NCBI RefSeq assembly: GCF_003991155.1
Contig: NZ_CP031293.1
DNA length: 64,000 nt
Strand: one strand, 5' to 3'
Source of the DNA: Escherichia coli
GTDB taxonomy: Bacteria; Pseudomonadota; Gammaproteobacteria; Enterobacterales; Enterobacteriaceae
Both the position numbers and the translations under genes were made by a program. The notes below the pieces were generated by a model. That model did no database searches. It was given only the letters and a program-made list of their open reading frames with translations, and had not been told where the DNA came from. The first letter of the stretch is position 1. Each line of letters opens with the position of its first letter. Positions 1-64,000 of the stretch are shown piece by piece.

Positions 1-150
1 CCGGCGTCGATGAACTCACGCTGTTTGCTGTATGGCGTAAATTCATATAGCAGGTGTGTGTTCCGGTAGTTCTCTTCTTCTTCGAGTAGCTCGAGCAATT
101 CGATTTGCTCTTCGTCGCTCAGGTTATCAAGAATCGCGTCCAGTTCCACG
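1..150 (-). CDS. Terminase large subunit, N-terminal fragment (gene runs off window start)
   Basis: Minus-strand frame from GTG at 150 reads [50 protein letters not shown], overlapping the 3' end of the small-subunit gene. Confidence 0.45.
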
Positions 151-621
151 GTTGAATAGCTCCTTGATACGAGAGCGTCGCTTATCGCGATCTCCCTTAT
201 CAGGTGTCACGTCTTCAACTTGCGACTGCTCTTTGAGGCCCAAATCACGGGCGATGATGTTAGCGTTGAGAAGGTCAGCGGCTGCGCCAGAGAATTTCTG
301 GTCGTAGATGACCTGCTCTGCTCGCGTAACGACTTCAGATAAATCTTCTCGCAGGCGATATGTGCGCCATGTTTCAAGCGTCACATCAATGAACAGAGTG
401 AGTCCGGTAATAGTCATCGCTCGCATCTTGGCGATAGGCTCTTGTATCACTTCACCCTGATACGAGAACGCCTTCATCTCCCATAGCGGGTTAGCTTCTA
501 CCCACTCGAAGTATTCACAACAAGCAGCCCACAGCGCCTCAGGCGATTCGAATTTCGGGTTTCGCCCATGACTACTGCGGGCCTCCCAAAATCGGTTGCC
601 CTTTGGTGCCGCCATATTCAT
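127..621 (-). CDS. Putative terminase small subunit
   Basis: 164 aa ORF directly upstream of the large-terminase start, downstream of the lysis cassette; recalled similarity to lambdoid small terminase. Confidence 0.5.
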
Positions 622-819
622 CTCACTTATTTGTTATTTCAGGCTGATGACTCTTTCGCGCTTTCAATCAGTGACTGCTTCAGCAGTTCGAGTGTGCCAA
701 TCGCCTCGCATAAACTGATTTCACCATCGTAATCATGGATGACGCTTTCAAGCCGCTCGTATAGCTCTTGAGTAATTGGGAATTTCTTCTCCTTGCCCAA
801 ATTGATTACGCGGCTCACA

Positions 820-1062
820 TCATGCTCCGGTAGTGAACAGGTCTAACGCTTCCTTCGATTTACGCACCGCTTCGATAGTGCGGGTCGTGATATCTGAATT
901 AGCGCCACCTGACTGGAAGTGAATTTTGAATAGCTCAAGCTTCAGTTCGTCAGTGCCAATGAACTGAAATGCTTCCTCTGCGGCTGCGTTCTGGTTCATG
1001 ACCAGTTTGTAAATCTCTAACTGGAATTTCTGTTCTTCAGTCATGGGAATAATCTCTGCCAT
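820..1062 (-). CDS. Hypothetical phage protein (80 aa)
   Basis: ORF with upstream GGAG RBS, same strand as late operon. Confidence 0.45.
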   Translation of the reverse strand: MAEIIPMTEEQKFQLEIYKLVMNQNAAAEEAFQFIGTDELKLELFKIHFQSGGANSDITTRTIEAVRKSKEALDLFTTGA

Positions 1063-1365
1063 TGTTGGCTCCGTTTATCCGTTAAAAGGGATATCAGTTA
1101 AGTTATCCCGTGTAGGGTATAAGCCATTGTCGAGACCACTCATTGAATGGCCTCTGCAATAACCGATGTCTTTCCATCAGTCCGCCACCACAAAGAATCT
1201 TTTTTGCCATAAGGCTGGAGGTTCATCTTTCAGTGGCTGCCAGTGTTATTTCCCCACTTACTGGCTTGGGTTGTTTCGCTGTACTGCCGTTAATTGGTGA
1301 CCAGAAATTAACTCCGGTTTCATTATCAAGCCCACCCGTAGATGGGCTTTGTAATGACTACATGG

Positions 1366-1968
1366 TTAAATGATTTGCCAGTCTTCAGCCATCAGGTCGC
1401 CAATGGATGGAACCCATGTAGCAAGGCGGTTCTGTGAGTTTTTCAATACAAGCGTGTCATTGAAAGTTGGCTCGCCAACATATTCGCCAAAGCCATAACC
1501 CAACGCAGACGCTAATTTTTCCCCTTTCACGAGATAAACAAACTGGTCTTTCCCATTCCATCCTGCCCGCTGCAAACTTTTGCCCTGTTTTAACGCTTCC
1601 ATGGCAAGGCCGAAACTTAGCCCTGATACCGGACGATAAGCCTTCTCGAATACTTCTTTTGGACTCCAGCTAACGTAGCCATCAAAGCGATCGGTGTTAG
1701 GTTTTCCGCCATCCAGATATTCAACCAGATAGCCTTCGTCCTCGCCGTTTTCTCCGGCAGGAAGCTGCCAGCCACGAAAATCGTTATATGCCTGTCTCGT
1801 CATCGGAAAGGCGTTAATCAGTTTTACGCCAATATGCTGGGTCATAAAATTACCTATGCAGTTGGGAATAAAAAGCCCCGCAAATGCGAGGCTAAATCCT
1901 GGTATTTGTAATGAACTGGCTCTTATCTCAACGCAGCCCCTTGCCGCGCGCCATATGCTTAACTTCAA
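1366..1968 (-). CDS. Hypothetical phage protein (start uncertain, internal Met candidates)
   Basis: 200 aa ORF in late operon between lysis cassette and terminase; N-terminal 55 aa hydrophobic and possibly not translated. Confidence 0.4.
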   Translation of the reverse strand: MKLSIWRAARGCVEIRASSLQIPGFSLAFAGLFIPNCIGNFMTQHIGVKLINAFPMTRQAYNDFRGWQLPAGENGEDEGYLVEYLDGGKPNTDRFDGYVSWSPKEVFEKAYRPVSGLSFGLAMEALKQGKSLQRAGWNGKDQFVYLVKGEKLASALGYGFGEYVGEPTFNDTLVLKNSQNRLATWVPSIGDLMAEDWQII

Positions 1969-2067
1969 GCATCAGCAATGAGATGTTTAATCTGGATTCA
2001 CTCCAGAAGTGATCACCACCCTGCCTACAGAGCCAGATGTGAAGGATGATGAGTAGAATTATCGCTA

Positions 2068-2535
2068 TCATCGAAGGCATTGCGTCCTGATGTATTCCTG
2101 AAGCGTTCTCAGTGCTGTTTGGTCGCGGATAATTCCGTCCCGGATACCGAGAACGTTTCGTCCAGCAACTGGAGAGAGTTCGACGGTGGCATCATTGCCC
2201 ATGCCGGAGGCGCTGGAGGTTTCGGCTGAGGATGGCACAGGGCATTTTCCTTTGACGAGCACCCTGCCACCATTATCAAGCTTGCGCCGAAGAGCATCAT
2301 TTTCAGCTTTCGCATCAGCTAACTCCTTCGTGTATTTAGCATCAAGTGCATCAGCAGTACGCTGGCGCTGCTGCATGTCAGTAATGGTGGCAGTCGCCTG
2401 CTTCAGCTCACTGACTTTTTTATCACGCTGTTCTTTGTAGGCGATGGCGTTATCACGGTAATGATTAACAGCCCATGACAGGCAAACGATGATGCAGATA
2501 ACCAGAGCGGAGATAATCGCGGTTACTTTGCTCAT
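2068..2535 (-). CDS. Rz: Rz i-spanin
   Basis: [30 protein letters not shown]..., N-terminal TM anchor, lambda Rz-like, immediately after endolysin. Confidence 0.85.
2109..2315 (-). CDS. Rz1: Rz1 o-spanin lipoprotein, embedded in Rz in +1 frame
   Basis: [22 protein letters not shown]... lipobox plus proline-rich PPAPPAW segment, lambda Rz1-like, wholly inside Rz. Confidence 0.7.
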
Positions 2536-3008
2536 ACCTCAATCTCTCTGACCGTTCCGCCTGCTTCTTTGAATTTTGCAATCAGGCTGTCAGCCTTATG
2601 CTCGAACTGACCATAGCCAGCGCCCGGCAGTGAAGCCCAGATATTGCTGCAACGGTCAATTGCCTGACGAATATCACCGCGATCAATCATCGGTAAAGCG
2701 CCACGTTCTTTAATCTGTTGCAATGCCACAGCGTCCTGGCTTTTCGGAGAGAAGTCTTTCAGGCCAAGCTGCTTACGATAGGCATCCCACCAACGGGAAA
2801 GAAGCTGGTAACGTCCGGCTGCTGTTGATTTGAGTTTTGGGTTTAGCGTGACAAGTTTGCGAGGGTGATCGGAGTAATCAGTAAATAGCTCTCCGCCAAC
2901 AATGACGTCATAACCATGATTCCTGGTTTTCTGTCGTCCGTTATCAGTTCCCTCTGACCACGCCAGCATATCGAGGAACGCCTTACGTTGATTATTGATT
3001 TCCACCAT
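2532..3008 (-). CDS. R: Endolysin R (lambda-type lytic transglycosylase)
   Basis: 158 aa, [24 protein letters not shown]..., same length and N-terminus as lambda R. Confidence 0.9.
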
Positions 3009-3315
3009 CTTCTACTCCGGCTTTTTTAGCAGCGAAGCGTTTGATAAGCGAACCAATCGAGTCAGTACCGATGTAGCCGATGAACACGCTCGTTATATAA
3101 GCGAGATTGCTACTTAGTCCGGCGAAGTCGAGAAGGTCACGAATGAACCAGGCGATAATGGCGCACATCGTTGCGTCGATTACTGTTTTTGTAAACGCAC
3201 CGCCATTATATCTGCCGCGAAGGTACGCCATTGCAAACGCAAGGATTGCCCCGATGCCTTGTTCCTTTGCCGCGAGAATGGCAGCTAACAGGTCATGTTT
3301 TTCTGGCATCTTCAT
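2992..3315 (-). CDS. S: Holin S
   Basis: 107 aa, [39 protein letters not shown]..., lambda S-like with dual-start motif. Confidence 0.9.
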
Positions 3316-3615
3316 GTCTTACCCCCAATAAGGGGATTTGCTCTATTTAATTAGGAATAAGGTCGATTTCTGATAGAACAAATCCAGGCTACTGTGTTTA
3401 GTAATCAGATTTGTTCGTGACCGATATGCACGGGCAAAACGGCAGGAGGTTGTTAGCGCAGCCTCTTGCCACCCGCTTTCACGAAGCCAGCCATTGCGCT
3501 GGTTTTCTTTTATGCAAAGCACACCGCACCGTAGCCACAGCGGATAAGGTGATTATTTTGGTCTGTCTGGTATTTGGTTTGATGCGCTTTCAGAAAGGTC
3601 GTGCTTAAAACGCAA

Positions 3616-3650
3616 AAAGCCCCGAGCTATTAACTCAGGGCTTTATTTAA
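3616..3650 (-). terminator. tR'-like intrinsic terminator about 55 nt downstream of PR'
   Basis: Minus-strand RNA AAGCCCUGAG-UUAAUAG-CUCGGGGCUU followed by UUUUUG. Confidence 0.5.
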
Positions 3651-3677
3651 CGAGTGCATTTATCCATCGTTGAGTCA

Positions 3678-3706
3678 AATTTACCCAACTTTATTCAAAA
3701 AGTCAA
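3678..3706 (-). promoter_or_regulatory. Late promoter PR' (Q-utilisation region)
   Basis: Minus strand TTGACT-17 nt-TAAATT then TTGACTCAACGATGG, near-identical to the lambda PR' region as recalled. Confidence 0.6.
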
Positions 3707-3748
3707 TATTATGCCGTTAATATGTTGCCATCCGTGGCAATCATGCTG

Positions 3749-4372
3749 CTAACGTGTGACCGCATTCAAGATATTGTCTGCGATTGACTCTTCCTTGTGG
3801 CATTGCACCACCAGAGCGTCATACAGCGGCTTAACAGTGCGTGACCAGGTGGGTTGAGTAAGGTTTGGGATTAGCATCGTTACAGCGCGATATGCGGCGC
3901 TTGCTGGCATTCTTGAATAGCCGACACCTTTGCATCTTCCGCATTCTTTCTCAACAACTCTCCCCCACAACTCTGTTTTGGCAATATCAACCGCACGGCC
4001 TGTACCGTGGCAATCTCTGCATCTTGCGCCCGGCGTCGCGGCACTACGGCAATAATCCGCATAAGCGAATGTTGCGAGCACTTGCAGTACCTTTGCCTTA
4101 GTATTTCCTTCGAGCTTTGCCACACCACGGTATTTCCCCGATACCTTGTGTGCAAATTGCATCAGATAGTTGATAGCCTTTTGTTTGTCGTTCTGGCTGA
4201 GTTCGTGCTTACCGCAGAATGCAGCCATACCGAATCCGGCTTGTGATTGCGCCATCCCCATAGCAGCCATCACATCAGTACCGGAAAGGGAGTCAGAAGC
4301 CGTGGCCCGTGGTGAGTCGCTCATCATCGGGCTTTTTGGCGAATGAAATTTAGCTACGCTTTCGAGTCTCAT
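3749..4372 (-). CDS. Q: Late-gene antiterminator Q
   Basis: 207 aa with Cys-rich zinc-binding motif (CRDCHGTG...CGRCKG), positioned between nin region and PR'. Confidence 0.85.
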
Positions 4373-5034
4373 GCGCCTTCTCCCTGTACCTTAATCAATG
4401 TGAGGTTTCCGCAGAACACTGCTCCGGTATCGATATACATTTGGTTGGCAAACTTGAGTGGTTTCACTGCTGGCGTATGACCAAAGATGAACGTGTCCGC
4501 TCCCTTGATTTCTTTTACGATCCCGTCTTGTGAGTTGCTGATTCGTTCGCGGTTCCAGATTACCTGCTGATGAACAACTGGCTTTCCAAACTCGTATTCG
4601 TCACAAGGATAATCGGCGTGGCAGATAACATATTTTTTACCTTTGCTCACCAGTTCAATGATTAACGAAAGTTCATCTGCTTTATGGGCAAGAGCTTTAG
4701 CCAGAATTTCTTTGTCGTAATCGAGATTAAAGAACCAGCCACCGCCATTAAACAGCCAGTGATTGACGTTTCCACGCTCTGATAAGCCATCAATCATCAT
4801 TTGCTCATGGTTTCCACGTACAGCTCTGAACCAGGGGAATGTGATTAATTCCAGGCATTCGACGTTCTCTGTACCGCGATCGACCAAATCGCCAACCGAG
4901 ATAAGCAGGTCTTTTTTGATGTCGAATCCTATCGTCTCCAGTTTTTTCATCAGGTTCGTGTAGCATCCGTGCAGATCGCCAACTACCCAAATATTCCGGT
5001 ATTTGCTGCCATCAATTCTTTCGTAATAGCGCAT
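4369..5034 (-). CDS. ninI: Ser/Thr protein phosphatase (NinI)
   Basis: [25 protein letters not shown]... GDLVDRG, GNHE metallophosphatase motifs; start taken at internal Met matching lambda PPase. Confidence 0.85.
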
Positions 5035-5218
5035 CTCTTTCACTCCATCCGCGATGAACCATGAGAACGTCGTTGACGATGGCGTGCATTTTCCCGTCTT
5101 TATCATCAACGTATTTTCTTACCGTGCCGCGACTACATTTCAGTCTGCGTGCCACTTCTGTCTGGTTTCCGTATGCTTCAACGAGCATGTCTGGAATGGT
5201 TTTTACTGAGAACGTCAT
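5012..5218 (-). CDS. ninH: NinH
   Basis: 68 aa [37 protein letters not shown]..., lambda NinH-like. Confidence 0.8.
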
Positions 5219-5826
5219 GCGGCCTCACTTCTGCTATTTCGCAGGTCTTTGAGTTTCTGTTGGTACTCTGCCTTGATCGCCTTGCACTCTTCGACAGTCC
5301 AGCGATGGCGGTTATGGTTTGATTCGATTTCGTCTACTGCTTCCTGCCCGATGCGATTAATCAGTTCGACGCGATACGGAACGAGATTTCCGCTTTTGTG
5401 CTGGTTGCACACCACGCATTGCTTGTGAATATTGCGTTCATCAAATCGGAGTTGAGGTGCCGCAGCAGTTGTCCGGTAATGTCCGGCATCCCACTGAGCA
5501 GACGTGAGCGTTCCGCACGAGATACATGGTAAGTCGCGGTCTCTTTCTCTGATGAAGGCGTTTACGGCTTGTTGGGCTTGTTTAATCCAGTAACTGCGGG
5601 GCTTTAAGGCGAGTTTTCGAATCTTCAGTTTATCTTTCTGTTTCTGCTCCTCTCGTCGTCGTTTCTTCTCTGCTGCTTTTTCCGCTTTTTCGCGTTCTTT
5701 ACTTCGTCGTTCGAGTGCTATCTTGGTTCCACACTCTGGAGAGCACCACCACTGATTAGCGAATGCAGGGTGAAACCATTCCCGACATTCATCGTTTTTA
5801 CATCGTCTTCGCGCTGGTTTAGCCAT
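5215..5826 (-). CDS. ninG: NinG (Rap) recombination-associated protein
   Basis: 203 aa [22 protein letters not shown]..., Cys-rich, lambda NinG-like. Confidence 0.85.
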
Positions 5827-5995
5827 CGTCTTCTTCCTCGTACATTGAGCTATTCGGATCGCTCATCAGTTCTGCGCAGCAGTGCTCACACACGTGAACT
5901 TCCAGCACATGCAGCTTCTGACCGCAGTTAGCGCACGTTAAAGCTCGCTCGACGCTTTCTTTCTGGTATTGAAGAGATTGGGATGGACTAAGCAT
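5819..5995 (-). CDS. ninF: NinF
   Basis: 58 aa [50 protein letters not shown]..., start overlaps upstream stop (TAATG); below the ORF-track cutoff. Confidence 0.7.
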
Positions 5996-6360
5996 TATTG
6001 GATTCTCTGCATCATGAGAAAGACAATCATGGCGGCGCGAAGGGGATTTTCATGTATAGCTCGCTTAGATTTACAGTAGGCCACACCGCGTGCACCCCAC
6101 TCGTCTTCATCGAGATTGATAATGCTAATCCTGTATTTTTCAATAATCGGCCATGAGTCTGCTGGGTTTGCGCATGGGTTAAAGGATCCGCGCTCAACTT
6201 CTACTTCAACTGCGTCTCCGTTTACAATGTCTCCCTCAAATGAGACAAACACCATATCGCCATTCTCACCTTCTTTGTAATCCGGTGATCCGTTATGAAT
6301 GGCTTCGAATACCGCCACGTTAATTTCAAAATCACTTAACTGTGAATAATCCATTGTCAT
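5995..6360 (-). CDS. Hypothetical protein inserted between ninE and ninF
   Basis: ORF with ATGA start/stop overlap to ninE; start taken at MTMDYSQ... Confidence 0.5.
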
Positions 6361-6533
6361 TTCCTCGCACGATGTCTTAGCCACCGGATATCCCACAGGT
6401 GAGCCGTGTAGTTGAAGGTTTTTACGTCAGATTCTTTTGGGATTGGCTTGCGTTTATTTCTGGAGCGTTTCGTTGGAAGGTATTTGCAGTTTTCGCAGAT
6501 GATGTCGGTGATGCTTCGTCGCTGTCGTCTCAT
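6357..6533 (-). CDS. ninE: NinE
   Basis: [58 protein letters not shown], lambda NinE-like; start at internal Met. Confidence 0.7.
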
Positions 6534-7057
6534 GCCGCCCTCCTGACGCCCTGCCCGATCGCCATCAATGCCGCTTTGGATACGGTAGTAAACATCCGTC
6601 GAGGATTGATGAACGGTCGCCAAATCAGCAGCATGGAACCTTTGCTGTTTCCCTTCTTCTCCAGCCCTGTCGATGGTTCGATAAAATTAATCCGTCCATC
6701 AGTGATGATGCGAACTTCGTCAATACTCTCCAGAGCCTTGCTGAACCATCCGACAGACATATCCTCTGGCACAAGCATCACTACCGTCTGTCGCTGTTGT
6801 ATGCACTGCTCAGCGGCTTTTTCCACCCACGGCCTGATATTGCTGTACGGTGGGTTATTCCAGATTGCACCGTGGCTTACCCACTCAGAATTGAGCGCGT
6901 CGTCGGCCTCAGTTAGCCAGTGAGCACACAGAGCATTTTTGTCGCTCGCTGCCGAATCCAGCCAGAATCCAAACTCAATATCCAGTGCATCAAAAAGCCA
7001 AAGCGGCGTTTGCCAGCAGTCCTTGTCGTGTGCTGGCGTATTTGATTTGATAGTCAT
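6530..7057 (-). CDS. Phage DNA N6-adenine methyltransferase (Dam-like)
   Basis: NPPYS catalytic motif; [25 protein letters not shown]...; ATGA overlap with ninB stop. Confidence 0.7.
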
Positions 7058-7497
7058 GCAGCCCGATCTCCCCATCTCGCTTTCCACTCCAGAGCCAGTC
7101 TCGCTTCGTCTGACCACTTAACGCCACGCTCTGTACCGAATGCCTGTATAAGCTCTAATAGCTCCGCAAATTCGCCTACACGCATCCTGCTGGTTGACTG
7201 GCCTATTACCACAAAGCCATTCCCGGCAAGGTTAGGAACAACATCCTGCTGCTTTAATGCTGCGGTAAACACACACTTCCAGCTTTCTGCATCCAGCCAA
7301 CGCCCATGCCATTCAACCTGACGAGAGACGTCACCTAAGCAGGCCCATAGCTTCCTGTTTTGGTCTAAGCTGCGGTTGCGTTCCTGAATGGTTACTACGA
7401 TTGGTTTGGTTGGGTCTGGAAGAATTTTCTGGATAGCTTGAATGGCGTTCTGCTGATGGATGGGGCTTCTTAGTTCAAACGTTAGTTTCCTCACCAT
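7054..7497 (-). CDS. ninB: NinB recombination protein
   Basis: 147 aa, near-identical to lambda NinB over most of its length as recalled. Confidence 0.85.
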   Translation of the reverse strand: MVRKLTFELRSPIHQQNAIQAIQKILPDPTKPIVVTIQERNRSLDQNRKLWACLGDVSRQVEWHGRWLDAESWKCVFTAALKQQDVVPNLAGNGFVVIGQSTSRMRVGEFAELLELIQAFGTERGVKWSDEARLALEWKARWGDRAA

Positions 7498-7641
7498 TTA
7501 CGCTCCTGTAATCGTCAAGTGCAGCTGCAATAGTCCCTATCGGGTCATGGTCTTGCCCGATAATCTCATTTACGTTTTCATCTTCTTCCACACCGAAAAA
7601 GAATCGCAGGGCTAACATGATTTCTTCGTATGCGCTCATAC

Positions 7642-7956
7642 TCACTCCTTCACTTTGACTCCAGCAGTGCGGATGGCCTCTACATCGCTTTCGTATTGTG
7701 ATTCTGCACCTGAGTCATAGCCAATGTGATAATCACCGGGAAGTGGGCCTTTCTTTGGCTTTTGCAGCTCAATTTCAATAGCTGCTCTCGATGCCTGCCA
7801 CGTTTGCCAGTGGCCTTGAACATCGTCCATCACGTATTGACCACCAATATTACCGCTGCCAATTTCATGGTGATTTTCAGGGTAACGGATAAGGTCTGAA
7901 GATTCGCCCCCACGTCGCAACCAACTTTCTTCAAACTGCTTTCTTGATTCGTCCAT
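7642..7956 (-). CDS. Hypothetical phage protein (104 aa)
   Basis: ORF in early-right operon between helicase terminator and ninB. Confidence 0.45.
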   Translation of the reverse strand: MDESRKQFEESWLRRGGESSDLIRYPENHHEIGSGNIGGQYVMDDVQGHWQTWQASRAAIEIELQKPKKGPLPGDYHIGYDSGAESQYESDVEAIRTAGVKVKE

Positions 7957-7973
7957 TGATACTTACCCTCAGT

Positions 7974-8180
7974 TCAACTCACAAAACGCCACGCCATTTT
8001 TGCTACGACAACAGGCATAACACCGATAATCACCCAGACAAATGCAGCGCCAAACAACGTATACCATGGGTCTTTACCGTCATTCACAAGACGAATGTAG
8101 CTATGCAGAACAATAAAAAACGTCAGAAGAATCCATCCAACGCCAACGCATTTGAATGCGACGAGCATAAACTCAGCCAC
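7974..8180 (-). CDS. Hypothetical small membrane protein (68 aa)
   Basis: Two predicted hydrophobic helices; ORF only. Confidence 0.35.
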   Translation of the reverse strand: MAEFMLVAFKCVGVGWILLTFFIVLHSYIRLVNDGKDPWYTLFGAAFVWVIIGVMPVVVAKMAWRFVS

Positions 8181-8193
8181 GATTTACCCTCCC

Positions 8194-8227
8194 CCAAATA
8201 AAAAGGCCTGCGATTACCAGCAGGCCT
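8194..8227 (-). terminator. Intrinsic terminator downstream of helicase gene (tR2-like)
   Basis: Perfect 8-bp stem AGGCCTGC/GCAGGCCT with 8-nt loop, followed on minus strand by TTTTTATTT. Confidence 0.55.
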
Positions 8228-8252
8228 GTTATTAGCTCAGTGATGTAGATGG

Positions 8253-9629
8253 TCATACGTCCGCCCCTTGTGCATATCGTCTGCCACGCGCAGCAGGCGC
8301 ATTTGATGCTGTGCAAATCTGTCTGGCTTCATCCTGGTCACATGCAACAAAGTGTCCGTTACAGAACCGCTGGTAAACCGTACCAAGTGAGCCAAAACGG
8401 TTTTTCGTCACGATGATTTCAGCAAATGGCGCGGCGCTACTGTTCTCGTCATATACCGCTTCCCGATAGAGCATGATGATTGAGTCTGCGTCCTGCTCAA
8501 TGCTTCCTGAATCACGCAAATCTGCGTTTGTCGGGCGTTTGTTTGGTCGCTTCTCAACATCGCGCGAAAGCTGACTCAGGGAGATAACAGGCGTTTTCAG
8601 GTCTTTCGCCATCGCCTTCAGGCTTCCGGAGATGTGAGCAATTGCGAGGTCGTTGCGGTCTGCTTTCGGCTTCTCAATCAGGCCAAGATAATCCGCCATG
8701 ATTAGAGACAGGTTTGGATTTTCCTGTTTATGCCGTTCTGCGATTGAGCGTATTTCTTCGACCGATAACCGCGAGGCATCGACTACCCATACATCCAAAT
8801 CTGCAAGCTGACTCATGCCGTTAGCAACACGCGCCCAGCCTTCGTCATCCATCGATGCAGGATTTCGCAGTACGCTAACCGACATCCTCCCGGCGTTGGC
8901 AATGCTTCGCTCTGCAATCTGCAATGCGCTCATTTCCATCGAGAAAATCAACACTCCGCGCCGGACGTCAGAACCGGGAATAACGCGGCTTGCAACGCCT
9001 TCAGCAATCTTCAGCGCCAGCTCGGTTTTCCCCATACCAGGACGAGCGGCGATAATCACCAGGTCTTCCGCGTTCATCCCTCCGGTGATGGCGTCAAGTT
9101 CTTCGATTCCGGTCTTCAGGGTATCTGACTCTTCTCCGTTCCTCAGACGCCTGTCAAGCGTGTCAGTGTAGTCAGTGATGATTTCCCCTAACCGTACAGG
9201 TTTAACCTCGTCACGGGGCTTTCTGATGGCTGAAAGACGCTTTACAAGCTCGTCCATCGCCTGACTCGATGTATCGATGGTTCCGCTCTGAATTGGTTCA
9301 CGCATTTCATCCATGATTTCCAGCACCAGACGGCGGTGATAGTTATCCGCGACCATTCCGGCATATCCTTTCAGGTTTGCGGCACTCGGGCAGTTTTTGC
9401 TGGTCATCAGGATTGACGTGAAATGCTCCTCTCCGCACGCCTCGGCAACCATCAGCGCGTCGATTAGGTTTCTGTTTCTCGCCTGCTTGCGGATAACCTC
9501 GAAGGCTTTCCGGTAGAGCGGAATTGAAAACGCTTCCGGCTCCAGTGTTGCCAGAACGTCGCTGGCGGTTGGAGTTAATCCACCAATCAGCAGACCGCCG
9601 ATAACGCTCGCTTCGATATCCTGTCTCAT
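8253..9629 (-). CDS. Replicative DNA helicase, DnaB family (phage P-gene position)
   Basis: Walker A GMGKTE, DnaB C-terminal motifs ([23 protein letters not shown]). Confidence 0.85.
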
Positions 9630-10573
9630 GCAATCCCCCTGTCTGCAAACTTCCCTTCCCGTACTCCCGTTAACGAATCTTCCCTCAGCAGGTAATCAAA
9701 ATCTGCCGTCCATCCCGTGTCGTTGTCTCCGAAGTAAAACGGCTTGGCCTGATGCACAAACGCCCTGACATACGCTCTGAAACCGTCCACGTTTGGCGTT
9801 TTCAGTTGCGGGATGATTTTCTTCAGGCGGCGTTTGCGTTTCTCGTTGACCGCAACAGCGTGTGGCAGTCTGTCACCGACTTCGGTGTTGTAAGCGTTCA
9901 GGAAGGATTCGTAGTCGATTCGTTCTGCCTTGCGACGTTCAGGTTTAACCTGCCCATCGCCTCCCCCATTGGGGGGTAGGGGGGTATTATTTATATTCTT
10001 GTTAATACCTTCTTGTTCATGATGTGCGGTTGTTTGTGCGGCTTCATGTGCGCTTTCATGTGCGGCATGTACGCTGAATGCCGCGCCATTACTGGCTTCA
10101 TCATGTGCGGCATCATGTGCGGTTGTTTGTGCGGCTTCATGTGCGGGTGAACTGTCCATTTTTTGAGCATATTCATGGTAATTTGTGATGGTTATCACAC
10201 GACCTTTTTGCTTCTCCCCATCAATGGAGATCATCCCCTCTTTCACAAAAACCTGAAGCATCCGCTCAACCTGATCACGGCTTGCCGGCTTGCCATGCCT
10301 GTCGCATAACTGAAGACCTAAATCAGCTGCTGTCACAACCAGTTGACCGGGTTGCAGATGCCATTCATGACCTTTGAAATTCGCTTTGTATGGCTTTCTG
10401 GCGGCATTCAGGAGAAGGTTTTCCCACAGGGTGCGAAGATAAACATCTTTCGCCCATGACTGTTTCAGAATGCTCCGGTACAACGGAATGTAACCAGTTT
10501 TCTGGTTCTCCATCCTGTTGCTCCTGCGCTCGTGTGCGGCGCTGAAATCGTAGATTTTTGCTGTATTGCTCAT
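9626..10573 (-). CDS. Replication initiator (O-like replisome organiser)
   Basis: Position between cII-side genes and helicase; contains internal nucleotide iterons; start overlaps helicase-side gene boundary. Confidence 0.65.
10022..10145. repeat. Iteron cluster (putative phage origin) inside the O-like gene
   Basis: 31-bp perfect direct repeat ATGTGCGGTTGTTTGTGCGGCTTCATGTGCG at 10022-10052 and 10115-10145 plus several TCATGTGCGG units; adjacent AT-rich tract at 9985-10010. Confidence 0.5.
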
Positions 10574-10575
10574 AA

Positions 10576-10848
10576 CTACCTGCCTTGACGAAAGACCTTA
10601 AGAACATCGTTAAACTGACTTACGGATATGTCTTCTTTGAGAAGCTTTTCCAGAAATGCGTTTGGAATGAACGTATATCCCTCCTCTTTTGGTAGAGACG
10701 AGAGCAACGCCCTCGCCTCAGCCTTCAGAAGCTCAGTTCTGGCAACTTTCACAAAAGAGATTTGAGTTCTTTCATCAATGGAACGAAGGAAGCGCAAACG
10801 CTTAGCTTCTTTGTGTGTATCAGGTGGATTAAAGCCTTTGTTTCGCAT
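10576..10848 (-). CDS. Hypothetical protein between cII and O (90 aa)
   Basis: MRNKGFNPPDTHKEAKRLRFLRSIDERTQ...; GAGG RBS; stop abuts O start. Confidence 0.5.
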   Translation of the reverse strand: MRNKGFNPPDTHKEAKRLRFLRSIDERTQISFVKVARTELLKAEARALLSSLPKEEGYTFIPNAFLEKLLKEDISVSQFNDVLKVFRQGR

Positions 10849-10870
10849 ATAATTACCTCGCTGGATGTTG

Positions 10871-11164
10871 TTAAAATTCCATTTGTATTTGATCAGAACG
10901 CTCGGTTGCCGCCGGGCGTTTTTTATTGGTGAGAATCGAAGCAACTTGTCGTGCCAATCGAGCCATATCGTCGTCAACGACGCCCCATTCAAGAACAGCA
11001 AGCAGCATTGAGAACTTTGGAATCCAGTCCCTCTTCCACCTGCTGATCTGCGACTTATCAACTCCCACAGCTTCCGCTGTCTTCTCAGTTCCAAGCATTG
11101 CGATTTTGTTAAGCAACGCACTCTCGATTCGTAGAGCCTCGTTGCGTTTGTTTGCACGAACCAT
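10871..11164 (-). CDS. cII: Transcriptional activator CII
   Basis: MVRANKRNEALRIESALLNKIAMLGTEKTAEAVGVDKSQISRWKRDWIPKFSMLLAVLEWGVVDDDMARLARQVA..., near-identical to lambda CII as recalled. Confidence 0.9.
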   Translation of the reverse strand: MVRANKRNEALRIESALLNKIAMLGTEKTAEAVGVDKSQISRWKRDWIPKFSMLLAVLEWGVVDDDMARLARQVASILTNKKRPAATERSDQIQMEF

Positions 11165-11221
11165 ATGTAAGTATTTCCTTAACAAATAAGAAGTTATGCG
11201 CATCAACTTATGCGCGTTGTA

Positions 11222-11266
11222 TTCCCGCATTTCGGCGGGAATGAGGACCATGACTGTTAAAGAGCA
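11222..11266 (-). promoter_or_regulatory. nutR (boxA GCTCTTTAAC + boxB hairpin)
   Basis: On minus strand boxA at 11256-11265 then boxB TCCCGC-CGAAAT-GCGGGA at 11222-11241, between cro and cII. Confidence 0.55.
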
Positions 11267-11272
11267 ATTTGC

Positions 11273-11458
11273 TTATGCCGCTTTGCGGTAAGCGCTTTCT
11301 TGATACTTCAGGGCGCCAGCTGTAACGACTTCCAGTCGATAGGCGTCTTTCTCTGGGATGACTTCCTTCCACTGAGAGACTGCTGCGTCGCTAATGCCTA
11401 ACGCTTTAGCTACAGCACGCTGGGTTCCGAAGTGGTCGATAACATCTTTCTTGTACAT
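11273..11458 (-). CDS. cro: Cro-like repressor
   Basis: 61 aa HTH protein (QRAVAKALGISDAAVSQW) transcribed divergently from cI. Confidence 0.75.
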   Translation of the reverse strand: MYKKDVIDHFGTQRAVAKALGISDAAVSQWKEVIPEKDAYRLEVVTAGALKYQESAYRKAA

Positions 11459-11538
11459 AGACTCGCTCCGAAATTAAAGAACACTTAAATTATCCACTAA
11501 AGGAATCTTAAGTCAAGTTTATTTAAGATGTCTTAACT
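11459..11538. promoter_or_regulatory. OR operator region between cro and cI
   Basis: Inverted repeats with TCTTAA/TTAAGA half-sites (ATCTTAAGTCAAGTTTATTTAAGAT, TTAAGATGTCTTAA). Confidence 0.45.
11488..11516 (-). promoter_or_regulatory. PR promoter
   Basis: Minus strand TTGACT-17 nt-ATAATT upstream of cro. Confidence 0.55.
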
Positions 11539-12189
11539 ATGAAAACTCAATTGATGGGAGAGCGCATTCGCGCTCGGAGAAAAGAACTCAAGATCAGGCA
11601 GGCCGCACTTGGAAAGATGGTCGGCGTGTCTAATGTTGCCATATCTCAGTGGGAACGCTCTGAGACAGAGCCAAATGGAGAGAATCTTCTCGCCCTGGCT
11701 AATGCGTTGAAGTGTTCCCCTGACTATCTGATGAAAGGAGAGGAAAGTCTTTCAAACATTGCCTATCACAGTAGGCATGATCCAAGAGGGTCATACCCTC
11801 TGATTAGCTGGGTGAGCGCAGGATGCTGGATGGAAGCTGTAGAACCATATCATAAGCGTGCAATAGATAACTGGTACGATACAACCGTAGACTGTTCAGA
11901 AGATTCGTTTTGGTTGGATGTGAAGGGAGACTCAATGACGGCTCCGGCCGGTCTCAGTATCCCTGAAGGAATGATAATACTCGTCGATCCTGAAGTAGAG
12001 CCGCGTAACGGGAAACTGGTAGTTGCAAAGCTCGAAGGAGAAAACGAGGCAACTTTCAAGAAGTTAGTTATTGATGCAGGCAGGAAGTTTCTAAAACCAC
12101 TTAACCCACAATATCCGATGATCGAGATCAACGGAAACTGCAAAATCATCGGCGTAGTTGTCGATGCAAAACTAGCAAACCTTCCATAA
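11539..12189 (+). CDS. cI: CI repressor (HTH + S24 LexA-like peptidase domain)
   Basis: N-terminal HTH (VGVSNVAISQWERSE), C-terminal S24 motifs (GDSM, K in VVAKLEGE). Confidence 0.9.
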   Translation: MKTQLMGERIRARRKELKIRQAALGKMVGVSNVAISQWERSETEPNGENLLALANALKCSPDYLMKGEESLSNIAYHSRHDPRGSYPLISWVSAGCWMEAVEPYHKRAIDNWYDTTVDCSEDSFWLDVKGDSMTAPAGLSIPEGMIILVDPEVEPRNGKLVVAKLEGENEATFKKLVIDAGRKFLKPLNPQYPMIEINGNCKIIGVVVDAKLANLP

Positions 12190-12190
12190 G

Positions 12191-12212
12191 GGGGCATTCG
12201 CCCCTTTTTTTT
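12191..12212 (+). terminator. Intrinsic terminator after cI
   Basis: GGGGC-ATTC-GCCCC followed by TTTTTTTTATTT. Confidence 0.7.
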
Positions 12213-12280
12213 ATTTCCTTTAAAAATCAAAGCCAAACTTAAGTTACGAAAGAAAATTTAAGTTTTCTTCAAAAATACTC

Positions 12281-12309
12281 TTGACCATTAATTAAAGAGA
12301 TCTTAAATT
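12281..12309 (+). promoter_or_regulatory. PL promoter with flanking OL operator half-sites
   Basis: TTGACC-17 nt-TAAATT; flanking palindromes CTTAAATTTAAG and TTAAGT repeats. Confidence 0.5.
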
Positions 12310-12355
12310 TAAGCCATCAGCAGGACGCTGGAAGCCAAACGGAACAGATTGGCAG

Positions 12356-12396
12356 GCTCTTTAACATTGATGGGATTGTCCCGCCGAAATGCGGGA
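12356..12396 (+). promoter_or_regulatory. nutL (boxA GCTCTTTAAC + boxB hairpin)
   Basis: boxA 12356-12365; boxB TCCCGCCGAAATGCGGGA 12379-12396, identical to nutR boxB. Confidence 0.55.
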
Positions 12397-12795
12397 ACCA
12401 AAGAGTAGTTGGCTTTGGGATTGGATGAATGAGCAGGCTGATGCTCGACCAATGTATAAACAGCGCTCATGGCAAGCAGTAACCAATCTGCGCCTCAAGA
12501 CAGCGTCACTGGTAGTGCGGGCGCTCTAACCAGTAAGCCGGAGTTCAGCACCGGCCATCCAATCGCCAAAGTCAATTCCATAGGCGTTATGCAGCCGCCA
12601 CCTATTCAAGAAAGCTGCACAAGAGGTAGGAGGATTTATGTGAATACTTACATTCAATTGAGAGATTAATTAAATAGAACTGATCGAGCAGAGTCCATAA
12701 AGGCTCATAAATGCTCTTCCATCCCCGTCTAATTGGCGGGGAAGGAAACCACTTTGTAATAAAAAAATTCCAAAGTTGTTTCATCGGAGGTCAAC

Positions 12796-13095
12796 ATGAC
12801 AGTAGTCATTACATATCTAGCTGACGATAACGCCAGAAATCGCCGCAGAGCACGCAGGCAGGCTCAACGTGAACAGGCAATGCAAGAACAGCGACTGGCG
12901 CGAAAGATTGCGCTAAAGCTCTCTGGTTGCGTCAGAGCAGACAAAGCAGCATCACTCGGAAGCCTTCGCTGCAAGAAGGCAGAAGAAGTCGAGAGTAAAC
13001 AGAACCGTATTTACTACCGCAAGCCACGCAGTGAAATGGGTGTGACTTGTGTTGGTCGCCAGAAAATGAAATTAGGCAGCAAACCACTTATTTGA
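12796..13095 (+). CDS. N: Antitermination protein N
   Basis: Arg-rich motif NARNRRRARRQAQ; C-terminus RIYYRKPRSEMGVTCVGRQKMKLGSKPLI resembles lambda N. Confidence 0.8.
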   Translation: MTVVITYLADDNARNRRRARRQAQREQAMQEQRLARKIALKLSGCVRADKAASLGSLRCKKAEEVESKQNRIYYRKPRSEMGVTCVGRQKMKLGSKPLI

Positions 13096-13106
13096 GAGGA
13101 ATTAAT

Positions 13107-13730
13107 ATGTCATCAATCCGCTTAACTACGAGAATGAAAGAGAAAATCGCTCGTAACGCTTTAATTAAGTCTGGGGTTTTCACTGAACTTGAAGAAGTAA
13201 CAAAGTTAAAGAACCAGCTTGCACTTGACGCCAGAGTTATTGCGTTTGGCGGTAAAAAGAAAACTGAGGAAGTGGATCAGTTATCATCCAGGTTAGTAGC
13301 TATAAGTGAAGAACTTGAAAAGATGGGATGTTCATTTTACTCATACGATGTTCGTTCTACTTCAATTTATCTGACTGTATCTGGCAGAAGGGTTGGATGG
13401 CATTCATATGGGAAAGACGGCAACGGCGAAGATATATTGCTCCCTACTCCAACCAAAGATAAATGCATGTTTGATGCAGAACACGAAATAACAAAAAGGT
13501 TTGATGAAATCTGCGCATTGCAACAAAAACTTGAAGCCAAGAAAAAGGATATCGAATCAAATGTATGGGCTGCTTTGAACTCAGTCACAACAGTTAAGCG
13601 ACTTATTGAAGTTTGGCCTGAAAGCAAAGAATTGCTACCAAAAGAAGCAGACAAAGCAAGTACAGCACTTCCTGCTTTACGGGTAGAAGATTTGAATAAG
13701 ATGATTGGACTTCCTTCCGAGTCCGCATAG
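13107..13730 (+). CDS. Hypothetical phage protein (207 aa) in the ral/sieB-equivalent position
   Basis: ORF with GAGGA RBS directly after N; no family recognised. Confidence 0.5.
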   Translation: MSSIRLTTRMKEKIARNALIKSGVFTELEEVTKLKNQLALDARVIAFGGKKKTEEVDQLSSRLVAISEELEKMGCSFYSYDVRSTSIYLTVSGRRVGWHSYGKDGNGEDILLPTPTKDKCMFDAEHEITKRFDEICALQQKLEAKKKDIESNVWAALNSVTTVKRLIEVWPESKELLPKEADKASTALPALRVEDLNKMIGLPSESA

Positions 13731-13864
13731 TCGGCCTTTATTTTTGGCACTAACAACAGAATAAACACTGCACTGTGTATTCATTCCAACGAGTGAATAC
13801 ACGGAGCAATGTCGCTCTTAACTAAACAGGAGCCGACTTGTTCTGATTATTGGAAATCTTCTTT

Positions 13865-13891
13865 GCCCTCCAGTGTGAGGGCGATTTTTTT
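13865..13891 (+). terminator. tL-like intrinsic terminator
   Basis: GCCCTC-CAGTGT-GAGGGC followed by GATTTTTTT, 12 nt upstream of next start codon. Confidence 0.5.
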
Positions 13892-13903
13892 GATGGAGGA
13901 TAT

Positions 13904-14872
13904 ATGAGTGAAGTAACAGATTTAGTTGTTATTGAAAAAGCAAATGCAATGACTGTATTTCAGTCTGCCGACCAGATTGAAGAAATCCTTCAAAGGGTTG
14001 AACGTGAAGTTATGTCCTTTGTGCCTGATATCACAACGGCAAAGGGCAGAAAGGAGATCGCTTCTCTGGCGTATAAAGTTGCGCAGACGAAAACATATCT
14101 CGATGGTCTTGGCAAAGACCTTGTTGCTGAACTGAAGGAAATTCCAAAGCTAATTGATGCCAACCGCAAGACAGTGCGCGATCGCCTTGATGAGCTGAAA
14201 GCCAAGGCACGCCAGCCTCTTACTGATTATGAGGAAGAACAGGCGCGGATTAAAGCCGAAGAAGAAGCTAAGGCAGCAGCTGAAGCTCTCGCAAAGCAAA
14301 TTGAGTCTGACCATGAAATAGCTATTTTGATGGATCGCGAATTTGACCGCCAAAGAGAAGAGGCAAGACTCAAAGCGGAGCAGGAAAAGCGAGAGCATGA
14401 AGAACGCTTAAAAAGAGAAGCTGAAGAGAAAGCCAGAGCAGAAGCCGAAGCAAAGGCAAAAGCCGAAATTGAAGCAGCAGCAAGGCGAGAAGCAGAAGCT
14501 AAGGCCGCAGCGGAACGTGCAGAGCGTGAACGCATTGAAGCCGAGCAACGAGCACAGCGCGAAGCAAAAGAGGCAGCAGAACGAGCTGAAAGAGAAAAGC
14601 AGGCGGCAATTGAAGCAGAACGCCGAAAAGCACAGGAGGAGGCTGAACGAATCCGGCGCGAGGCTGAAGCAAAAGAGCAAGCCAGAATAGCAGAAGAAAA
14701 AAGAATCAAGGACGAAGAAGAGCGTAGAGCAAAGGATAAAGCTCACCGGAAAGAAGTAAATAACAAAATACTTGCTGACCTTATCAAGGTTGGCGCATCA
14801 GAAGATGTTGCTAAAAATATCATAACAGCCATCGTAAAAGGCGAAGTATTCGCAACAAAAATAACCTACTAA
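13904..14872 (+). CDS. Hypothetical protein with long charged E/R/K/A-rich single alpha-helix segment
   Basis: N-terminal about 110 aa domain, about 170 aa low-complexity AEAK/ERAE repeats, short C-terminal domain; GGAGG RBS. Confidence 0.5.
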   Translation: MSEVTDLVVIEKANAMTVFQSADQIEEILQRVEREVMSFVPDITTAKGRKEIASLAYKVAQTKTYLDGLGKDLVAELKEIPKLIDANRKTVRDRLDELKAKARQPLTDYEEEQARIKAEEEAKAAAEALAKQIESDHEIAILMDREFDRQREEARLKAEQEKREHEERLKREAEEKARAEAEAKAKAEIEAAARREAEAKAAAERAERERIEAEQRAQREAKEAAERAEREKQAAIEAERRKAQEEAERIRREAEAKEQARIAEEKRIKDEEERRAKDKAHRKEVNNKILADLIKVGASEDVAKNIITAIVKGEVFATKITY

Positions 14873-14895
14873 TAAACCAACATAAGGAACCACCC

Positions 14896-15027
14896 ATGAT
14901 TTACGCAATCGCGGGAGGCGCTCGCATGGGTGCCTTCCAACTAAATGAATCTTTACTTGAACGAATCACCCGTAAATTACGTGACGGATGGAAAAGAGTT
15001 GAGGTCTTATTATGCGCAATGAAATAG
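14896..15027 (+). CDS. cIII: CIII (FtsH inhibitor)
   Basis: 43 aa MIYAIAGG...ESLLERITRKLRDGWKR, lambda CIII core motif; below ORF-track cutoff. Confidence 0.65.
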   Translation: MIYAIAGGARMGAFQLNESLLERITRKLRDGWKRVEVLLCAMK

Positions 15028-15164
15028 CCATCAATCACCAGATGCTTCGTGCTGCACAGAACAAAGCAGTAATAGCCAGATTTATTGGTGATTCAAAAAT
15101 GTGGCTTGAAGCAAATAAAGCAATGAAATCAGCTATCAACCTTCCGTGGTATCGCAGGAAATGA
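15012..15164 (+). CDS. kil: Kil-like protein
   Basis: 50 aa MRNEIAINHQMLRAAQNKAVIARFIGDSKMWLEANKAMK; FIGD motif resembles lambda Kil as recalled; overlaps cIII 3' end. Confidence 0.5.
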   Translation: MRNEIAINHQMLRAAQNKAVIARFIGDSKMWLEANKAMKSAINLPWYRRK

Positions 15165-15418
15165 GTTTTACAGATAACTGGTCAGACGAAGAATTCATTC
15201 GTCAGATGAAAGAATTAGTCGGTAACGAAGGAGATATGCATGTCACTTGCAACCACAGTGAAGGAGAGCAAGTTACAGAGACGCATGTACACGCAGCAGG
15301 CGTTAATGTATCGCCAGAAGGGAGATCGTGAAGGTGTTCGCGTATTTTTAAATGCGGCAAAGACTGAAGTATTAAATCAGCGTTATTTCCTTGGGCCGTG
15401 TCCATTCTGAGGTGAATT

Positions 15419-16126
15419 ATGGATTTGAACAAATTCGATGAACCATTCAGCCCTGAAGATATCGAATGGCGAATACAGCAAAGCGGTAAAACACGCGATG
15501 GCAAGGTGTGGGCTATGGTGCTGGCTTATGTCACGAACCGGGCAATCATGAAACGCCTGGACGATGTTTGCGGCAAAGCAGGATGGCGCAATGAATACCG
15601 CGATATTCCCAACAACGGCGGAGTTGAATGCGGCATATCAATCAAGATTGATTCCGAATGGGTAACCAAATGGGATGCTGCTGAAAACACGCAGGTAGAA
15701 GCCGTCAAAGGTGGTCGTTCCGGTGCAATGAAGCGTGCTGCCGTTCAATGGGGAATCGGTCGGTATCTGTATAACCTTGAGGAAGGTTTCGCACAAACAT
15801 CTCTCGATAAAAAGCAGGGATGGCACAGGGCAAAACTGAAGGATGGAACAGGATTTTACTGGCTCCCTCCATCGCTGCCGGGATGGGCAATCCCAGCATC
15901 AGATAACAAACCATCACCAGAAAATACCAACCAGAAATCTCCATCGGTTGACTGCGAACAAATCCTGAAAGACTTCAGCGATTATGCATCAACAGAAACT
16001 GACAAGAAAAAACTCATCGAGCGTTATCAGCGTGACTGGCAATTAATGGCTGGCAACGAGGAGGCGCAGGCTAAATGCGTTCAGGTAATGAACATCAGAG
16101 TTAACGAACTAAAACAGGCGGCATAA
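15419..16126 (+). CDS. Putative single-strand annealing protein (Rad52/Sak-like)
   Basis: 235 aa immediately upstream of ssb in the recombination module; family assignment from memory. Confidence 0.45.
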   Translation: MDLNKFDEPFSPEDIEWRIQQSGKTRDGKVWAMVLAYVTNRAIMKRLDDVCGKAGWRNEYRDIPNNGGVECGISIKIDSEWVTKWDAAENTQVEAVKGGRSGAMKRAAVQWGIGRYLYNLEEGFAQTSLDKKQGWHRAKLKDGTGFYWLPPSLPGWAIPASDNKPSPENTNQKSPSVDCEQILKDFSDYASTETDKKKLIERYQRDWQLMAGNEEAQAKCVQVMNIRVNELKQAA

Positions 16127-16633
16127 ATGGCAAGCAGAGGCGTAAATAAGGTGATTATCCTTGGTCGGGTAGGACAAGACCCGGAAGTTCGATACTCACC
16201 ATCAGGAACAGCGTTCGCTAACCTGACAATAGCCACGTCAGAACAATGGCGAGATAAAAATACTGGCGAGCAAAAGGAATTAACTGAATGGCATCGTGTT
16301 GCTGTATCCGGGAAACTGGCTGAGGTCGTGGGGCAGTATGTGAAAAAAGGTGATCAGATTTATTTCGAGGGAATGCTGAGAACCAGAAAGTGGAAAGACC
16401 AGTCAGGGCAAGACCGTTACACAACCGAGGTTCATGTCGGAATTAATGGCGTGATGCAAATGCTTGGCGGCATTGGCGACAGCAAACAACAAGCAGCCAG
16501 CAGGCAATCACAGAAGCCACAGCAGCAATCATCACCAGCACAACACAACGAACCTCCGATGGATTTTGACGACGATATACCCTTTGCACCAGTAACTCTC
16601 CCCTTCCCTCGTCACGCTATTCACGCAATTTAA
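16127..16633 (+). CDS. ssb: Single-stranded DNA-binding protein
   Basis: OB-fold N-terminus [34 protein letters not shown]..., Gly/Gln-rich linker, DFDDDIPF acidic tip followed by extra 15 aa. Confidence 0.9.
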
Positions 16634-16646
16634 TCAGGAGAAAATC

Positions 16647-16940
16647 ATGCCAGCGCCTCTGTATGGTGCGGATGACCCGCGCCGCTGTTCCGGCAATTCC
16701 GTATCGGAGGTGCTGGATAAATTCAGGAAAAACTACGACCTGATAATGTCGCTACCGCAGGAAACGAAAGAGGAAAAGGAATTTCGCCATTGTATATGGC
16801 TTGCAGAGAAAGAAGAACGCGAGCGAATTTACCAGACATCAATCCGACCATTCCGCAAAGCCACATATACCCACTTCCCTGAAATTGACCCGCGCCTGCG
16901 TAATTACCGCTCACGCTATGGCGCTATCAGTAATGACTGA
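16647..16940 (+). CDS. Hypothetical phage protein (97 aa)
   Basis: ORF with AGGAG RBS. Confidence 0.45.
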
Positions 16941-17114
16941 GGAATTTACCATGAGAGGACTTGCATACAATCCCGGCATTCTTCCGGCAGAAATGATTAT
17001 TCGCCAACGTGTAAAGCCAATGCCATCGAGAGAGGAATTGCTTAAGAGAAATTCTTTTCCATCAGTAAATCAAAACAAATATCTGAATGCGATGTGGCGT
17101 AAAGGAGGTAAGCA

Positions 17115-17741
17115 GTGAGCAAGATTGATTATCAAAAGCTTCGTGAAATCGCTGAAAAAACAAAAATTGCTGGTGAAACACCCGTAATGCCTTTCGATCA
17201 GCGAATTAATGCGCTTAACGATTTTATGAAGCACTTTTCGCCAGATATCGCGCTGGCATTGTTGGATGAACGGGAAAGAAACCTGCAATACATCAAACGC
17301 CGCGACCAGGAGAACGAGGAAATTGCGCTAACGGTAGGGAAGCTGAGAGTTGAGCTGGAAGGCAAAGACAGCAAAATAGCCAATCTTACCGCCGAACGCG
17401 ATGCTCTTCGTGAAGGTGAGATGGGCGACGCTAGGCATAGCAACACACGGGCCGCAGCTGATATCTACTTCCAACTGGTCGAGGAGTGCGAAATTCCTGC
17501 TGGCGGATCTCTGGTCGAGTACGTTGACGATATGCGCGAGAAGCTGGAAGCCGCAGAGAAGCGCATTGCTGAGCTGGAGTTGCTGGAGGTTGTGCTTCCG
17601 CAATGCTATAGCATGTTGCATCGCGTCGATTTTGACGAGCCTTACCACACTGAAATGGTTTACAGGCAGCATCAGGTTCTTGAGGCACTGCACAACGCTG
17701 GAATAAACGTCACCGAAGCAGGTAAAGGAGAGGCATCATGA
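17115..17741 (+). CDS. Hypothetical phage protein, possibly Ea22-like
   Basis: 208 aa coiled-coil-rich protein in the lambda ea22 map position. Confidence 0.4.
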
Positions 17742-18241
17742 GCACTATCACAAGAGAATGGCTGCAGCAGGCTATCAACGATTATGAAAGCGTTCGTGAT
17801 GAGCTTCCTTTCGGGCTTGATGATTACCAGGGGAATATCCTGGCTGCCCTGCGTATCGCACTGGCATCGCTGGAAGCAGAGCCGGTGGCGTGGAAGGTAA
17901 CATTCACGCAAATTGACCGTGAATATAACACGTTCACTGGTATGTATTCTGACAAAGCAGAAGTCGAACGGTGGGTGCGGCTGCATAAAGCATGTAATTT
18001 TCGGGCAGATATAACACCGCTTTATACCGCCAAGCCAGTGCCGGTAACTCCGGATGGTTGGATAAGCTGTAGTGAGCGAATGCCGAACGACGCGCAGTGG
18101 TGCGTAGTGAACACAGAATACGGGTATTACGTGCAATGCTGGTCTGAAGGTCAAGGGTGGCTTGGTGATGATATCAGCATCCCTGAATGCGATGTAATCA
18201 ATTGGATGCCGCTACCAGAACCACCGCAGGAGATGAAGTAA
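17738..18241 (+). CDS. Hypothetical protein, DUF551-like C-terminus
   Basis: C-terminal WISCSERMP...WMPLPEPP resembles DUF551 as recalled. Confidence 0.45.
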   Translation: MSTITREWLQQAINDYESVRDELPFGLDDYQGNILAALRIALASLEAEPVAWKVTFTQIDREYNTFTGMYSDKAEVERWVRLHKACNFRADITPLYTAKPVPVTPDGWISCSERMPNDAQWCVVNTEYGYYVQCWSEGQGWLGDDISIPECDVINWMPLPEPPQEMK

Positions 18242-18525
18242 TGGACTCCTTCGCGAAATATACGATTATTGACTGGATTGCCTTCCTTCAGGTTTTGCTC
18301 ATCTGGTTTTATATGGCTTACAGGAGTGGACAGTGGATTGTCAGTGTAGCCTGTAGCAGGGGATGGCGTTGGTGGAACCGAAAGAATAAAAAAGCACTGG
18401 CCTTGGATTCGTTTTACGAAGCATTCAATCTTAACAGCCTTCAGCCTGGTTCTGTCATTGTAGTCACCACTCAAAGCGGCATGACGATACAAATTCACAA
18501 GCCAAAGGAGGAAGGTCGTGGCTAA
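18241..18525 (+). CDS. Hypothetical membrane protein
   Basis: Hydrophobic segment IIDWIAFLQVLLIWFYMAY; start chosen at MDSFAKY. Confidence 0.35.
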   Translation: MDSFAKYTIIDWIAFLQVLLIWFYMAYRSGQWIVSVACSRGWRWWNRKNKKALALDSFYEAFNLNSLQPGSVIVVTTQSGMTIQIHKPKEEGRG

Positions 18526-18799
18526 CCTGCAACTTGCCGTCAAAGGTGAATACTTCGACGCCATGATTCGCGGGGAGAAAACGGAAGAGTATCGCCTGTG
18601 CAATGACTACTGGAATAAACGCCTCGTTAATCGTAAGTATGACCGCCTGATTATCACAAAGGGATATCCGAAGCGCGACGATTCCAGCCGCAGAATTGAC
18701 GTCCCGTATGACGGATATGAAATCAAGACAATCACACATCCGCACTTCGGCGATAAACCGGTAACGGTATTCGCGATAAAGGTGAATATCAATTGCTAA
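18518..18799 (+). CDS. Hypothetical protein (ASCH-like?)
   Basis: 93 aa ORF, AGGAGG RBS. Confidence 0.4.
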   Translation: MANLQLAVKGEYFDAMIRGEKTEEYRLCNDYWNKRLVNRKYDRLIITKGYPKRDDSSRRIDVPYDGYEIKTITHPHFGDKPVTVFAIKVNINC

Positions 18800-18912
18800 A
18801 TTAGTAGCATAGCATAAAGATGCTTGCATTAATGAAGTGTGTATAATAATGCCTCATCAATAGTAAACTACTGAAATAGCAAAAAAAATGCATATTAAAG
18901 AGGATTCGAAAA

Positions 18913-19104
18913 TTGAAAATGTTCATGCAAATAGACAGACGCATAGATATTAATGGCAATTCATACTTAGTTAGATGCGAAGAGAGGCCTAACGGTGAGT
19001 GGCGTGTATATGATATTGACCGTAAGATCAATATCAGCACCATGAACAAAGACACTGCCTTTGATGAATGGAAAGCTGAAGCTAAAAAACAACATAATTC
19101 GTAA
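18913..19104 (+). CDS. Hypothetical protein in AT-rich moron-like segment
   Basis: ORF preceded by AT-rich promoter-like sequence and GAGG RBS. Confidence 0.35.
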   Translation: MKMFMQIDRRIDINGNSYLVRCEERPNGEWRVYDIDRKINISTMNKDTAFDEWKAEAKKQHNS

Positions 19105-19184
19105 AATTACAAAAACCCTAACCAATTGATGGATTTCTTTTATCTGAACTCGCTACGGCGAGTTTTGTTTTATGGAGATGATAA

Positions 19185-19352
19185 ATGCACTTCCGAGTCA
19201 CAGGAGAATGGAATGGAGAGCCATTCAACAGAGTTATCGAAGCGGAGAACATCAACGACTGCTACGACCACTGGATGATATGGGCGCAGATAGCACATGC
19301 AGACGTAACCAATATTCGAATTGAAGAACTGAAAGAACACCAAGCCGCCTGA
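19185..19352 (+). CDS. Hypothetical small protein (55 aa)
   Basis: MHFRVTGEWNGEPFNRVIEAENINDCYDHW...; stop lies inside terminator hairpin. Confidence 0.3.
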   Translation: MHFRVTGEWNGEPFNRVIEAENINDCYDHWMIWAQIAHADVTNIRIEELKEHQAA

Positions 19353-19366
19353 TGGCGGTTTTTTGG
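19343..19366 (+). terminator. Intrinsic terminator
   Basis: AGCCGCC-TGAT-GGCGGTT followed by TTTTTTGG. Confidence 0.5.
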
Positions 19367-19375
19367 GGGTAGTAG

Positions 19376-19567
19376 ATGGCTGCAATTCACATTGTATCAA
19401 TAACATGCAATGCAATTCAGATAGTTGCTTGCATTATCTTTGTTTTCTCAATCATTCGCTCCAGACGATATTCTCCAGCAATTAACCGACATCCTGCACA
19501 AGTTGAAGCCGTCAGGATGGCTATAGAGTTACGAAATGAGATGAATAAGGCATTAATGGAGATGTAG
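19376..19567 (+). CDS. Hypothetical small hydrophobic protein (63 aa)
   Basis: IVSITCNAIQIVACIIFVFSII putative TM segment. Confidence 0.3.
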   Translation: MAAIHIVSITCNAIQIVACIIFVFSIIRSRRYSPAINRHPAQVEAVRMAIELRNEMNKALMEM

Positions 19568-19691
19568 AAACCATTCACTGACAAACATTAAGAGTGGAAA
19601 TAAAGAAATCACACCGCCTCACACTCGATGAGGCCTGTTCATATCTGATAGAGCCGCTATATGGCGGTTTCTTTTTGCCTGGAGAATTAAG

Positions 19692-19883
19692 ATGACCGAT
19701 ACCAGCCTGATTCCTGAGAAAGAAGTGATGAACAAGCTCGGTGTTTCATCACGTCAGACAATCTGGAACTATACCAAACGGCACGGATTTCCGAAGCCAG
19801 TCAGAACCCACCCCAAATCATACCTTCGTGAAGCTGTTGAAGGGTGGATTCTTAACGGTGGCGTTAATCAGAAATGCTCCTGA
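19692..19883 (+). CDS. xis: Excisionase / AlpA-family DNA-binding protein
   Basis: 63 aa small HTH protein overlapping the 3' end of int on the opposite strand. Confidence 0.7.
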   Translation: MTDTSLIPEKEVMNKLGVSSRQTIWNYTKRHGFPKPVRTHPKSYLREAVEGWILNGGVNQKCS

Positions 19884-21042
19884 TGTGCCAGAACAATTTA
19901 TCAGCGTGAAGCTCATACGCTTTGCGCTGAGCCTCTATCCAGTCGTGTTTATTGTATACGGACATTATCCCGCCAAGTTCATGACCGAGCATTCGCTCAG
20001 TAACATGAGGCTCGACATTCATCTCGGACAGACGTGTAACAAGCGTTCTTCTGAAATCGTGTGTTCGCCAGTAACCTAGATCCATCCCTCCCCTTATTCT
20101 ATTTACGAATCGGTTGGCTGCAGCGATGCTGATCGGTTTGTTTATGTCTTCTCCAGGGAAAAGAACATCATTGTACGTTGTCATGGCCTTTTCGAGGAAA
20201 GGCTTAATTTGTTCGAAGATTGGACGGCGGATAGCATTACCCATCTTGCTATGCTCTTTCGGTACGGTCCATACGTTTTCCAGCAGGTCAAATTCTGTCT
20301 TTTTTGCCAGCCTAAGCTCTGAGAGCCTCGCCCCCCACAGCATAAGCATCTGATGAAGTAGCTTATTTGACGTAGACGCACGGCTTCTTTCAATAGCAAG
20401 CCAAATCTTAGCCAGTTCGTGATACGACAGTACACGATCCCCTACCTCAGCGCGGGAGCCGAAGTCCCTTGGTTGGATGCTCATAATTGCGCAACTATCT
20501 ATCAACTGACGCCGCATGCACCAACTTATTGCTGATCTTAGTTGACTTAGCACCTGCCTTGCTCGGCGTGGATTATCTCTTTCTTCTTCGGTAAGCAGGT
20601 CAACCCATTGCTTAACCGTGATAGAAGATGCCGGACGATTAGGGAAGGCGTCATGCATGCGCTTCATAACCGTTGATCGGTAAAGTGCCTGGGTCTTTTC
20701 TCTGAGAGTTGTAGAGACGTAGTTGTCGAACCAGTAGTCGAGACACTGGGCGACCGTCATGGAGTTCTCCACCTTCTCTTCAAAATAAGTGCGTGGATCC
20801 GTTCCTGAGAAATAGAGCTTTCGCAAGTCAGCAGTGATCTGTCTGGCATCCTTCAAAGACATGGATGGGTATCGACCAAGCCCAAGTCGATTAGGCTTGC
20901 CATGCCAGCGATAGCGGTACTGGAACTGGATGACCCCCTTCGGTGAAATTCGTACGCTGAGGCCATCGGCATCAGCCACTTCTTGTGGGCCCGAATATGG
21001 TTTACCATAAATAGTACGAAGTTTTGTGTCGCTTATAGCCAT
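19864..21042 (-). CDS. int: Tyrosine integrase
   Basis: 392 aa; C-terminal catalytic region HDFRRT...LGHELGG...YNKH. Confidence 0.9.
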   Translation of the reverse strand: MAISDTKLRTIYGKPYSGPQEVADADGLSVRISPKGVIQFQYRYRWHGKPNRLGLGRYPSMSLKDARQITADLRKLYFSGTDPRTYFEEKVENSMTVAQCLDYWFDNYVSTTLREKTQALYRSTVMKRMHDAFPNRPASSITVKQWVDLLTEEERDNPRRARQVLSQLRSAISWCMRRQLIDSCAIMSIQPRDFGSRAEVGDRVLSYHELAKIWLAIERSRASTSNKLLHQMLMLWGARLSELRLAKKTEFDLLENVWTVPKEHSKMGNAIRRPIFEQIKPFLEKAMTTYNDVLFPGEDINKPISIAAANRFVNRIRGGMDLGYWRTHDFRRTLVTRLSEMNVEPHVTERMLGHELGGIMSVYNKHDWIEAQRKAYELHADKLFWHIRSISD

Positions 21043-21223
21043 AAATAATATTTGGTACGCTCAGAAATAATGGTTTGGTACACATCTGGTACACAATATC
21101 ACATGGACAACAGCGCACAGTAAACAACTATATTTGACGTTCGTAGACATACTCAGGTGAAAAAATGGTTGTTTTTCGAGTTATAACAGACAGTTAATTA
21201 ACTACAGTGGACAATGCTAGACA
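21043..21223. promoter_or_regulatory. Prophage attachment-site region (arm-type repeats; core not resolved)
   Basis: TGGTAC(G/A)C repeats at 21053, 21076, 21087 and GACAATG repeats near 21205-21225, between int and sbcB. Confidence 0.35.
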
Positions 21224-22648
21224 ATGACAGACACAGATAAACAACCTACCTTCCTCTTTCACGATTACGAAACCTTTGGAACGCACCCCGCGTTAGATCG
21301 CCCTGCACAGTTCGCAGCCATTCGCACTGATAACGAATTCAATGTCATCGGCGAACCCGAAGTCTTTTACTGCAAGCCCGCGGATGACTATTTACCCCAG
21401 CCTGGAGCAGTATTAATTACCGGTATTACCCCGCAGGAGGCACGGGCGAAAGGAGAAAACGAAGCCGCGTTTGCCGCCCGTATTCACTCGCTTTTTACCG
21501 TACCGAAGACCTGTATTCTGGGCTACAACAATGTGCGTTTCGACGACGAAGTCACACGCAACGTTTTTTATCGTAATTTCTACGATCCTTACGCCTGGAG
21601 CTGGCAGCATGATAACTCGCGCTGGGATTTACTGGATGTTATGCGTGCCTGTTATGCCCTGCGCCCGGAAGGAATAAACTGGCCTGAAAATGATGACGGT
21701 CTACCGAGCTTTCGCCTTGAGCATTTAACCAAAGCGAATGGTATTGAACATAGCAACGCCCACGATGCGATGGCTGATGTGTACGCCACTATTGCGATGG
21801 CGAAACTGGTAAAAACGCGTCAGCCACGCCTGTTTGATTATCTCTTTACCCATCGTAATAAACACAAACTGATGGCGTTGATTGATGTTCCGCAGATGAA
21901 ACCCCTGGTTCACGTTTCCGGAATGTTTGGGGCATGGCGTGGCAATACCAGCTGGGTGGCACCGCTGGCGTGGCATCCTGAAAATCGCAATGCCGTAATT
22001 ATGGTGGATTTGGCAGGAGACATTTCGCCATTACTGGAGCTGGATAGCGACACATTGCGCGAGCGTTTATATACCGCAAAAGCCGATCTTGGCGATAACG
22101 CCGCCGTTCCGGTTAAGCTGGTGCATATCAATAAATGTCCGGTACTGGCCCAGGCGAATACGCTACGCCCGGAAGATGCCGACCGACTGGGAATTAATCG
22201 TCAGCATTGCCTCGATAACCTAAAAATTCTGCGTGAAAATCCGCAAGTGCGTGAAAAAGTGGTGGCGATATTCGCGGAAGCCGAACCGTTTACGCCTTCA
22301 GATAACGTGGATGCACAGCTTTATAATGGCTTTTTCAGTGACGCCGATCGTGCAGCAATGAAAATTGTGCTGGAAACCGAGCCGCGTAATTTACCGGCAC
22401 TGGATATCACTTTTGTTGATAAACGAATTGAAAAACTGTTGTTCAATTATCGAGCGCGCAACTTCCCGGGGACGCTGGATTATGCCGAGCAGCAACGCTG
22501 GCTTGAGCACCGCCGCCAGGTCTTCACGCCAGAGTTTTTGCAGGGCTACGCTGATGAATTGCAGATGCTGGCACAACAGTATGCCGATGACAAAGAGAAA
22601 GTGGCGCTGTTAAAAGCGCTTTGGCAGTACGCGGAAGAGATTGTCTAA
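21224..22648 (+). CDS. sbcB: Exodeoxyribonuclease I
   Basis: 474 aa, matches E. coli SbcB throughout except first about 9 residues (MTDTDKQP here). Confidence 0.9.
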   Translation: MTDTDKQPTFLFHDYETFGTHPALDRPAQFAAIRTDNEFNVIGEPEVFYCKPADDYLPQPGAVLITGITPQEARAKGENEAAFAARIHSLFTVPKTCILGYNNVRFDDEVTRNVFYRNFYDPYAWSWQHDNSRWDLLDVMRACYALRPEGINWPENDDGLPSFRLEHLTKANGIEHSNAHDAMADVYATIAMAKLVKTRQPRLFDYLFTHRNKHKLMALIDVPQMKPLVHVSGMFGAWRGNTSWVAPLAWHPENRNAVIMVDLAGDISPLLELDSDTLRERLYTAKADLGDNAAVPVKLVHINKCPVLAQANTLRPEDADRLGINRQHCLDNLKILRENPQVREKVVAIFAEAEPFTPSDNVDAQLYNGFFSDADRAAMKIVLETEPRNLPALDITFVDKRIEKLLFNYRARNFPGTLDYAEQQRWLEHRRQVFTPEFLQGYADELQMLAQQYADDKEKVALLKALWQYAEEIV

Positions 22649-22655
22649 TGTGAAG

Positions 22656-22679
22656 CCTCCGCCGCTGGTACGGCGGAGG
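22656..22679. terminator. Hairpin between convergent sbcB and yeeD
   Basis: CCTCCGCCG-CTGGTA-CGGCGGAGG. Confidence 0.4.
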
Positions 22680-22690
22680 ACAATTTTGAG

Positions 22691-22918
22691 TCAGGCTTTT
22701 TGAACGGTGATGCTCCACGTAGCATCACCAATCTGCTGATAATCGGTGATGGCATGTCCTTCTTCTGCCGCCCACTGTGGGATTGCTTCAGTTGCCTGGG
22801 TGCAATCAAACTCAATTACCAACTCATCGCCGCTGGCCATTTCTGCCAGTGCTGCTTTTGCTTCTATGAGTGGAAACGGACAGACCTGCGTCACCACATC
22901 CAGCTTTTTAATCGCCAT
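22691..22918 (-). CDS. yeeD: TusA-like sulfur carrier protein
   Basis: 75 aa with CPFP motif. Confidence 0.85.
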   Translation of the reverse strand: MAIKKLDVVTQVCPFPLIEAKAALAEMASGDELVIEFDCTQATEAIPQWAAEEGHAITDYQQIGDATWSITVQKA

Positions 22919-22931
22919 CTTTACACCTTAC

Positions 22932-23990
22932 TTAATTTGCCGCAGCAGTTGCCAGTCGCGCCTTACGCTGCGGTCGAACATACACAAGCCAGGACGCAGT
23001 CCAGACTCCGAGAATCATAAATACAAGGCCAATCCAGCCCTGCCAGGTCATCATTGCAGTCATTACCAGTCCATTACCGATAGAGCAACCACCTGCAATG
23101 CTGGCACCGAAGCCCATCAGTACACCACCTAACCCGCTACGTAATGTTGTTTGTGCATCAGCAGCGCGAACGCGGAACTCACGGCTCGCTTTGGCGGCAA
23201 TAAATGACCCCACGAAGATCCCTAACACCAGGAAAACGCCCCAGTTAATGTATTTCACGTCACCCGCGACCAGAAATTGCAGAATATTGGCCGTTGGGGA
23301 AGTGATGCCTAACCCAAACATACGTCCGGTTGCTTCACTCAGGGGCCAGGCTAAAAGCGCAATCAAACCGATGAGTACAGCTGTGACAAAGGGATGCCAG
23401 CGTTTTTCAAACATAATATGAGCGATCCCAGTTCGGCGCGGCGGTAAGGTCGCGACTTTGAGTTTTGGCTTCTTCAACTCTTTCATCACCACCCAGAGCG
23501 TTATCACCAGCAAAACGGCAACCAACGGCCACACAGACAAATTAAAAGTCTCAGCAATAGAGTTATGTTCAGTACTGTAGTGCTGCAAGGTTTGATTTAA
23601 ACCACTGGCATGTGGAGAACGCATCACCGCACTCATCACCATATAAGTGAAAAGCGCGATCCAACTGCCGATCAATCCCTCACCCGCGCGATACCAGGTC
23701 CCGGTAGCACATCCACCCGCCAGAACAATTCCCAGCCCGAAGATATACCCACCGATAACAGTGCCAAGCCACGGGAACGCCCCGGCTTCGTAAGTCAGTA
23801 GACCCGCCTGAATTAACGCAAAAACCCCCACGCTTTGTACCGAAATTGCAATCAGCAGGGCGTAAAACATGCGATTATTTTTCGCGATATACATATCGCG
23901 AAAACCACCTGTCAGGCAAAAACGCCCACGCTGCATGACAAATCCCAGCAGAGCACCACAAATTAGCCCGCTTAATATCATTGAAAACAT
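22932..23990 (-). CDS. yeeE: Thiosulfate transporter family membrane protein
   Basis: 352 aa polytopic membrane protein, E. coli YeeE. Confidence 0.85.
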   Translation of the reverse strand: MFSMILSGLICGALLGFVMQRGRFCLTGGFRDMYIAKNNRMFYALLIAISVQSVGVFALIQAGLLTYEAGAFPWLGTVIGGYIFGLGIVLAGGCATGTWYRAGEGLIGSWIALFTYMVMSAVMRSPHASGLNQTLQHYSTEHNSIAETFNLSVWPLVAVLLVITLWVVMKELKKPKLKVATLPPRRTGIAHIMFEKRWHPFVTAVLIGLIALLAWPLSEATGRMFGLGITSPTANILQFLVAGDVKYINWGVFLVLGIFVGSFIAAKASREFRVRAADAQTTLRSGLGGVLMGFGASIAGGCSIGNGLVMTAMMTWQGWIGLVFMILGVWTASWLVYVRPQRKARLATAAAN

Positions 23991-24168
23991 AAATTAATTA
24001 ACCAGATGAATGTTAATGAGGAAATTATTCATGACTGGTGGAATGCAGACCAATAACCAAATTCTCTAAATTAGAACAAATGGTTATTAATGAGGATTTC
24101 GATAAAAAAGAATAAAAAAACCGGAGCCAAATATTCATTCGACTCCGGTTGATTATTAGAAAAGATGA

Positions 24169-25533
24169 TTATGCTACGTCTTCGTACTGCGGAACCGGGT
24201 TACGGAAGCTCTTGGTGACGCAAGCCAGGTAAATCAGACCGATAGCAGCCCAGATCAGACCCAGAACCATTGAGCTTTCTTCCAGGTTAACCCACAGCGC
24301 ACCAACGGTCAGCGCACCACACATCGGCAGGAACAGATACTGGAAGTGATCTTTCAGCGTCTTGTTACGCTTCTCACGGATCCAGAACTGCGAGATAACC
24401 GACAGGTTAACGAAGGTGAACGCCACCAACGCACCAAAGTTAATCAGCGCCGTAGCCATTACCAGGTCGAAGTTGATTGCCAGCAGGGCAATCGCGCCAA
24501 CCAGGATGATGTTCATCGCCGGAGTACGCCATTTCGGGTGTACATAACCGAAGAAGCTTTTCGGGAATACGCCGTCACGACCCATTACGTACATCAGACG
24601 CGCTACGCCTGCGTGCGCCGCCATACCGGACGCCAGTACGGTAATGGTGGAGAAGATCAGCGCGCCAACCTGGAACGCTTTACCCGCAACGTACAGCATG
24701 ATTTCAGGCTGTGACGCATCCGGATCTTTAAAACGAGAGATATCCGGGAAGTACAGCTGCAGGAAGTAAGTTGCAAAGATGAAGATCATGCCGCCGATCA
24801 GCGCGGTCAGGAAAATCGCACGCGGGATCACGCGCTCTGCATCTTTGGTTTCTTCCGACAGGTTGCTGATGCCGTCAAAGCCGGTAAAGGAGAAGCACAG
24901 GATTGTCGCCCCGGTAATCATCGGGATAACATGCGCATCGCCAGACCAGAACGGACGAGTGCTCGCCAGCGTACCCGCGCCTTCACCTTCAAATACGCCA
25001 TAAACAACCATGCCCAGGATCACCGCGATCAGCACTACCTGCAACACGACGATTACAGTGTTGAAGTTCGCTACGGATTTCAGACTACGCAGGTTAAAGG
25101 CGGTCATAAAGGCCACCAGCGCCACCACAAACATCCACGATGGAATGGAAGGCACCAGAGCTTCAAAATAGATTTTCGCCAGCAGAATGTTGATCATCGG
25201 CGCGAACAGATAGTCGAGCAGAGAAGACCAACCCACCATAAAGCCGACGGTCGGGCTAATGGATTTCTGGGCGTAAGTGTATGCAGAGCCAGCAGAAGGA
25301 TAGCGGCGGACCAGCTTCCCGTAGCTCAGAGCCGTAAACAGGATCGCAATCAATGCGAACGCATAGGCTGTCGGCACATGACCATCCGTGAGGCCTGAAA
25401 CGATACCAAATGTATCAAACAGCGTCATCGGCTGCATATAGGCAAGACCCATCATTACAACCGGAACTAACGTAAGCGTTTTACGCAATTCCACGCGAGA
25501 GGTGTTTGGAGTAACGTTATGCGACATGGTCAT
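24169..25533 (-). CDS. plaP: Putrescine importer (APC family)
   Basis: 454 aa, E. coli PlaP/YeeF; MTMSHNV start ambiguity. Confidence 0.85.
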
Positions 25534-25793
25534 TCTCCTTTACGGTGATAACCGTCGCGTAAGCAAAAAATTGCCCCATTTTTTTGGATTCCTCAGCGAC
25601 AACAACTGTCGATTTTTAGTAAATATCTATCCGGTACGAAGCCCGGCCTCTTGGTATGAATGATTGGTTTGAAGCAAAAAATAACCGACGCTAATTAAAC
25701 GTCGGTTTTTAGTCATTTTTTGACAGCGGCGCATTGTGCCTAAATGGGGGGGAAATGACAAGAGAATGAGAGGCTTGTCATAATAATTTTTCT

Positions 25794-26723
25794 TTAAATG
25801 GCTGATTTTCCGTCATCAGATTTTGCATAAACACCGGCGATCGCACTATTTGCTAAAATCTCGTCTCGCCACCAGGCGCTGGCAAGTCCTGCGGTCTGTT
25901 CGTTCCAGCCAATCCAGACAGGTTCAAAGAGAGTTTGGGCGACCACTTTCTTCTCGATTAACGCGCCACTATCGAGAAAACGTTGCGCCAGATAACGGGG
26001 TAAATAGCCGCAGCCGAGGCCGCTAATTTGCAGCTCCAGCTTGGTTTTAAAATCGAAAACGGTAATGGCTTCTTGTTCGTCGAGAAGTTGCGAGGCCGTA
26101 GAAGCGCCGGCCTGCGCAGTATCCCCTACCACAATCGCCCTATATTGCTTAATGATACGACGGTTTAACGGTTCTTCTTCCTGGGCTAACGGATGATGGG
26201 GCGCGACCGCAAAGACTTGTTCAAGATCGCCCAACCGCGAGAAACCAAACTCACTGGAAGATGGTGGCTCATGCATCGCGCCAACAATAATATCCGCTCG
26301 TCCCTGAGTCAGGGCATCCCAGGAACCACCGAGCACGCCATTGATAAACTTCAGGCGCGTCACACTATGATGTTGATAAAAAGCTTCAATAAGTGGCGCG
26401 AGAAGAGAAAAAGGGAAGGTATCGTCCACGCCAATCACCAGCTCGTTTTCCCAGCCTTCATGCAGTTTGATCGCCTGCTTTTCCAGTTCTCGCACGGTAT
26501 GCAGAACTTCCCTCCCTTTCTCTAATAACATTTTTCCGGTGCGGGTGAATTTAGCGCGGTGTCCGCTACGATCAAGCAATTGAATATTAAGGTCGCTTTC
26601 CAGCTTGTGAACGGTGTAACTCAGAGCGGACGGCGTCTTGTAGAGTTTGGCCGACGCCGCCGCAAAACTGCCCTCTTTTTCTAAGGCATCGAGGATCATC
26701 AACACATCCAGCAGTGGTTTCAT
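25794..26723 (-). CDS. yeeY: LysR-family transcriptional regulator
   Basis: N-terminal HTH, start at MKPLLDVLMILDALEKEGSFAAASAKLYKT. Confidence 0.8.
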   Translation of the reverse strand: MKPLLDVLMILDALEKEGSFAAASAKLYKTPSALSYTVHKLESDLNIQLLDRSGHRAKFTRTGKMLLEKGREVLHTVRELEKQAIKLHEGWENELVIGVDDTFPFSLLAPLIEAFYQHHSVTRLKFINGVLGGSWDALTQGRADIIVGAMHEPPSSSEFGFSRLGDLEQVFAVAPHHPLAQEEEPLNRRIIKQYRAIVVGDTAQAGASTASQLLDEQEAITVFDFKTKLELQISGLGCGYLPRYLAQRFLDSGALIEKKVVAQTLFEPVWIGWNEQTAGLASAWWRDEILANSAIAGVYAKSDDGKSAI

Positions 26724-26768
26724 ACACGCCCCCTTGCAGTGCATGCGGCGTCCTGCTGGCGTGATCGT

Positions 26769-27593
26769 TTACTCCAGCGGCATTACCAGCGGATCGGGAT
26801 ACTGGTATTCAAATCCCAGTTCATTACAAATCCGACTGCCATCAATAATCTTACCTTTTCCGCTGTCCAGACTATTTCTGAACTGCGGAGGCTCCAGCCC
26901 CAGTAAACGGGCCATCTGCGGATAGAAAACATTACGCGCAGGGTGAGCTGGCGCACATATATTATAGATGTGTCCGCCTTTAGGTGCCTGTAACAACAGG
27001 GTGATAGCGCCAATAACATCTTCTAAATGGACTAAATTGACACCATGTTCACCATCAGGGGCGGTTTTTCCGGCAAAGAAGCGTCCCGGATGACGTCCCG
27101 GTCCGACCAGGCCCGCAAGACGCAGAATATCGACCGAAGTACCGGGTAAATTGTGCAGCCAGTCTTCGAGTTCTTCTAATACTCGTCCACTGTTGGTTAC
27201 CGGATTACGCGGGGTGGTTTCTTTCACCGTGCCTTGCGCGTCGCCATAGACAGATGTTGAGCTGGTAAAAATAATGCGGGGAATACGATGGGCCAGCGCG
27301 CTATCTACTAACTCTTGTACCGCTTGTAAATAGAACTCATCGCCGGGGCCGCTACGACGTGCCGGAAGCGTAATGACCAGCGCATCGGCATCCATCAGGG
27401 CATCCAGATCGTCAGAATCGCAAACTAACTCAGGCTCCATGCGAAGCAGATAGCTATCAATCCCACTCATTCGGGCCGCTTCGACACCATCTTGTGTGGT
27501 TTTACTCCCGGTGACTTGCCAGCCTCGCGCTGAAAGTGACATCGCCAGCGGCATGCCTAACCACCCTAACCCGACAATTGCGACCTTTTTCAT
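26769..27593 (-). CDS. yeeZ: NAD-dependent epimerase/dehydratase family protein
   Basis: N-terminal GLGWLG Rossmann motif. Confidence 0.85.
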   Translation of the reverse strand: MKKVAIVGLGWLGMPLAMSLSARGWQVTGSKTTQDGVEAARMSGIDSYLLRMEPELVCDSDDLDALMDADALVITLPARRSGPGDEFYLQAVQELVDSALAHRIPRIIFTSSTSVYGDAQGTVKETTPRNPVTNSGRVLEELEDWLHNLPGTSVDILRLAGLVGPGRHPGRFFAGKTAPDGEHGVNLVHLEDVIGAITLLLQAPKGGHIYNICAPAHPARNVFYPQMARLLGLEPPQFRNSLDSGKGKIIDGSRICNELGFEYQYPDPLVMPLE

Positions 27594-28019
27594 CCGTTAT
27601 CTCCTGATACACCTTAGATCTATAAGGCTACGCTAGCGTATCAAAACTGACAATTCATTCTATGAATGAAATCGAAACTGTTAGCAAATATACAATTGCC
27701 TGATGTGCTCCGCTTATCAGTCCTACAAAAACATCAATACATTGAATTTAGGCAATATTTGTAGACCTGATAAGGCATTCACGCCGCATCCGGCAGGAAC
27801 AAAGCCCACTTTAGTTACAGAACACAATGTTCTTGAGGGTTTTAAAGACATATTTTCACGATTACTTTTTTAACGTAGCCACTCCTGGCCCCCTCCTTTC
27901 CCCGCTCATTCATTAAACAAATCCATCGCCATAAAATATATAAAAAAGCCCTTGCTTTCTAACGTGAAAGTGGGTTAGGTTAAAAGACATCAGTTGAATA
28001 AACATTCACAGAGACTTTT

Positions 28020-28070
28020 ATGACACGCGTTCAATTTAAACACCACCATCATCACCATCATCCTGACTAG
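28020..28070 (+). CDS. hisL: his operon leader peptide
   Basis: MTRVQFKHHHHHHHPD, seven consecutive His codons. Confidence 0.85.
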   Translation: MTRVQFKHHHHHHHPD

Positions 28071-28134
28071 TCTTTCAGGCGATGTGTGCTGGAAGACATT
28101 CAGATCTTCCAGTGGTGCATGAACGCATGAAAAA

Positions 28135-28170
28135 GCCCCCGGAAGATCACCTTCCGGGGGCTTTTTTATT
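28135..28170 (+). terminator. his attenuator terminator
   Basis: GCCCCCGGAAG-ATCAC-CTTCCGGGGGC followed by TTTTTTATT. Confidence 0.8.
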
Positions 28171-28215
28171 GCGCGGTTGATAACGGTTCAGACAGGTTTA
28201 AAGAGGAATAAGAAA

Positions 28216-29115
28216 ATGACAGACAACTCTCGTTTACGCATAGCTATGCAGAAATCCGGCCGTTTAAGTGATGACTCACGCGAATTACTGGCGCGCTGCG
28301 GCATTAAAATTAATCTTCACACCCAGCGCCTGATCGCGATGGCAGAAAACATGCCGATTGATATTCTGCGCGTGCGTGACGACGACATTCCCGGTCTGGT
28401 AATGGACGGCGTGGTTGACCTTGGGATTATCGGCGAAAACGTGCTGGAAGAAGAGCTGCTTAACCGCCGCGCCCAGGGTGAAGATCCGCGCTACTTTACC
28501 CTGCGTCGTCTGGATTTCGGCGGCTGCCGCCTTTCGCTGGCAACGCCGGTTGATGAAGCCTGGGACGGCCCGCTCTCCTTAAACGGTAAACGTATCGCCA
28601 CCTCTTATCCTCACCTGCTCAAGCGTTATCTCGACCAGAAAGGCATCTCTTTTAAATCCTGCTTACTGAACGGTTCTGTTGAAGTCGCCCCGCGTGCCGG
28701 ACTGGCGGATGCGATTTGCGATCTGGTTTCCACCGGTGCCACGCTTGAAGCTAACGGCCTGCGCGAAGTCGAAGTTATCTACCGCTCGAAAGCCTGCCTG
28801 ATCCAACGCGATGGCGAAATGGAAGAATCCAAACAGCAACTGATCGACAAACTGCTGACGCGTATTCAGGGCGTGATCCAGGCGCGCGAATCAAAATACA
28901 TCATGATGCACGCACCGACCGAACGTCTGGATGAAGTCATCGCCCTGCTGCCAGGTGCCGAACGCCCAACCATTCTACCGCTGGCAGGTGACCAACAGCG
29001 CGTAGCGATGCACATGGTCAGCAGCGAAACCCTGTTCTGGGAAACGATGGAAAAACTGAAAGCGCTGGGTGCCAGTTCAATTCTGGTCCTGCCGATTGAG
29101 AAGATGATGGAGTGA
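28216..29115 (+). CDS. hisG: ATP phosphoribosyltransferase
   Basis: E. coli HisG, start [17 protein letters not shown]. Confidence 0.9.
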
Positions 29116-29120
29116 TCGCC

Positions 29121-34637
<5,517 letters not shown>

Positions 34638-34644
<7 letters not shown>

Positions 34645-35249
34645 CAGAACAACAACGTCGCGAACTGGACTGGGAAAAAACCGACGGACTTATGCCGGTG
34701 ATTGTGCAACACGCGGTATCCGGCGAAGTGCTAATGCTGGGCTATATGAACCCGGAAGCTTTAGACAAAACCATCGAAAGCGGCAAAGTCACCTTCTTCT
34801 CGCGCACTAAACAACGGCTGTGGACCAAAGGCGAAACGTCGGGCAATTTTCTCAATGTGGTGAGTATTGCCCCGGACTGCGACAACGACACGTTACTGGT
34901 GCTGGCGAATCCCATCGGGCCAACCTGCCACAAAGGCACCAGCAGCTGCTTCGGCGACACCGCTCACCAGTGGCTGTTCCTGTATCAACTGGAACAACTG
35001 CTCGCCGAACGTAAATCTGCCGACCCGGAAACCTCCTACACTGCCAAACTGTATGCCAGCGGCACCAAACGCATTGCGCAGAAAGTAGGCGAAGAAGGCG
35101 TGGAAACCGCGCTGGCCGCGACGGTACATGACCGCTTTGAGCTGACCAACGAGGCATCTGATTTGATGTATCACCTGCTGGTGCTGTTGCAGGATCAGGA
35201 TCTGGATTTAACAACGGTAATTGAGAACCTGCGTAAACGGCATCAGTGA
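34638..35249 (+). CDS. hisI: Bifunctional phosphoribosyl-AMP cyclohydrolase / phosphoribosyl-ATP pyrophosphatase
   Basis: E. coli HisIE. Confidence 0.9.
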
Positions 35250-35342
35250 GTGGCGTGCTGAGCAGGTGTGATGTTGTTGTCACACCCGGAGCCATTACCC
35301 GATGCGCAAGCTTATCGTGCCTACACATTATCTCAACACACG

Positions 35343-35378
35343 TAGGCCGGATAAGATGCGCCAGCATCGCATCCGGCA
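35343..35378. repeat. REP element
   Basis: TAGGCCGGATAAGATGCGCCAGCATCGCATCCGGC. Confidence 0.6.
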
Positions 35379-35384
35379 AAAAAA

Positions 35385-35420
35385 ACGGGCATGGTGTCAC
35401 CACCCTGCCCGTTTCTCTTA
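35385..35420 (+). terminator. his operon terminator hairpin (between convergent hisI and wzzB)
   Basis: ACGGGCATGGTG...CACCCTGCCCGT followed by TTCTCTT. Confidence 0.6.
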
Positions 35421-35434
35421 AATGCACAATAATA

Positions 35435-36415
35435 TTATTTCGCGTTGTAATTACGCAGCGCGTTACGCCCAAGCACAATCCCCGCGCCAACCATGCCGCC
35501 CAGCAGCACTGCCAGAATCAAGGTAATTGCCTTTTTCGGACTATCGCGACGAATAGGTAACGTCGGTTTCATCACATAACGGTAAGCATGAATATCAAGA
35601 TCATCAACCTTTAAGCTTTCGATATCAAGCAGGTTTTGACGAGTCTGATAGTAGTTTGGTGAGAACACCAACGGACGGGTCGCCTCATGCTTAATCATCG
35701 ACTCCAGCGCTTCGCTCCCCAAAAGGAACAACGTATCTTGTGTGATATCTTCGCCAGTCTGTTGAATCTGCGGTTTTGTCACCTGCGCCTGATTCGCATA
35801 CTGCAACGCTTCCTGAATCTGACGGATACGCAGATCTTTCTGCTCCTGCGCAACCACTTCCTGCGTTCTTAAAGAGTCCTGCAAGTTTTTCCGTCCCAGA
35901 GCAATGTTGTCCTTGAGATCCTTTTCTAACTCTTGATTCACTTTATCGTCAACTTGCTGAATGTATTGGGCCAACTTCATTTGTGCGCCCTCTGCAGTTT
36001 GCCCAACATAAGAAACAGTCAATGGTAATTGCTGGTTCTTAACAGAAGGTTCGATGGTAAGTTTTTCTGGTTCTTCCTGATTATCCAGCGTTTCTGCTAA
36101 TGCAGAGAAGGCAGAACTGAAGCGACCAATTAACGTCTCCTGCAAATCCGATACTTTCGGTGCAGCCTGACCATAGATAACATTCATGGCATTGTTATAG
36201 CCAGCAATTTGCCCCACATCGGGCTGAGTGATAATTGCTGTTGACGTCCATTTCTCCTTCGCTACTGCCAAATATCCAATAGCCAGGGCAATAGCCACAA
36301 TGACGGAAATGATGATTGTCATCTTGCCACGCCACAACTGCACTAGTAAATCAATCAAATCAATCTGTTCCGGGTCATGGTTTTGCCCAGAAACATTATT
36401 ATTTTCTACTCTCAT
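35435..36415 (-). CDS. wzzB: O-antigen chain length determinant
   Basis: E. coli WzzB, start MRVENNNVSGQ. Confidence 0.85.
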   Translation of the reverse strand: MRVENNNVSGQNHDPEQIDLIDLLVQLWRGKMTIIISVIVAIALAIGYLAVAKEKWTSTAIITQPDVGQIAGYNNAMNVIYGQAAPKVSDLQETLIGRFSSAFSALAETLDNQEEPEKLTIEPSVKNQQLPLTVSYVGQTAEGAQMKLAQYIQQVDDKVNQELEKDLKDNIALGRKNLQDSLRTQEVVAQEQKDLRIRQIQEALQYANQAQVTKPQIQQTGEDITQDTLFLLGSEALESMIKHEATRPLVFSPNYYQTRQNLLDIESLKVDDLDIHAYRYVMKPTLPIRRDSPKKAITLILAVLLGGMVGAGIVLGRNALRNYNAK

Positions 36416-36560
36416 CATTACCCTAACTGACGGAAATTTCCAAGTCCGCATAGTTTAGCGATAATCCTCATGAATGCTATAGGATAATTGATAAAAATAA
36501 TGAATTGTTACGCAAGTAACAAAAGACAATCAGGGCGTAAATAGCCCTGATAACAGGATG

Positions 36561-37736
<1,176 letters not shown>

Positions 37737-37974
37737 TCAGAATTAACTTAACTGTGAATCATGATGTTTTTAGCATCCTGATAAGAGTTAAAAGTTTTAA
37801 CGCTACGTTGTAAGATGGTCAACGCAACGAAAAACAATTCAGAATTTCTTTATAAGAATAGCTGATATTTATTAAGTTAATATTAAGCAGTGAAATTTAG
37901 TCTATAAGATAATTGGTAAAAAAAACCCGGCATAATATACGCCGGGCCTCAATTTTATTGTTGATTAAATCAGA

Positions 37975-39381
37975 TTAATCCAGCCATTCGGTATGGAACA
38001 CACCTTCTTTATCAATACGCTTATAAGTATGCGCACCAAAATAGTCACGCTGTGCCTGGATCAGGTTCGCAGGCAGAACAGCAGCACGGTAGCTGTCGTA
38101 ATAGGCAACCGCTGCGGAGAAGGTCGGAACCGGAATACCGTTCTGTACTGCATAAGCAACGACATCACGCAGCGCCTGCTGGTAGTCATCGGCAATTTGC
38201 TTGAAGTACGGAGCCAGCAGCAGGTTAGCGATCTGCGGATTTTCGGCATAAGCATCGGTGATTTTCTGCAGGAACTGCGCACGGATGATGCAGCCAGCAC
38301 GGAAAATCTTCGCGATTTCGCCGTAGTTCAGATCCCAGTTGTACTCTTCAGACGCAGCACGCAGCTGAGAGAAGCCCTGGGCGTAAGAAACGATTTTGCC
38401 CAGATACAGCGCACGACGAACTTTTTCGATGAACTCAGCCTTGTCGCCTGCTGGCTGTGCTTGCGGACCAGAGAGAACTTTAGATGCGGCAACACGCTGA
38501 TCTTTCAGAGAAGAGATATAACGTGCAAACACAGACTCGGTAATCAGCGACAGCGGTTCGCCGAGATCCAGCGCGCTCTGGCTGGTCCATTTACCGGTAC
38601 CTTTGTTAGCCGCTTCATCCAGGATCACATCAACCAGGTAGTTACCGTCTTCATCTTTTTTGGTGAAGATATCTTTGGTGATGTCGATCAGGTAACTGCT
38701 CAGTTCACCGTTATTCCACTCGGTAAAGGTCTGCGCCAGTTCTTCGTTGGTGAGGTTCAGGCCACCTTTAAGCAGAGAATAGGCTTCAGCAATCAGTTGC
38801 ATATCACCGTATTCGATACCGTTGTGAACCATCTTCACATAATGGCCTGCGCCATCGGCACCAATATAGGTAACGCATGGCTCCCCGTCTTCAGCTACTG
38901 CGGCGATTTTGGTCAGGATTGGTGCAACCAGTTCATAGGCTTCTTTCTGCCCACCAGGCATAATAGAAGGACCTTTCAGCGCGCCTTCTTCACCACCGGA
39001 GACACCGGTACCAATGAAGTTAAAGCCTTCGGCAGAAAGTTCACGGTTACGACGAATGGTGTCCTGGAAGAAGGTATTGCCACCATCAATGATGATGTCA
39101 CCTTTATCGAGATATGGTTTGAGGGAATCAATAGCAGCATCCGTGCCTGCACCTGCTTTCACCATTAACAGGATGCGACGAGGCGTTTCCAGAGATTCAA
39201 CAAACTCTTTCACCGTATAGTAAGGAACCAGTTTCTTGCCTGGATTTTCGGCAATCACTTCTTCCGTCTTTTCACGGGAACGGTTGAAAATAGAGACGGT
39301 ATAACCACGGCTTTCGATGTTGAGCGCAAGGTTGCGCCCCATCACTGCCATACCGACGACGCCGATCTGTTGCTTTGACAT
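37975..39381 (-). CDS. gnd: 6-phosphogluconate dehydrogenase (decarboxylating)
   Basis: E. coli Gnd, 468 aa. Confidence 0.9.
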
Positions 39382-39544
39382 TGTATACTCCTGTCAGGGG
39401 GTGTTCACCGCCGAGTGTGCGGCTTAAATGTGGTATAGATGTTAACTCACTCATAGAGATGGTGAATAGCAGTACCTTTGCTATACCACACTGAATATCT
39501 CATCTTTTCCGTCTTTTAAAACTTATTTATATGAAATTACTGAA

Positions 39545-40915
39545 TTACTTGTTCAATAACGCAAGGATAAGTTTTGTCTTTTCTTCCATCAGCGGCACAT
39601 CACCGCGCGATTCCACATTCAGGCGCACCACCGGTTCGGTGTTGGAGGAGCGCAGGTTAAAGCGCCAGTCGGCAAAGGTCATGCTGATGCCATCGGTGCG
39701 ATCCACCGCCAGCGCCTCACGGCTAAAATGCTGTTCGACGCGATTAATCGCCTCAGCGGGTTGCGCCAGTTTGCTGTTGATCTCACCGCTTGCCGGAAAC
39801 GCTGCCATCCGGTCGCGCACCAGTTCGCCCAGCGTTTTTCCTTTCAGACACACCAGTTCGGCGACCAGCAGCCACGGGATCATGCCGCTGTCGCAGTAAG
39901 CGAAATCACGGAAATAGTGGTGGGCGCTCATTTCGCCACCGTAGATGGCGTCTTCCTTGCGCATACGTTCTTTAATAAAGGCGTGTCCGGTTTTCGACAT
40001 CACCGGTGTGCCGCCCGCGGCGGTCACCACATCAACGGTATTCCAAGAGAGACGTGGATCGTGGATGATCTTCGCGCCGGGATTTTTTTCGAGGAACGCT
40101 TCTGCCAGCAGGCCGACAATGTAGTAGCCCTCGATAAACTGCCCTTTTTCGTCAAACAGGAAACAGCGGTCAAAATCGCCATCAAAGGCAATGCCCATAT
40201 CCGCGCCGTGTTTAATGACCGCATTGCGGGTGTCGTCGCGACATTCCGGCAGCAGCGGGTTAGGAATACCGTTGGGGAAATTGCCGTCCGGCGTGTTGTG
40301 CACTTTGATCAATTCCACAGGTGCGCCGAGGGCTTTAAAGCGGGCTTCGATAGCGTCCACCACCGGACCCGCTGCGCCGTTCCCGGAGTTGATCACCAGC
40401 TTGAGCGGCGTGAGGTTTTTGACATTGATATAACCGAACAGGTGATCAACGTAAGCGTCACGCAGGTTGATTTGCTGATAGCGACCGCATTTGGTTTCAT
40501 CGACGGGAGGAAAGTCGTTGGCTTCAGCCAGACGCTGGACGTCGCGCAGTCCGGTATCTCCGCTGATCGGGCGAGCCCCCTCGCGAACCAGCTTCATGCC
40601 ATTATAATCCATCGGATTATGGCTGGCGGTAACTTCGATGCCGCCATCCACGCCGAGATGGAACGTGGCGAAATAGATCTCTTCGGTGCCGGACATGCCG
40701 ATATCCAGCACATCGACGCCCGCATCCTGTAAACCTCTCGCCAGCGCCAGTTTTAAGGTTTCGCTGGTGAGGCGGACGTCACCGCCTAACACAATGGTTT
40801 TCGGTTTGAGAAATTCGCCATAGGCGCGACCAATGCGCCACGCAATATCTTCATTCAGTTCTTCGCCTAATTTCCCGCGAATATCATAGGCTTTAAAGCA
40901 GGTTAATTTTTTCAT
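39545..40915 (-). CDS. manB: Phosphomannomutase (O-antigen cluster copy)
   Basis: 456 aa; near-identical in nucleotide sequence to cpsG at 62266-63636 except the 3' about 45 nt. Confidence 0.85.
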
Positions 40916-40939
40916 ATAAAAACCTTACCAATAATAAAA

Positions 40940-41698
40940 TTATTTATGCGCAAACAATTGCATTAGTTTTGAGATTTTTCTGATAATGATAGCAATTTTC
41001 CAATTTACATTATGGTTTTTCATAACTTCTACAATTTCCTTTGTACTTGATATCGCGTTATCAATTCTGGTACTTTCCCCACCCAATCTCATCTTTACAA
41101 ATACTTGAGGAACATAAATAACTTTAATATCATCACGTTTCAAAATCCTGACCATCTGATCATAGTCTGCAGCAATCCTATAGGATAAATCAAAATATCC
41201 ATCGTCTTTATATAATTCCCTCCTCATATAGAAAGATGGATGCGGTGGTGCCCAGCCTAATGATAGCTTAGAACGTTTAAAAGGACCACTACGCCAGTAT
41301 CGTTTGATTATATCAGTTTGGTTTTTTTCGAAAAAAACCAAATCACCGTATACAACATCCGCTTTTGTCTCATGGAAACGGCTTACAATAGTTTCAATAA
41401 TATCAGGTCTTGCTAAAAGGTCATCAGAATGAACGAATCCAATAATATCTCCCGTAGATAAATTTATACCTTTATTTAAAGCATCATAGATACCGTTATC
41501 GCTTTCTGATAGACATTTGGTTACTCTTGTTGATACTTCGTTAATTAGTTTTAACGTATTATCTGTAGAACCACCATCAATAATTATATACTCTATATCT
41601 TTATAGGTTTGCAACTCTATTGACTCTAAAGTATCCCTTAAAGTCTTTTCACTATTATAAGTCACTGTAATAATACTGACTTTCATTTTAACATCCAA
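40940..41698 (-). CDS. Glycosyltransferase family 2
   Basis: VSIITVTYNSEKTL...IIIDGGSTDNT GT2 signature. Confidence 0.75.
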   Translation of the reverse strand: MDVKMKVSIITVTYNSEKTLRDTLESIELQTYKDIEYIIIDGGSTDNTLKLINEVSTRVTKCLSESDNGIYDALNKGINLSTGDIIGFVHSDDLLARPDIIETIVSRFHETKADVVYGDLVFFEKNQTDIIKRYWRSGPFKRSKLSLGWAPPHPSFYMRRELYKDDGYFDLSYRIAADYDQMVRILKRDDIKVIYVPQVFVKMRLGGESTRIDNAISSTKEIVEVMKNHNVNWKIAIIIRKISKLMQLFAHK

Positions 41699-41769
41699 TA
41701 ATAATCATAATTAAATAACGTCAGTACAGCATTACGAATAATAATGTTGCATTAGTATCCAGCATCATT

Positions 41770-43170
41770 TTAGATTCTAACAACATCATCTTCATCCAAG
41801 TAGACACCTGAACGTACCTCAATAATCTCCAAAGGGATCTTTCCTGGATTCTCAATAAAATGAGGTACACCTATTGGTATATAAGTTGATTCATTTTCAG
41901 AAACAAGAAATATTTCATCTTCATAATGGACTTTTGCTGTTCCAGAAACAACAATCCAATGCTCAGTACGATGGTAATGAATCTGTTTAGCAGTTTTATG
42001 TCCAGGATGAATAACGACATGTTTAACCTCAAATCGAGATCCTTCCGCTATAGAGTCATGACTGCCCCATGGCCTAAATATTTCACGATGCTGCAGATAT
42101 TCCGTACGGTTATTAACCTTAAGTTTTTCTACAATATTTTTTACCTGTTGAACTTTATCTTTATGCGCAACGAGAATAGCATCTTTAGTTTCAACAACTA
42201 CTAAATCTTTAACTCCTACTACACCAATTAATCTATGTTGTGAGTAAAGATAACTGTCAGAAGAATCATGAATTAATACATCTCCTCTAATTGCATTTCC
42301 ACTTTTATCTTTTCTGCTAATTTCCCATAATGCAGACCAAGAACCAACATCGCTCCAGTGGGCATTTAATGGAACTACCACAGCCTCTGTTGTTTTCTCC
42401 ATAACAGCGTAATCAATGGATTCTTCAGGGCAACAACTAAATGAGTCATTATCTATACGGATAAAATCAAGATCTTGTGTAGAGGACTTCAATGCTTGTT
42501 GGCATATTTTTAGTATGTCTGGTCTAAATTTATTCAACTCATCAATAAACACAGAAGCCCTAAACATGAATATTCCACTATTCCAAAGATAATCTCCATC
42601 TTCAAGATATTTTTTGGCCACATCTAGCTCAGGCTTTTCAACAAAAGCAGAAACTTTAAAACCATATTCATTTAAATTTTCTCCGGTTTTTATGTAGCCA
42701 TATCCAGTTTCGGGTTTGGTTGGCACAATACCAAAAGTTACCAGCTTACCTTCCTCTGCAAATTCTTTTGCAGCCAATATTGACGATATAAAGCGCTTTT
42801 GGTCTTGTATTTCATGATCGGCTGCTAGTACAAGCAGTATTGGATCCTCACCTGATGAAATCGCTTTAAGAGCAGCAAGCGCAACTGCGGGGGCTGTATT
42901 ACGACCTATCGGCTCTAGTAAAATGCCACTATTCGCTAAATTTACATTACGCATTTGTTCTGCAACGATAAAACGATGAACTTCATTACAAATAACCAGA
43001 GCAGGACGATGTTCAACCCCTTCAAGCCTTCTTAAGGTCTCTTGTAGCATAGTCAAACGACTAGTTAACGATAGGAATTGCTTCGGATATAGTGTTCGAG
43101 AAAGTGGCCACAATCTAGTTCCAGAACCACCGGCCATTACAACAGGAAGTAGCATATAAATAACCTTCAC
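41770..43170 (-). CDS. manC: Mannose-1-phosphate guanylyltransferase / mannose-6-phosphate isomerase
   Basis: AGGSGTRLWPLSR motif, C-terminal cupin; start codon ambiguous. Confidence 0.85.
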   Translation of the reverse strand: MKVIYMLLPVVMAGGSGTRLWPLSRTLYPKQFLSLTSRLTMLQETLRRLEGVEHRPALVICNEVHRFIVAEQMRNVNLANSGILLEPIGRNTAPAVALAALKAISSGEDPILLVLAADHEIQDQKRFISSILAAKEFAEEGKLVTFGIVPTKPETGYGYIKTGENLNEYGFKVSAFVEKPELDVAKKYLEDGDYLWNSGIFMFRASVFIDELNKFRPDILKICQQALKSSTQDLDFIRIDNDSFSCCPEESIDYAVMEKTTEAVVVPLNAHWSDVGSWSALWEISRKDKSGNAIRGDVLIHDSSDSYLYSQHRLIGVVGVKDLVVVETKDAILVAHKDKVQQVKNIVEKLKVNNRTEYLQHREIFRPWGSHDSIAEGSRFEVKHVVIHPGHKTAKQIHYHRTEHWIVVSGTAKVHYEDEIFLVSENESTYIPIGVPHFIENPGKIPLEIIEVRSGVYLDEDDVVRI

Positions 43171-43622
43171 TTAAAATAATTTTTTGTGTACTGATGAACT
43201 GAGGAATTAGCTAACAATTCGGCTATATCGAACCAATTGTAAGTACTATGTTGTAGTGTTGGATAGTTAATTTGATGTGGCATCAAACTAATCTCATATC
43301 CGTGTACGACATAATGAGTTGAAAAACAAGTCCCAGAAAAATTGTCGCTGTAGAAATGTTCATAAATCCCAAGAAATTTTGCTTCATTAATGCTAATTTG
43401 AACACCCAATTCTTCTAAAGTAACTCTTTTGAATGCGTTCTCGAAAGACTCATCTTTAAGAATCCGTCCCCCCGGCACAAACCAATAATTTTGTGCTGGA
43501 CGATTAAGGCGCTGACCAAGCAGCGCCTTACCATCTTCGTTTCTTATAATAAGGTCTATCGAGATTAGTGGAGTATGTTCAACTATTGATTTAAATAACT
43601 CTGTTTCTAATCTCTTGTTCAA
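43167..43622 (-). CDS. gmm: GDP-mannose mannosyl hydrolase (Nudix)
   Basis: Homolog of E. coli Gmm/NudD (RPAQNYWFVPGGR). Confidence 0.8.
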   Translation of the reverse strand: MNKRLETELFKSIVEHTPLISIDLIIRNEDGKALLGQRLNRPAQNYWFVPGGRILKDESFENAFKRVTLEELGVQISINEAKFLGIYEHFYSDNFSGTCFSTHYVVHGYEISLMPHQINYPTLQHSTYNWFDIAELLANSSVHQYTKNYFK

Positions 43623-43624
43623 TA

Positions 43625-44590
43625 TTAACTCCTAAATGAGTCAAGATTATTTATAAACCATTTATATGTTAATTCTAGTCCTTGTTTTAAATTATAACGA
43701 TATTTCCAACCCAAATTCTCAAGGCGTGTAACATCCATAAGTTTACGAGGCGAACCATCTGGTTTTGTTATATCAAAAACAATTTTTCCATCATAGCCAA
43801 CAACTAAAGCCATTGTTTCTGCCATTTCACGTATGGAACAATCAACACCAGTACCTACGTTAATATGAGATAACATTGGTTGAGTATTTTTTTTATAAAT
43901 TTCATCATCAAGCTCCATCACATATACTGATGCAGCGGCCATATCATCAACATATAAAAACTCGCGTTTTGGAGTTCCCGTTCCCCAGACAACCACTTCA
44001 TTTAAACCAAGTTCCTTTGCTTCATGAAAACGCCGCATAAGCGCTGGAATTACATGTGAGTTATTGGGATGAAAATTATCATTCATACCATATAAGTTAG
44101 TAGGCATTACACTGCGATAATCACATCCATATTGGCGATTATAAGATTCACATAGCTTTATACCTGCTATTTTGGAAATAGCATAAGGCTCATTAGTAGG
44201 CTCAAGAGTTCCCGTCAAAAGTGCAGATTCTTTCATTGGCTGTTCTGCAAACTTTGGATAGATACAACTTGACCCTAAGAATAATAGTTTCTTTATGCCC
44301 GCTTTGTAAGATGAGTGAATAATATTGCTTTCAATAAGAAGGTTCTGATAAATAAATTCAGCTGGAAAAGTGTTATTAGCATGAATTCCTCCTACTTTTG
44401 CTGCTGCAAGGTAAACCTGATCTATTCTCTCTTGCTCAAAAAAACATTCAACATCCTTTTGAACTGTCAAATCGAGTTCTTTGTGAGTTTTGACAATTAA
44501 CTCAACATCATTACGTGCTAATAATTGACGACAAATAGCAGAACCAACCATCCCACGATGTCCAGCCACAAAAATTCGCTTCTTGGTCAT
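43625..44590 (-). CDS. fcl: GDP-L-fucose synthase
   Basis: 321 aa SDR, Fcl-like. Confidence 0.9.
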
Positions 44591-44593
44591 ACT

Positions 44594-45715
44594 TTAACGC
44601 TCCAAAGAGACTGCCACGTCAAAACCATGGCTTTTAAGAAGTGCATGCTGTTTAGCTTTTTCTAAATCACTAGCCACCATTTCTGCACACATTTCTTCAA
44701 CTGTAATCTCTGGCTCCCAACCCAAGACATTTTTTGCTTTTGTTGGATCACCAAGAAGAGTTTCAACTTCTGCTGGTCGAAAATAACGAGGGTCAACGCG
44801 AACAATAACATCACCAATATTAACACCAACGGCGCAATCTGATGTTTTATTTACAACAAATGCAATCTCATCAACACCAGTACCGGAAAACTCAAGTTCA
44901 AGTCCAACTTCTTTAGCAGACATACGGACAAATTCACGTACAGATATTTGTTTGCCGGTGGCAATAACAAAGTCTTCTGGCTGGTCTTGTTGAAGCATCA
45001 TCCATTGCATACGAACATAATCTTTCGCATGCCCCCAATCGCGTAAAGAATCCATGTTGCCAAGATATAAGCATTTTTCTATTCCCTGCGATATATTAGC
45101 TATAGCACGTGTGATTTTACGTGTTACAAACGTTTCCCCACGACGTGGGGATTCATGATTGAACAAAATACCGTTACATGCATACATTCCATAAGACTCA
45201 CGATAGTTTACAGTGATCCAATATGCATACAGTTTAGCTACGGCATAAGGTGAACGAGGATAGAACGGCGTTGTCTCTTTTTGTGGAACTTCCTGAACTA
45301 ATCCATACAATTCAGAGGTTGACGCCTGATAAAATCGGGTTTTTTTTTCTAATCCCAAAAAACGAATAGCTTCCAATAATCGTAAAGTACCTATAGCATC
45401 AACATCAGCTGTATATTCTGGGGATTCGAAGGAAACAGCTACGTGACTCATTGCGCCAAGATTATAAACTTCATCAGGTTGAACTTCAGATAATATCCGA
45501 GTCAAATTAGAAGTATCTGTTAAATCACCATAATGAAGTTGTAATTTTAAATTACGATGGTGTGGGTCTTGATATATATGATCAATACGGTCAGTATTAA
45601 ACAAGGAAGATCGACGTTTTATTCCATGAACCTCATAGCCTTTTTTAAGCAGAAATTCTGCCAAGTAGGAACCATCTTGCCCGGTAATTCCTGTAATTAA
45701 AGCTTTCTTACACAT
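44594..45715 (-). CDS. gmd: GDP-mannose 4,6-dehydratase
   Basis: 373 aa, [15 protein letters not shown] motif. Confidence 0.9.
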
Positions 45716-45725
45716 AAATAACCTC

Positions 45726-46733
45726 TCAAAACTTAGATAGTGATTTATATAGATTATATGTTTCGGAGAAACACTTCCCCCATGAAAATTTATTAGATTG
45801 CGCTAATCCTTTATTTTTTAATTCATTAGCGTTAGCTTCTACACTTAATAAAGCTGAGAATAAACTTTCAATTGATACTTCTTCGACTAAAATCGCACTA
45901 TCCCCCACAACCTCGGGTATTGATGATCTATTTACGGCTATCACAGGACAGCCAGTTCGCATAGCCTCAAGCAAGGGAATTCCAAACCCTTCATATTCTG
46001 AAGGATAGATTAAGCAATAAGCCGAATTATATAATATATTTAGTTTTTCATTTGATACCTTCCCTAAGTACTGGAATCTTTCTGGAAGATATTCAGATAG
46101 TAACTTCATTTCTGCTTTATTTAAACCACCTCCGCCGACTATTTTAAGATTAGTATCAAAAAGTTTAGAAATGGCTTTAACTGCAAGCTCAAAATTTTTA
46201 TATCCTGAACGAGCACCGACAAAAAGCACAAAATTTTCTTTTTCTAGATTTAAGTGTCTATAATCTTCCGATACACCATTATGAATAACATGTATCTTTT
46301 TTTCATCAACCTTAAAGAAATTAATTAAATCCTTGGCTGTATTATTAGAGACACAAATGATTGCATCGCTATGTTTCACAGCCCATCTTTTTTGTAAGCT
46401 ATGAACATTGCGCCGAAGTCCTTTCATATACAATTCATATGTGAAATCGTGGACCGTGGTCACAACCGCATATTCCCCATCTTTCGGAACCCGATAATAT
46501 GTAGAATGAAATATACTGTAATCTGAATCACTTTTTAATGCTTCAAAACATCTATATCGTTCTAAAAACCGGCATGGCCGATGGAGATCATCATTGTGAT
46601 TTTCATTTTTATCATTAAATTGAATGAACTTGTATTCGTCATTTTTTAATCTCTTAATGATTTCTTCAAAGTATACAGTGATACCACCATATGATTGTAA
46701 ACTTTTCACAATCCCATCATATAATATTTTCAT
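45726..46733 (-). CDS. Glycosyltransferase family 1 (GT4-like)
   Basis: [19 protein letters not shown] motif. Confidence 0.75.
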
Positions 46734-46801
46734 TTTTTGTTTTCATATATATAGATAACAATACAGTAAGCAATGAAATGGATGATTATAATTGTTTCAA
46801 T

Positions 46802-47818
46802 TTACTCTTTATATCCATTTGGATTCATTGTTTGCCATCTCCATGCATCTTCCACCATATTATTAAGAGTCCTTTTAGCAACCCAACTTAGCTGCTCGTT
46901 TGCTAAGGAAGGATCGGACCAACATTCAGCCACATCTCCATTTCGCTCAGAAACGATACGGAAAGGTATATCGCGTCCTGTTTCCAGTTTAAAAGCGTCG
47001 ATGATATCTAACACACTATAACCTTGACCAGTGCCTAAATTAAAAACTTTAAGCCCCTGGTTTCTATTGAGATTTTTTAAAGCGGCAAGATGCCCCTCAA
47101 CTAAATCGACTACATGGATATAATCTCTTACACCTGTTCCATCTTTTGTCATATATTTATTACCAAAAACATTTAGATAGGGTAATTTTCCAATTGCGAC
47201 TTGCGCAACATAGGGAAACAGGTTATTAGGAGTTCCTAAAGGATCTTCTCCAATTAATCCAGTCTCATGAGCACCTACAGGATTAAAATATCTTAGTATT
47301 GTGATATTTGCGTCGCTATTCGCGTTACAAAAATCACGCAATATATGTTCCACCATAAACTTTGAACGACCGTACGGATTGATCACCTCACCGACAGGGT
47401 GTTTTTCAGATATTGGAACATAATGAGGATTGCCATAGACAGTAGCAGACGAACTAAAAATTAGATTAGAAATATTCGCTTTCTGCATTTCATCAAGTAA
47501 TATTAGAGTCCCCAAAAGATTTGTGTCGTAATATTCTAATGGTTTTTTAATGGACTCGTTAACAGATTTTAAACCCGCAAAATGCATTACAGTAGAAACA
47601 TTATATTTTGAAAAGATATTTTTTAATATATGTCTATCTCTAATATCACCACGTAATTTTTTTATCTTAGATAAGCAAATTTCCTCTACTCGTTCTAGAG
47701 ATTTTGGAGAGGAATTGCAATAATTATCTAGCGATATAACATCATATCCATTTTGCAATAAAGTTAATATAGCATGTGAGCCAATATAGCCAGCCCCACC
47801 AGTCACAAGTATGCTCAT
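46802..47818 (-). CDS. gne: UDP-sugar 4-epimerase (GalE/Gne family)
   Basis: TGGAGYIGSH Rossmann motif, YGRSK catalytic motif. Confidence 0.8.
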   Translation of the reverse strand: MSILVTGGAGYIGSHAILTLLQNGYDVISLDNYCNSSPKSLERVEEICLSKIKKLRGDIRDRHILKNIFSKYNVSTVMHFAGLKSVNESIKKPLEYYDTNLLGTLILLDEMQKANISNLIFSSSATVYGNPHYVPISEKHPVGEVINPYGRSKFMVEHILRDFCNANSDANITILRYFNPVGAHETGLIGEDPLGTPNNLFPYVAQVAIGKLPYLNVFGNKYMTKDGTGVRDYIHVVDLVEGHLAALKNLNRNQGLKVFNLGTGQGYSVLDIIDAFKLETGRDIPFRIVSERNGDVAECWSDPSLANEQLSWVAKRTLNNMVEDAWRWQTMNPNGYKE

Positions 47819-47838
47819 ACTTTAATAGCTCCAATACC

Positions 47839-48906
47839 TTAATTTTCTTGACTATTGGCTCGATTGATCAAACTCATCCACTGAGCACTAACTATTTCTT
47901 CTGTATAATGTCTATTCACGAATAGGAATCCTGCATTTCCGTGTTCGGTTCGTTTAACATTATCTTCAAAGTAAGTTAGTTTTTCCTGAAATTCAATTTG
48001 AGATTGACACACAAATCCGCCACCCGATGAAGAAATCACGCTACTTGTCCCTCCAGATATATCCATTGAAATTACAGGTAATCCGTAGGACATAGCTTCA
48101 AGTATTGTAACAGGAAAACATTCAAAGTATGAACCGGATACAAAAACATCACTTTTTGCCAAAAAAACATCTGTGTTTAAACTCGGTCCATGAAAGTGTA
48201 TTTGGTTGTTATTCTTATATTTAGATTTGAGATACTCCAGCTCTTGACCACCTCCTACAATGTGTAAAACATACTTTTTTGTAGACGGGTGATTTATTAC
48301 TGCATTAATTAACCTTTCAACTCCTTTATCTTTAACAATCCGACCAATATAAATCAAATCAAGAGTTTCTTTTCCTTGATGTATGCGCTTATATTTTTGC
48401 GTTTTGATTGAATTTGGTATAATTACAACCCTTTTACAAAAAGTAAACTTATCTTTTTCCTTGTGAGAATTACAAACTACTACAGCTTTTTTATTAAGAG
48501 ACAAAAGAAATTTAAATACTTTTCTCCAAAAAATACTATTCTTGTCAAATGGATAATGTTCCCAGCAAATAATTTTATTCTTATTATACCGAAAAAAACC
48601 AATCAATAACAATAATGATGATGTAGCTATATCCGTGGAAATTATTAATTCAAGGTCTTTACTTTTGGCACTCAAAAAAAACAAATATTTAATGTAAAAC
48701 CTTAATTTGCTTTCTTCATATGCAGTATTGTCTTGGAATAAGTAGGTTTTCCGATTATCTTCTCTAACTTGTATCTCTTGTGCGTTTATTGCTGAAAAAC
48801 ATCTCACTTGTAGGCTGTTTTTAGTTAATATATCAATTAGATTTTCAACTGCTTTCTCAGTGCCACCTATTTTATTTTCATACAGCTTAAAGACTCCAAT
48901 GGACAT
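47839..48906 (-). CDS. Glycosyltransferase family 1
   Basis: EAMSYGLPVIS motif. Confidence 0.7.
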   Translation of the reverse strand: MSIGVFKLYENKIGGTEKAVENLIDILTKNSLQVRCFSAINAQEIQVREDNRKTYLFQDNTAYEESKLRFYIKYLFFLSAKSKDLELIISTDIATSSLLLLIGFFRYNKNKIICWEHYPFDKNSIFWRKVFKFLLSLNKKAVVVCNSHKEKDKFTFCKRVVIIPNSIKTQKYKRIHQGKETLDLIYIGRIVKDKGVERLINAVINHPSTKKYVLHIVGGGQELEYLKSKYKNNNQIHFHGPSLNTDVFLAKSDVFVSGSYFECFPVTILEAMSYGLPVISMDISGGTSSVISSSGGGFVCQSQIEFQEKLTYFEDNVKRTEHGNAGFLFVNRHYTEEIVSAQWMSLINRANSQEN

Positions 48907-48907
48907 T

Positions 48908-50143
48908 TTATTGACTCACTCTTATATATTCTGCTGATTTAACTTCTTTATTGAATAGGAATAATGAGGGCTTATACAATATATCGCACCAAGACACATA
49001 AATAATATCTTTACCCATATTTGCCTGTGCCAAATTTATGATTGAACATGCGGTAATGAGTATTAAGAAGATCAGATGCTTACATAGTTTGCTAATTTTA
49101 TTAATATCGTAGGAGAAAAATATATAACTATATAATAACACCCAGAAAATGGAAAATCGATAAAATAAATCAGGCGATAACGATAAAAGGCATATCAGCA
49201 AAAGAAGTAAACTGCAAAAATTTTTGATTTGTGACTCTTGCCTCGTCATTTTTTTATTAAATAAAATTAAATAGATAAAAGTAAAAATAAAAAACACTGA
49301 CGGTAATATGATCTTATTCAAGATATATTCATTAGTGCTCAGCAAGCTATTGCTTATGCCTATGGTTACAGAGTCCATATATTCGGGAAAGTAAAAACCT
49401 AAGCTTTCCAATAATGGCCTAATCAATTGAAATAGCAAAGAAGATATTAACCCATCATGGTTAAGGATTAGAACTAATATTATTAAATACAATATTGTTT
49501 TGTTAAGTCTTATTAATTTGCTAACAAAAAAAACACCTAGCAATAGTATTGCGCTGGGATGAATACAACATGAAATAATTGCAGAGAATATAATTTTTTG
49601 TGACTTATACCTATTATTTTCACTGGTGAAATACTGTATAATCATATAAAGCATAATACTAAATGCAAGATATTGCCGCAATGAACTAGCTATAGCAAAA
49701 AATGGGATTACGCTTATTAGAATATATAAATATATACATCTATGAGATAATTCCGGATTGTATTTTTTAATGTAATTAACATATATATTAAAATAAAAAA
49801 TATATGATAAAAATGTTGAAAAAAAAGGTAAAAATTCTTTTTTTATTCCTAAAGATTTAAATAAATAAATAACAGTATTTATTGTAATATATCTATTGTC
49901 ACTATTTTCAAAAACTTTGTTTAGTGATGTTTGACTAACATATAAATATGTTTCATAATGCCTAGTCAAATCCCAATTTTCATAAGGTATTAACAAAAAT
50001 GCTAGTACCCCTAGCATAAATGAACATACATAAACACTCCATCTGGCCCCATTAATCATTTCAATCATTGCTAATAATAAAGCAAGAGGCAAATAAATTA
50101 TTGAAATAAATGAAGCACTAATTTTTATGTTTCTATTAATCAT
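48908..50143 (-). CDS. wzy: O-antigen polymerase
   Basis: 411 aa polytopic membrane protein, very AT-rich. Confidence 0.65.
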   Translation of the reverse strand: MINRNIKISASFISIIYLPLALLLAMIEMINGARWSVYVCSFMLGVLAFLLIPYENWDLTRHYETYLYVSQTSLNKVFENSDNRYITINTVIYLFKSLGIKKEFLPFFSTFLSYIFYFNIYVNYIKKYNPELSHRCIYLYILISVIPFFAIASSLRQYLAFSIMLYMIIQYFTSENNRYKSQKIIFSAIISCCIHPSAILLLGVFFVSKLIRLNKTILYLIILVLILNHDGLISSLLFQLIRPLLESLGFYFPEYMDSVTIGISNSLLSTNEYILNKIILPSVFFIFTFIYLILFNKKMTRQESQIKNFCSLLLLLICLLSLSPDLFYRFSIFWVLLYSYIFFSYDINKISKLCKHLIFLILITACSIINLAQANMGKDIIYVSWCDILYKPSLFLFNKEVKSAEYIRVSQ

Positions 50144-50865
50144 CTTTTTATAACTTTTCTCATAAATAGGTAAATATCTGCTAACGCCGCATATAATTTC
50201 CCGTTTCTTTTCTTTCGGATTTGTCTCGCTTCCTCCAATGCTAATTTTACATTTTTAGCGCTAAGGCCGGCATTTCTCATCGAAGAGATATTTTTATCAA
50301 TATAATGAAAGATATAACCTTGTTTCTTCAATTTTAGCAAAAGATCATAATCAGAAGCAATTTTATAGCTAGTATTAAATAAATTTTCTCTGTGGATATC
50401 TTTTCTAATAAATGTGGCCGGATGGCTTAAATTCATATCTATATGTAGTTTCCAGTCTTTAGGCCTCCGGACCTGAATAACATCCAAGCTATCAGCCTCT
50501 ACCAAAGACATATTTCCATAAATAACATCATATTTATTTTCTTTCATTACTTTTATTACTTGACATAATACATCTTTATTATAAAAATCATCAGCGTTTA
50601 TAAATCCTATATAATTTCCAGATGCTTTTAACACACCTTTATTCATTGCATCATATATACCATTATCATTTTCAGAAATGATATATGAAATTTCATTTTT
50701 GTAAGAATTAACAATATTTAGAGTATTATCCGTTGATGCACCATCAATTATAATATATTCAATGTCATCATTGCAGTTTTGTGATAAGACACTTTTTATA
50801 GTATCTTCGATATACATTTCGCCATTGTACACAACGGTAACTATTGTTAAAGTTGGTTTATTCAT
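50140..50865 (-). CDS. Glycosyltransferase family 2
   Basis: LTIVTVVYNGE...IIIDGASTDNT. Confidence 0.75.
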   Translation of the reverse strand: MNKPTLTIVTVVYNGEMYIEDTIKSVLSQNCNDDIEYIIIDGASTDNTLNIVNSYKNEISYIISENDNGIYDAMNKGVLKASGNYIGFINADDFYNKDVLCQVIKVMKENKYDVIYGNMSLVEADSLDVIQVRRPKDWKLHIDMNLSHPATFIRKDIHRENLFNTSYKIASDYDLLLKLKKQGYIFHYIDKNISSMRNAGLSAKNVKLALEEARQIRKKRNGKLYAALADIYLFMRKVIKR

Positions 50866-50873
50866 TGTTAGCC

Positions 50874-52109
50874 CTACAATAAATTTAAATTATTTAATTT
50901 ATTTGTTTTCTTAATCAAAAAGTAAAATCTCGCCATTATTATAAACTCAGTTGAAATAACTCCTATTGCTGTACCAACTCCTGAGTATTCATTAGTCAAA
51001 TAAGTAATTATCAGTAGGCCTATTAATCCACTGGTAGTAATAATTTTTGTAAATTCTTTTTTCATACCAATAGGGATCATTACTAAAATTGCAATATAAT
51101 TACTTACCGTAACTATTGCTGGAGTAAAAGCTAAAACTTTGAGTATTTCTAAAGATTCATGATACGTTTTTCCATACATGATTAAAATTATATCGTCTGC
51201 AAAAAAGTAAAGAAATATGGAAAGTACGAACATCAGTGAAAATTGCCATCGAAACACTTTCCTGGCTAATAATAGTCCATCGTCATGATTATCCTTCATT
51301 ATATAAGTTACTCTAGGAAAAACAGCTTGGGTTATAGGACCAATAACGCCTTGTAGTGCAAGCCTAATTTTATCTGCAGCGATAAAATATCCCACTGCAG
51401 TTGTTCCTGATAATGCACCTAATATTATTGTTGAACTAGTAGTATAAAGGCTTATTGCTGCAGAGGAAATGAAGTAATGCCATCCATCATAAATTAACTC
51501 TTTCATTTTGGATAAGGATGGTGGTACCCATATTATTTTTTTAAGAGAAAATAAAAAATATGTAGATATTATACCTGCAATAACTGTTATTGATGATTGT
51601 ATTGTTATCGCTATACCAAGATCCTTTTCACTTTTAACCAATAAAAATGTTAAACATAGTGTAAGTAAGCGTGCGGAAAACATACTTATCGCTATTCCTA
51701 ACATTTTTTCCAGCCCTTGAAAAAACCATACTGGATATATTAAATTTCCTACGACAGATATGTATGCAAGAATGATAAATTTAATTTGGTAATCAATGAT
51801 ATTCAATTCCGAAATTAAATAAATAATTAACAAACCAAGAGATGCTGCAATTATTTTGATAAACGTTACATTCCAAAAAACTTTACTTATGGAATCAGTA
51901 TTTTCCCTTGATATTGATATGATTTTGGGCGCTGAGTAGTTAAATCCGTAATCAATAAATAATATAAAATATTGGACCACAGCAAAACTATACCCATATA
52001 TCCCGTATCCTGTAGGTTCAAGGATCCTGACAAGATAAGGCAGTGTGACCAATGGAAATATATAATTGCCACCTTGAACGCTTAATAAATAGATGATGTT
52101 TTTTAACAT
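50874..52109 (-). CDS. wzx: O-antigen flippase
   Basis: 411 aa polytopic membrane protein, first gene after JUMPstart. Confidence 0.75.
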   Translation of the reverse strand: MLKNIIYLLSVQGGNYIFPLVTLPYLVRILEPTGYGIYGYSFAVVQYFILFIDYGFNYSAPKIISISRENTDSISKVFWNVTFIKIIAASLGLLIIYLISELNIIDYQIKFIILAYISVVGNLIYPVWFFQGLEKMLGIAISMFSARLLTLCLTFLLVKSEKDLGIAITIQSSITVIAGIISTYFLFSLKKIIWVPPSLSKMKELIYDGWHYFISSAAISLYTTSSTIILGALSGTTAVGYFIAADKIRLALQGVIGPITQAVFPRVTYIMKDNHDDGLLLARKVFRWQFSLMFVLSIFLYFFADDIILIMYGKTYHESLEILKVLAFTPAIVTVSNYIAILVMIPIGMKKEFTKIITTSGLIGLLIITYLTNEYSGVGTAIGVISTEFIIMARFYFLIKKTNKLNNLNLL

Positions 52110-52189
52110 AACGAGCCTACGTACTTAACAAGTCTTATTTTGCACGATAGTTTACAATTTGTTAAGTAATATGGGATAAACATTTAATT

Positions 52190-52228
52190 CACGCTACCGC
52201 CCCTGGCTCAACAGCTACCAGCGTACTG
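52190..52228 (-). promoter_or_regulatory. JUMPstart element with ops (GGCGGTAGCGTG)
   Basis: Minus strand CAGTACGCTGGTAGCTGTTGAGCCAGGGGCGGTAGCGTG upstream of wzx. Confidence 0.6.
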
Positions 52229-52481
52229 CATGCATGTCCTAGTTGTACCTAGCATTAACCGTTATGGTTAGTTCGAAAAGCTTAACTCTGAACGTTTTAC
52301 CAAATCGCTTCAGAGATGGAGAAAATCTCAGCCTCCCACAATAAATGCCTATTGAAAAGTTATTGTTACTCATATTTAGAACGGTATAAAGAAAGAATGA
52401 GGCAATGAGTACAATTAGCCCCACGAATCCTCACCGCCGTTATAATTTTCTTATCAACCGTTACATCCGGTCAGATTTTCA

Positions 52482-53375
52482 TTATTCGCTTAACAGCTTT
52501 TCAATACCTTTACGGAACTTCGCCCCTTCTTTCAGGTTGCGCAGTCCATACTTCACAAACGCCTGCATATAGCCCATTTTCTTGCCACAATCGTAACTGT
52601 CACCGGTCATCAGCATTGCATCAACGGACTGTTTTTTCGCCAGTTCAGCAATGGCATCAGTCAGCTGAATACGCCCCCATGCACCAGGTTGAGTGCGTTC
52701 AAGTTCCGGCCAAATATCGGCAGAAAGCACATAGCGACCAACGGCCATGATGTCTGAGTCCAGCGTCTGCGGCTGATCCGGTTTTTCGATAAATTCAACA
52801 ATGCGGCTGACTTTGCCTTCACGATCCAGCGGCTCTTTGGTCTGAATAACGGAGTATTCAGAAAGGTCACCCGGCATACGTTTTGCCAGCACCAGGCTAC
52901 GGCCCGTTTCATTGAAGCGCGCAATCATGGCAGCAAGGTTGTAGCGCAGCGGGTCGGCGCTGGCGTCGTCGATCACTACGTCTGGCAGTACCACGACAAA
53001 TGGGTTGTCGCCAATGGCGGGTCGTGCACATAAAATGGAGTGGCCTAAACCTAAAGGTTCGCCCTGACGCACGTTCATAATGGTCACGCCAGGCGGACAG
53101 ATAGACTGCACTTCCGCCAGCAGTTGACGCTTCACGCGCTGTTCAAGGAGAGATTCTAATTCATAAGAGGTGTCGAAGTGGTTTTCGACCGCGTTCTTGG
53201 ACGCGTGAGTTACCAGGAGGATTTCTTTGATCCCTGCAGCCACAATCTCGTCAACAATGTACTGAATCATTGGCTTGTCGACGATCGGTAGCATCTCTTT
53301 GGGTATCGCCTTAGTGGCAGGCAACATATGCATCCCAAGACCCGCTACCGGTATAACTGCTTTTAAATTCGTCAT
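52482..53375 (-). CDS. galF: UTP-glucose-1-phosphate uridylyltransferase
   Basis: E. coli GalF, 297 aa. Confidence 0.9.
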
Positions 53376-53617
53376 TATTTTCCTACCTCTAAGTGACTGA
53401 TAGTGCGTAAATTATTGCCATAGATTAGCCAAACGGTATGGCTATATACCAAAGCTTAGTTCCGCATAACTTTGATTAAACCTTGCGATAACACTACACA
53501 CCATCAGCATCTGGGTTACTCGGATTACTCGGAATTCCGCATACTGATAATTTAATCAGTACCTCTTTCCGAATAATCGTAGTCCAACCTGGTCCTTTTT
53601 TCTCTGACTCGTCTGCA

Positions 53618-54613
53618 TTACTCAGAAACAAACGTTATGTCGTCTTTTTTGGCATGGACGAATTCATACTGCAGAGTTCGATCCAGACCTTGCGACAGCG
53701 TATACGGTGCCACAAAACCTGAAGAATGCACTTTCGTTGCGTCAAACTGTGTTGTTGCGCAGAATTTTTTCACGCGCACTGAGCTGACAGCGTATTTTTT
53801 GCCCGTAATTTTGCTCAGGATATCAAAACAATATCCCCCCAGCATTCCTAGTGGGTAAGGCAAGTGCATAGAAGGGATCTTTTTGTTCAGGCTTTGTTCA
53901 ACTTCAGCAACCAACTGGTTCATGTTCAGGTCTGGCTTATCAACGTAGTTATAAACCTCATAACCTGCGGCAACATTCTTCAGTTTGTACTTGATAAACT
54001 CAACAATGTTTCCAACATAAGCCATGGACTTATAGTTAGTCCCTGCGCCCACCATCATAAACTTGCCGCCAGCGATCTGTTTCAGCAAGTTATAGACGTT
54101 ACCGCGGTTGCGTTCACCGAAGATAACGGTAGGACGGATGATGGTTAATGAACGTTCTGTTGGTGCTTTGTTATACCATTCACGCAGCACTTCCTCTGCC
54201 TGCCACTTACTTTTGCCGTAGTGGTTGAAAGGGTCGTGTGGATGGTTTTCGTCAGGGTTGTGTTTGTTCAAACCATAAACAGCAACGGAACTGGTAAAGA
54301 TGATATTTTTAACGCCATTTTTTTCCATGGCAGCCAACACATTGCGGGTACCCTGAACGTTGACATCATAATAGAGAGAAGTAGGGCTGACGTCATCGCG
54401 GTGTTCCGCTGCCAGTAGCACAACAGTGTCAAAACCGGCTAACGCCTGGTCGAGTGCCTGTTGATCACGAACATCGCCAATCTGTGTGATTTCTGGATAA
54501 AAGTGGCTCTGCTGTTTGTCCAGGTTCTTGATATTAAAGTCAGCAATTGCCGTTTCAAGTAGTCGGGTTCCTACGAATCCGGAAGCTCCTATGAGCAAAA
54601 CGTTATCGTTCAT
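53618..54613 (-). CDS. gne: NAD-dependent sugar epimerase (gne-like) between galF and wcaM
   Basis: LLIGASGFVGTRLL Rossmann motif; position matches the gne locus recalled for some O serogroups. Confidence 0.7.
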   Translation of the reverse strand: MNDNVLLIGASGFVGTRLLETAIADFNIKNLDKQQSHFYPEITQIGDVRDQQALDQALAGFDTVVLLAAEHRDDVSPTSLYYDVNVQGTRNVLAAMEKNGVKNIIFTSSVAVYGLNKHNPDENHPHDPFNHYGKSKWQAEEVLREWYNKAPTERSLTIIRPTVIFGERNRGNVYNLLKQIAGGKFMMVGAGTNYKSMAYVGNIVEFIKYKLKNVAAGYEVYNYVDKPDLNMNQLVAEVEQSLNKKIPSMHLPYPLGMLGGYCFDILSKITGKKYAVSSVRVKKFCATTQFDATKVHSSGFVAPYTLSQGLDRTLQYEFVHAKKDDITFVSE

Positions 54614-54770
54614 AAATCACTTTAGTCTGGTTGTTACGTAAGAAACACAAGATAAAGATGAGTACCTTCTCTGAGTAGTCAATGCTGCCCAGCCCCAGCT
54701 TTAACAGTTAGTGTGAGGATTATAATCTTTTAGAACATTATATCCAGTAAGTTTATGAATGGTCGCAAAT

Positions 54771-56165
54771 CTACTCCCTCCGTTCCGGCAATCTAAAGTT
54801 AATCTTCTCCACATTAACAATATGGTGATTAATCCTGTCGATATCGACGGAGCTTTGCCCTTTTTCATTCACTGCATGAATATTCGTGAGTGAAAGCAGC
54901 GTTTTACGCTTTGCCATAAAAACGCCTCGAACGTCTTTGCGCATGTCAAAGTTCATGCTCAATGCGGGTCCAACTGAGGATTCCTGCATCACATTGATAT
55001 TTCGCATAAAAAGATGTTGCGGTTTGTTGTGTAACTCCAGCGACGCACGCTTCATCTCAATGTTAGTCAGCGCCACAAAGGAGACAGCATTCCCGGCGGA
55101 GATTTGAATGCCGCGCAATTTATAAGCAAGATGAGTATTATCCAGTTGAATATCATTCACTCGGAAATTCTGCGGTATCGAGAGATATTTGCCTTTAATT
55201 ACCCCATAGCCGATTAACATCCCGGCACTATTAATCATTTCAATATTATCAATCACAAAGTTGTCACAACCATAAATAGCAACTGTGGCGTTATCAATAC
55301 CTGCTTTCTTACTGAAATCCGGCGTGATATTACGAGCTTTGATATTACGGATAACAAAATGTTTACCATTTTCAACATGGATCAGTTGCCGACAATCCGA
55401 TCCCGTGATATTCGCCACGACAAAGTTTTTCACTGCCTGGTTTTCCGGATAATTATTATCGTAGGTACTTCCCGCAAGGCCTATGCCGATGCCCCAGTTG
55501 ATTTTGCCGTTGGTACAGTTAATGCGCTCAATGAGATGGTCGGATATCAAAATATCACTGTCGTTAATCGCCACGTTCCATTCAATAGCGTCGCCCTGTA
55601 AGTCGCTGAACTTACAGTTGGTGATGTTGGCACCGATTATCTGGTTATGAAATCCCTGGCGTAAGATGGCGTAATTAGCGTGGCTAACGGTCAGGTTATC
55701 GATGGTCAGGTTGTGCATGACCCGTTTGTTTTTGCCGCCGATATAAATCTGCGTTACCGGACCAAAGCCGCTCATCGCCAGCCCTTTGATGGTGCAGTCA
55801 GAACCACGCACATCCAGGGTGATGTTATGCATACTGCCGCCCTCCTCCCCTGTCACCTGGCTGCCGTCCTGTAAGACAAATCGCCCTCTGCCGTTGCCGC
55901 GCAGGCTTCCAAGGATGTGTAACGTTTTACCTGCAGGAATGAAGATGCCGGTGTTGATATTGTCACAAACCAATCCGGCAGGCACGACGACCGTTTGCCC
56001 TTCGCTGAAGGCTTGTTTAAATGAGGCGATCCAGTCGTGAGGGTTGTAGTCGTTAATGTTAACGCTTTGTTGAGCGGGAAGTGCGCGGGCGAAAGGCGTA
56101 TGGAGGAAGGCAAGCACAGAGCTTGCCGTCAGGAAGGTGCGTCGGGAGAGTTTTTTAAATGGCAT
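54771..56165 (-). CDS. wcaM: Colanic acid biosynthesis protein WcaM
   Basis: 464 aa with signal peptide, parallel beta-helix-like. Confidence 0.85.
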
Positions 56166-56175
56166 GCGTTCTCCT

Positions 56176-57396
56176 CTATAAAGCCTGCAGCAAGCTGGCG
56201 AGTTCTCGATTGATCACCTGCTGGTTAAAATCGTGTTCGACTTTTTCGCGAGCACGTTTGATAACCGGAGCCAGTTCGTCGGTGTCCAGTTGGCTAAACG
56301 CCGCCAGTCGTTGCGCCAGTGCGCGAGCATCGTTCTCAGGCACCAACCAGCCGGATTTATCGGCCTCCACCAGTTCAGGAATTCCGCTATGCAGAGTAGA
56401 AACCACCGGAATGCCGACCGCCATCGCTTCCATTAGCGCCACCGGAATGCCTTCCATATCGCCGTCCGCACCCGTTACCGAAGGCAGCAGGAAAACATCC
56501 GCGTCGTCTAGCATCGCTTTCACTTCGTGGCTCGGTTTAAAGCCCGGCATCTCTACCACATCTTCCAGTTGATATTGTTCGATGAGGGTGCGCAGGCGTC
56601 GTTCCCACGGGCCAATGCCGAGGATGCGATAGCGAAATGCCACGCCCTGCTCTTTCAACTGACGGCAGGCTTCGATCGCCACATGCAGGCCTTTTTTCTC
56701 GGTTAAGCGTGCGACGGAAATGATTTCCAGCGGTGTTGCGGGCGCTTTCACCGGACGCGGGCTAAAGCGCGTCATGTCCACGCCCATGCGCGATACGGCG
56801 ATTTTTTCCCTCGGGCATCCCATTTTTTGCAGCCTTCCGGCCCACAGATCGCTGATCGGTAGCATCAGGTCGCCACGGCGGAACAGTTGCTGATATTCGG
56901 GAGTGTAGTGGTTGAGCACTTCCCGACTGGAGATATCAATGCCGTGGAAGATAGTAGCGATTTTGCCGCGAATGATACCCAGTTCCCGTAGTTTTGCTGC
57001 GATTACCCCCGCAGGGCCAAAATGAGCGATAAAGACATCGGCATAAAATGGTGTTGCGACCTGGCCGCAAATGGCAGACAAAATCAGGTTCCGCGACTCA
57101 GCACCATAGCGTTTGAGGTTGAGCGCCTGCCAGGTATTTTTACGATGAATGCCGCGTAAGGTCTGGCTGGCGCGGTGGCGCAGTTTCGCCACTTTGCCCG
57201 TAGGTTCGTCCTGTAACCAGCGGGTTCTGGCGGCAAGGTTATATTTTGTCCATGCCGCGTGGGTGTTTTGTGTGTCGCCTTTTTGCAGCGCGACAATCTC
57301 CACCTCAAAGCCCATATCAATAAACGCGGTAATTTGATTGAGGACGAAGGTTTCCGACGACAGTGGAAATTTCAGTAAAAAGAAGCCGACCTTCAT
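56176..57396 (-). CDS. wcaL: Colanic acid glycosyltransferase WcaL
   Basis: 406 aa GT1. Confidence 0.85.
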
Positions 57397-58673
57397 TTCG
57401 CCTCCCCGATGCGTTCAAGCACAGATTTCACCATCTGCATTCCCGTCTGACGTTCGCGACTGACGGCTTCGTTAAGTCGCGTGTTCAGTGCCGGAAGCTG
57501 GCCTAAGGTATCCGCAACCATCGCTTGCAGGCTGCCGTCTAATAAATGACGGATATCAATTGCCATCTCTGGTAGCCCCAGTTGTTGCATAATCCCGGCG
57601 GATTTATGTTCATAGTTGATGGCAATCGCCGGAGTGGCAAAGTTCATCGAGATAATGGCAGAGTGCAGGCGCGTACCGACGGTGAGTTCACAGGCCCCCA
57701 GAATTTTGCCCATTTCCAGATCGTTGAGTTCATCCATCACCACGTGGTAACGGGCAGGATCGCTGATGTGCTGGCGAAGATTGAGCGCCACCATGCGGTC
57801 GTCTTTGTTATAGCTGTCGATGCCCGTACAGGTGGAAAGCGCAATCACCTGATACCCTTCGTCGAGAATGCGATTGACCACCCCGGCAAAGGCTTTTTCA
57901 TACGCTTGCTGAGTGGTGCCGAGACGTTTGTCGAACGGTGCCAGTTCGCGCAGGGTAATTGCTACCGTTTTCTGTTGTGCGGCAACGTCCAGCCAGTGTT
58001 GAACGGCATAGCTGGCGGTGAAGTCTTCTGTGTGGTGATCGACCAGCCACGCAGTATCGACGCCATGTTCGACTTTTGCGGTGGTGATATTGCTGCGTTT
58101 CATCAGTTCAAGGCTGACCGATTCGCGCAGGATCAGCGCGTCGCAGTGACCAAAAACGTAGTTCGCCAGTTGGTTAAATTGCTCATCCTGGAATGGACCA
58201 ACGCTGTGACCAATCATAAATAGCGGCTTTTTCGCCATGAAAGTGCAAAGCGCGTGTTCAAACTGCGGCACGCCGTAGAGATCGACAAAAAACGATCCGC
58301 CGACCTGAATAATGGCGTCGTAACCTGACAGCAGGCGCACGAAGTCAGTGAATCCCTGAGCGATGGCGATATTACGCAGCTTGCCAGTGTCGGTGACGCG
58401 TGAGAGCAATACCTGATGCTGATAGCGGCGACGGAGGACTTTTTTAACGCGCCCGACAACGCCCGCCGCGCTGTTGTGTTTTTTCATTTGCAGGAACAGC
58501 GGATCGCCCATTACCGGGCGGTTGAGCAGCCAGGAAGAACTGACCGGATAGCGGCTCATCACGTCCACTTCGGCATGTGGATTGAGGATATTGATGGCAT
58601 CAAGTAAGCCACGCAGGATGGCGCTATCGCCACGATTGCCGCAAGTGTGGTTGCCCAGAATAAGTAATTTCAT
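57393..58673 (-). CDS. wcaK: Colanic acid pyruvyl transferase WcaK
   Basis: 426 aa. Confidence 0.85.
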   Translation of the reverse strand: MKLLILGNHTCGNRGDSAILRGLLDAINILNPHAEVDVMSRYPVSSSWLLNRPVMGDPLFLQMKKHNSAAGVVGRVKKVLRRRYQHQVLLSRVTDTGKLRNIAIAQGFTDFVRLLSGYDAIIQVGGSFFVDLYGVPQFEHALCTFMAKKPLFMIGHSVGPFQDEQFNQLANYVFGHCDALILRESVSLELMKRSNITTAKVEHGVDTAWLVDHHTEDFTASYAVQHWLDVAAQQKTVAITLRELAPFDKRLGTTQQAYEKAFAGVVNRILDEGYQVIALSTCTGIDSYNKDDRMVALNLRQHISDPARYHVVMDELNDLEMGKILGACELTVGTRLHSAIISMNFATPAIAINYEHKSAGIMQQLGLPEMAIDIRHLLDGSLQAMVADTLGQLPALNTRLNEAVSRERQTGMQMVKSVLERIGEAK

Positions 58674-58724
58674 TTTTTCCTCATAAATTTGATGCCAGGT
58701 GAGGCTGTGTTTGTTGTGTTCGTT

Positions 58725-59325
58725 GCCGTTTTTTGCCTGATGCGACGCTAACGCGTCTTATCAGACCTACAAGATCCGAGCACAGAACCGTAGGACGGAT
58801 AAGGCGTTCACGCCGCATCCGGCATTCAGTGCCTGATGCGACGCTGACGCGTCTTATCAGGCCTACAAGACCCGAGCACAGAGCCGTAGGACGGATAAGG
58901 CGTTTTACGCCGCATCCGGCATTCAGTGCCTGATGCGACGCTGACGCGTCTTATCAGGCCTACAAGATCCGAGCACAGAACCGTAGGCCGGATAAGGCGT
59001 TTTACGCCGCATCCGGCATTCAGTGCCTGATGCGACGCTGGCGCGTCTTATCAGGCCTACAAGACCCGAGCACAGCCCCCCAGGACGGATAAGGCGTTTT
59101 ACGCCGCATCCGGCATTCAGTGCCTGATGCGACGCTGACGCGTCTTATCAAGCCTACAAGATCCGAGCACAGAACCGTAGGCCGGATAAGGCGTTTTACG
59201 CCGCATCCGGCATTCAGTGCCTGATGCGACGCTGGCGCGTCTTATCAGGCCTACAAGACCCGAGCACAGCCCCCCAGGACGGATAAGGCGTTTTACGCCG
59301 CATCCGGCAACCGTTGCCGGAACCG
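58725..59325. repeat. Tandem REP/BIME array (about six units of about 98 bp)
   Basis: Repeated GCCTGATGCGACGCTGACGCGTCTTATCAGGCCTACAAG...GGATAAGGCGTTTACGCCGCATCCGGCA units. Confidence 0.8.
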
Positions 59326-59336
59326 AAAACAGCCAT

Positions 59337-60815
59337 TCACCCCGCCCGTAAAAGCATTTTCATTTTTTCGCTGCGACAAAACTGACGCTTCACTTCCACT
59401 ACCAGCGGATGGCGTGACAGCACAATCATCACCACAAACGCCAGCACGCCCGCGGCTATTTGCACCGCCAGCAGCATGCCCAGAGCCATTTGCCCTTTCA
59501 GTACAATGCCCAGCGCATAACTGACCACCAGCGTCGGCAGCGAGAGATAAAACGGCAGCCATAAACTGAGGATGTACTGGCGATAACTGGAACCAAGAAC
59601 CGGTTTAATCATCACGAAGTAACTCAGAATGGTGTTGATAATCTGCACCAGCAGGAAACCGAGCGTGACGCCGATTGCGCCCGCCATCTGCCCACCAATA
59701 ACAATCGCCGGAATAAACAGAAAGGTTTTGAATACGTTGAATTTAAAGCTGATATCGACCCGCGCTTTCGCCATCAGCAGCGAACCAATCGGGTTCCCTA
59801 CTGAGCGCAGCAGCCCCACCACACACAGCAATTGCAGCACCGGAATAATGCTGCTCCACTTCTCACCAAAGACCAGCGGTACAAAGTTATTCGACACCAC
59901 CATCAGCCCCAGCAGCGCCGGAAAGTTGATAATCCCCACCACCGACAGCAGCTTGTAGAAGTTGATGCGCAGCTTTTCGGTGTCGTCCTGAATTTTGGCA
60001 AATGCCGGAAACAACACGCGGGTGATGATCGGATTCAGCTTCATCGGCGGCACAACGGCCACGTTGTACGCCAGGTTGTATCCCCCTGCCACGCCCGCAC
60101 CGAGAATACGCGCCAGCACCAGCGTTGAAAGGTTGGTGTTGAGATAGTTGATGATGCTGTCCGCCGTCAGCCAGGCACCAAAGCGTAAGTTCGGTGCCAC
60201 CGACGCCAGCGAGAAGTGCAGACCGGGGCGATAAATTTTGCGGCCAAAGTAGCCAAACAGCAGCGTTCTTACCGCACTATTGACCAGATAACCGAGGATC
60301 GCGGTCATCGCCAGTGGCCAGAAATGGGCGCTAACCACCGTAAAAGTGAAGCCCGCCAGCACCGCGCTGGTTTCGATCATGCCGATTTTGTTGAACTCCA
60401 GCTCTTTTTGCATCAACGCGCGGAACTGCTGCCCGTGGGGGATCACCACAAACGCCAGCGACAATGTTTTAATCAACGGTGCCAGGTCTGGGTTGTTCAG
60501 CACGTCACCAATGAGATCACTCAACAAAAACACCGCCACGCACACCACAAGCCCCAGCCCGACGTTCAGCCAGTACAACGTGGTAAGTTCCAGGTGACTG
60601 ATTTCTTTTCGCTGAATAATCGAGTTAGCGATACCGAAGTCAGAAAGCGTATCTGCCAGCGCGATGATCACCAGCGACACGGTAAGCAAACCGAACTGGT
60701 GGTTGTCGATAATCCGCGCCAGCACGGTCATCTGCACCAGCCCGAGGCCGATGATGATCACCGTGGCAATCGCCGACCACTTCGCGCCGCTGATGGTTTT
60801 TTCACGTAAGCTCAT
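59337..60815 (-). CDS. wzxC: Colanic acid flippase
   Basis: 492 aa polytopic membrane protein. Confidence 0.85.
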   Translation of the reverse strand: MSLREKTISGAKWSAIATVIIIGLGLVQMTVLARIIDNHQFGLLTVSLVIIALADTLSDFGIANSIIQRKEISHLELTTLYWLNVGLGLVVCVAVFLLSDLIGDVLNNPDLAPLIKTLSLAFVVIPHGQQFRALMQKELEFNKIGMIETSAVLAGFTFTVVSAHFWPLAMTAILGYLVNSAVRTLLFGYFGRKIYRPGLHFSLASVAPNLRFGAWLTADSIINYLNTNLSTLVLARILGAGVAGGYNLAYNVAVVPPMKLNPIITRVLFPAFAKIQDDTEKLRINFYKLLSVVGIINFPALLGLMVVSNNFVPLVFGEKWSSIIPVLQLLCVVGLLRSVGNPIGSLLMAKARVDISFKFNVFKTFLFIPAIVIGGQMAGAIGVTLGFLLVQIINTILSYFVMIKPVLGSSYRQYILSLWLPFYLSLPTLVVSYALGIVLKGQMALGMLLAVQIAAGVLAFVVMIVLSRHPLVVEVKRQFCRSEKMKMLLRAG

Positions 60816-60816
60816 A

Positions 60817-62211
60817 TCAATATGCCGCTTTGTTAACGAAGCCCTTGAATACCGTCAGGAAAACGATTTTGATATCGAACCAGACGCTCCATTCGCGGAT
60901 GTACTCAAGGTCGAACTCGACGCGTTTTTCCATTTTCTCCAGCGTGTCGGTTTCGCCGCGCCAGCCGTTAATCTGCGCCCAACCGGTAATGCCCGGTTTC
61001 ACTTTATGGCGCAGCATGTAGCCTTCAATGAGCTGGCGATACTGTTCGTTATGCGCCACCGCGTGCGGACGTGGACCGACAATCGACATCCCCCCGGTCA
61101 GCACATTGATAAACTGCGGCAATTCATCCAGCGAGGTGCGGCGCAGAAAGTTCCCCACTTTGGTGACGCGCGGATCGTTCTGCGTCGCCTGGGTCACCAC
61201 TTTGTCGTTCTCCATCACTTTCATGGAACGGAACTTCCACACTTTGATCGGCTTGCCATCCATGCCGTAGCGAGTCTGGCGAAAAATAACCGGCCCTGGT
61301 GAACTGAGTTTTACCGCCAGCGCAATACAGCACAGCACCGGGGAGATCAGCAGCAGAATAAGCGTTGCCAGCACAATATCTTCCGCACGTTTGAGCAGGC
61401 GGTTTACCCCGGAAAGTGGCGTGTCATACAGCGGCACCACCGGAACGCCGTTCATCTCTTCGAGACGTGAATGGAGAATGTTGAAGGTAAAGACATCGGG
61501 GATCAGCAGCACCGAACAGGTGGTGTCCGCCAGTTGATGGACCAGTTTTTTTACTCGTGCGCCGTCGCACATCTGCATCGCGATATAGACGTTATGAATC
61601 TTGCCCGCTTTCGCATCCTCGACCAGCTGTTGCAGATTGCCCGCCCAGTCGTTAGAAACGCCGCCCGGTTTTGGGTCGTGGTAAACGCCCACCACTTCAA
61701 ACCCTAACCACGGCTGATTACGGAAGCTCTCAAGCAGCATTTGTCCGGCGGCTAAATCCCCCGCCACCGCGACCATGCGCTTGTTATAGCCATGATTACG
61801 CAGCCAGCCCGCCCCAATGCGAATACATGAACGGCAAACCACCAGTCCGATACTGGTCAGCCCATACCACGCCAGCCAGATTTTCAGTTGCGTGTCGAAA
61901 TCATTGTTGAACGCCACCAGTCCAGCGCTGAAAATCACGCTTAAGGTCCAGTTTTGTAGCAACAGGGCAAATTCTGTCGCTGCCCGAACACCGCGCCATG
62001 AGCGATAAAAATCGGTGATGCCGCCCAGCATCTGGAACACCACCAGCGTAATCAGTGCCACCAACAGGTGCATGTAGAGGAATGACAGTCCGCTGACTTC
62101 GCAAACCAGCCATAGTCCGGCAAACATGATGGTGATATCTGAAAAGCGTTGCACCATAGAGATTAACGATGCATTGGTTTTCGCTCGCTCGCGCTTTTTT
62201 AGATTTGTCAT
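60817..62211 (-). CDS. wcaJ: Undecaprenyl-phosphate glucose phosphotransferase
   Basis: 464 aa, C-terminal sugar transferase domain. Confidence 0.85.
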   Translation of the reverse strand: MTNLKKRERAKTNASLISMVQRFSDITIMFAGLWLVCEVSGLSFLYMHLLVALITLVVFQMLGGITDFYRSWRGVRAATEFALLLQNWTLSVIFSAGLVAFNNDFDTQLKIWLAWYGLTSIGLVVCRSCIRIGAGWLRNHGYNKRMVAVAGDLAAGQMLLESFRNQPWLGFEVVGVYHDPKPGGVSNDWAGNLQQLVEDAKAGKIHNVYIAMQMCDGARVKKLVHQLADTTCSVLLIPDVFTFNILHSRLEEMNGVPVVPLYDTPLSGVNRLLKRAEDIVLATLILLLISPVLCCIALAVKLSSPGPVIFRQTRYGMDGKPIKVWKFRSMKVMENDKVVTQATQNDPRVTKVGNFLRRTSLDELPQFINVLTGGMSIVGPRPHAVAHNEQYRQLIEGYMLRHKVKPGITGWAQINGWRGETDTLEKMEKRVEFDLEYIREWSVWFDIKIVFLTVFKGFVNKAAY

Positions 62212-62265
62212 CGTTGTTCCTGTTATTAGCCCCTTACCCGCAGTGTGGTAAGGGAAGATCCGACA

Positions 62266-63636
62266 TTACTCGTTCAGCAACGTCAGCAGAGTTCGCGTTC
62301 GCGCTTCCATCAGCGGCACATCACCGCGCGATTCCACATTCAACCGCACCACCGGTTCGGTGTTGGAGGAGCGCAGGTTAAAGCGCCAGTCGGCAAAGGT
62401 CATGCTGATGCCATCGGTGCGATCCACCGCCAGCGCCTCACGGCTAAAATGCTGTTCCACGCGGTTAATCGCCTCAACGGGTTGCGCCAGTTTGCTGTTG
62501 ATCTCACCGCTTGCCGGAAACGCGGCCATCCGGTCGCGCACCAGTTCGCCCAGCGTTTTTCCTTTCAGGCACACCAGTTCGGCGACCAGCAGCCACGGGA
62601 TCATGCCGCTGTCGCAGTAAGCGAAATCACGGAAATAGTGGTGGGCGCTCATTTCGCCACCGTAGATGGCGTCTTCCTTGCGCATCCGTTCTTTAATAAA
62701 GGCGTGTCCGGTTTTCGACATTACCGGCGTACCGCCTGCGGCAGTCACCACATCAACGGTGTTCCAGGAGAGACGTGGATCGTGGATGATCTTCGCGCCG
62801 GGATTTTTTTCGAGGAACGCTTCTGCCAGCAAACCGACAATGTAGTAACCCTCGATAAACTGCCCTTTTTCGTCAAACAGGAAACAGCGGTCAAAATCGC
62901 CATCAAAGGCAATGCCCATATCCGCGCCGTGTTTGATGACCGCATTGCGGGTGTCGTCGCGACATTCTGGCAGCAGCGGGTTAGGAATACCGTTGGGGAA
63001 ATTGCCGTCCGGCGTGTTGTGCACTTTGATCAATTCCACAGGTGCGCCGAGGGCGTTAAAGCGGGCTTCGATGGCGTCCACCACCGGACCCGCCGCTCCG
63101 TTCCCGGAGTTAATCACCAGCTTGAGCGGCGTGAGGTTTTTGACGTTGATATAACCGAACAGGTGATCAACGTAAGCGTCACGCAGATTGATTTGCTGAT
63201 AGCGACCGCGTTTGGTTTCATCGACGGGAGGGAAGTCGTTGGCTTCTGCCAGACGCTGGACATCGCGCAGTCCGGTATCACCGCTGATCGGGCGGGCCCC
63301 CTCGCGCACCAGCTTCATGCCGTTATAATCCATCGGGTTATGGCTGGCAGTAACTTCAATGCCACCATCCACACCAAGATGGAACGTGGCGAAATAGATC
63401 TCTTCGGTGCCGGACATACCAATATCCAGCACGTCGACGCCCGCATCCTGTAAACCTTTCGCCAGCGCCAGTTTTAAGGTTTCGCTGGTGAGGCGGACAT
63501 CACCGCCTAACACAATGGTTTTCGGTTTGAGAAATTCGCCATAAGCGCGACCAATGCGCCAGGCAATATCCTCATTCAGTTCTTCGCCTAATTTCCCGCG
63601 AATATCATAGGCTTTAAAGCAGGTTAATTTTTTCAT
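62266..63636 (-). CDS. cpsG: Phosphomannomutase (colanic acid copy)
   Basis: 456 aa from [15 protein letters not shown]. Confidence 0.85.
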
Positions 63637-63699
63637 ATCGTTACCCTTTTTCAGGCAATAGTTGGCCCTGACCGAAACGGCCAATTTTGTTTTTGTCGT

Positions 63700-63828
<129 letters not shown>

Positions 63829-63835
<7 letters not shown>

Positions 63836-64000
63836 CGTCCGTAGCGATCCGCGAAGCGCACCACATCATCCTCTTCGAGATAAGAGCCGGAGCGCACTTC
63901 AATTAAATCGAGCGGAATTTTCCCCGGGTTTTCCAGGCAGTGCGTCGCCCCCAGCGGAATATAAATGGACTCGTTTTCACCAAGCAGCTTGATATCACCG
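63829..64000 (-). CDS. cpsB: Mannose-1-phosphate guanylyltransferase, C-terminal fragment (runs off window end)
   Basis: Minus-strand translation ends ...[16 protein letters not shown]. Confidence 0.8.

Follow-up and report, generated by a model that had tools for sequence, protein, structure and literature searches.

The O-antigen locus between wcaM and gnd

The window, that is, the whole 64,000-nucleotide stretch of Escherichia coli DNA that was analysed, carries between positions 39545 and 54613 a gene block encoded entirely on the minus strand, which runs from the start codon of a 331-aa epimerase (54613) to the 3' end of manB (39545). The first-pass annotation had placed these open reading frames exactly. 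Along the minus strand the order is gnu, galF, JUMPstart/ops, wzx, GT2, wzy, GT4, gne, GT4, gmd, fcl, gmm, manC, GT2 and manB. The G+C content is 0.25–0.40 at about 41–52 kb compared with about 0.5 in the flanks, low G+C being usual for O-antigen clusters. The features of the locus and its flanks are as follows.

53618..54613, minus strand: gnu, UndPP-GlcNAc 4-epimerase, 331 aa, between wcaM and galF (PF01370 E 8.5e-31; PGAP name gnu)
52482..53375, minus strand: galF, conserved 5' flank gene of the O-antigen locus (TIGR01105 685 bits, cut-off 659)
52190..52228, minus strand: JUMPstart element with ops (Rfam RF01707 57 bits, gathering score 35, E 5e-12)
50874..52109, minus strand: wzx, O11 O-unit flippase, 411 aa (Pfam Polysacc_synt E 5e-57; exact protein 'O11 family O-antigen flippase')
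50140..50865, minus strand: GT2-family glycosyltransferase, 241 aa, WdaD homologue, candidate inverting alpha-L-fucosyltransferase (PF00535 E 8e-29)
48908..50143, minus strand: wzy, O11 O-antigen polymerase, 411 aa (Pfam EpsG E 3e-12; exact protein 'O11 family O-antigen polymerase')
47839..48906, minus strand: Pfam Glycos_transf_1 glycosyltransferase, 355 aa, WdaE homologue, candidate alpha-Man or alpha-GalNAc transferase (PF00534 E 3e-26)
46802..47818, minus strand: gne, GalE-clade UDP-hexose/UDP-HexNAc 4-epimerase, 338 aa (PRK10675 449 bits; TIGR01179 428 bits)
45726..46733, minus strand: GT4 (PGAP)/Pfam Glycos_transf_1 glycosyltransferase, 335 aa, WdaF homologue, candidate alpha-Man or alpha-GalNAc transferase (PF00534 E 4e-29, PF13439 E 6e-16)
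44594..45715, minus strand: gmd (TIGR01472 585 bits, cut-off 415)
43625..44590, minus strand: fcl, GDP-L-fucose synthase (NF047922 538 bits, cut-off 500)
43167..43622, minus strand: gmm, GDP-mannose mannosyl hydrolase (Nudix), TTG start (PRK15434 195 bits, cut-off 146; same length in PGAP)
41770..43155, minus strand: manC, mannose-1-phosphate guanylyltransferase (TIGR01479 740 bits, above cut-off; 1386 nt in PGAP, whose start is used, the longest open reading frame reaching 43170)
40940..41686, minus strand: GT2-family glycosyltransferase, 248 aa, WdaG homologue, candidate inverting alpha-L-fucosyltransferase (PF00535 E 1e-29)
39545..40915, minus strand: manB, phosphomannomutase, last gene of the cluster (PRK15414 1049 bits, cut-off 801)
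37975..39381, minus strand: gnd, conserved 3' flank gene (TIGR00873 771 bits)
35435..36415, minus strand: wzzB, O-antigen chain-length regulator (PRK15471 606 bits; 981 nt in PGAP)

The JUMPstart element includes the ops sequence GGCGGTAG at about 52194–52201, upstream of wzx. By its sequence it is the predicted RfaH-dependent antitermination site heading the O-antigen operon, at which RfaH would allow read-through of this long, low-GC transcription unit. The gnu gene is not part of the O-unit operon and lies immediately upstream of galF. At the other end of the locus, manB shares 96.5% DNA identity with the colanic-acid copy cpsG (62304–63638). A ugd gene is present at 36561–37727, with wzzB downstream of it.

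Serogroup assignment

The gene set published for O11 (GDP-Fuc pathway, gne, four glycosyltransferases, wzx and wzy) is present here between galF and gnd. Comparison of the gene order and of wzx and wzy with O-serogroup reference clusters, which the first-pass annotation had proposed, identified serogroup O11 unambiguously. The serogroup-specific part (45726–52109) was recovered with 100% DNA identity over 100% of its length in 65 of 5,426 complete E. coli genomes, in which NCBI names both wzx and wzy 'O11 family', and the gene order shows no detectable difference from that of these O11-genotype genomes. The comparison with the O11 type-strain cluster (G1207, GenBank HQ388393; Li, Perepelov et al. 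2011, FEMS Immunol Med Microbiol 61:258) was made through these 65 identical genomes. Relative to the published cluster, wzx, wzy, the four glycosyltransferases and gne match 'O11 family' proteins or their co-occurring partners, and for each of the seven cluster-specific proteins there is an exact match among public proteins, seen on about 770–1000 contigs. Over a longer interval (34726–63109), identity to strain 2016C-3878 is 99.989% (3 mismatches in 28,384 bases), with every gene intact. The interval 39545–54613 is thus almost certainly the O-antigen locus of E. coli serogroup O11 (genotype Og11), operating by the Wzx/Wzy-dependent pathway, and the source strain is assigned to O-genotype O11. 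This serogroup has been reported as frequent in extraintestinal pathogenic E. coli from pigs in China (PMC4578781).

The cluster alone does not fix the serological phenotype, because the clusters of O11 and the provisional serogroup OX19 are 98–99.9% identical without serological cross-reaction (DebRoy et al. 2016). This split despite a near-identical cluster may point to a modification locus elsewhere in the genome. The strain could accordingly belong to OX19, its antigen being altered by such a gene, for example a phage-borne glucosyl- or acetyltransferase, and the first 21.1 kb of the window do hold a prophage arm. However, no gtr or acyltransferase gene was found among the 10 prophage open reading frames scanned (8253–21042), which comprise integrase, recombination, repressor and replication genes. 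O11 isolates also far outnumber OX19 in the reference collection of DebRoy et al. 2016 (527 against 28), and the identity to genomes with O11-named wzx and wzy is 100%. We therefore consider OX19 very unlikely and retain the assignment to O11.

Sugar nucleotide pathways and the O unit

The complete GDP-fucose pathway reported by the first-pass annotation (manB, manC, gmd, fcl and gmm) was upheld by curated models, all scoring above cut-off. ManB, ManC, Gmd and Fcl would produce GDP-Man and GDP-L-Fuc. Similarly, wzx and wzy were confirmed by family matches (Polysacc_synt E 5e-57 and EpsG E 3e-12), and no wzm/wzt-like (ABC transporter) gene occurs in the list of open reading frames between galF and gnd.

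In PMC4906483, which cites Li et al. 2011, the O11 unit is a pentasaccharide in which one linkage is beta and four are alpha. Its residues are beta-D-GalNAc, alpha-L-Fuc, alpha-D-Man, an alpha-HexNAc and another sugar in alpha linkage; in the synthetic unit, beta-D-GalNAc stands at the reducing end and carries alpha-L-Fuc on its O-3. The donors used in that synthesis and the presence of gne suggest that the alpha-HexNAc (residue D; GalNAc or GlcNAc) is GalNAc, and that the further alpha residue (E) is probably a second L-Fuc. Since the unit contains mannose, GDP-mannose would also be used directly. The published pentasaccharide fits the predicted Wzx/Wzy-dependent unit of four to five sugars with fucose and probably GalNAc, while the alternative of galactose in that prediction finds no evidence in the O11 unit. 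The sugar composition was correctly predicted from the gene content of raw sequence, and the biology is not new. Mannose was missed in that prediction. Earlier publications already cover the cluster and its polysaccharide structure, as well as the matching cluster of Salmonella O16 and what the epimerase upstream of galF does.

Two epimerases with distinct predicted substrates

The in-cluster gene described in the first-pass annotation as a GalE/Gne-type 4-epimerase was recovered as such (PRK10675 449 bits; TIGR01179 428 bits). Its product is 51% identical to K-12 GalE in a gap-free alignment, with Cys where K-12 has Tyr299. A change from Tyr299 to Cys is said, in work by Thoden and colleagues from 2002, to open the pocket for N-acetylated substrates. 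Gne thus combines a GalE-clade sequence with a small gatekeeper residue (Cys299), the combination by which clade A UDP-GlcNAc 4-epimerases are recognised. PGAP and NCBIfam name this enzyme GalE, and as GalE and Gne share one clade that overall sequence cannot separate, it might be a UDP-Glc/UDP-Gal epimerase only, with Gal in the unit instead of a second galacto-configured HexNAc. We regard this as unlikely, given the Cys at the K-12 Tyr299 position, the housekeeping galE also present in E. coli and the synthetic O11 pentasaccharide, for which PMC4906483 describes two 2-acetamido sugars, Fuc and Man with galactose unmentioned. The favoured role of Gne remains the supply of UDP-GalNAc.

The second epimerase, outside the cluster between galF and wcaM, is real (53618–54613, PF01370 E 8.5e-31), but its description as unrelated did not hold, as it shares 27% identity with Gne (E 1e-19) and both are extended SDR enzymes. 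It is identical over 331 of 331 amino acids to the E. coli O157:H7 protein Z3206 (WP_000999466.1), placing it with that characterised enzyme in clade D of Cunneen et al. 2013. O157 Gnu (Z3206) is a characterised UndPP-GlcNAc to UndPP-GalNAc 4-epimerase (PMC3682973), and because of the full identity the same role is assigned here.

Proteins of this type in O55 and O157 were first annotated as UDP-GlcNAc 4-epimerase 'Gne' (PMC3682973), and the 331-aa protein is an SDR epimerase with weak similarity to GalE (TIGR01179 E 5.6e-20, far under cut-off). These points would suit a soluble UDP-GlcNAc 4-epimerase that duplicates the in-cluster enzyme and does not act on lipid-linked sugar. Three results summarised in PMC3682973 make such a duplicate very improbable: a sequence-identical protein was reported in 2010 to epimerise UndPP-GlcNAc, not UDP-GlcNAc, in vitro; knockout of either epimerase in O86 altered LPS, so that their functions differ; and in 104 of 115 serogroups the presence of gnu goes together with GalNAc as the first sugar. 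Gnu, acting on the lipid-linked sugar, is on present sequence evidence a standard part of the O11 pathway, predicted to make the first sugar of the unit, and not an oddity.

Candidate fucosyltransferases and a proposed assembly route

Two GT2 and two GT1 glycosyltransferases had been counted by the first reading of the DNA. The numbers stand, with two Pfam Glycos_transf_2 and two Glycos_transf_1 matches, while 'GT1' is a Pfam name and PGAP gives GT4 or a generic name. The 45726–46733 protein was taken as retaining (PGAP 'glycosyltransferase family 4 protein'), and the 47839–48906 protein, which PGAP names only 'glycosyltransferase', was treated as a retaining GT4-type enzyme. This set of two inverting and two retaining enzymes fits the four alpha linkages (two L-Fuc, D-Man and D-HexNAc). 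The four linkages that glycosyltransferases make are alpha without exception, and among these enzymes the GT2 pair alone is inverting, which makes this pair the candidate alpha-L-fucosyltransferases. No GT11 or GT10 enzyme was found among the Pfam matches of the O11 cluster; O86, O127 and O128 have GT11 alpha-1,2-fucosyltransferases.

The two GT2 proteins are 36% identical to each other, and the best solved relative of both, at about 30% identity, is the fucosyltransferase WrtF of R. tropici (PDB 9OMH), with E-values of 6.5e-22 for the 50140–50865 protein (next match 1.4e-14) and 9.8e-25 for the 40940–41686 protein (next match 2e-16), leading other solved relatives by 7–8 orders of magnitude. 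The top NCBIfam match of the 50140–50865 protein is WcaE, under cut-off, the O11 GT2 proteins scoring 100 and 65 bits against this model, far under the equivalog cut-off of 369. Asp66, His142, Asp167 and the last Asp of the DxD region are shared with WrtF, WbdO (E. coli O157) and WcaE (colanic acid), and a GIYDAxNKG motif is common to the O11 proteins, WbdO and WcaE. The WrtF paper describes Asn143 and Phe/Tyr191 as conserved among GT2 fucosyltransferases alongside Asp66, His142 and Asp167, and proposes a role for the His-Asn pair and for Phe191 in positioning the donor fucose. In contrast to WrtF, the O11 and O16 GT2 proteins have Pro for Asn143 and Met for Phe191, while WbdO and WcaE have Gln, not Asn, at position 143 (MAFFT alignment, WrtF numbering). 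The chances seem to us evenly balanced that both paralogues are alpha-L-fucosyltransferases of the GT-A/GT2 class, which structural work has only recently defined, forming a subgroup with His-Pro and Met in place of His-Asn and Phe191; if so, the His-Asn pair and Phe191 would not be required for fucosyl transfer. We found no biochemical test of any glycosyltransferase of this cluster in the literature, and the donor assignments of all four are putative.

In the proposed route, UndPP-GlcNAc would be made by WecA (encoded outside the window) and converted by Gnu into UndPP-GalNAc, giving GalNAc as the first sugar. From GDP-beta-L-Fuc, the two WcaE/WbdO/WrtF-like inverting enzymes (GT2) would add the alpha-L-fucoses, and the two retaining GT4 enzymes would add alpha-Man and alpha-GalNAc, with Gne (Cys299 gatekeeper) supplying UDP-GalNAc for the internal residue. 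Wzx would flip the completed unit, Wzy would polymerise it, probably forming the single beta (GalNAc) linkage between units, and WzzB would set the chain length.

Comparison with known O-antigen systems

Cunneen et al. 2013 (PMC3682973) accounted for the arrangement of two epimerases (Gnu and Gne) in O86 and O157. In O157:H7, the gene for the identical Gnu protein is likewise found between wcaM and galF, whereas the O-unit genes are otherwise unrelated, O157 having perosamine genes. An in-cluster Gne accompanies Gnu here as in O86, and the two would coexist because GalNAc is both the first and an internal sugar.

A counterpart outside E. coli is the cluster of Salmonella enterica O16 (serovar Gaminara), which has the same gene order and content from galF to gnd (wzx-wdaD-wzy-wdaE-gne-wdaF-gmd-fcl-gmm-manC-wdaG-manB) and a counterpart for every protein; this agrees with the published relationship between the two, which the title of the paper implies (Li et al. 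2011, GenBank HQ388393). Amino acid identity ranges from 50 to 90% (Wzx 68%, WdaD 67%, Wzy 56%, WdaE 57%, Gne 69%, WdaF 70%, WdaG 63%, gmm 50% and manB 90%), which points to an old common origin of the two clusters and not to a recent transfer.

Gene content and limits of the O-antigen cluster

All genes across 35.4–58.7 kb of the window are carried on the minus strand in the ORF map, and G+C content falls to 0.25–0.40 at about 41–52 kb. The first-pass annotation had placed here a cluster with GDP-fucose genes, a GalE-type epimerase, four glycosyltransferases, wzx and wzy, with limits (39545–54613) that coincide exactly with the manB 3' end and with the start codon of an epimerase gene outside the cluster. 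This observation is confirmed, because curated models above cut-off and Pfam matches support the gene assignments. The label GT1 given to two of the glycosyltransferases follows the Pfam name, but PGAP has 'glycosyltransferase family 4' for one of the two proteins.

Genes of the region in 5'–3' order. Scores in bits are above the cut-off of the model; percentages are amino acid identities to the Salmonella enterica O16 counterpart.
54771–56165, minus: wcaM (PRK10123, 1016 bits), preceded by wcaK and wcaL
53618–54613, minus: gnu, SDR epimerase of 331 aa
52482–53375, minus: galF (TIGR01105, 685 bits)
between galF and wzx, minus: spacer, 372 bp
50874–52109, minus: wzx (Pfam Polysacc_synt); 68%
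50140–50865, minus: first GT2 glycosyltransferase (Pfam Glycos_transf_2); WdaD, 67%
48908–50143, minus: wzy (Pfam EpsG); 56%
47839–48906, minus: first GT4 glycosyltransferase (Pfam Glycos_transf_1); WdaE, 57%
46802–47818, minus: gne, GalE-type epimerase (PRK10675, 449 bits); 69%
45726–46733, minus: second GT4 glycosyltransferase (Pfam Glycos_transf_1); WdaF, 70%
41770–45715, minus, in this order: gmd (TIGR01472, 585 bits; 86%), fcl (NF047922, 538 bits; 68%), gmm (PRK15434, 195 bits; 50%), manC (TIGR01479, 740 bits; 67%)
40940–41686, minus: second GT2 glycosyltransferase (Pfam Glycos_transf_2); WdaG, 63%
39545–40915, minus: manB (PRK15414, 1049 bits); 90%
after manB, minus: gnd (TIGR00873, 771 bits)
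after gnd, before wzzB, minus: ugd
after ugd, minus: wzzB (PRK15471, 606 bits)

A JUMPstart element (Rfam RF01707, 57 bits; gathering score 35) lies between galF and wzx at 52190–52228 on the minus strand and contains the ops motif GGCGGTAG. In O-antigen operons, JUMPstart with ops usually serves as the signal for RfaH-dependent antitermination, and here the element marks the true operon head, with gnu and galF outside the operon.

The manB gene shares 96.5% DNA identity with its colanic-acid copy, cpsG, which lies at a distance of 22 kb (62304–63638), and has a G+C content of 0.52–0.54, unlike the remaining low-GC cluster. This identity and base composition suggest that the two paralogues have exchanged sequence by recombination or gene conversion.

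Assignment to serogroup O11

A DNA search with the serogroup-specific block from wzx through the WdaF homologue (45726–52109) returned O11 only: among 5,426 complete E. coli genomes, 65 carry the entire block at 100% identity, and in each of these wzx and wzy are labelled 'O11 family' by NCBI. Comparison of 34726–63109 with strain 2016C-3878 shows 3 differences in 28,384 bases, with all genes of the length annotated, and the seven cluster-specific proteins have exact public matches on some 770 to over 1000 contigs. Among serogroups with fucose, O86, O127, O128, O90 and O126 were also considered and dropped, as none of the four glycosyltransferases matches GT11 or GT10 in the Pfam scan and the DNA search pointed to O11 alone.

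Li, Perepelov et al. 2011 described the O11 cluster (GenBank HQ388393, strain G1207) and polysaccharide alongside the related S. enterica O16. O11 is absent from the body text of an E. coli O-antigen review and from Table S2 of Cunneen et al. 2013 (PMC3682973). The first-pass description is accurate, with cluster and structure both published and the two-epimerase arrangement textbook material.

The provisional serogroup OX19 has a cluster 98–99.9% identical to that of O11 without serological cross-reaction, the cause of which is not explained in that study (DebRoy et al. 2016, PMC4732683), and the window sequence cannot separate the two. O11 was much commoner than OX19 in the same collection (527 versus 28 isolates). 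No phage-borne O-antigen modification gene was found among ten ORFs scanned in the prophage arm of the window (1–21 kb).

Flanking prophage and repeat array

A lambdoid prophage is inserted beside sbcB (21224–22648), and positions 1–21100 are one of its arms, with an integrase (19864–21042), a CI-like S24 repressor (11539–12189), Ead/Ea22 and DUF551 proteins, SSB, a Rad52-type recombinase, replication protein O and a DnaB-type helicase. Colinearity with the otherwise near-identical O11 genome 2016C-3878, which carries dacD, sbmC and the pdu operon in place of the prophage arm, ends at 21240. Flanked by the repressor on one side and the recombination genes on the other, an ORF at 13047–13730 (plus strand) matches Pfam Nmad5 ('nucleotide modification associated domain 5') strongly and over its full length (E 5e-72), and its 340-aa neighbour (13850–14872) has no match in the Pfam scan. 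In the colanic-acid cluster, a 97-bp unit is repeated 5.9 times in tandem (58734–59309, 93% matches) in the interval separating wcaK from wzxC; the array is also present in 2016C-3878, and its unit looks like REP/BIME palindromic elements.

Two epimerases

The 331-aa protein encoded by gnu is identical at 331 of 331 positions to the E. coli O157:H7 protein encoded between wcaM and galF, and is named N-acetyl-alpha-D-glucosaminyl-diphospho-undecaprenol 4-epimerase by NCBI; the gene was found in 1,314 of 5,426 complete E. coli genomes. The O157 enzyme is described as inactive on UDP-GlcNAc, converting the WecA product UndPP-GlcNAc to UndPP-GalNAc (Rush et al. 2010, as reported by Cunneen et al. 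2013, PMC3682973). Now called gnu, the gene lies upstream of galF in serogroups with GalNAc as first sugar, its presence or absence agreeing with expectation for 104 of 115 serogroups, and O86 needs both Gnu and an in-cluster Gne because GalNAc is its first and second sugar (Cunneen et al. 2013, PMC3682973). By analogy, the two-epimerase logic of O86 would be repeated in O11.

An epimerase between galF and wcaM had been noted in the first pass as unrelated to that of the cluster; its position holds, but the two proteins are distant members of the SDR superfamily (27% identity, E 1e-19). The in-cluster epimerase aligns without gaps to K-12 GalE (51% identity) and has Cys at the position of GalE Tyr299. 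This substitution reportedly widens the pocket for N-acetylated substrates (Thoden et al. 2002), and the residue would fit a Gne role.

Composition and proposed assembly of the O unit

A synthetic study citing Li et al. 2011 (PMC4906483) gives the O11 repeat as a pentasaccharide in which four linkages are alpha and one is beta. Its residues are beta-D-GalNAc at the reducing end (A), alpha-L-Fuc coupled to the sole free hydroxyl (O-3) of a 4,6-O-benzylidene GalN3 acceptor (B), alpha-D-Man (C), an alpha-linked 2-azido, later acetamido, sugar (D) and an alpha-linked residue (E) whose donor is a 2-O-benzyl thioglycoside taken from Lonn 1985. The composition bears out the prediction of four to five sugars with fucose and probably GalNAc, rather than pointing to a different structure; no evidence of galactose was found, and mannose had been missed. 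The donor of residue E is presumably the classic thiofucoside, so that we infer a second L-Fuc.

The first sugar remains alpha-linked to UndPP until polymerisation by Wzy, so the single beta linkage, that of GalNAc, would be formed by Wzy, and the four alpha linkages would be made by the four glycosyltransferases. An alpha-L-fucoside from GDP-beta-L-fucose requires an inverting enzyme, and alpha-D-mannoside from GDP-alpha-D-mannose and alpha-D-HexNAc from UDP-alpha-D-HexNAc require retaining ones. Exactly two enzymes of the cluster are inverting (GT2) and two retaining (GT4), a count that matches two alpha-L-Fuc added by the GT2 pair and alpha-Man and alpha-GalNAc added by the GT4 pair, as we would propose.

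For both GT2 proteins, the best solved relative is WrtF (PDB 9OMH–9OMN; E 6.5e-22 and 9.8e-25, next match 1.4e-14 and 2.1e-16), a GT-A/GT2 alpha-fucosyltransferase described in 2025 in a paper that also counts WbdO and WcaE among GT2 fucosyltransferases; the annotation of K-12 WcaE is alpha-1,4-fucosyltransferase. Asp66, His142, Asp167, the last Asp of the DxD region and a GIYDAxNKG motif are invariant in the alignment with WrtF, O157 WbdO and K-12 WcaE, and in the O11 and O16 GT2 proteins Pro replaces Asn143 and Met replaces Phe191. We lean towards both GT2 proteins being fucosyltransferases. Similarity to the beta-1,3-glucosyltransferase WbdN of O157 covers only the N-terminal nucleotide-binding half (34–38% over 90–138 aa) and is uninformative.

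Relationship to Salmonella enterica O16

Compared with the protein set of S. enterica O16 (serovar Gaminara; Table S1, PMC6712391), the window cluster is gene-for-gene colinear. The same table lists genes with the same names, including wdaF, for S. enterica O39, whose printed WdaG sequence is that of O16. Given these shared names and the identical WdaG, Salmonella serogroups seem to share the fucose-pathway end of the cluster as a module.

Follow-up and report, generated by a model that had tools for sequence, protein, structure and literature searches.

A BIME-2 array of six Z2-Y repeat pairs, variable in copy number, in the wzxC-wcaK spacer of the Escherichia coli colanic acid operon

We found that the spacer between the colanic acid genes wzxC and wcaK holds a BIME-2 element of six tandem Z2-Y pairs in the stretch of Escherichia coli DNA analyzed here (64 kb in its full length, hereafter the window). 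With a probability of about 85%, the results are explained by a dispensable BIME-2 element in the RfaH-dependent wza-wcaM operon, the unit number of which drifts by unequal exchange or slippage, and which may act on RNA and DNA as its family and the REP325 array of K-12 do. The present data show the identity, structure, polymorphism and mode of change of the element, and its actions on RNA and DNA are predicted from the family and from REP325. Descriptions of BIME-2 arrays, of their gyrase binding and of copy numbers that differ from strain to strain go back to the 1990s. The element family is thus long known, and polymorphism at the wcaK-wzxC site has already been published.

Tandem Repeats Finder placed a tandem array at 58734..59309 (period 97, 5.9 copies, 93% matches, 0 indels, score 1005), which is the sole array with a tandem score of at least 80 in the window. 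The array lies entirely inside the wzxC-wcaK spacer (58674-59336, 663 bp) and is thus extragenic, as is characteristic of REP elements. Its unit consists of a Z2 REP, a 19-nt S-type linker, an inverted Y REP and the 7-nt linker ATTCAGT. Written out, the near-identical copies read TGCC-TGATGCGACGCTGACGCGTCTTATCAGGCCTAC, followed by the 19-nt linker AAGAYCCGAGCACAGARCC, then GTAGGACGGATAAGGCGTTTTACGCCGCATCCGGC and finally ATTCAGT. The two opposed palindromes of each unit add up to six Z2-type and six Y-type REPs, 12 in all, which alternate along the array with the consensus GCCTGATGCGACGCTGACGCGTCTTATCAGGCCTAC for Z2 and GTAGGACGGATAAGGCGTTTTACGCCGCATCCGGC for Y; the Z2 and Y strings used for naming them are those that we take to be the literature consensus, and they were checked against REP325. 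All 12 palindromes measure 34-36 nt, within the 30-40 nt of imperfect palindrome by which REPs are recognized. Scanning for palindromes of both types returned six of each and no similar sequence nearby, the Y REP of unit 1 having been missed by the substitution-only scan owing to a 1-nt deletion. The sequence-only reading had described about six REP/BIME units of approximately 98 bp, head to tail between wcaK and wzxC at 58725-59325; this description was borne out, its coordinates and unit length being correct within a few bases. The features are as follows, entries without further remark resting on palindrome scan and RNA folding:

58734..59311, no strand: BIME-2 array of six tandem 97-bp units (Tandem Repeats Finder and units in register)
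58735..58770, - strand: Z2 REP of unit 1, GTAG end on the - strand, 2 substitutions relative to the array consensus, -17.8 kcal/mol as sense RNA
58790..58823, + strand: Y REP of unit 1, GTAG on the + strand, loop 1 nt shorter, GTTCACGCC
58831..58866, - strand: Z2 REP of unit 2
58886..58920, + strand: Y REP of unit 2
58928..58963, - strand: Z2 REP of unit 3
58983..59017, + strand: Y REP of unit 3
59025..59060, - strand: Z2 REP of unit 4
59080..59114, + strand: Y REP of unit 4, CCAG replacing the conserved GTAG at 59080-59083
59122..59157, - strand: Z2 REP of unit 5, holding the single G>A difference from unit 3
59177..59211, + strand: Y REP of unit 5
59219..59254, - strand: Z2 REP of unit 6
59274..59308, + strand: Y REP of unit 6, CCAG replacing GTAG at 59274-59277
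59312..59319 and 58721-58728, + strand: 8-bp direct repeat CGTTGCCG bracketing the array (read from the sequence and the empty-site alignment)

The tetranucleotide GTAG, which is required for binding by TnpA_REP (PMC3333891), stands 5' to the stem foot in 10 of the 12 REPs, the exceptions being the Y REPs of units 4 and 6 with CCAG. The linker variant CAGCCCCCCAGG, which goes with the CCAG Y REPs, also occurs in alleles of other lineages (L006, L007, L012 and L013) and is old for that reason. The 8-bp repeat CGTTGCCG is represented by one diverged copy in the empty-site allele; it may be a BIME flanking motif, which pairs with the end of the last Y REP, a target duplication or a microhomology.

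The element is assigned to BIME-2 because inverted Z2 and Y REPs, short linkers of 19 and 7 nt and tandem copies match the published definition. According to that definition, BIME-2 joins Z2 and Y by short linkers, and BIME-1 is a single copy of Z1 and Y with a long L linker that frequently contains an IHF site (PMC3333891). We found no long L motif in the array. IHF binding, which the sequence-only reading had attributed to the array, does not fit this assignment, since the IHF site belongs to the L linker of BIME-1, and a motif scan did not find the IHF core WATCAANNNNTTR on either strand of the spacer. An IHF-binding element of the BIME-1/RIB type could draw on the general citation of REP elements as IHF sites, and on nothing specific to this locus; it is extremely improbable, given Z2 instead of Z1 palindromes, linkers of 19 and 7 nt, a tandem instead of a single-copy arrangement, and the missing core.

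The array is framed by two genes on the - strand, the names of which are carried by RefSeq records matching the window at 100%:

59337..60815, - strand: wzxC, colanic acid repeat-unit flippase, upstream gene of the operon (MOP flippase NF007773, 831 bits)
57393..58673, - strand: wcaK, pyruvyl transferase, downstream gene (TIGR04006, 934 bits)

Upstream of the wcaK ATG (58671-58673), GAGG at 58679-58682 forms the ribosome-binding site, and 60 nt separate this ATG from the end of the array. Two open reading frames within the repeat (58733-58933, + strand, 66 aa; 59293-59562, - strand, 89 aa) were dismissed as chance frames and are annotated in no RefSeq record. Liang, Rudd and Deutscher reportedly described in 2015 that a REP within about 15 nt of an upstream stop codon brings about translation stalling. 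The TGA stop of wzxC (59337-59339) is separated from the first REP stem in the mRNA by 28 nt, and ribosome stalling by a stop-proximal REP is unlikely here. The wza-wcaM operon is bound by RfaH at its leader ops site in strain CFT073 (PMC9765446).

Elsewhere in the window, single Z2-type REPs are located in the cpsG-cpsB spacer (63727-63762, + strand) and in the convergent wzzB-hisIE spacer (35342-35377, - strand), two sites around the O-antigen locus that were listed as REP-bearing by Iguchi et al. 2011 (PMC3158064). The annotation of the matching record (L014) shows, in the region from about 29000 to 54000, an O-antigen cluster of the O11 family that includes a separate gmd-fcl-gmm-manC-manB set. 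Two cpsG/manB paralogues are thus close together in the window, and it is possible that this pair serves as substrate for exchange between the colanic acid and O-antigen clusters.

In order to place the array among other E. coli alleles, we searched complete genomes with the joined flanks minus the array and read the size of the insert from the span of each hit. The search was run twice with different flank lengths, rows were sampled at even ranking steps, and 115 rows were obtained, the window's own record being excluded. As the collection over-represents certain clones, the following values are sample counts and not population frequencies:

0 units: 13 of 115 sampled genomes
1 unit: 21 of 115
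2 units: 31 of 115, the commonest class
3 units: 6 of 115
4 units: 11 of 115
5 units: 20 of 115
6 units: 4 of 115 (~3%), namely ATCC 25922, EcPF5, W137 and UTI89
60-bp remnant: 3 of 115
Unrelated 161-bp spacer: 6 of 115 (~5%)

One example of each allele class was read directly in sequence. The wcaK-wzxC spacer of K-12 MG1655 measures 275 bp and holds 2 units compared to 663 bp and 6 units in the window; the 388 bp between them correspond to 4 x 97. More than six units were found in none of the 115 sampled genomes. The impression of the sequence-only reading that copy number is high was confirmed, six compared to two in K-12 being the top of the 0-6 range in these 115 genomes. The comparison across strains that it had proposed, with identical numbers in reference strains as the outcome speaking against it, gave numbers that differ between reference strains. 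For REP loci of K-12, 1-12 palindromic units have been quoted, and the 12 of the six-unit allele correspond to that maximum (bioRxiv 10.64898/2026.03.23.713779). Six versus two copies is an expected and documented kind of polymorphism. Large clones were uniform, the sampled K-12 derivatives all having 2 units, O157:H7 all 1 and ST131 all 4, which indicates that changes in copy number are rare. An additional search for longer arrays with a synthetic query of the flanks and 14 units returned 4-unit rows at the top (spans of ~983 bp), as the ranking was not ordered by length, and longer arrays would not have stood out in it. It was left out of the distribution, and its spans were correct on spot checks of P19_598, EC958 and the ATCC 25922 assembly CP009072.

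The comparison with array-free alleles and with related species shows that the array is a dispensable and derived insertion. The empty-site allele of E. coli has a 71-bp spacer that aligns cleanly to the left and right of the insertion. We additionally inspected other Enterobacteriaceae, taking one genome per species and a DNA pattern for the WcaK N-terminus, and found the wzxC-wcaK gene order to be kept in 74 other species with a median spacer of 30 bp. The spacer is usually 15-40 bp long, does not exceed 40 bp in 46 of the 74 species and reaches 271 bp at most. It is the existence of the empty-site allele together with these spacers of about 30 bp that points to dispensability and to derived origin. 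Spacers longer than 100 bp were found in 15 of the 74 species and mostly hold other intergenic repeat families: boxC-like GC-rich repeats in Pluralibacter, Buttiauxella, Kosakonia, Lelliottia and Pseudenterobacter, and, in Citrobacter, REP pairs. The wzxC-wcaK gap has thus been colonized repeatedly, each time by the repeat family active in the host concerned.

The internal order of the units provided information on how their number changes. Units 5-6 are identical to units 3-4 (58928-59121) at 193 of 194 positions, so that the window allele can be written as A B C D C* D, with the following additional feature:

59122..59315, no strand: second copy of the 194-bp two-unit block (units 5-6), absent from four genomes with otherwise identical flanks

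Among 37 genomes with 2-kb flanks 99.5-100% identical to those of the window, 33 have six units and 4 have four units (P19_598, 24AR0376, SX4 and SX48). P19_598 was read directly and contains exactly units 1-4 (A B C D), with 0 mismatches in 2000 bp of flanks. The window allele, which is the longest seen at this site, differs from the four-unit A B C D allele by a single two-unit block, gained or lost, in DNA that is otherwise identical. A second case is given by two assemblies of ATCC 25922 with identical flanks: CP009072 (NZ_CP009072.1) reads A B C' D' with a 468-bp spacer and CP037449 (NZ_CP037449.1) reads A B H B C' D' with a 661-bp spacer, H being a hybrid with its Z2 half from C' and its Y half from A. 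Such a hybrid is the signature expected of unequal crossover or slippage in a two-unit register. This difference of two units (194 bp) could be a change from stock to stock or an assembly error. The six-unit alleles of the window and of ATCC 25922 appear to be independent in origin, as judged from the different blocks that are duplicated, and parsimony would favor a change from four to six units for ATCC 25922 only. A smaller change is seen in the 60-bp remnant allele (NZ_CP074764.1, positions 941-1085 of extract L008; also H244 and H245), in which a 34-bp internal deletion bounded by 3-bp CGA repeats has removed most of the Z2 REP and left a lone Y REP. Overall, the number of units drifts through unequal homologous exchange or through replication slippage from one unit to another, and the steps often comprise two units (194 bp).

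The disagreement between the two ATCC 25922 assemblies illustrates that assemblies can differ at this site, and one might suppose that the repeat number of the window was inflated by an assembly artefact. However, at least 30 independent complete genomes contain the same 1501 bp at 100% identity, and the substitutions that tell the units apart come in a consistent order, so that the chance of an artefact is close to negligible. The 194 bp by which the two assemblies of one reference strain stand apart nevertheless call for caution in assembly and typing.

Another view of the locus is that the array matters chiefly in recombination, as a breakpoint or landing site at which lineages exchange neighboring segments of the O-antigen and colanic acid clusters by homology. 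In line with this view, Iguchi et al. 2011 (PMC3158064) described REP indels for the wcaK-wzxC spacer and located a shift in sequence similarity precisely at this spacer. In addition, the spacer of 161 bp found in NZ_CM187540.1 (positions 941-1101 of extract L009; also in H87-H89, H220 and H229) is not homologous to the array and contains a boxC-like GC-rich repeat. Between genomes of this type and the window, identity is 99.5% in wcaK and only 96.8% in wzxC, which indicates a recombination junction in the spacer. Against a specific role of the array stands that junctions would gather in whatever intergenic gap adjoins the O-antigen hotspot and that few cases are known; we regard such a role as unlikely. 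It is moreover compatible with the BIME-2 explanation and does not exclude it.

Returning to the BIME-2 explanation, we analyzed the RNA that the spacer would yield. All 12 REPs fold as hairpins in the sense RNA (- strand), with energies from -14.8 to -22.1 kcal/mol, and the whole 663-nt spacer folds at -333 kcal/mol (z = -11.8 compared to shuffled sequences). A promoter/terminator scan revealed no promoter-like site on either strand and no intrinsic terminator, that is, no GC-rich hairpin followed by a U tract, in 58300-59700. REP hairpins are known to withstand 3'-5' exonucleases and to set stable 3' ends, and attenuation that depends on Rho can also arise from BIMEs (PMC6061677 and references therein). 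The closest case with experimental data is REP325, an array of 12 hairpins inside yjdMN, where the downstream gene is ~8-fold lower and the upstream mRNA is strongly stabilized; a ladder of hairpin-ended RNAs is formed, and dependence on Rho is partial and seen only with the full 12-hairpin array (bioRxiv 10.64898/2026.03.23.713779).

By analogy, the 12 hairpins on the - strand mRNA might block 3'-5' exonucleases and protect the upstream wza...wzxC message, and some transcription or message would be lost before wcaK-wcaL-wcaM, probably more than with the 4-hairpin allele of K-12. It is thus plausible that the array acts as an mRNA stabilizer and a mild attenuator of wcaKLM, in keeping with the roles of mRNA stabilizer or partial terminator considered by the sequence-only reading. 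This prediction is tempered by the lack of a U-tract terminator or promoter-like site and by the inversion of the array relative to REP325. In addition, RNA polymerase modified by RfaH resists Rho. RfaH should for this reason blunt the Rho-dependent part of the attenuation, which may be small as a result. The persistence of alleles with 0-6 units in successful lineages likewise suggests that any effect of the array is weak or neutral.

Matches to the Rfam family naRNA4 (RF02564) raise the question whether the array consists of naRNA4-like genes for small, nucleoid-associated RNAs that act with HU. Five Y+Z2 junctions at 58793-59251 on the + strand scored 63.5-78 bits and thus above the gathering score of 59.5, whereas the operon sense strand (-) gave 44.9-53.6 bits and remained under it. 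The passing matches are hence antisense to the wca genes, which shows that the array is inverted compared to REP325, and no promoter-like site accompanies them on either strand. As naRNA4 was built on one unit of REP325, the five matches also agree with the assignment to BIME-2. The Rfam model is effectively one Y+Z2 junction of a BIME-2, and the HU-naRNA4 compaction model was not reproduced (bioRxiv 10.64898/2026.03.23.713779). Small RNA genes of this kind are therefore a highly improbable explanation of the array.

With regard to DNA, gyrase cleavage sites are over-represented in BIME-2 elements, mostly in Y REPs and independently of transcription (PMC6379681). On these grounds, the six Y REPs may supply a cluster of gyrase binding and cleavage sites. 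The earlier proposal of gyrase binding is accordingly supported for the BIME-2 family and would extend to the wzxC-wcaK array by analogy; as to the locus itself, wcaK and wzxC are absent from the Topo-seq supplements of PMC6379681.

The effects described for REP325 also bear on whether unit number is itself under selection. The authors of the REP325 preprint proposed REPs as tunable dials of expression (bioRxiv 10.64898/2026.03.23.713779), and unit number at wzxC-wcaK might accordingly be a selected, heritable rheostat that sets wcaK-wcaL-wcaM against the upstream genes and tunes the completion or pyruvylation of colanic acid. The span of 0-6 units, the recent two-unit changes in otherwise identical DNA, the strength of attenuation by REP325 and its Rho dependence at full length only would all suit such a rheostat. 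However, large clones are uniform, so that switching is rare, host and source showed no obvious relation to copy number among the rows listed, alleles with an empty site or an unrelated spacer persist, and RfaH should damp Rho-dependent attenuation. We therefore judge a rheostat to be distinctly unlikely. A slowly switching form of it appears very unlikely, namely a selected dial in which every added Z2-Y pair would make the upstream message more stable and let less read-through pass into wcaK-wcaL-wcaM. If a dial did operate, lineages with 0-6 units should differ in the amount or pyruvylation of colanic acid, and two-unit steps by unequal exchange should be seen on observable timescales.

The significance of the array beyond housekeeping is small, and dozens of public genomes have its six-unit allele. 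Its alleles, from 0 to 6 units and including the unrelated spacer, nevertheless form a natural series in a well-understood, inducible, RfaH-dependent operon. This series may be used to relate the number and orientation of hairpins to mRNA protection and attenuation, a question that was reopened by the 2026 REP325 preprint.

Compared to known elements, the array shares with BIME-1/RIB-RIP a Y REP paired with an inverted REP, and has neither the Z1 palindrome nor the long IHF-bearing L linker nor the single-copy state of that class. With the BIME-2 family in the nomenclature of Gilson and Bachellier (PMC3333891) it has in common alternating opposed Z2 and Y REPs, short linkers, tandem and extragenic arrangement, and copy numbers that vary between strains; there is no essential difference, two Y REPs having CCAG instead of GTAG here. 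The allele of K-12 MG1655 agrees with that of the window in insertion point, flanks and unit type and differs in having two units instead of six. REP325, located between yjdM and yjdN of K-12, differs in its unit of 100 bp with the linkers AAATTCCCGCACCCTCC and ACGGTGCCGAC, compared to 97 bp and other linkers in wzxC-wcaK. Its naRNA4 orientation is the operon sense, whereas the wzxC-wcaK array is inverted relative to transcription, and the quantitative analogy between the two may for this reason not carry over; moreover, the operon of the wzxC-wcaK array is RfaH-dependent, unlike that of REP325. In overall architecture, REP325 is nonetheless alike, as it also consists of six Z2-Y units with 12 hairpins inside an operon, occupies a spacer of ~660 bp and is ~81% identical to the array described here.
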